From positions 1-36,426 of the forward strand of contig JAUCBJ010008842.1 of NCBI GenBank assembly GCA_032718475.1: a stretch of 36,426 bases of DNA, read 5' to 3'. The notes beneath the pieces are model-generated. The model did no database searches and was not told the origin of the DNA. It saw only the letters and a program-made list of their open reading frames with translations. The first letter of the stretch is position 1; every line of letters begins with the position of its first letter. The DNA is from Nemertoderma westbladi (taxonomy: Eukaryota > Animalia > Xenacoelomorpha). This document shows positions 1 to 36,426 of this stretch, in pieces. The position numbers and the translations under genes are program-made.

Positions 1-417
1 AAGCCATATCGTTGCGAGTAGTTTAAGTCATAACTCTGTTTATGTAGATAAAGCGCCACGTCCTAAAGGAACTGTTAATATTACCGAAGGTGAATAATAT
101 TGTCAGAGATTATATAATACTATCAGTCGAATAATACATTAGGCTTACATAGCAATACAAATTAAACCGTCGAACCCAATCTCCCGGGAATATCCAGCGG
201 GTGAATGGTCGCGCACGGATTGGTTTCGACTAGTGTAGTGAATCAAATACTTGTCATAGACTAAAAAGCAGATTTATTATCTAGAAGACATTCTAATTTG
301 GCGGGTTAAACTGCCAAAGGTCTGAAAGCGCGAACACGCTGTACAAAAATAAAGGATCAAGAGACGAGCCGGACTCACTTCGAGGTATCGCTGTACAAAG
401 GTAAATGATAAAGAGAT

Positions 418-690
418 GGTCGTTTAGATACTTCCGCCAACTCCTACAGAAATAGAGGGTTACCTACGGACGGAGAAGGTTCCCTTCCACGATGTAATTG
501 CTCTTCCACTGAAGAATGGAAACTCGCCATATCGGAGTTTTCATATAATCTGTGCTCAGGAGCACCGCGATACTGTCATGAATCCCGATCTCTGGGATTC
601 TGGTATCTCGATTAGGAACTACCGTTTATCCAATGGAGAACGTGCTAACCTAGGTTTGCGACAAAGAGAAATGGGAAACCGTTATTCTTA
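418..690 (+). pseudogene. Degenerate C-terminal part of a non-LTR retrotransposon ORF1
   Basis: Manual translation gives GRLDTSA(fs)TPTEIEGYL...SPYRSFHI...MNPDLWDSGISIRNY. This resembles the Y.SF.V...L.P..WP.GV.VR motif of LINE ORF1 proteins and lies directly upstream of an APE-like ORF2. Confidence 0.55.
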
Positions 691-733
691 GAACTCTAAC
701 ACTGAAACTGATGAAACTATAATACAGGAATAG

Positions 734-1413
734 GACTGGAGCTCGTCTGTTAGGGTACGTTTGTGGAATCTTGAGGGTTTTAACATTCTATCAAACCTTC
801 TTACAGAACAATTACTCTATGACAATGGCGATATTGTACTTTTCAACAAAACTTTTCTCTGCAACCCTACCGGTACTGGATCAGGATATAATATTCCTTA
901 CTACCCGTTCATACAACCCGCAAAACAACCACCTCGGTGGAGACTGTACGGGGGTCTTATGGTCCTCAGCAAACCGTTTCTCAAACCATCTTTGATAAAG
1001 AAAACTCCCGAATTTGTTGTTGTTAAAACAATTCTAGATTATTTCAGTGTATTCTACTTTCCTCCTGATGTCCCCTTAGAAGACATTCTACAAAATGTTA
1101 ATGAAGTACTCACTTATATGGATCCATCCGCAACAATCGTTATAGGTGGTGATTTTAACTGCCGCATAGACAATAGAACTCGAGGTTCAGAATTATCAGA
1201 CGAACTTAAAAGTTTCGGATTCATTTGACTCAACTCGCCAGAAATACATACCTACATATCCCCACGATTTATTTATTATTTCTTAGATATTATGTTCCAA
1301 AAATTCCATCACCAGTTCCTACTCCTACTGTCTCTCTGAATCCGATCCGGAAACACCAACCAGTAACAGTCACTCTCAATACACAGGTCAGGTCAGGTAT
1401 TCTAGGTCATTGA
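734..1413 (+). pseudogene. LINE ORF2 AP-endonuclease domain, frameshifted and truncated
   Basis: LWNLEGF start motif, YFPPD, IVIGGDFNCRID and a late H (RKHQPV) in a second frame; no RT follows. Confidence 0.7.
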
Positions 1414-1419
1414 TCAAGA

Positions 1420-2960
1420 AAACTTGCCACCTCCATGCAGCATAAAGGAGGTGCCACCTGTAGCTGCATAGACCCTTTTACTAGGGCAAATCTGGTCCTG
1501 TAACTAGGACCCCCTTCGTTCTGGGATAAGGACGCCCTTGGTCCTGGATTAAGGACCCATATACTTGGCTGCAGGGGTATATGGCCTGACCAGGCAGATG
1601 GTGATCTACCAATGGCTGGTCAGGAGTAGAGTGTTCTCATGTCCACTCTGAGAGCACTTCACTGCGACCTGCACCTGGCAGCAAGGGTACAGGGCATGAC
1701 CCAGCAGATGAGCTGCAACAGCCAATGGTGGGTCATGTGCGCCAGAGTAGATATGGGTGATGGGCCTCATATCTGACTCCATTGCGACACCCACCCTGTG
1801 GAATGGCAAACCGGGGTGTGGTATTTGCCCCGAGAGCTGACTCGGCAAAAAAGCACCCCCCAACCCCCATTATGGATTACATTAGCAATGCGGAGGTCCG
1901 GCCACTAGAGGCCAGTGGAATTACCGGATACAATCGGCCTCACAGGCGTCAGTTAACTCCTGACCGGCTGCCTGTCTCACCCTCTACTGGAGAGAGAGCA
2001 GCCAACAATTATTTGAGTCCCTTTCCTGATGACCTTTCTGGCCCAAACCCTGGGTCACCGGGGAGGCCAGATTGTGATGGGGAGAGGGATTCTGAAGTTG
2101 GAGGCTACTCTCATGTTCCACCCCGACCAACAAAGCCATTGGTGAATCTGAGGCAAGTCACTAGACTAGCCTCAGTAAACACCCTAACACTCGGGTCCCC
2201 AATGCGACAAGGTGAGCTGACTGCCTTGGCAGATAAGATTTCTCTTAGCGCAGTGGGTGTTCAAAAGCACCGAATGCAGACTGGACAGACTGATGAGGTT
2301 CTGATTAAGGACATGGGGGGCGGTTGGCGACTCGCCCTCGCGTCAGCAGATAATAGTGGCAATGGTGGAATTGGTCTATTGATGAATCCAACTGCACATG
2401 CAGCATTGGACAAAATAGACAAAATCTCTAACCGCATCATCCGTTGCCACTTCTCGTGTTCTGGAAGACTGGCTAAGAAGTTTCCTAAGGTGGTTCTGAT
2501 TGTGTGCTACTCTCCAACTAGTGTTGCCCCTGTAGAGAAGGTGGAAAATTTCTACCACAATCTACAAGCAGCTACTGATGGAGTGGATCAGCATGCATTC
2601 TTAACATTCCTGGGAGACTGCATCAATCACCTACATCGCCCTGGGTCTATAGCAATAGTGTTAACCGAAATTCCGTCCATCTTCAGGATTTTATCTCTGG
2701 AAATGGATTGTTTTCGGCTGGAACCCAGTTCAAGAAGCGAACTGGAAAGCTATGGACTCATAGTGGACCCAGTGGTCACAAGTCCCAGATAGACCATATT
2801 CTGTTTCGTAGGAAATACAGGAGCTCTATACAAGACTGTAATGCATTTACACTTCGACCCTTCTCCAGTGATCACCGCCTTATTGTGGCCAAGGTAAGAC
2901 TTAGTCTGCGTGCTAGCAGAACAACGAAATCTGCCTTGCCGCGGCATCTTCTTGCTGCCG
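1420..2960 (+). mobile_element. 5' part of an RTE-clade non-LTR retrotransposon (structured 5' UTR plus APE domain, frameshifted)
   Basis: ORF 1782-2792 has SVNTLTL, VGVQKHR, GGIGLLM, ISNRII, CYSPT and FLGD. ORF 2708-2983 has WTHSGPSGHKSQIDHIL and SDHRLIVAKVRLSLR, typical of RTE endonucleases. Confidence 0.8.
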
Positions 2961-3398
2961 ACACCTTCTTCTCGTGGGGTTAAACCTTCTTGAGGCGTGC
3001 TTTCGAAATGTTCGTACAATTCCGATATTGTTAAAACAAATGTTAGACACATTCTCAATACAACGACTTGCGCTTGATGAAACGTGCTGGATGTCACCAA
3101 CAGCAGCCAGATACGAACCTTGAGCAGAAAATTTTAGCGCAGTACAAACTTGTAGTGAGACAGGAAGGCTGCAGCTTCTTTTGTGGTATGCGCCAATGGG
3201 GCAAATATCCCACTACACAATACACATATCAGCAACCATTTCTTTGGGAAACCTGTAACATTTTAAATACTGTAGTACGTATTGATAGCATAAAATTATT
3301 GCTAAATGACACTACAGTAGATAAAGTTAAATGAAACCCCTTGCTGCCATTTAAATTAAGGGATGTATTAACTATTTACATCGTTGTGTGCAAAGTAG

Positions 3399-3497
3399 CA
3401 CTTTGCAGCATTAAGACCCGAGTTTATTTATGTACCGAGCGAGCGCAGCGAGGGAGGTTTACATAAATAAACAAGGGTCTTTAACGCTGAAAAGTGA
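3399..3497. repeat. Imperfect long palindrome with GCGCAGC apex (possible end of a Crypton-like non-autonomous element)
   Basis: Arm cactttgcagcattaagacccgagtttatttatgta pairs with tacataaataaacaagggtctttaacgctgaaaagtg around cgagcgagcgcagcgagggagg. Confidence 0.6.
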
Positions 3498-3911
3498 CCA
3501 TTACAAGCAATGATTTATGTAATTTTATAACATTATGTCAACTTATCTGCGTTCTGTATTTGAAGAAAGGATTTTATGGATGCTCATTTGAACATTTTAA
3601 TCATGTACTACAGTATTTCGAATATTAGTGAAAATTATTAACAGGTACCGGTACTATAAATGTATATCTAATTAAAGTTATTGTGGTTATCTCCTGCATG
3701 GTTATGATAAATCTTTGATCCATCGTCGACAGAAGCAAACTGAGTCACCGTCTGTGTCCGTTTAGTTTTACTGAACACTGTTGCCATATTTTCTTTGTTA
3801 ATTTTCTCTAAAATGTCTTCTATAGGACGTATGGAATAAAGTCTTACACGATAAACAATTATTTACATACAGTAGCCCCGTCACTTCAAACTGGACGCAC
3901 GCATTATGCAA

Positions 3912-4598
3912 AGGTACTGGTTCAGTATGCCTACACCCTCCACCAAATTTTATCTACTAGCTAGTTTTTAATAATTTTTTTTTTGAAATGTACCAGAACA
4001 TTTTAGCTATTTTATTTTTAAAAAATAATGTTCTAGAACAAATATTTTTTGTTCTAGAACATTATTTAGACAAAAGCCTGGGTTGTATTTAAAAAGAATG
4101 GGATGGAAAAAGCAAGGAGGTAAAATAATTTTTTTTTAATATTTAACGTTCTTACTATCTCTAAGCCATACCATCTTAGTGTCAGAAGTTCAAATATAAA
4201 CCTGATGATAAAAGCCATGAAAAACTCGGTCAAAAAGTGTCAACCCAATATAAAAATTTGAGACACATTAGGGCCTATGGTACTAGTACTCCACAACGAT
4301 TTCTACGCACAAAGTGGCACAAGTGTATAGGACTAGCTAGTGTCTATAAAAGATAATAAAGTTTCCAGAGAATCATTAAAAATTATAAATACTGTTGAAA
4401 TAACGAACTCATAAGATTTTAATACAAACCTTGCTTGTCTCTAAAAAGTTGTTCCAGAATGAAAATATTTGTTCTAGAACATTGTTTTTTAAAAACAAAT
4501 AGCTAACATGTTCTAGAACATTTCAAAAAAAGAAATTAACAAAAATTAATTAGTATAAAAAATTTGGTGGGGCGTGTACGCATACTGAACCAGTACCT
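3912..4598. mobile_element. MITE / non-autonomous DNA transposon
   Basis: TIRs aggtactggttcagtatgc ... gcatactgaaccagtacct, with imperfect inverted similarity extending over 100 bp inward; no ORF; TSD not clean. Confidence 0.8.
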
Positions 4599-4767
4599 AA
4601 TAATGATCAGTCAATCGATTCATCAATCGATCACTCAGCCAATAGTTGTTACCTTTTTGTTATGAAAAATTATCATATTGATAATAACGTTGATATTCAA
4701 TTATTGATTCAAATACACATGAAAGGACACCGGACTTGAGAATATGGATGAACTGGGAAAATGTATG

Positions 4768-5089
4768 GCGACCGTAAAATCTGGGGGCGCTATGTTGTTG
4801 GGTCCGCCGGCACTGTGTGTGGCTGACCGCGAGATCTGGGGGCGCTATGTTGCTGGGTCCGCCGGCACTGTGTGTGGCTGACCGCGAGATCTGGGGCGCT
4901 ATGTTGCTGGGTCCGCCGGCACTGTGTGTGGCTGACCGCGAGATCTGGGGGCGCTATGTTGCTGGGTCCGCCGGCACTGTGTGTGGATGACCGCGAGATC
5001 TGGGGCGCTATGTTGCTGGGTCTAGCAGGCACTGTGTATGGCTGACCGCGAGATCTGGGGAGCTATGTTGCTGGGTCTAGCAGGCACTG
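4768..5089. repeat. GC-rich minisatellite, 54-55 bp unit, about 5.5 copies
   Basis: Unit gatctgggggcgctatgttgctgggtccgccggcactgtgtgtggctgaccgcga at 4833, 4888, etc. Confidence 0.95.
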
Positions 5090-5971
5090 CATCTTGGTGC
5101 ATGCCGATCATGATCACGTGTTAATTCCAAAAAATTGATGATATTACAAATAATATGCAGACTTTAGTATTAGGGGGCTTGATTGATTGATTGATTTTTT
5201 TAACACTAGGTATAAGTAACGCGTTCAAAGTTTACAGCACAATAGAGTAAAATGTGGTGACATTTACAACGACATACTTTTAAATAAAATATATACAAAC
5301 AGTAAGATAATAACATATATGATACAGCATGTCGAAAAAAGTAGAGTATATTAATAAAAGTATTAAAATATAAGACAGAATAATTACATGACTTGTTTAT
5401 TGTGTCTAGGCCCATTTGAATAGAGTGAATTAAATTGTCCATGTGGGTGAATACCAGTTCAATCCTACACAACCAACGACGAGATATTTTTTAAATGTGT
5501 GTTTCCCGCACTAATTAAATCAATTAAATCAGACCTTTTCTGTAATATCTTCTCGATTTAACACATCAAGCCACTCGATTCAGGGTACCGTGTTACTTAC
5601 TACCCCCTTATTCAGGTGTTTCTAACCAAACCTTTCCATCACACTAACACTAACGCAGCAAAAGTGAATAATTTTTTGTTGGATACATTTTAAATTATCC
5701 TTGAGAAATAAAGAGGTCTTTCAAAAGTTTAAAATGAAGCTACACACAATTTCTTGCGAAATTTTAAGTATAAAATAATGTTGAAAAAGTATGAATAATA
5801 ATAATTGTAGAAAAATGAGTGGTAAATTGTAAATATATATAAAAGATTCTTACAGGACATGGTACATTTAAAAATAAAACAATGAAAAGTTTAATTTAGA
5901 TATTTTATACTACTACTGTACATATTGGCCGATAAATAATAAGTTTTTTCTACAGTACCGTATATTTCTCG

Positions 5972-6757
5972 TTATCTTTTACTCGTAATATTGTTTACGT
6001 TACGAGGTCGTCCCAAACCAAGTTGATCGAATTCCTGAGTTAATTGTTGAATCTTCATATCTTTAATGGCGACTAAATGCTCGAGTTTTCCTATTTTTTC
6101 CTGTAAAAGACGCACTGTCTGCTGGGATGCGAGCAGTGCCTCGTTCTTCCGGTCGAGGAGCCATCGAGCTTCCTCGGAAAGTTGTGAATCGGACGCGAGT
6201 CCGTCTGGTCTGGGAGGGATGTAAACCGAGGGGCTCACCATAATAACGTCCGGTGTAGCAACGGGTGGACCACGTTGGCGGTTTAACGGTAATGCGGGAG
6301 GTTTGCGTTTCTCCCTAGGTAGTGGCTTTCTAGCAGCTGGAGTCTGACTGTCGACCCAGTATCGGTACTCGTCGTAACTCCTGTCTGACTCCTGTCGTTT
6401 ATCCCTTCCATCCACGATTCGTTTTATTTCGAAAAGAACCGACTCGATTGCGTTCGGTTTGGCGCTAACTAAATTTCCCATAACAGTTTTATCGATATTA
6501 TAACCAAATTTATTCAACACTTTTCTATTCAATAGATTCCAGTTAACTAGTTTCTGCTTGACTGCATGGGACGCTGTGTAGTTGTGCATATCGACTAGGC
6601 GCGGGTAAAACCTTTTAACAACTTCAGCGCAAAGAACGCCATCGGCAAAGTCCCGCGATATATTTTTCTTGGGTCTGGACAACGATATTTCGTCTATCCA
6701 TGTGTAAAGATCTTGTAAATCAGCATCATTCAGCACCTGCCCCATTTCGTAAGACAT
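5972..6757 (-). CDS. SPEF1: Sperm flagellar protein 1 (CLAMP); N-terminal CH-like domain and C-terminal coiled coil; single coding exon
   Basis: LYTWIDEISLSRPKKNISRDFADGVLCAEVVKRFYPRLVDMHNY...KLVNWNLLNRKV and TVRLLQEKIGKLEHLVAIKDMKIQQL match the SPEF1 family; ATG-to-stop ORF of 261 aa. Confidence 0.93.
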   Translation of the reverse strand: MSYEMGQVLNDADLQDLYTWIDEISLSRPKKNISRDFADGVLCAEVVKRFYPRLVDMHNYTASHAVKQKLVNWNLLNRKVLNKFGYNIDKTVMGNLVSAKPNAIESVLFEIKRIVDGRDKRQESDRSYDEYRYWVDSQTPAARKPLPREKRKPPALPLNRQRGPPVATPDVIMVSPSVYIPPRPDGLASDSQLSEEARWLLDRKNEALLASQQTVRLLQEKIGKLEHLVAIKDMKIQQLTQEFDQLGLGRPRNVNNITSKR

Positions 6758-6963
6758 TTACTTACAAAACCGGAGTTTATGTAGGAGTAGGCCTACGAGC
6801 AAATACCAGCAAATAAACAAGTTTTTCATCGTAGCACTTGTTAATTTTTATATATAATTTCAATTTATTATACTGTAGTTCATTTTAAAAAATATTATTC
6901 TAGAAGGAATACCGTTTTGACTAGAGGTCTGTATAGCACTACATTTTTAAAACATATATCATT

Positions 6964-6976
6964 GTTACATGGCAAC
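6964..6976. promoter_or_regulatory. RFX X-box-like motif (13-nt variant)
   Basis: gttacatggcaac, about 210 bp upstream of the SPEF1 ATG. Confidence 0.4.
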
Positions 6977-7456
6977 GTTGAAGAGTTGTAGAACAAATGA
7001 AAATAATTATATACTATTCTAAACCATAAATAAAATAAAATAATATTACGTTCTAGAACATATAGCTAATTTATTTTTAATTTTAAAATAGCTAGTAAAT
7101 TAAAAAAAAGTATTTAAATGAATTTCTGAATACATTTAAATGAATATTGAAAATTGTTATATTTCTAACATATACCGGTAGCTATTTTTTTTAATTAAAA
7201 TAGCTATTAAATTAAAAAATTTATTTTTAAATCAATTTCTGAATAGGCCTACATTTAAATGAAAATTGAAAATTTCCAAAGCACCAAACATTAATAAAAC
7301 AATTTTATATTTTTTTAAATTACAAGCTAATTAAAAATTTATAAATAACTAGCTATATGTACTAGAACGTTATATTTTTAATTTTATTTAAGTTCTAGAA
7401 TTAGGGTATAATAATACTGTATAAGATTTATAATTTGTTCTAGGACTCTATAAAAT

Positions 7457-7470
7457 GTTGCCATGGTAAC
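7457..7470. promoter_or_regulatory. RFX X-box motif
   Basis: gttgccatggtaac matches the GTTNCCATGGNAAC consensus, about 700 bp upstream of the ciliary gene SPEF1. Confidence 0.55.
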
Positions 7471-8430
7471 CATGATTTATGGTATAAACATGTAGTGCTA
7501 TGCGGATTCGGAACTGTTACCTTAGTTTTAATATTTTCTTTCTACGTCAAGAGTCAGTCCCCAAATCTGCAAACTGTGATAACAAATGCACGTTATTCAA
7601 GAAAGATCGATCACTAAGGAGACGTGGGGGGGGGGGGGGGCGTTGTTGGACGCAAATCCCAACTCGTCGAATTTATATTTCGTCTTAATGTTAAATTAAA
7701 AATTAAGGGGAATGAGCGTTTACAAATTGCACTCTTATTCTAACCAAAACAATAAGTTAAAGACAATAGAACAGGTTACAGTTGTATTTTTTAGGAGTAA
7801 TCAGCTGTTATTTGCTTCGATTTTACCCTGGAGCGGTATAAAGTAAAAAAAATGTAAAATGTTTATTCGGCTGTTAGGCCAGGGATTACGTGCAAAGTCG
7901 GGCGATCTACTGCATTTCCAGTGCGGGCCCCCTCGAACTATACTCCGCAGAGGAAAAGCCAGTACCGGTACTCATTTAGCTACCACTTCAGAATGCAAGC
8001 AAAAATGCGCCCTTGTTACACCCGCTTTTTATTCCGTCGAAAGTCCCATTATCTGTAGCTGGGAAATAAATATGAGAAATAGAGCTATAACATTTACGCT
8101 GTTACCTACTATATAAATACATAATTTAATAAATGTATTTATTGCTCTACTGCAGAAAGGCCACATATGAAAGCATTAAAAATGACTGAAATAATAGACA
8201 TAAAATAAGATTACTGAAATAATGTCTACCATAAGTCATAGTCGTTGAATTAAATCGTATCAATATAGGAAAAAAAATAGTGATAAAATATATATGCTTA
8301 GTTATTTCCCCCCAAAAATACCAAGCCCCATTTTTAATCAACTCCCCCCAAACAAAACCCTCTTAGAAATGTTTGAAGCCTTAGTAATAAATTACTCGTA
8401 GGTGAATGAAGGTAATGGGGAATAACACAC

Positions 8431-8563
8431 TTATTACCCTATTATTGAGTTATTTTCCCGGTTATTTAACCCTTGGGCAGGAACACCCTCGGGCTTCGCC
8501 CTCGGGTTGTTTCCTGCCCGCGGGTTAAATAACCGGGAAAATAACTCAATAATAGGGTAATAA
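8431..8563. repeat. Long hairpin with perfect 42-bp outer arms and a GCGAAGC apex on the - strand (possible Crypton-like element end)
   Basis: 8431-8472 is the exact reverse complement of 8522-8563; inner gggcaggaa/ttcctgccc stem; apex gggcttcgccc. Confidence 0.85.
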
Positions 8564-8972
8564 ATATAGATATTCAGTTTACCAGTAACAGGTAGGCCTA
8601 CCGGTACCAGTAAAACTTGGCATATATACAGATATACATGAAATTCTGCATTACGTTCCGGTTTGGAGCACATAGGGAAATATTTACATGTGGTTGCTAG
8701 GCAACATTGCTGTGTACAATGGCCTATCGCGCTATCACTTCTCAGATTTATTATTCGCTGATTCATTTAAATGTTTGGCGGTAGGTACCTCATCCCATGC
8801 TAAATGATCGCAATAATTTTTCTTGTCCGTTGAAATCACTCATAAAGTCCTTTTTTTTCCTTTTTATGTCCGCCAGAAATTTACCGTTAGGTTGCATGCT
8901 ACCGGTTTCTCTACTGCTGTTCTCTTAGGCTTCTGGGCTATCAGTACCGGTATTACAATATACGTCAGCGGC

Positions 8973-9539
8973 TTGGACGTCCATAAATTAGTTTTTGGAC
9001 GTCCATAAATTAGTTTTTGGACGTCCATAAATTTGTTTTTGGACGTCCATAAATTAGTTTTTGGACGTCCATAAATTAGTTTTTGGACGTCCATAAACTA
9101 ATTTTTGGACGTCCATAAATTAGTTTTTAGGCGTCCATAAATTAGTTTTTGGACGTCCATGAATTAGTTTTTGGACGTCCAAAAATTAGTTTTTGGACGT
9201 CCATAAATTAGTTTTTGGACGTCCATAAATTTGTTTTTGGACGTCCATAAATTAGTTTTTGGACGTCCATAAATTAGTTTTTGGACGTCCATAAACTAAT
9301 TTTTGGACGTCCATAAATTAGTTTTTAGGCGTCCATAAATTAGTTTTTGGACGTCCATGAATTAGTTTTTGGACGTCCATAAATTTGTTTTTGGACGTCC
9401 ATAAATTAGTTTTTGGACGTCCATAAATTAGTTTTTGGACGTCCATAAACTAATTTTTGGACGTCCATAAATTAGTTTTTAGGCGTCCATAAATTAGTTT
9501 TTGGACGTCCATGAATTAGTTTTTGGACGTCCAAAAATT
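8973..9539. repeat. 22-bp minisatellite, about 26 copies, with higher-order structure
   Basis: Unit ggacgtccataaattagttttt with a period of 22 (8975, 8997, 9019...). Confidence 0.97.
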
Positions 9540-10199
9540 CCTGCTTTTTATATTTTTTTAAATAAATATGACGGAATTCTGCCACATTAGGCTTTTTTCA
9601 CAAAGCTACTTTATTAAGAAAACCTGACCCCACACAAAGCCGCTAACATACAGTAGAGCAGTATTTTGCAGTATTGTTGTATTGTACTGTATGTATATAA
9701 AGCCTATACCTTTAGAAAGAATTAAATAGCATTATACTACTCAGCTCCTGTACAATAATACTGATACCAGTACTCTGATATGTATCCTAAACAGTTGTAA
9801 ATGAGAGAGAATGATGGTAATTAATAAACTTATTTCAGAATTTTAGTACCGGCTGACCACGCTACCTTTTAAATACTTCTAAATCATACATACTTTTAAA
9901 TCAATTTTAGATAAATTGATACATATCTGGATAATGCATTTAAAAAATGGATCATAACAACTGTAGGCCTAATGTTTGGGTAGCTGTAGTGGTACCTCTC
10001 AATCTATAATGTAGTTCTAAAATAACAGATCAGGCCACATACTGTAGAGTGTGTTCGAAAAATCGACTTATTCCCCATTCAGCCATTATTTTGATAGCGG
10101 AAACACACTGATATCGAAAATATCGGGCCGGTTTTAGCTAAAAGGCAAAGGGGTTGTCCCATTAAAGGATATATACAACTGTACTTAATGTAAAATAAA

Positions 10200-10862
10200 G
10201 CCTCTGTAAACCTGCTCCTTTGTCTCAATGGGTAAAGTTATCGTTTATTGTTTTGATTAGAAAAGCCCGCCTCTGTAACGCTCTTTTCCCTCAATTGGTA
10301 ATGTTATCGTTTAATCACTATTGTTTTGGTTAGAAAAGACCATCTATGTAGCCTGCTCCTTTCCTTCATTTGGTAAAGTGACTGTTTATTGTTTTGGTTA
10401 GAAAATCCCGCCTCTGTAACATGCTCCTTTCCTCAATTAGTTAAGTGATCGTTTATTGTTTTGGTTAGAAAATCCCGCCTCTGTAACCTGCTCCTTTCCC
10501 TGATTTGGTAAAGTGACCAATTTATTGTTTTGGTTAGAAAGGCCCGCTTCTGTATCCTGCTCCTTTCCTTGATTTGGTATATTGACCGTTTATTGTTTTG
10601 GTTAGTAAGACCCGCCTCTGTAACCTGCTCCTTTCCCTCAATTAGTTAAATGATCCTTTATTGTTTTGGTTAGAAAATCCCGCTTCTGTGACCTGCTCCT
10701 TTCCCTGATTTGGTAAAATGACCGTTTATTGTTTTGGTTAGAAAGACCCGTCTCTGTAACCTGCTCCTTTCCTTAATTTGGTGAAGTGACTGTTTATTGT
10801 TTTGGTTAGAAAATCCGGCCTATCTAACCTGCTCCTTTCCATCAATTGGTAATTGTTTTTGG
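10200..10862. repeat. Diverged ~67-68 bp tandem repeat, about 10 copies
   Basis: Unit similar to gtttattgttttggttagaaaatcccgcctctgtaacctgctcctttccctcaattggtaaagtgacc (e.g. 10384, 10451). Confidence 0.9.
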
Positions 10863-10939
10863 CTATAAAATGAGTGTTTTGCTACGTCATATGGTAATCG
10901 ATTATCGACAACAACCACAAACTATTAAATGTTTGACAA

Positions 10940-11163
10940 ACTATCTCATTGTCCATAAATCATAGAATTTTGAATGTTTTGCCACTATATTATTGTAAAT
11001 GAAACTGTCTGACAGTTAAGAAATCAACAAATTTTTAATGTTTTGGCACAGGCATAGTGAGATCAACTGTCCGACAGTCCAGAAATCAACAAATTTTGAA
11101 TATTTTGGCATAGGTATGTTTAAATCAACTGTCTGACAGTCCAGAAATCAGCAGTCTGACAGT
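10940..11163. repeat. Degenerate ~62-bp tandem repeat, about 3.5 copies
   Basis: aactgtc(t/c)gacagt...gaaatcaacaaatttt at 11003, 11065 and 11127. Confidence 0.75.
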
Positions 11164-11791
11164 TTGAAGAAATACATACATAAAAAGTCATTAAAGGGAC
11201 AACAAAAGTCATTATGCACAATTCGTATAAAAAGGCGGACAAAAAAGTCAAAATAAAAGGACATAAAAAATCACTGCCTTGATGTCAATGAAAAGTTAAA
11301 TACAGTAAACAGGTATCACTAGAGTCAAACCCAACCCCACAAATTACAATTAGCACAGGTGATCCTAATAAGTTAGCGGTGAATGTGCATCACACGAAAC
11401 ACCGAGAGGCAAACCGAAGGCTTCTCCATCTTTGACTGTTTTTAACCGTAGGCCGAAGGGATAGCGCCTTTTTAAATCCCAATATTGAACACAAATACTG
11501 TAGACAACCTTATTCTCCTAACTGTAGCAGAAGTCAGCTTCTGATGAATACCATTACATATGCATGTACAGTCTTTTTTTCAAGGCGTGTTTATGTTGAA
11601 TTTGGAGTTGACTGCATTATGTATGTACACACGTGCGTTTGTAAAACGAAGTTCCCAGCAAAATTTGCGGATCCTGTTGGGGATCCAATAGAAGCAATGA
11701 CGGATCCCAGTAGGATCCGCGGATCCTGTGATAGTCTTATTATGGTATCCCCCAATAAAAAAATTGTAAACCGCGGATCCCATATAAAACC

Positions 11792-12334
11792 TGTGACGGG
11801 ATCCACGAAGGATCCCGATTTATCCGTTTGTCAATCTACGCGTCCCCGCCGTGTGTGAAAGGTAAAAGAGTTTGCGTTGTTCGTCGTATATAATTTCCGG
11901 GTATAATAGATAGATATAAATAGTATGTTGTAATGTAGAGACTGAATGTTGATATGTGGAAGGCGGGATACGGTGATTGAAGTCCCGGTACTTCCCTAGC
12001 TAAACTAACCTAACTAACACCAATAACACACTGAGATAACACAATAACTGATTGCTGGTACCTAATAATATATTGCACGGTTTGGCCTTGCTACAGTACC
12101 TAGCCGATGCTTCCCCCCCTGATTGGCTAATATCCCTGTTGGCGCCCTTTGGAGTGTTCCCGTTCACTCCAGCTATTCTCCCTCTGTTAGGGGTTTGGCC
12201 CCTGACCCTTATTGTGCGTTTCTCCTTCCCACTTTGTTGGGGTGACACGAGTTATTGGTTACCCAATCTCGTGGCCCCCAATATTGCTTAACGGTTGACT
12301 TTGTGGGGTGTTAGTGGAATTGAATAAGCTAACA
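11792..12334 (-). repeat. 3' LTR (543 bp)
   Basis: tgtgacggg...gctaaca, near-identical to 23078-23625 and adjacent to the PPT. Confidence 0.95.
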
Positions 12335-12343
12335 CTCCCCCCC
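12335..12343 (-). other. Polypurine tract
   Basis: The - strand reads gggggggag immediately before the TGTTAGC start of the 3' LTR. Confidence 0.85.
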
Positions 12344-13039
12344 ATGCTATCTTCCCGGTGAGAAGATAGCATCCACCTTAAAGTGCGCTACAATTCCGCT
12401 GGATCCCGATCTGGTATCGGGTGTGGGGTGGAACTATTTTCTCTCGGAGCCGGCTTTCCAGGCCGCTCCCTATGGGTATGATATCGCTACCCGGTTCGCC
12501 TGGCGTCCCATGTCGGGCCGATCGTGCGCTCCTCTCACACGACTTTTGTTTCCCCAACACTTCGCCTCTTTAACTCTACCCTGTTCTCACCCTGACTCTC
12601 CTCTACTTCTCCTCACTACCGCTCTAACTTTCGGACTTCCCTGTCCCTCACTCAGCCTCTTATTCCTCCCACACACTTGAATTGCATTCGCACTCTCTCC
12701 GCACTCTGCACTATCACCTCTACTCGACCTCTCTTTGACTACCCCATCCCTTCTGACGAATCTCACTCCCCCTTTGTGCCGTCACACTCAAGAAATGTGA
12801 AGTCGTCTGGCGTCTCGTCCATAGTACCGTAGTCAGTTAGCCCCCCAGTCCCAGTAGCTAATTGAGAAAGGTTGAATGACTATAGTACTTACTTCGAACG
12901 TATATTTCATTGCTAAACTACTGATTACTACGTACGTACATATAAATTGCACTTATTTAATTATTTGCATCATTTTGAATTCGTACTTAATAGTTCGTAC
13001 GTCCCACGTGGCGCCTTCCAGGCGTACCACATTGAAGTC

Positions 13040-15649
13040 TCAGTTCATCCCCCCCGACTTTGGGAACCACCTCAAGTCTTTCCCTTTGCCGTCCTCCTCC
13101 CTGGGTCGTTTCCTGGTCACTACCGCTCCTCTGGGATCCGCTTTCTGTCTTCGGACCCTCGCCGCCACCTCCTTACTGATCCCGGTCGTTGGCTCTTTGG
13201 GTGCTGGTGTTATCAGCTCCCGATATCGCTTCGCGGGTGGCCCCTCCGAGTGGCCCTGTTGTCTCCCCCTGGTGGTGTCCCATAAGATCATCTTCATTGC
13301 CCGCGGCACGTGCTCCGCTAGGAAATCCCTAAACTCCCCTCGATTCTGTGGCGTCCACCTGTCCAAATACCTCTGTGTATTTATCACCCCGGCATACGAC
13401 GCCGCCGTTGCTACCTCTTGATAGGTAAACGGTAGCCTCCGCTTTATGATTTCCATGTGAGCCTCCTGGTTGATAAGGAAGAAACCCCACTTGAACTCCT
13501 GGGCCTTCATGCGCTGGCGCGTCATGGCCCTGACGTCGGCCCACTCCTCGAAGGTTCTGAACTTCTCTTCGTCGTCCATCCAGTCGCACTGGCGTCCGTA
13601 GTGTCCCCGAAAGTTGCACTTCGGACATCGGTTATGCAACTGTGGACACGCCCCCATCCTGTGGCTCGACTCGCGGCAGTAGAGACAAAAGGTCCCCTTT
13701 TGGAATCGGTACAAACAGCTCCTTTCCTGGTGGGTCTGTCTCCCACAGTAATCGCAACCGAGTACCAATGTCTCCCGCCCCACGTCGTCTTTCGTCCCAA
13801 GCGATCTCCGCGGTCTGTGGAGTCGCTGGTAGGCGAACTTCTGCACGTTAGTGTCCCTGTCTACGTCGATCTCCTCGCCCCTCTCGGGCATCGTCTCCCC
13901 GAATACTACCCGTGGTGCCGTCCCCGGTTGCTCGCCCAACCTGATAGTGCTCCCCGCGAAATCCATCGCCGGTTCCTCATGCACCCAGGCCCGCTTGCCG
14001 GGTCTATCCCAGAAGGCCCTCGCCCCACTGGCCGTCACCACCCTCCCGCCAACCCAGTCCGTGTCCGAGTGGCCTATCCTCCCAATGGGCGGCATCTCTC
14101 CGAACTCGTCGTCGTCTTCATCCTCCTCTGGCATTGTTTCCAACCCCGGTATCCCGATGGATCCACTATGTCCCTTCCCGCCTTGGCTCTCGCCCGTGGC
14201 TCTCCATCCCTCTAGCCCCCTTAACTTCCTTGGCGGTTGTTCGCCTTCGGCGCCCGCTGGTATGGGCATCGCTTGCAACCCCGACGTCGACTGTTTCGGC
14301 GATCCCACCGTCCATCCCAGTTCTCGCCCTAGAGACTCCCCCGAACTCCCTGATGAAGTCCAACGAAGTTCGTCTAAGCCTGCCTGTTCCTCGAAGCCGT
14401 AACTCTGCGTCCTGGCCTCCTCTTCCCTCTCCTCTGCTTCTATCCTTTCCCGTCTAGCGACTTCTTCCAGTCGCTTTGCCTCTCGTCTATCTGTCTCTAG
14501 CTGCTCCCATCTCTGATACGGCGTATCTGTCTCCCCGTCTATCAGATGTCGGCTGTTGTAATACACCGACTCGCCCTTCAGCCCCGGGTGGTCTACCAGA
14601 CCGTCGAAGGCCGTCTTAAAGGCTCTCCTGTAGCTTAGTGGTGATCCCAATAACAGAAATGCCGCTGGTTCCCTCTCGATAACCACGGTCATGAATAAGT
14701 TAAGTAAACTTATCATTATCCAATCTTCCTGCAGGATATATCGCTTCTGATATACCTTTATCGCTCCTCTGCGGAATTGATACACCTCTTGCCTTCCCGG
14801 TCTCGCTCCCCACTTTAGCGAGTTCGCTAGTTCTGCTCCGTATTCCTCCCTGAACTTCCCCCAGTCCATCGGTTTGTGGCATACGAGCCCCAATAGCTGG
14901 CCCATTGCCACCGCCCCGCATTGGCCTGTGTTCCCGACTACTCCCAACCCATCTGGTGCCGTCATAGCCATGAAGACCTTCTGCATATCCAGGAGGTTGG
15001 TGGTGTCCGGACCGATGATTCTCTCCGCGTCCTCGCGAATCGCCGATCCCACCTTCGTCGTCGACTTCTCTCTTACCAAGACTTGCACCGCTTTCGGCAA
15101 CCGGTTTAACTTCGGCACGTCCTTTTTCCCATACGTTCCTAGATCGAATAAGAAGATGTCCCCATTTGGCGCAGCCAAATGTAGGAGTATGGTCCTGGCC
15201 GACCCCGCTGATCCTCGTCTCGAACCCTCCTCGTCTTCCACGGTTCCCTCGTTGTCTAGGATCATATATCCTCCCCTGTTGACGGACTCTATGAACCTCT
15301 TCCAATCCTTCTTCGGCGACTCCCTCGGGTACTTCGGAATCCCGAACTTCGCCTCGTCCCCTTTCACCACGTAGTGGAAGTGTTGGAAGATCGCGTTGTC
15401 CAGCGACGGCGTCCCGTAGGTCCCGACCAGCCGCTGTTCGTGCATCTCCCGGAAGTGGTCCTGCAGCGCTCGTGCCGCGTGACCCTTTTCCAACCTCTCG
15501 TAGTATCCTCTCGTCTTCTCTTCCGGATGCCTCTTGGTGAAATCCACCAGTATCTCCTTTCCTCCTGACTCCGCCTTTCTCTTTCTGATCAGTTTTCCCG
15601 CAATTCCGAACACTCTCACTCGCTCACCTATAAGGTGGTGCCTTACCAA
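13040..15649 (-). CDS. Retrotransposon accessory ORF: DEDDy/RNase D-WRN-like 3'-5' exonuclease domain, acidic linker and three CCHC zinc knuckles
   Basis: ExoI ILDNEG; LLHLA..FLFDL; LPKAVQVLV; ExoII KVGSAIREDA; LLDMQ; ExoIII-like YQKRYILQED. Knuckles CDYCGRQTHQERSC, CLYCRESSHRMGAC and CPKCNFRGHYGRQC. 869 codons without a stop; true start uncertain. Confidence 0.8.
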   Translation of the reverse strand: MVRHHLIGERVRVFGIAGKLIRKRKAESGGKEILVDFTKRHPEEKTRGYYERLEKGHAARALQDHFREMHEQRLVGTYGTPSLDNAIFQHFHYVVKGDEAKFGIPKYPRESPKKDWKRFIESVNRGGYMILDNEGTVEDEEGSRRGSAGSARTILLHLAAPNGDIFLFDLGTYGKKDVPKLNRLPKAVQVLVREKSTTKVGSAIREDAERIIGPDTTNLLDMQKVFMAMTAPDGLGVVGNTGQCGAVAMGQLLGLVCHKPMDWGKFREEYGAELANSLKWGARPGRQEVYQFRRGAIKVYQKRYILQEDWIMISLLNLFMTVVIEREPAAFLLLGSPLSYRRAFKTAFDGLVDHPGLKGESVYYNSRHLIDGETDTPYQRWEQLETDRREAKRLEEVARRERIEAEEREEEARTQSYGFEEQAGLDELRWTSSGSSGESLGRELGWTVGSPKQSTSGLQAMPIPAGAEGEQPPRKLRGLEGWRATGESQGGKGHSGSIGIPGLETMPEEDEDDDEFGEMPPIGRIGHSDTDWVGGRVVTASGARAFWDRPGKRAWVHEEPAMDFAGSTIRLGEQPGTAPRVVFGETMPERGEEIDVDRDTNVQKFAYQRLHRPRRSLGTKDDVGRETLVLGCDYCGRQTHQERSCLYRFQKGTFCLYCRESSHRMGACPQLHNRCPKCNFRGHYGRQCDWMDDEEKFRTFEEWADVRAMTRQRMKAQEFKWGFFLINQEAHMEIIKRRLPFTYQEVATAASYAGVINTQRYLDRWTPQNRGEFRDFLAEHVPRAMKMILWDTTRGRQQGHSEGPPAKRYRELITPAPKEPTTGISKEVAARVRRQKADPRGAVVTRKRPREEDGKGKDLRWFPKSGGMN

Positions 15650-16069
15650 GGCGCAATACAGATGAGTGACAAGTTTCTGATGGTCTGCACAGTGCGAGAA
15701 TGGCCTATTTTCTATCTAACTACGCCTTTTAGCCTAATTTCTATTACTTAATTTTGTAGCTAACAAATGTACCCTATTTGCAATTTCTGTCCGTTGCTTT
15801 AATTATGTTCCAGAATAATTTCCCTCCTGTTACCATAATTTGTAATCTTTAGCCCTATTTATTCTATTTTATTTCTAATCTATTTCTACTATTTACTGCT
15901 TATGGATTATTCTATTTCATAATCCACATTCTGACCTACTCTATGGGCCTGTGCAGTACAGCAGTATATGTCGCGTGGCCTACACGATCAATCCAACTGT
16001 ACTCATATGCCCCCCTCTCGCTACTAACTACTAACTAATATCTATTCTATGTATACCCTTCCACCTCTA

Positions 16070-16600
16070 TCTCTTACTAATCGGTACTACGTACCCTCTT
16101 ACTACTCTCTAACTAACTAACGGTACTACGTACCCTCTAACTCTTACTCTAACTCCACTAACGGTACTACGTACCCTCTTACTACTCTCTAACTTCACTA
16201 ACGGTACTACGTACCGTCTTACTACTCTCTAACTCCACTAATGGTATTACGTACCCTCTAACTCTTACCCTAACTCCACTAACGGTACTACGTACCCTCT
16301 TACTACTCTCTAACTAATGGTACTACGTACCCTCTTACTACTCTCTAACTAATGGTACTACGTACCCTCTTACTACTCTCTAACTAATGGTACTACGTAC
16401 CCTCTTACTACTCTCTAACTAACGGTACTACGTACCCTCTTACTACTCTCTAACTAACGGTACTACGTACCCTCTTACTACTCTCTAACTTACGGTACTA
16501 CGTACCTCCTAACTAACTAACTAACTAACTCTAGGTACTACGTACCTTCTAACTGACTAACTCTAGGTACTACGTACCTTCTAACTAACTCCTAACTAAC
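16070..16600. repeat. Internal tandem array (~35-38 bp unit, about 14 copies) between pol and the accessory ORF
   Basis: Unit ctaa(c/t)ggtactacgtaccctcttactactctctaa; each copy carries the ggtac-tac-gtacc mini-hairpin. Confidence 0.93.
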
Positions 16601-16713
16601 TAACTCTAATTTTTTTATTTTATTTTTATTTTATGTGTGGGAAGGGCGTCTCGCCCTCAATCCCACCCCCCTCAGTCCAAACTTGGACGACTAAACTACA
16701 CTCTAACTCCACC

Positions 16714-19700
16714 CTAAGGTGCCCCTTCTAATAGACAGCATTTCCCTACAGCTCTCCTGTAGGTTTTTCTGTCTTTCGCACCTATCTTGCCACCTATCCG
16801 CACTTCTACCGATCGGACTCTTCCGTCCTCATCGGAATAAGTGCCTACGACTCTCGCCAACCGCCACTGGTTGTTGATGATAGTATCATCCGTAACGATT
16901 ACGAGATCTCCCTCTCTTAACTCCCTATTCGACTTCCTCCACTTGCTTCTTTTGTGAAGCGTGGGTAGGTATTCCTCAACCCACCTCCTCCAATACTCTG
17001 CGCTTATTGCTTTAGCGACCTTCCAACTCTGGCAGGAGTGTATGTCATCTGGGTCTACACCCCGCATATCGATGGTCGCTGGCCTTTCCATTAGAAAATG
17101 GCTGGGTGTCAGCACATCTAATGACTCAGGGTCATCATTCTCCGGATATAGCGGTCTGCTATTAATGATACCCTCGCACTTCGCAAGCACTGTCCTCAAG
17201 ACGTCCTCAGTGACCATGTGGGTGTTCATTAGCTTCGTCATGAGACGCTTGTAACTGCCCACCAGTCTCTCGACGCATCCTAGTGTATGTGGTGCATACG
17301 GCGTCCTTCTCTCCCACTTTACTTGTCGTCGTCTCATGGCCACCCTGACTTCCTCCCCTTCCAAGATGTCCAAGGCCTCTGCCATCTCGATCTCTGCTCC
17401 CACAAAGTTGGTTCTGCTGTCGGAGTACATTACTGCGATCGTCCCACCTTTGCGGTCTCTGAATCTTTCTAATGCATTAATAAATGCTGATGCGGTTGCA
17501 TCTTGGGCGAGTTCTATCCCTACCGCCCGCGTGTTGTTACATACGAAGATAATACCGTAGCGTTTCTCCGTGTGCCGCATCACCTTGATCTTTATCGGCC
17601 CGAACATGTCCACACCGCAATGTGTAAATGGCGGGTCGTGCTGTCTTACTCTACTCGCTGGTAGTGGTGCCATCTCTTGTATGGCTCGCTCCTTCTTCGC
17701 TCGTCGGCAGGTCTGGCACTGCCCCACTACCGCTTTTACCTTCTTCCTCAACTGCTTGACCCAAAAGGTCCTCCTTATCTCCGTGAGAGTTCGGTTGGTG
17801 CCCCCGTGCAATATCGACTTGTGGGAGTCCCAGATAATCTGGTGGACTATTGGCGATCCTATGGGAATGATGATGGGTTTCGGTGGTACGACTATGCTGT
17901 TGTTGTATCCCACCCTAGAATTCTTTACTAGAATCCCGTCGTCATTAAGTTGTGGCGACAGCGTGATCAGCTCGCTGTCCCGTCGAAGGTGCTGTTGTTT
18001 ACCGACGCATTCCACCTCGTCACCATAGTTCTTCCGTTGTTCATAGCGGATGACTGCCTTGGCCGCTCCTTCCAGATCTATGGTTGTCCTGATCTTCTTG
18101 TCTTTGCCAACTCCCGCGAGGAAATTCCCGAAGGCTCTCCAGTACACCACTGATTTATTGGTCTTATACCAACTAGAGCTGTAGCTGAGGAGTTTATCTG
18201 TCGGGTTATTGCACAGTTCTTCTGGTTTAGGTTGCACGTCCCTTATCTCCCTCACCATCTGGGAGTATATCTCTTCTCCCTCTGAATCTCCCTCTTCTCC
18301 TTCTGACACGACCTCTCCTGAGTCCGGGTCCACCTTTCTCATCGGCGGCCAGGCCTCCTTGTCGCTCAGAAACTGCGGCCCGTGTTGCCACAATCCTTCC
18401 TTTTTTAAGAAAGTGTGGCGTGCCACGCCCCTTGATAACAAGTCCGCTGGGTTCTCGTCCGTCGGGCAGTAGTGCCACCTTTCCAATTCTGTGGTCGCCC
18501 TTATCTCGTCCACCCTATTCGCGACGAATATTGGGTATCTCGTCCTTTCGTTATGTAGCCAACCAAGCACTACCATGGAGTCCGTCCAGTAGTGTGTCTC
18601 CACTATGTTGGGAATAGTATCCACTAGGTAGGCTGTGGCTCTAACTCCTAGTCTCGCAGCTGTCAATTCTAATTTGGGAACTGATGCTGAATCTGGCGGC
18701 GTTGACTTTGCTTTGCTAAAGGCCAGTCTGGGCTTGTGAGCCCCCTCTCATTGTACTAAATAAAGTGCCGCTCCGTACGCCTCCAACGACGCATCGGAGA
18801 ACATGTGTAGGTCCAGATTCGTCATGTTCCCATCCGGGAAATACACTCGTGGCATGTTGTATGTTCCCATCTTCTCCAAATCTTCTGTCCACTTACACCA
18901 CTGCTTCTTGATCTCCTCTGGTACCTCTACGTCCCACTCATCCTTCAATTTGTATACTCTCTTGAGTATCTGTTTCCCCGTGACTAATAGTGGGGATGCT
19001 AGACCTAGGGGATCGTATATCCTTGCTATATACGACACATAGCCCCTCTTCGTGTGGATGCCTGCGCCCTCCTGGCTCAGCTGGTACTTCAGTTCGTCTG
19101 TCTCTCTGTTCCACACGATTCCCAGTGCCTTCTGATGAGATTCTGTCCTCTTGTTCGCCATGTCCTGCCCTTTGGCTGTTGTGGGATTATCCATGGTCGA
19201 TTCTGGTCTCTTGTCCTCTATCGCCTTGATAAATTCCTCCGAACTGGATTGGAATTTGGTCAGGTTAAAGCCGGATCCTTTTAGGATGTCGCGAACCTCG
19301 CGCCCTGTGTCCAGTATCTCCTTAACCGTATTTCCAGACTCCATTCCGTCATCTACGTAGAAGCCGCGTCGAATCATATCGATGGCCCTAGTGCTGTATC
19401 TATCCTCCTTCCCCTTTACTGTATCTCTCACTGCCATAGTCGTCGTAAATGAAGACGACTTGGCTCCCATGTTCTGTATTATCGACGGTTCTTCCTCGCC
19501 GTCGTACCATAAGAAGCGTTGACTGTCGCTATCTTCCTCCGTTACACGGACTTGGTTGAACATGCCTTCTATGTCACACGTGAAGGCGTGTTTCCCATTT
19601 CTAAATCTAAGTAGGACCTCTATCCCCGAGTTGTATATGTTTGGACCTTCTAGCAGATAGTCGTTTAAGCATTTTCTGTTGGTCTTTGCCGATGCGTCAA

Positions 19701-22655
19701 CTACCATCCGCAGTTTACCTTTCTTTGGGTCTAAAGCCACGTGGAGTGGCAGGTAATATGTCCTGTCCGTGTTTGGTTCGTCGACCGGTAACTCCACGGC
19801 CCATCCTTTCTCGACGTACTTCTTAATTGTTCTGTGGATGTACTCATTCTTCTCGGGGCTCCGTTTTAGTGTTTGTTTCAGCTTGCGGAGCCTCGTGAGT
19901 ACCATCCCTCTATTATCGGGCAGTGGTAACTTCGGTAGCTTCCATACCATTCCTATGGTGTACCGCCCCTCGTCGCACTTCATAGACTCCTCTACGCTCT
20001 GCTGAGCCTGTTTGTCTTCCACCGAGGTCCCGACCCCGGTCTCCTTTAATCCTTCAAAATCCTGTCTGAGCTGTCTTTTAAGCTGCTCCTCTGCTCTCTC
20101 ATCACTCATTTCCTGCATAGTTCCCGCGAACATGCATCCTGATGTCTCCGACATCCTAAATGGTATCTTGCTCTTGATTGGGCCACTTAGCGTCCACCCG
20201 AATGGTGTCAGTATTGCCACCGGGTCACACTGCTTGTCTTCGCCGAAGACCGTTTGCATTCTTTCGTGGGCCGTTGGGCAGTCCATTCCCACTATGATGG
20301 ATACCTTCCTAACGTCCACATCTGGGATTGAGAAGTCAATATCATCCAGAAATTTATATTGTTCGACCTCGATGTTGGTTGGCCGTCTGGCATTGATGTT
20401 TATTGACTCTATCACTTGGATGGGGTCGATGCTCGCCCCATAGTCGCATCCTGGTGCTATTGCTGCGATGGTGCACCGTCCGGTTCTCATCTCCAGGACC
20501 TCATCCTTGCTGGAGATGGTTGTTACCGCCATTCTACTTGGCCTCGTTCTCAATCCTATTTCTTCGGCCACCCAATCCTCGACTAATGTGAAGGCAGCTC
20601 CACTATCAACCAGCATTAGTGTTGTTACTGATCGATTGCCTTCTCCAATCACTCGCACGGGTACTACCCCAAGTAGCACCGTTCCTCTCTTCTTCGCCCC
20701 TACTGTGCTCGTTGCCATCGTTTGGCCTTTCCTTTGACCGAACTTGACCGGCGTCTCCTTGCATTGCCTAGCTCTATGTCCACTCATCACACATCGCGAG
20801 CAGATCTTATTCCTCGCCGCATAATCTACCTGATCTTCCCTAGGTAGCGCTTGCCAGTACCTGCAGTTCATGGTTTGATGAAGCGCATTTGTATGTAGCT
20901 GGCATTTGCTCTTTGGGTCGTAGCCCTCCTTATACAGTGCATCGCGTATCGCAGCTGCGTTTGTACCAAAGTCCCTACTATTCTTATTGTTTGGGTTCGG
21001 CCTACTGGACGTACTGGGGTTATATTTGTTCGTGTTGTTATTGTTCCCCTGTCCGTTCCATGGTGTGGTCTTACCTTCGGCTACCTGTGGACTTGCAGTC
21101 CCCTGCGTCGCTGCATATGGCAGTGATTGCCTGAGCTTCGGTAATGCGTTTGACGTATTGTGCTCTGGTTTCGGTCTATGGTAATCCGTCTTCGGTCCCT
21201 TTCCCAGGCTATCCTCGCTATAGACTGGGTCGGTTATTAGTTCAGCTTCGTAGTTTAAGAAGCTTGACATTTCTTCTAAACCCGGTTCCGCACCCTTCCT
21301 ATCTCGAGTGGAGAAAGCGATTTTCCTCCACTTGTTGCGCAACCACATCGGTAGTGCCTGCGCTATCGTGGTGATGTTGTTGGACGCGTTGAGTTCGTAT
21401 GGCGCGTCTAGCGTCTTTAACACGATTAGCGCCTTCTCGACCTTGTTCGCGAATGTCTTAATGCTAACGGGATTATCCTGTAGGCCACCCGATGTTATGC
21501 CTCTCAGGGTCTGCCTGATGATCTTGGCCGGGTGCCCGTATTCCCTGTCCAGTGCCCGCCATGCCGTTGTGAAGCCGCCCTCTATGCCCTGATATTGCCT
21601 CACGATGTCGTATGCTGGGCCTCCTGTGTATACTTGCAAATACTTTAGGCACTCCGCCTGCGTTAAGTTCTTTGTTAGTATTTCGTTACTATACATACGC
21701 CGAAACTGGAGATATTCTTCCGGCCTACTCCCATCGAATTTGAATGGTTCCACGGGTGGTAATTCGATCCTTGTTTTTAATGCATCGATCAATGTGGCCA
21801 TCCCCATCGCCTGCGCTTCCAATGGATTCGATGGATGTTGTATAGTTCCTCCTGTTGGGTGCGGTCCGCCCGTCCTATTTTCTGCCTTTCTTTGGCTTGG
21901 GTATATCATTGGGGGTAACGGCCCCCTCCATATTTCTGTGTCACACGACCTATTTTCATCCAAGGGTCTCGTTGTTCTTGCTCCTATCGGGGTATATTGT
22001 TGATATTGCGATGGGGGAATGTCACCCTGTCCCCCCCCCCCCCCACCGGTATGTTTGGTATTGGGGTTGATGTTAATATATTGGGGCCCATGCATCTATC
22101 CGCAATAATTCCCCCCTCCCCTGGGTATATGTTATGTCCTTGCATGCTGTAGTCATACTGCTGTACTGGTACCGGTATAGGCCTATCAGCTTCTGGCCTA
22201 CCTGCCGGTATGTACTCCGCGACTTCCGGGTTTAATTCCGTCGTCCGCGCTATCCTATCGCCTACATTATTCCTGTCAGCATGGCCTATGGTATGTGCAG
22301 TAAGGCCTACAGTATGTCCTACAGTCTGTATGTATTGCTCGGGATCGAAGTTTATTCTTCTCGAATAATCCTCCCCGCGGCTACCGTACTCTCGATCTGT
22401 AGGTATATCCCGTCGGAAAGTTTCTCTTCGACCCTCTCTACTACTCTCGTCTACGTGCCGGTACATCGCGTACCCCTCCCTCGACGCGTAACGCGTCTCG
22501 TTAGGTCGCGTCTCTCCGGGACGACGGCAATCTCCCGGAGTTCGACCCCACCGACTCTCCCTTTCCATCTCCACCACCGACGGCTCGCTATCCGTCCTCA
22601 CTCTCCTGTCGTTCGCGGCGATACTTCTTCTGCTGTCTTCTCTTCTTCTCCTCTC
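16714..22655 (-). pseudogene. BEL/Pao gag-pol polyprotein, interrupted
   Basis: Gag (PFKFDGSRPEEYLQFR, Cys/His knuckles), protease LVDSGA, RT (CDIEGMFNQV, FYVDD), Pao RNase H (FSDAS, VPKLEL, WTDS, NPADLLSRG) and integrase (H-H-C-C, GVDMFGP, ERLV). Defects: in-frame TGA at 18748-18750, probable frameshift at the C-run 22031-22044, missing N-terminus. Confidence 0.92.
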
Positions 22656-22707
22656 AGTTACCCAATCTCGTGGCCCCCAATATTGCTTAACGGTTGACTT
22701 TGTGGGG

Positions 22708-23077
22708 TGTTAGCTTATTCAATTCCGCTAACACCCCACAAAGTCAACCGTTAAGCAATATTGGGGGCCATGAGATTGGGTAACCAATAACTCGTGTCAC
22801 CCCAACAAGGTGGGAAGGAGAAACGCACAATAAGGGACAGGGGCCAAACCCCTAACAGAGGGAGAATAGCTGGAGTGAACGGGAACACTCCAAAGGGCGC
22901 CAACAGGGATATTAGCCAATCAGGGGGGGGGGGGGGGAAGCATCGGCTAGGTACTGTAGCAAGGCCAAACCGTGCAATATATTATTAGGTACCAGCAATC
23001 AGTTATTCAGTTATCTCAGTGTGTTGTTGGTGTTAGTTAGGTTAGTTTAGCTAGGGAAGTACCGGGACTTCAATCAC
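22708..23077 (+). repeat. Inverted partial LTR copy (370 bp), preceded by a short direct LTR fragment (22657-22714)
   Basis: Reverse complement of LTR positions ~23259-23625. Confidence 0.93.
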
Positions 23078-23625
23078 TGTGACGGGATCCACGAAGGATC
23101 CCGATTTATCCGTTTGTCAATCTACGCGTCCCCGCCGTGTGTGAAAGGTAAAAGAGTTTGCATTGTTCGTCGTATATAATTTCCGGGTATAATAGATAGA
23201 TATAAATAGTATGTTGTAATGTAGAGACTGAATGTTGATATGTGGAAGGCGGGATACGGTGATTGAAGTCCCTGTACTTCCCTAGCTAAACTAACCTAAC
23301 TAACACCAATAACACACTGAGATAACTGAATAACTGATTGCTGGTACCTAATAATATATTGCACGGTTTGGCCTTGCTACAGTACCTAGCCGATGCTTCC
23401 CCCCCCCCCCTGATTGGCTAATATCCCTGTTGGCGCCCTTTGGAGTGTTCCCGTTCACTCCAGCTATTCTCCCTCTGTTAGGGGTTTGGCCCCTGACCCT
23501 TATTGTGCGTTTCTCCTTCCCACTTTGTTGGGGTGACACGAGTTATTGGTTACCCAATCTCGTGGCCCCCAATATTGCTTAACGGTTGACTTTGTGGGGT
23601 GTTAGCGGAATTGAATAAGCTAACA
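23078..23625 (-). repeat. 5' LTR (548 bp)
   Basis: tgtgacggg...gctaaca followed by the TSD aaacc. Confidence 0.95.
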
Positions 23626-24104
23626 AAACCATTAAGGCCGCGGATCCCATAGACGCCATTGCATCACCTTTACATGTTTCTTACGGTGTCCGCTGTTTAA
23701 AAATTTGTAAAAAGCGGATCCCGTTCATACAATTCAATTTCCTGATTGTTGAACAGTAGTAAAATACCGGTACCTAAAATTCTCGAATACTGTAGTTAGC
23801 AGTGTCTCTGTTAGAACGTATTCACGGTGAAACGTCGGTGATATTCGTGAAGAATCGTCTTCCTACTGTTACGGCGAATCGAGATCCATCTATGGCAAAT
23901 CTGAGGGTTCGGGGTAAGTCGTTACAGTTGCCCTTTCCGAAGCAGACGAAGTGAAGTCTAGAAGCCCTAATATGGAGAAGGTGGTACAACCTAGCTGACA
24001 AATAATGTATCTCGTAGGAACCTCAACGGGCTCGGGAAAAACAGGGAGGGAAAGAGTGTTGAGAAACACTAATATACAGCACAGCGTTTTACCGCGTTTT
24101 TTCC

Positions 24105-25157
24105 CATCTAAATGTCATTAAATGTTCTGCGTTGTTTACAATGTAAATGTCATTAAATGTTGTGCGTTTTTTCCAATGTAAATGTCATTAAATGTTTTGA
24201 GTTTTTTCCAATGTAAATGTCATTAAATGTTCTGCGTTTTTTCCAATGTAAATGTCATTAAATGTTCTGCGTTTTTTCCAATGTAAATGTCATTAAATGT
24301 TCTGCGTTTTTTCCAATGTAAATGTCATTAAATGTTCTGGGTTTTTTCCAATGTAAATGTCATTAAATGTTTTGAGTTTTTTCCAATGTAAATGTCATTA
24401 AATGTTCTGCGTTTTTTCCAATGTAAATGTCATTAAATGTTCTGCGTTTTTTCCAATGTAAATGTCATTAAATGTTCTGCGTTTTTTCCAATGTAAATGT
24501 CATTAAATGTTCTGCGTTTTTTCCAATGTAAATGTCATTAAATGTTCTGCGTTTTTTCCAATGTAAATGTCATTGAATGTTTTGAGTTTTTTCCAATGTA
24601 AATGTCATTAAATGTTCTGCGTTTTTTCCAATGTAAATGTCATTAAATGTTCTGCGTTTTTTCCAATGTAAATGTCATTAAATGTTTTGAGTTTTTTCCA
24701 ATGTAAATGTCATTAAATGTTCTGCGTTTTTTCCAATGTAAATGTCATTAAATGTTTTGAGTTTTTTCCAATGTAAATGTCATTAAATGTTCTGCGTTTT
24801 TTCCAATGTAAATGTCATTAAATGTTCTGCGTTTTTTCCAATGTAAATGTCATTAAATGTTCTGCGTTTTTTCCAATGTAAATGTCATTAAATGTTTTGA
24901 GTTTTTTCCAATGTAAATGTCATTAAATGTTCTGCGTTTTTTCCAATGTAAATGTCATTAAATGTTTTGAGTTTTTTCCAATGTAAATGTCATTAAATGT
25001 TCTGCGTTTTTTCCAATGTAAATGTCATTAAATGTTTTGAGTTTTTTCCAATGTAAATGTCATTAAATGTTCTGCGTTGTTTACAATGTAAATGTCATTA
25101 AATGTTCTGCGTTCTTTCCAATGTAAATGTCATTAAATATTTTGAGGTTTTTCCATG
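24105..25157. repeat. 35-bp minisatellite, about 30 copies
   Basis: Unit aatgtaaatgtcattaaatgtt(ctgc/ttga)gttttttcc. Confidence 0.97.
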
Positions 25158-25541
25158 GATTTTACTCAAATTGTTTGCAAACCATTTCTATTTCGATGAT
25201 CTTTCAACACATCTAATACAATTTAAGAAATTACACCGAAAATAATTTCACATTTTCTGCAGGGAAAAAATTTAAACCAATGCATTCCTATAGGTTACTT
25301 TTTTCTCAAGGTCAAATGTTTCAATTTTTCCCGATTATGGCCTATATACGGGCTAACAATTAACAATTTAAGAATGAATGCTAAGCATGAAAAAATAAAG
25401 AGCGGCTTAGAAAGGCAACGTATGAATATTCAGTAAATCCTTTTAGACAGCATTACGAATAATAACAACATAGAAATTTAAATATTATGTATAGATTCAT
25501 AAAATTGACCAAGTACTGTATATTCATACGATATTAGCTGG

Positions 25542-27084
25542 TCAGTTTTCTGGAGTGCCATAAAACCGAAGGGCTTTTTGACTCTTATTACTCATGTCAG
25601 GTTCACGTTGTTGTAGGGTTGTCTTTAGAATGGAATCAGGCTTGCATTGTTTCTGAGACCGGCTGTCATTGGCTGCTGCTTCTGTGGATATCAGCACTTC
25701 CTTTGGGTTCACTCGATTTATTGTAAGTCGTGAAAATGTCGTCAGTGATATTTTCACCGCACGCCGTAAGCTAAAACGCCATTTTGTTGGGTCCAACCCG
25801 CATTCCACTTCGCACACCACAAGTTGCAATAACTTTGACGTCAAACGAATCATGTTTAAACACCCTCCGAACAAACCCATGCAAATAATAAAGGCCATCG
25901 ACGTTGCCTGGTGATCGCTAAAATCTGTCATCACAAAGAATATATTAAACAACTTCTCCAATATATTCCCTTTCAATATGTTTAACAATTTGTTATTATC
26001 AGTGTTGGTACCGGTACCGTTTCTGAGGATTCTAGCGTCCTGCAACACTTTCGAATTGCGGGCGTTTTCGGCGTGAACGCTGAGCAAATCGTCCGGTGCT
26101 GGGTGAGCCGATTCCGGATGGCTGTAAATCTGTGTGAATATTGGAGCGGCTAAATGTGGGACCCTCGACGGGGAGTTTGGGACGATACTCTGGAAGGTGT
26201 CGGAGGACTTAGCAACTAAGTAGTAATTATCGAATGTATAAACATCGTTGTTAATTAGGAAATTCATTGCAGATACATCTTTGCATTTTTCGATATATGT
26301 TGGTCGGATTAGCAGACTGCCGTCTGTATCTAACTGACTGACGGTTTTCTTATCGTTATGAACGTGTTCTATTAAAGGGCGGCTCATACACTCCCCTTTG
26401 TATTTAAGCGAATCGAGAATCTTGTAGTCGGTAACTTCGGTACAACTGTGACTCGTAATGAGACCATGGCTGAACTGACCAGACATGTTAGGGTGAACGA
26501 AGGTCTGTAACATCTCCCGCGGAAAGACCCTGGCTAGTGCAGTCCAAACGACGGCGTTGTCCCGCTGCCGTAAACAATCTTCGAAAATCGCATCCCCGTA
26601 AAGTTTGCTCAGATAACTGGTGATGTTAGAGGATAAAACGTCGAAGGCCTCTTGTATAGTTGGACTTTTAGGGTCAGGAGAGGCAAGGGCACGCGGCATA
26701 ACGTATACAACATCATCTTTGTCTATCAGTGCTATTTGTTTCTTCTGATCAAGTTTAATCTCAGATAATATTTTGTCATCTCCTTCAACGACTTTTAAAT
26801 ATGAAGCGTGAATGTTCCACTTTAATTTTGGAATTTTCAGCCGCACAATTCTGCGATTTTTATTCCTGTTTTTGTCAAATAATTTGACCTCGTCATCAAT
26901 AGGCCTATCTTCAGACATTAGATTGGCATGATCATCTATCTCTGTTGTAGTTACCAATGCTATAAATTCTTCTAATCCTTTCTTCTCGTAGGTATGACTA
27001 TTTTTCGACTCCTTTTTATCCCAAACTATAATTTTCGAAGTGCCTTTCATTGTGATAATACAGCTGCTATGTTGATATTTACAC
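25542..27084 (-). CDS. Terminal coding exon of a gB/chuvirus G-like class III fusion glycoprotein gene
   Basis: Acceptor ttatcttccaaaacag|G TGT AAA. Encodes CKYQHSSC..IIVW, C..Q....VWTALARVFP, C..V, SLKYKGECMSRPLI, SQL, EKC, F.I....Y.F.NY (gB domain III/IV pattern: CYSRP, GQLG, EPC), then a hydrophobic segment (SMAFIICMGLFGGCL) and a tail. Confidence 0.85.
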
Positions 27085-27225
27085 CTGTTTTGGAAGATAA
27101 TTCGAATGCCAAATAATGATGAAATTAGAAAAAATTTGACTTAGGGTCGCATTTATCTTTTCAAGGCCTTATGCTTATTCTTAACAAGGAGAGAGATTCT
27201 TAACAAGGGGGGGGGGGGGGGGGGG

Positions 27226-27732
27226 GGATCTCCTAAAGGGACATCTCGTAAATTTTTTCCTACTTAATAAGTAGGGGTCCCGAGTTAATAAGTCGGGATT
27301 CCGAGATAGTAACTCGAGATCCCGAGATAATAAGTCGGGATCCCGAGATAATTTGAACAACATTGGTTGGCTGTTGTGTTGGTTGGATGGGTTGTTTTTC
27401 GCGGGATTTTTAAAAGTTAGTCCCTATAATGTTAAATGATGGGCCTACGCAATGCAGTAATATTATTATATTACAGTATTATAGCCTACCCTACATGCCT
27501 ACTTACACAGCAACTTTGTTTAGTGCATTACTGTTGTCTGAGACACAGACTGACAGTAATGGCCTATCTGACATGTAACTGTAAGCTTTTAAAAAGCCGC
27601 CAATCGAGCCAAACAAAACCCAGCCAATCAAATGTTGTACAAATTATCTCTGGATCCCTATGATCTATGTCGGGTGTCGGGATCCCGACTTATGTAGGGA
27701 AAAACATGGTGATATGTCCCTATAGGGGGTCC
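27226..27732. mobile_element. MITE-like element in an intron, with internal 21-bp repeats
   Basis: Imperfect TIRs ggatctcctaaagggacatctc / gatatgtccctatagggggtcc; tcgggatcccgagataataag repeats at ~27270-27350. Confidence 0.65.
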
Positions 27733-27789
27733 GATGCGCCCCAACTAGCCACTATAAAGCATTCGTGCCGAAACAAAACCTCTACTGAC

Positions 27790-27862
27790 TCACTTACGGG
27801 GATCAAACCCACAACTTCTGGGGAGATGTGATTTCAAGCTGAAACCACTTCGCCGAGGCTGG
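27790..27862 (-). mobile_element. Possible decayed tRNA-derived SINE head
   Basis: The - strand has an A-box-like cggcgaagtggt and a B-box-like gggtttgatcccc about 35 nt apart. Confidence 0.35.
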
Positions 27863-28065
27863 ACCTTCAATCATTTTGGTTGGGATGACTTGTAAAAAAC
27901 CTGGTCTTTTCTCAAATTATTGCTAACTGAAAATCGTTGGCCTCAGACAGCAATTGAATTTCAAATATTCCATTGCAAGTGACAGTACAAACATGCCCAC
28001 TGCACTGCTACTACAGAGCTACAGTATGTCAAACAAGCAACAACAATCCACTACAAACAGCTTAC

Positions 28066-28317
28066 CCGCCGTTGTTTCCAAGAAGATAACCATGAATATT
28101 AGTTGAGACCACCCAACTAGGAGGGAAGGACACCGCGTGCGCTACGCGGATGCGACAGTATTTCTCTGACTCATTCCCATTTGTGTCTAGGCAATGGGGC
28201 GTCATAAAAACATTTCCCTTTAGATAGTCGGTGTCTTGGAAGGGGCGGCGGTTTGCACCAGTTCCGCACCATTTCTGGGTCCCGGTATGATGCTGTAATT
28301 GACCCGCTGTTTTATCA
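28066..28317 (-). CDS. Internal 252-nt exon of the gB-like glycoprotein gene (absent from the ORF track)
   Basis: Acceptor ctttttgttcaattttacag|, donor GG|gtaagc, phase 2 at both ends, no stops: (S)DKTAGQLQHHTGTQKWCGTGANRRPFQDTDYLKGNVFMTPHCLDTNGNESEKYCRIRVAHAVSFPPSWVVSTNIHGYLLGNNG(G). Confidence 0.85.
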
Positions 28318-28537
28318 CTGTAAAATTGAACAAAAAGACATTTAAGTTATACACCCTGTAATTGATATTATAATTAAACATACTGTACTCCAACACTACA
28401 ATATAAGTTCAAATTACCGAAACAGAAATCATGATGACTATCTATCAATATTCTCCCGTGCTTAAAATAGTTATGATATTATAATTAAAGAAAGCATACT
28501 AATTCGAAAATGAGTATGAAATCAAAAAATTTCAGGA

Positions 28538-29880
28538 ATGAAAACAAATAAGTTGTTCCATTTTCCAAAGAAGGGCAACCTAACAATCTATGGATCTTTT
28601 CGTGGAATCTCATTGATCTCGATTGCTGCCAAGTTATACCATAGAATTATTTTACATAATATCAGGGATCCTGTTGATAGACTGTTATGTAGGAACCAAA
28701 ATGGCTTCCGTAAAGGTCGTAGGACCATGGAGTCTATTCTGGCACTTAGAAGGATAATCGAAGTCGAAGAGTTATCAATAAAGAAAGACAGACAATTGGC
28801 TGTTATCTTTGTTGACTTGTTTTAGACCTGCGATTCAGTCTCCGGGCCAAATATGTTCAGCAGCATACTTGCAGCATATGGGATTTCTAAGGAAATTATT
28901 GCAACTATCAGATCACTGTTCGATGGTTCCACCACATTTATACTGCTGATGGACACGGATCCATTCGAAGTACAGTATTATGGGGAGTCCTTCAGCGTGA
29001 CACCATTCTTATTCATTATTGTGGTCTTAATAAAGATGGGGTGATGGTGACACCCCTTACTGGCACAAGAGTAGAGGAAATCCCACAAAGTACCTTACTG
29101 ATCCTAGTCTCTGGTGATGACTTAGTAGGGGTACTGTCAGAATCACTAGAGGGAGCCTAAAGGCCCCTCTGCTCATTGGAGCAGGTTGCTTCTAGAGTTG
29201 TTCTACAGTATTTTTAAACTCCAAGAAGATCAACATTTTTACTGTGAACCTTGGCAGCCGTCAAGAAATGTCTCATCGAAAGTGCATAAGCTCCAAGGAT
29301 GGCTTTCTTGAGCATGTGGATGACTTCTGCTACTTGGAATCATGGATCATGGATCCTGAAGATCTTCAGATACGTAAGGGGAAGGCATGGTCAACATTGA
29401 ATAGATTGTCCAGGATTTGGAAGTCCCATAAAATACAACCGAATCGGTTATTTAGGGCACCAGTAGTACCAGTTTACTAATGTGGGAATCCATGCTGGGT
29501 TCTAAGTGCATATGACACCAAATATATCGTAATTGTATAGCACTTATACAAGAATGCTAGCCGGGTTCTTTGTATGAAGTACAATGAAAACAATCTCCAA
29601 ATCAGACTCTTTACAACTTTGGAGGTGTCTCATTGGTTCACCAAGCTTGACACTTGAACAGAGCCACATCCGCTTTGCAGTACATTTCTTTCGCCGTGAG
29701 GACCAACCAGTTCATAATCTTGTACTTTGGCAGCCTCATAGAGTGCATAAGCATGATGGACAGCCCATGACTTTCTTGAGACACACCTTAAAGGACACTG
29801 GCCTTGAAGATGCAGTTGATCTAGCAAATGTCATGGGTGACAGGGAGTTGTGGCGGCGTAATTTTGTCGTCAAGCCGGAA
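28538..29880 (+). mobile_element. Decayed 3' part (RT) of an RTE-clade LINE, intronic
   Basis: PKKGNL..FRGISLISIAAKLY..RNQNGFRKGR..ILALRRIIE, PFLFIIVV, VDDFCYLESWI; many stops and frameshifts. Confidence 0.85.
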
Positions 29881-30114
29881 CAGCATATAATTAATATATA
29901 TACTGTATAATGCAGCTGCAATGTAGTTTGTTGATAGTGGTACTGTAGTAGTTATTCGAAAATGCAGATCCAATCCATGTTTCTCTTCATTAAGTGGAAT
30001 TAATTTAGGGAAACGCAATGAGAGTATAAAAGTAACAACAAGCGCGATAATCTTTAACTTCATATTAATATATTAAAGTACGTAAAAACAATGAAATAAT
30101 TTCCCATGCATAAT

Positions 30115-31001
30115 TTCTAAACGTATTGATCTTTACACAAAATCATCATCAGTAATAATGTACAAAATTTAGCCTAAATGTTGCATAATGCAAGGTTTGA
30201 ATTTATAATGTTGGCGCCAAAAAAAAAAAACATAATAAAAAGACGATTCTAAGCTACTGTATAAATCGCTTAAAAAACTGTAAAAATATTTACTTTTATA
30301 GAAAGGGATGCGGTAGCTAATAATGTAGTAAATGTAAAAATCTAAAATTAATACTATCGATCGGTATGTATGAGTCACAAATCTGTGTATAGGTTCATGT
30401 TAGTGATGTGTGCGTTGTGTTTGATTAGGATAAACAAACTGTATCTATATTAGTGTGTGATAATTATAGAAGTTCTAGAGATATCGATTTAACTTTAGTA
30501 TTTAAAGTGGGTTTCACCACGCGAATTAGTATGTCTTCTTTGATATGAGATTCGAATTGAGTGTTAGAAGTAGCAAATATAATAAAGTTTTTAGTATCGG
30601 TTGGGTGGTCCTCTCCTCAGTAAGTGAATGTTCTAGAACGGCGGAGTAATTAACTGGGTTTACACGTTTGCCAATTAGAGGAGATGTTGCTGTATGTTCA
30701 CCGATGCGGGCATAAAAGTGTCGGGTAGTAAGTTTCACCGACATAGGAAGCTGGGCAGCTTCCACATTTGTATAAATATACTATATTGGACTGCAAGTGA
30801 GTCGGCATCTTATCCTAAGCTGAAAACATGCGACCAATCCTAAACGCCGGTTTAAACAGTACTTTTAGATCTGCGTATGGAAGGGAGATTTTAAATAGTT
30901 TGAGGAGTCGATTTTTAATGAGAGTAGAGTGGGTGCCATTGAAGAGTAGTACGATGACGAATTGGAGTTTGTTGCAAGTTTGTGTGGGAGGTTTATTGTT
31001 A
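30115..31001 (-). mobile_element. Penelope-like element, 3' part (linker, GIY-YIG endonuclease, 3' region), degenerate
   Basis: The - strand translates to ...KVLFKPAFRIGRMFSA*DKMPTHLQSNIVYLYKCGSCPASYVGET(fs)TRHFYARIGEH...SAVLEH. Confidence 0.8.
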
Positions 31002-33930
31002 CGGAAGAAAACTAAACAAACGCGGTTTAACTGGGACCGAGCAACGCCCCAACAGTTGTCAGATTATAACCAGAGTGTTAGTACCAAGTTAGAAGAGTTC
31101 TGGGCAACACAACATGCTAGCGCAACCTGGGAGGAGGCCAACTTGGAACCAGCGGCAGTCCAGCTTGAACAAATATTTCTCACAGCTTCATTAGAACATA
31201 TACCAATAAAAAAGAACAGGCGCCAAGGACACCAGCACCGAATAAAATCTGCCAATTTGGCCCAGCGGTCAAGGCAAACAAAACAGCTACACTCACTGTG
31301 GAAAAGAGCAGCACCTGACTGCGTCTTAAGTACAAAGTTAGAGGAATCATATAAGGAGTCCAAACGTGGGATCAGGCGACTCAAGAACTGGCTCCTCCGC
31401 AATAAAGAAACTCAAGAAGTGGAAAAAATCACTCAGCTGGAAAAGAAGGATCCACGAAATTTCTGGAGGAATATCAACCCAAGGGCCATGATTAGCCCGA
31501 ATAAGGATGTCGAAGAGAAACTAATTAAACAATATCAAGAAGCAGCACAGGCAGATGCAAACGAAAATCTTACACGGGAAGTGGAGCATAATATATCAGT
31601 GGCGTGCCAGCACAGTAACATTCCTTCGGTGTCCAAAGCTACAGTACGGAGGGCTATCCTAGCCATATCCCCAGGGAAAGCGCCAGATTTTGGATCTTTA
31701 GTAATAGAGCACATACTCCTAGTAAGTCTGGACATTGCTACAGACACAATAGCCATGCTATTGAATGCCTGTCTCAGACTGGGCAAGGTCCCCTCTTGCT
31801 TTGGCAGGACTGTAGTCACGAACATTTTCAAAGGAAAACAAAGGGATCCACTAAAAACCAACTCATTCAGGCCTATCGCCTCTATAAGCATTCTTTCCAA
31901 AGTGTTTGAGGCTGTGATTCTGTCAGAATACCTCATGGCACTTCCTAAACCCCGCTCGCAATTCGCCTATAGGAAAAGGTTGGGTACAGATATTGCACTA
32001 GCAGTAATCATGGAACAATTGGAGATGCAACGGGAAAATGGGAGGAATTCAATCCTGTGCAAGCTGGACATCAAGTCAGCATTCGACAGTGTCGAATTTC
32101 ATGTTCTCCATGACAAGCTACTGGAAGTATTAAATCCCCATATCTGTGCAGTCCTGCTTGACTACTATAGGAAAACAATGATTCATCTGAAATTTGGGGA
32201 GTTGGTTGAGTCCATTGGAATCAAGTTGACTCGTGGCCTCAAGCAAGGTTCATTAATCTCACCTGTACTATTCACCTTCTATATCGGATTCTTACCAGAT
32301 AAACTGAAGGAATCGGGATTCGGTCCAGGAAAACTGGCATCATACTCTCATCTCTTTTGTTACGCGGATGATCTATTTTTAACCGGGGAGTCAGTTAAGG
32401 ATCTAGAAGATATGATAGTGATAATCTCTCGTGAACTCGCACGTGTGGGTCTATCTGTGGAAGGCTCAAAGACAGAATGGACTTATATCCTAGGATCTGG
32501 ACGTAATGGTCAGGGGATTCCATGTTTTCTTAAAATAAATGGTGTACTTATACAGCCAACAAAGTCATTATCATTCCTTGGCGTCTCACTAAATATACAA
32601 AGGACCGCAGTATTGAAGGAACTCAAACGATATCTAACAATAATCTCAGAGACCTTCCACCAGAAGGGTTGGACCGCAAGGAGAATAAACCCGAGCACAC
32701 TCTTCGCTCTATGGAACACAGCGGCGGTCCCATCGCTACTGTACAAGATGAGATTCCTGGTGGGACGGCTAACTGACAAGGAACTGCGCGAACTTGACAT
32801 TTCCTATAGGAAGGTGCTGCGTGGACTGATGCACGTAAGCTGTTACGTGCCAAATGCTGTTTTGCACAAGATTACTAACACAACTCCAATCTCCGCTGTG
32901 ATCGCTTATGACAACATGTGCTGCTTGCAACGTGCCTGCAATGGTCCGAATGCCACAGAATGTAACTTTCTTGTCTGTCGATACCTTTCTCACTCAACAA
33001 TTAAATCCCATGGTGGTCTGAGCTCTTGTCAGCAAACTTGCAGCTCCCTGTATCCACTTCCAAGCGTAAGGTCTCTCTGCACGGCCAGGTATGACAGGAG
33101 ACAACTTAGGACACGGGTCGAGTCGGGATCACTTACAATCCCAGAATTGGGTGGGGTGAATTTCATTCAAAACTGCTTTAGGTGCAATGTTCCCTTTAGT
33201 ACCAAAAGAAGGCGGATCCAGCAATACTTTGACCGATAATTCGCTTTGTCTGACTATGATTTTATTTGGATTCTATCAATCTTAATCCATATCATATATA
33301 TAATAATATCAATCCCTATATCATCAATACATATACATAATATCAATCCATATTCTAATCACATACTTTATATTTTTAGCCAGCTGTTTTTATTGTGCAT
33401 TTGCGTGCATTTTTATTTACATTTACCCGGTATTGTCGCCTCGTGCGAATTAAATCAAATGATGATATTAGTTGATCTGGTATAGTTACAATTATACTAC
33501 AGTATGCTTATTGTATATGTTTATTATATACTTTGGTATCTTAGTCACTCTTGCAGTAGGCGTACTCCACATAAGCAGCTGATGGGAAATTCAATAAAAT
33601 CAATAAGGACCAGCTACTGTATCTTTCTTTTTAATATAGTATATTTAAACAATAATTTTATTTAAAGCACTTATTTTCAAAACCACTATAAGGTCTTTCG
33701 TTTAATCGATTTTACTTATTGCTATTTTACTGCAGAATTTGTCTTGAACACTCTATCATATACCTTACCCCGGCTGGGGGTGTATCTTTAAATATATATA
33801 TATCTCTCTACAATTGTGCAATATTTAACTGGATTATTTCACACATGTGTAATTAATGCGTGCACATTTTTTATCATGTTTCTTATTTTGTCGCTACATG
33901 CGAATTAAACAAAGAAATGAAAAAAATGAA
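31002..33930 (+). mobile_element. 5'-truncated non-LTR retrotransposon (RTE-X/L2-like RT) inserted into the Penelope-like element
   Basis: Open RT frame to 33239 (FRPIASISILSKVFE, SQFAYR, LDIKSAFD, GLKQGSLISPVLF, YADD, FLGV); no APE; A/aaatg-rich tail; apparent TSD tgtta (30997-31001 and 33931-33935). Confidence 0.85.
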
Positions 33931-34660
33931 TGTTATTCATATTATTTAGTAATTGTTCGGTGGCACCATTGAGTATGCTCTTTGGATAACCGTTGTTTTG
34001 AAACTTCTTGTGTAATTCTAAAAGGTTTCTGTGGAAAATTAACATGTTTGTACAAATGCGATACAGCCTATGTGAGTGTACAGTATAGACGAGAGTAAAT
34101 TTATAAGAAAACTGATGAAAGCTGTGAAAGCTAGTATGCAATCCTGTATTTATGGGTTTATGGTAAATGGTTGTGGTGATAGATAAATTATTGTTGATAG
34201 TAACAAGAACTTCCAAGAAAGGTATTTTAGAATCGGTTTCGTGTTCACATATGAAAGTTATATTAGGGTGCTGTTTGTTGAGGTAGTCTAAAAATAGTAA
34301 CGATTGTTCCTTAGAATCAAAGATCATGAAACAATCATTAATGTATCTTCTATATAATGTGGGTTTATTTGACGAAGGACAGTTGTTTATCCAGTTAGTT
34401 TCGTGGTAGGCCAAAAAGGCCTTGGCTAGTGCCGCTCATAGTGGTGAACACATAGCAACTACATCAATTACTGTAGCTTAAAAAGTTTGTTATTATAAAT
34501 GAATGTTTCATCATTAACCTTGTATTCAAGCAACCAACGGAGTTGTTGTGTCATCGTCGGTGGGAAATAATTGTTTAATGATAATGTCTCTATGGTTTCA
34601 TCGAGCGGGATGTTAGTAAATAAAGATTTAACATAAAAAATGCAAATGTGCATTCTTGTT
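33931..34660 (-). mobile_element. Penelope-like element, RT part, degenerate
   Basis: VKSLFTNIPLDETI, LYRRYINDCF, YLNKQHPNITF, IPFLEVLV, IYHKP..TG and NNGYPKS are PLE RT/thumb motifs. Confidence 0.85.
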
Positions 34661-34965
34661 AAATTTGAGTTTAGATAGAGCGTCAGTGAAGGAGAATGTG
34701 TCTGTGAGCGTGTGCGTGGGCGTGTAAGGGCTGGTAACGGCAGCTCAAAACGGCAGCTCAAAACCAAAACCTAGTAAATCTTTTAAATTTTCGAGATAAT
34801 CGAAATCGCGTTTAAAGTTTTTGGACTTTAAATTTGCTTTATATTTTGATGAGATTTGATGAGTTATAATTTTGGGTACATTTAAATGCATACTATCACT
34901 ATCTAGTAAAAATTCACAAACTCCATAAAAACACTATTCGCTAGTAAACTACGCACTAACTTCGG

Positions 34966-35690
34966 CTAGAGTTCCGTATGCAGTCGCATTTGATATTTTG
35001 ATATTAATTAATGAAATTATGTACAGGTACTTTTTGCATAGTAATATCACCACTGACATCATTGCAACATTTTTCAAAAGAAATATTGTGTTATAGAACT
35101 TTAGCTAATCGACTAGCTGGTAATTTTTAAAAACAAGATTTATTAAATATTAACATTTTGTACTAGCTAGATTTTGCTAATTTTTTTAAATGATTATACA
35201 GTAGAACACCAGAAGACCTGATGGCTATCAATTTTGAAAAATATTTTTGTTCTTGAACACAATTTTTATTTTTTATACTAGCTAGTTTTTTCTACTTTAT
35301 TTAGGCTAGATTTCCGTATAGCACTGCATTTTTAATATATAATTGTTACTATGGCAACGTTGAAGAGTTATAGAACAATAGAAAAGTATTATATACCGGT
35401 ACTATTCTAGAACATAAATAAACTAAAAAATCTAATGTTCTAGAACATATGGTTACTTTAAAAAATATACCTTGATTTCTTATTACCGGTAGCAAATGTT
35501 CTGAAATTAGCTATTATTTTCTTCTAGAACACAATATTTTTTTGAGAAATTTCTGTGAGGAAGTCAATGATGGTAATTTAGTTATACTGTAGTAGGGTTA
35601 TACAGTAGTTTAGGTAATTTAAAATAGTCATAATATATGCCTATATATTTCATAAAATGTTTTTAGAAAATGCGACTCCATACGGAACTG
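34966..35690. mobile_element. HINE/MITE-like repeat with a nested relative starting at 35306
   Basis: agttccgtatgcagtcgcattt (34970) is inverted with aaatgcgactccatacggaact (35668-35689); 35306-35450 matches 6921-7060. Confidence 0.65.
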
Positions 35691-35924
35691 CTCCCCTAAC
35701 TTCCAAAAAAATCTACTAAGGTTCTAAAACATCCACCATTGCCACAAAAACACTAAAACACACAAAATAATTAATGGTTAAAAAAAATGAGGCAGGGGAT
35801 ATTGACAGGGCGAAGTAGTACAACATGGCCCCCTTGCAGGGCTAAATCGCGATCTCTGGAAAATCACATTCGGATTCAAGGGAACAGATTAAACCACGAC
35901 ACCGAGGAGGTAGTAGCTGCTTAC

Positions 35925-36362
35925 CTATAGGTCGGAGCGTCCACGCACTTTCTATGGTTGTTCTGGAAGCGGTTCTTGTCCTCCCACTCGTTTGTGTCGT
36001 CGACCGGGCATCGCTTCTCTCGGTACCACGTTCTGCACTCTTCCACCCCTGGCGTCCGCAATATGTATTGGAAACATGTCTCATTTAAATTCCCGGCCCT
36101 GTATACTTGCCGCATTAGGTAACATTCCGCGACCTTAAACCGGTAGAGGGTTTCTGTTCGAACGTAGATCGATACTTTTACTTCGTTCTCGGTTGGTTGC
36201 CTAGGATACACGCACTCCGGAGGCGGCGCCAAATCAAATACAGCGCTTGGAACTCTCTTATCGCAAAAATATAATGCCGGTATAGGTTTTTTGTTACTTT
36301 CGAGATTCTGGGAACGGTCACTAGAATGTTTTGGGCAAAACCACACCAAAGTTTTTATACTG
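35925..36362 (-). CDS. Upstream coding exon of the gB-like glycoprotein gene (acceptor position uncertain: 36368, 36362 or 36359)
   Basis: LYFCDKRVPSAVFDLAPPPEC...VSIYVRTETLYRFKV parallels the herpes gB N-terminus (FYVC...VVQFEQPRRC...AVVFKENIAPYKFK). The exon ends TAT AG|gtaagc (phase-2 donor). Confidence 0.8.
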
Positions 36363-36426
36363 CTGTAGCTAGTTTTGGATAGTTATTAATTCGAATTTAG
36401 ATTTCCGTAAAGCACTAAATTTTTAA

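Follow-up and report, generated by a model that had tools for sequence, protein, structure and literature searches.

A candidate domesticated gB-type envelope gene with introns inside its coding sequence

A gene whose core is homologous to the class III fusion glycoprotein gB of herpesviruses, with its coding sequence split in three parts across 10.8 kb, was found in the stretch of DNA analysed here (36,426 nt in total, hereafter the window). The three-part, stop-free structure with splice-type ends and matching phase was confirmed, and splicing itself is a prediction. An env gene of retroelement or viral origin was probably domesticated and is spliced by the host, since three spliceosomal-type introns accompany a reading frame that is open next to transposon remnants in intron 1; the introns also argue against an element copied through RNA, which could not keep them. 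The present role tentatively preferred, at clearly less than an even chance, is that of a membrane-anchored surface decoy directed at viruses or retroelements that carry envelopes, and not that of a fusogen. Neither domesticated envelopes nor solo chuvirus glycoproteins are without precedent, and what appears to be new is the presence of coding-sequence introns in a class III gene. No domesticated class III or gB gene with introns inside the coding sequence was found in the literature searched, the scope of which excluded most subscription papers.

The three minus-strand segments (Table 1) join into one frame of 743 codons without a stop, with X at both junction codons. CAG or ACAG precedes each exon, GTAAGC follows directly after exons 1 and 2, and each exon holds a single open frame. 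Coordinates, lengths and signals agree exactly with the first-pass annotation, in which three exons with AG acceptors and GTAAGC donors, all in phase 2, had been joined into a stop-free frame of about 740 aa. Among the stop-to-stop frames of at least 80 codons on both strands of the window, 2 of 83 have as their terminating stop the TAA within a GTAAG donor, and because these two are precisely exons 1 and 2, the three-exon model goes beyond chance. The corresponding base rates among 3860 stop triplets are 55 for GTAAG and 6 for GTAAGC. Moreover, the GC content rises from 0.26-0.27 immediately upstream to 0.48-0.50 inside exons 1 and 2, and among 4180 40-mers ending in AG, the final 40 nt of the putative intron 0 come closest to the 3'-terminal 40 nt of intron 2, with a small lead over the next (score 26 vs 25). 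Exon 1 has no hydrophobic leader (maximum 12-residue hydropathy 0.23); the gene model places the start codon and the signal peptide upstream, outside the window, which ends 64 nt before exon 1. The 741 exon codons are free of stops while intronic fragments have stops in all three frames; the chance of such an open frame is 0.006 at 5% neutral divergence and 0.13 at 2%, and at 1-2% divergence it is unremarkable. In the predicted protein seven N-glycosylation sequons are present, of which five are N-terminal to the membrane anchor, the number already given in the first-pass annotation. Neither AATAAA nor ATTAAA was found within 640 nt past the stop, and the Rfam search gave 0 matches. In-frame skipping of exon 2 would be possible.

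Table 1. Positions of the gene, its introns and neighbouring elements in the window
Feature	Position	Strand	Remarks
Putative intron 0, 3' end	36363..36426	-	Ends CAG, GC 0.27
Exon 1, 438 nt, phase 2-2	35925..36362	-	Open frame, AG/GTAAGC, Cys spacing like relatives; probably N-terminal strands, start of domains II and I, first fusion-loop hairpin
Predicted first fusion-loop tip	36083..36109	-	Gap-free register from landmark Cys
Intron 1, 7607 nt	28318..35924	-	Decayed RT fragments, Penelope-like element split by LINE, MITE-like repeats
LINE in intron 1, open 806-codon RT frame	30819-33239	+	Splits Penelope-like element
Decayed RT fragments in intron 1	about 28500-29950	+	Every reading frame has stops
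Exon 2, 252 nt, phase 2-2	28066..28317	-	Open frame, pyrimidine-rich acceptor, GTAAGC donor, GC 0.50; probably second half of domain I plus extra Cys-containing sequence
Intron 2, 981 nt	27085..28065	-	Short inverted repeat and 21-nt tandem array
Exon 3, 1543 nt, 513 codons + stop	25542..27084	-	End of domain I, domain II, central helix (III), crown (IV), arm (V), membrane anchor, 99-residue tail
gB ectodomain match (PF00606), central helix and crown	26211..26660	-	Pfam, EBV gB, fold
Predicted single transmembrane segment	25842..25898	-	Best 19-residue hydropathy 1.78
BEL/Pao LTRs	11791-12334 and 23077-23625		Target-site duplication AAACC (5 nt) at both sides

Sequence and predicted fold both support homology of the exon 3 core to herpesvirus gB. 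Exon 3 matches Pfam family PF00606 (E 6.8e-12, 45.8 bits against a cut-off of 43) and not the Monjiviricetes family PF24664, which sets it apart from chuvirus-like glycoproteins, and its core matches EBV gB with an E of 5.7e-06. In a model folded from an alignment of gB-like relatives, helix 56-99 (44 residues) and the crown strands reach a pLDDT of about 70-94; a single-sequence model (pLDDT 33.7) was set aside as unusable. The structural comparison proposed in the first-pass annotation gave a predicted class III/gB fold for the exon 3 core: Foldseek on the core model yielded an E of 2.2e-08 with herpes gB in all 39 matches listed, at 14-24% identity, while VIA aligned 140 residues with 5ys2_A (Z 11.5, rmsd 7.1) and its best eight matches were class III proteins. 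By both sequence and predicted fold, helix, crown and arm are homologous to those of herpesvirus gB (PDB 2gum, 5cxf, 5ys2, 9yka), a protein described as requiring gH/gL (PMC13524379). Core cysteines, an arm-like segment and the anchor are retained in exon 3; the hydropathy of the anchor lies within the range of seven relatives (1.63-2.71), whose C-terminal tails measure 21-59 residues compared with 99 here. Entomopoxvirus gB-like proteins occur among the fold matches.

For the two upstream exons the shuffle tests were anchored, with settings chosen after free-end alignments had collapsed to short overlaps. Under five settings 0, 15, 11, 1 and 2 per 1000 shuffles reached the real score of exon 1, compared with 504, 51, 307, 673 and 537 for exon 2; for the first 26 residues of exon 3 the values were 9, 20, 3 and 0 per 1000. 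The free-end shuffles set aside gave 16, 76 and 35 per 1000 for exon 1 and 1000/1000 for exon 2. Exon 1 alone was not significant by hmmsearch (E 1.2-6.2 among 647 frames) or hhalign (probability 1%). It ranked 6 of 162 among candidate exons, with two short non-overlapping candidates just above, and exon 2 ranked 70 of 100, in a ranking that favours short inserts. The score of exons 1, 2 and 3 together was 112 against 126 for exon 3 alone. In Pfam-type domain scans exons 1 and 2 matched nothing by themselves and no recognisable host domain was detected in any exon. The similarity of exon 1 to gB-type N-termini thus seems weak and correctly placed, and exon 2 had no homology in five shuffle tests. 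Of the two PH-type modules that carry the extended fusion sheet (domains I and II), the parts assigned to exon 1 and to the start of exon 3 gain some support from Cys spacing and shuffles, and exon 2 gains none. The earlier claim of a class III/gB origin is supported for exon 3, and the gB/chuvirus-G motif order is solid for exon 3 and weak for exon 1, but could not be demonstrated for exon 2.

Identity to the nearest relatives is 21-29%, and the searches yielded nothing above 29%. Word-seeded protein searches returned 0 of 6765 candidates with exon 3 and 1 of 6377 with alignment A1, the latter already a member of A1. No usable match to residues 1-330 of exon 3 was obtained in the ESM Atlas, where relative P0009 groups among rhabdo-G, Monjiviricetes, gB and gp64 clusters. 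Viral contigs gave no matches for exon 3, relative P0013 or relative P0009, and metagenome contigs none for exon 3. Ten of 12 relatives were looked up, and the one with a name is a low-quality Ciona intestinalis model.

The first fusion loop appears less hydrophobic than in four relatives and the region looks remodelled. The loop 1 tip has one aromatic residue compared with 2-4 in these relatives, and a sequon begins where the tip ends; no position could be assigned to loop 2. The predicted domain I spans 142 residues against 88-109 in five relatives, and is thus 33-54 residues longer. The relatives' loop aligns weakly (2.2 bits) with HCMV gB 155-157, which have been named as fusion-loop residues (PMC4617298). 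As an argument for the decoy the loop is weak, because it relies on this 2.2-bit alignment, HSV-1 gB is described as hydrophilic at the equivalent positions and nevertheless fuses, and insect gB-type envs are reported to retain one loop only.

The view that the introns are packed with decayed transposable elements applies to intron 1, which in addition to decayed RT fragments contains an open LINE RT frame, but not to intron 2, where only short repeats and no transposon ORF were found. The Penelope-like element of intron 1, which has no Pfam match, is presumably one, as judged from motifs only. Both gaps were considered as plain transposon insertions and this was rejected, the ends of both introns having no terminal inverted repeats and repeats across the junctions of only 2 nt (intron 1) and 3 nt (intron 2). 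Likewise, the claim that no LTR, gag or pol is attached holds on the 3' side, with the refinement that a separate, near-complete BEL/Pao element adjoins, starting 1.9 kb past the stop. The gene as env of this element was rejected: it lies outside the LTR pair and the 5-nt duplication, and its codon use is uncorrelated with that of the three BEL ORFs (-0.07 to 0.02, compared with 0.64-0.77 among themselves; 0.24 with a host SPEF1-like gene). Viral or LTR-element domains were absent from 41 scanned ORFs of flanks and introns, of which three match LINE RT/endonuclease families. Hence the open frame is detached from gag and pol on the 3' side and in the introns, and on the 3' side separation of the gene from any LTR element is supported by the sequence.

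The proposed history begins with the germ-line integration of an intronless gB-type env, whose most plausible source would be a Ty3/gypsy or BEL/Pao element with an env gene or else a chu-like virus. This env would then have acquired a host promoter, a signal-peptide exon on its 5' side and three or more spliceosomal introns; selection would have preserved the open frame during the entry and decay of transposons in intron 1, and the protein is predicted to enter the secretory path, to be glycosylated and to form trimers via the central helix. These four steps are jointly considered quite likely. In a fifth step, with roughly even odds once the others are granted, the less hydrophobic loop 1, the nearby sequon and the extra domain I sequence would result in poor membrane insertion, and the protein would occupy the receptor or poison the trimers of related envelopes, similar to the proposals for Iris and for mosquito solo glycoproteins.

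According to the available descriptions, gB-type env is widespread in Ty3/gypsy elements, not in BEL/Pao alone, and ancient in animal retroelements (PMC13524379). This errantivirus-type env is the likely donor class and is likewise described with a five-domain ectodomain, an anchor, a variable furin site, variable loop-proximal Cys bridges and low identity between lineages; compared by description, however, it is an uninterrupted, mostly multicopy ORF beside gag and pol between LTRs, whereas the gene here has introns and no gag or pol on the visible side. BEL/Pao 'Anakin' elements are reported to carry chuvirus-like glycoproteins (PMC7642597, PMC10084718), and the solo chuvirus glycoproteins of mosquitoes, also class III in an animal genome, have been proposed as domesticated antiviral receptor blockers, a function that is a proposal there, in passages that mention no introns (PMC7642597). 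For Iris (CG4715) and Iris-B of Drosophila, domesticated from the env of a BEL-type element, a dominant-negative or decoy model is described, with the anchor kept, fusion features degenerate and an intron gained in one paralogue; in contrast to the gene here they are F-type (baculovirus F-like), not class III, with one intron of ~70 nt carved from the exon instead of three, one of 7.6 kb (PMC1262188). A bornavirus G orthogroup, likewise a host-retained class III glycoprotein, is reported to be under purifying selection in hosts (PMC11521997). In horseshoe crabs pieces of chuvirus G are described in spliced mRNAs, where the viral piece is downstream of the predicted ORF, whereas here the glycoprotein is the ORF and is interrupted by the introns (PMC12282059). 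MFUS-1 of nematode Mavericks is another predicted gB-like fusogen integrated in an animal genome, and belongs to an element that is bounded by TIRs and encodes polymerase, integrase and capsids; at this locus none of these was seen (10.1101/2022.07.12.499685).

Against the decoy it speaks that helix, crown, arm and anchor are all kept, as suits a working fusion machine, and that a related circulating envelope would be needed, with none found above the identity given earlier. A domesticated gB-type env that is still fusogenic, acting as a class III 'syncytin' in host cell-cell, gamete or vesicle fusion, is nevertheless regarded as rather unlikely; its trimer loops would enter the facing membrane and fold-back would bring arm and anchor to the loops. 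Its counterparts are the syncytins (class I) and the fusexins EFF-1, AFF-1 and HAP2 (class II), for which fusion has been demonstrated; these too are host uses of a virus-type fusion protein, whereas the gene here is class III and fusion putative. To our knowledge, those viral fusion proteins that hosts have domesticated and whose function is established are of class I or II. Class III glycoproteins kept by hosts have more precedents than the first-pass annotation implied, as solo chuvirus glycoproteins, bornavirus G and the horseshoe-crab pieces are in print (PMC7642597, PMC11521997, PMC12282059). All domestication evidence applies equally to a fusogen; the modelled helix and crown, the retained core cysteines and arm-like segment, a full-length anchored form that persisted long enough to gain three introns, the skippable exon 2 and the reported dispensability of the furin site in gB-type env would also fit. 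The less aromatic loop 1 with its adjoining sequon and the additional domain I residues point the other way, as does the description of Iris, the best-studied invertebrate precedent, as having lost its fusion peptide (PMC1262188). Thus, from the earlier proposal of a long-domesticated host gene for cell or gamete fusion or for receptor interference, domestication is retained as reasonable, whereas fusion gained no support over receptor interference.

It is considered distinctly unlikely that the spliced gene belongs to a mobile element replicating as DNA, or to an endogenous DNA virus (Maverick/Polinton-like, Teratorn-like or a DNA-transposon cassette), whose other genes would lie upstream of the window. 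DNA replication would retain introns, the 5' side is visible for 64 nt, entomopoxvirus proteins are among the fold matches, and nematode Mavericks are described with intron-containing cargo beside the gB-like fusogen; the Maverick core genes, however, are described as intronless (10.1101/2022.07.12.499685), and 8.6 kb of transposon-filled introns would be unusual in a compact mobile genome. Apart from the BEL and LINE pieces, which are self-contained, no polymerase, capsid, ATPase or transposase domain was found in scanned ORFs across 25 kb downstream, and terminal inverted repeats, pPolB, integrase, ATPase and capsids as Maverick/Polinton signs were absent on the 3' side and in the introns. 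Still less probable is a non-fusogenic adhesion, receptor or scaffold glycoprotein outside defence, in which the remodelled domain I would bind a host ligand and the long tail would signal or sort; the extra Cys-containing sequence, the tail length and the deep divergence from all envelopes found would suit it, but no exon has a recognisable host domain. Least probable is a partly wrong gene model or a dead gene, that is, an envelope relic with exon 2 or exons 1 and 2 unjoined to exon 3, or a recently silenced copy. The homology results for exons 1 and 2, the lack of a polyadenylation-type motif past the stop and the unremarkable open frame at low divergence would agree with this, while the donor statistics, the GC steps, the matching intron 3' ends and the Cys spacing of exon 1 disagree, as does the start of exon 3 at a Cys motif needing upstream sequence, in line with its shuffles.

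Hosts had ample opportunity to domesticate gB-type env, yet those reported consist of solo copies lacking introns or of incomplete fragments, with functions that are putative; a gB-type gene of full length whose coding sequence holds three or more introns would be a strong single-locus sign of domestication. The preferred decoy, if true, would be a class III counterpart of Iris. A fusogen would mean that every class of viral fusogen has been co-opted by hosts for membrane fusion, and in the case of cell fusion would be a candidate for unexplained invertebrate fusion events. Because exons 1 and 2 match nothing alone, ORF-based virus screens would miss such genes, and a splice-aware search could find more. 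Over its full length the SPEF1-like gene shares no more than 42% identity with any of the 120 matches listed, with hemichordates as the best and protists scoring too. BEL/Pao elements are metazoan, and on the basis of both observations the host is probably an animal.

The gene was modelled as three minus-strand exons, whose positions, AG/GTAAGC ends and stop-free frame were the same as in the first-pass annotation. Exons 1 and 2 are directly preceded by CAG/ACAG and directly followed by GTAAGC, and the intervening introns 1 and 2 have lengths of 7607 nt and 981 nt, respectively. The joined frame comprises 743 codons (X at both junctions) with 22 cysteines and seven sequons; the five reported earlier lie N-terminal to the membrane anchor. 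Since a phase-2 donor places TAA in frame, a clean statistical test of the donors was possible: the window contains 83 stop-to-stop frames with 80 codons or more, 13 of them minus-strand frames upstream of exon 3, and only two end at GTAAG, both as GTAAGC; these are exons 1 and 2. The base rate in the window was 55 GTAAG contexts and 6 GTAAGC contexts per 3860 stop triplets. Both exons have a GC content of 0.48-0.50, up from 0.26-0.27 in the sequence immediately before them. Transposon insertion as the origin of the gaps was rejected; no terminal inverted repeats were found on either gap and the junction repeats measure just 2 and 3 nt, so that the gaps look like introns at proto-splice sites. 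Splicing of exons 1 to 3 is predicted from sequence signals.

Features of the contig in forward-strand numbering
Feature	Coordinates	Strand	Description
Exon 1	36362-35925	-	438 nt, multiple of three, one open frame only
Exon 2	28317-28066	-	252 nt, multiple of three, one open frame only
Exon 3	27084-25542	-	open as far as stop
Nested insertion	30500-34780	+ in -	LINE (+) with open 806-codon RT frame inside decayed, presumably Penelope-like element (-)
BEL/Pao element	11786-23630	-	LTRs 11791-12334 and 23077-23625; AAACC target-site duplication on both sides
Pao-domain ORFs	22095-18748, 18747-16714		one stop between
Extra BEL ORF	13040-15715	-	891 codons, between integrase and 3' LTR
Inverted BEL LTR copy	22657-23080		373 nt, plus 57-nt direct piece
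SPEF1-like ORF	5972-6757	-	intact, CDS without intron
Tandem array	24094-25155		35-nt unit
Tandem array	8973-9539		22-nt unit
Tandem array	10200-10852		68-nt unit
Tandem array	16070-16600		35-nt unit
Tandem array	4779-5089		55-nt unit

Exon 1 is without a hydrophobic leader, and the window ends 64 nt above it. Among 4180 AG-ending 40-mers, the 40 nt immediately preceding exon 1 (36363-36402) best matched the 3' end of intron 2 (27085-27124; 26 versus 25), which gives modest support to a putative third intron upstream of exon 1. The 20-odd-nt pattern common to both 3' ends could be a splice signal of the lineage or reflect a common origin of the two introns.

Exon 3 matched the Pfam herpes gB ectodomain family PF00606 (E 6.8e-12; 45.8 bits, cut-off 43) and solved gB chains (best E 5.7e-06, the rest weaker; gB in 24 of 25 rows). 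When 1.84 billion representatives were scanned, 12 matched with 21-29% identity, all over the helix (domain III) and crown (domain IV). One of ten relatives looked up is a low-quality Ciona intestinalis model, one relative is grouped in the Atlas with rhabdovirus G, Monjiviricetes, gB and gp64 clusters, and a profile from six relatives matched HCMV gB at 1.4e-29. For fold prediction, residues 88-345 of exon 3 aligned with the 12 relatives were used; the model (mean pLDDT 62.9, beta domain at 80-94, 104 of 258 residues below 50) contains a 44-residue helix. All 39 Foldseek matches listed were herpes gB (best E 2.2e-08, TM about 0.36), and a viral structure library added nyamivirus, entomopoxvirus, rhabdovirus and chuvirus glycoproteins. 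Comparison by VIA-align gave Z 11.5 with the pseudorabies gB crown (rmsd 7.1, 140 aligned) and Z 6.4-6.8 with thogotovirus GP. After the core come an anchor of 19 residues with a hydropathy of 1.78 and then a tail of 99 residues. No furin-type site was found ahead of the helix, an absence described as common among gB-type env (PMC13524379). Judged from sequence and predicted fold, the protein is gB-type class III by its core.

The earlier gB-like assignment of the whole gene holds for exon 3, but it is weaker for exon 1 and fails shuffle tests for exon 2. Neither upstream exon matched Pfam, and the three-exon construct scored lower than exon 3 by itself. Exon 1, ranked 6th of 162 candidate exons with two short non-overlapping rivals just ahead, has the cysteine spacing of the relatives; its similarity to gB types was below significance when taken by itself, and the scores of its anchored alignments were reached by 0, 15, 11, 1 and 2 per 1000 shuffles. 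For exon 2, ranked 70th of 100, these values were 504, 51, 307, 673 and 537, leaving homology unsupported. Exon 2 was nevertheless taken as a probable real exon because of its splice statistics and the domain I span, which measures 142 residues between landmarks with it and 58 without it (88-109 in five relatives), so that skipping would cost 30-51 residues including the second-loop site. The predicted first fusion-loop tip, placed gap-free from a landmark cysteine, carries one aromatic residue, where four relatives have two to four, and ends at a sequon. The membrane-contacting end looks remodelled. This argument is a hint only, because the relatives' first loop aligns weakly with HCMV gB 155-157, which are fusion-loop residues, and HSV-1 is hydrophilic there (PMC4617298).

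Downstream of the gene, at a distance of 1.9 kb and in the same orientation, is a BEL/Pao element. Its 549-nt LTRs are 98.2% identical (5 mismatches, one 5-nt gap), indicating a young element; Pao domains were recognized in two ORFs, and no env was found inside it. Since it has its own LTRs and AAACC on both sides, the gene lies outside it. The two also differ in codon use: that of the gene correlated with the BEL ORFs at r -0.07 to 0.02, and with the host SPEF1-like gene at 0.24. Among 41 further ORFs of flanks and introns, three matched LINE families and none viral or LTR-element families, in agreement with the first-pass statement that no LTR, gag or pol is attached. An env of an intact LTR element was ruled out by the separate BEL boundaries and the absence of gag and pol on the visible side. 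The description of introns full of decayed transposable elements applies to the RT fragments of intron 1 (stops in all frames) and to a relic which we take, from its motifs, to be Penelope-like, but not to the LINE with its open RT frame. The chance of 741 stop-free codons under neutral decay is 0.36, 0.13 and 0.006 at 1, 2 and 5% divergence; the nested, decayed insertions would suggest the longer of these times.

An env whose element is copied through RNA cannot retain spliceosomal introns, and an intron of 7.6 kb with LINE insertions could be kept least of all. Three introns, including the predicted upstream one, an open frame and no gag or pol on the visible side therefore make the gene probably a domesticated host gene; the observation is real and unusual, and the gene would work like a domesticated envelope gene. 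An ancient and widespread feature of Ty3/gypsy elements is a gB-type env, present as an uninterrupted ORF adjoining gag and pol (PMC13524379), in contrast to the three exons without visible gag or pol here; gB-type env also occurs in BEL/Pao Anakin elements (PMC7642597). Host retention has been proposed for mosquito solo class III glycoprotein copies (PMC7642597), orthologous arthropod class III insertions, a bornavirus G orthogroup under purifying selection (PMC11521997) and horseshoe-crab class III pieces downstream of an ORF in spliced mRNAs (PMC12282059). The Drosophila gene Iris-B is a domesticated env with a gained intron (PMC1262188); it is F-type whereas the present gene is class III, and intron gain would be common to both. 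In the partly accessible literature, mostly outside subscription journals, no host gene was found that derives from a class III or gB protein and has introns in its CDS.

The product would be a glycosylated, single-pass trimer of the secretory path, trimerisation being assumed from the family. Ranked first, if tentatively, is that it acts as a decoy or dominant-negative protein against viruses or retroelements that bear envelopes; the apparent remodelling of the membrane-contacting end favours this, as do the invertebrate precedents Iris (PMC1262188) and the mosquito solo copies (PMC7642597). A working class III cell-cell fusogen used by the host ranks second because helix, crown, arm and anchor are all retained, and is rather doubtful. 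It is unlikely that the gene belongs, as a spliced gene, to a DNA element whose core genes lie upstream of the window; predicted gB-type fusogens do occur in nematode Mavericks (10.1101/2022.07.12.499685). Another surface role is a shade less likely still, and a wrong gene model or dead relic least likely of all.

The SPEF1-like ORF (sperm flagellar protein 1, CH_2 domain) has at most 42% identity over its length among the matches listed and is possibly a retrocopy or from a fast-evolving lineage. Together with the metazoan distribution of BEL/Pao elements, it points to a host that is probably an animal belonging to a sparsely sampled group. The extra BEL ORF carries a D-x-E-G motif near residue 154 and Cys/His knuckles, had no Pfam or PDB match, and presumably resembles a 3'-5' exonuclease. 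Extra DEDDy ORFs are reported for rotifer LTR elements (PMC5408684). Just inside the 5' LTR, the inverted copy of part of the LTR and the 57-nt direct piece form a fold-back whose short hairpin lies where the LTR ends, the expected primer-binding site position; this is either a real template switch or an assembly artefact. The tandem array at 24094-25155 sits between the gene stop and the BEL element.
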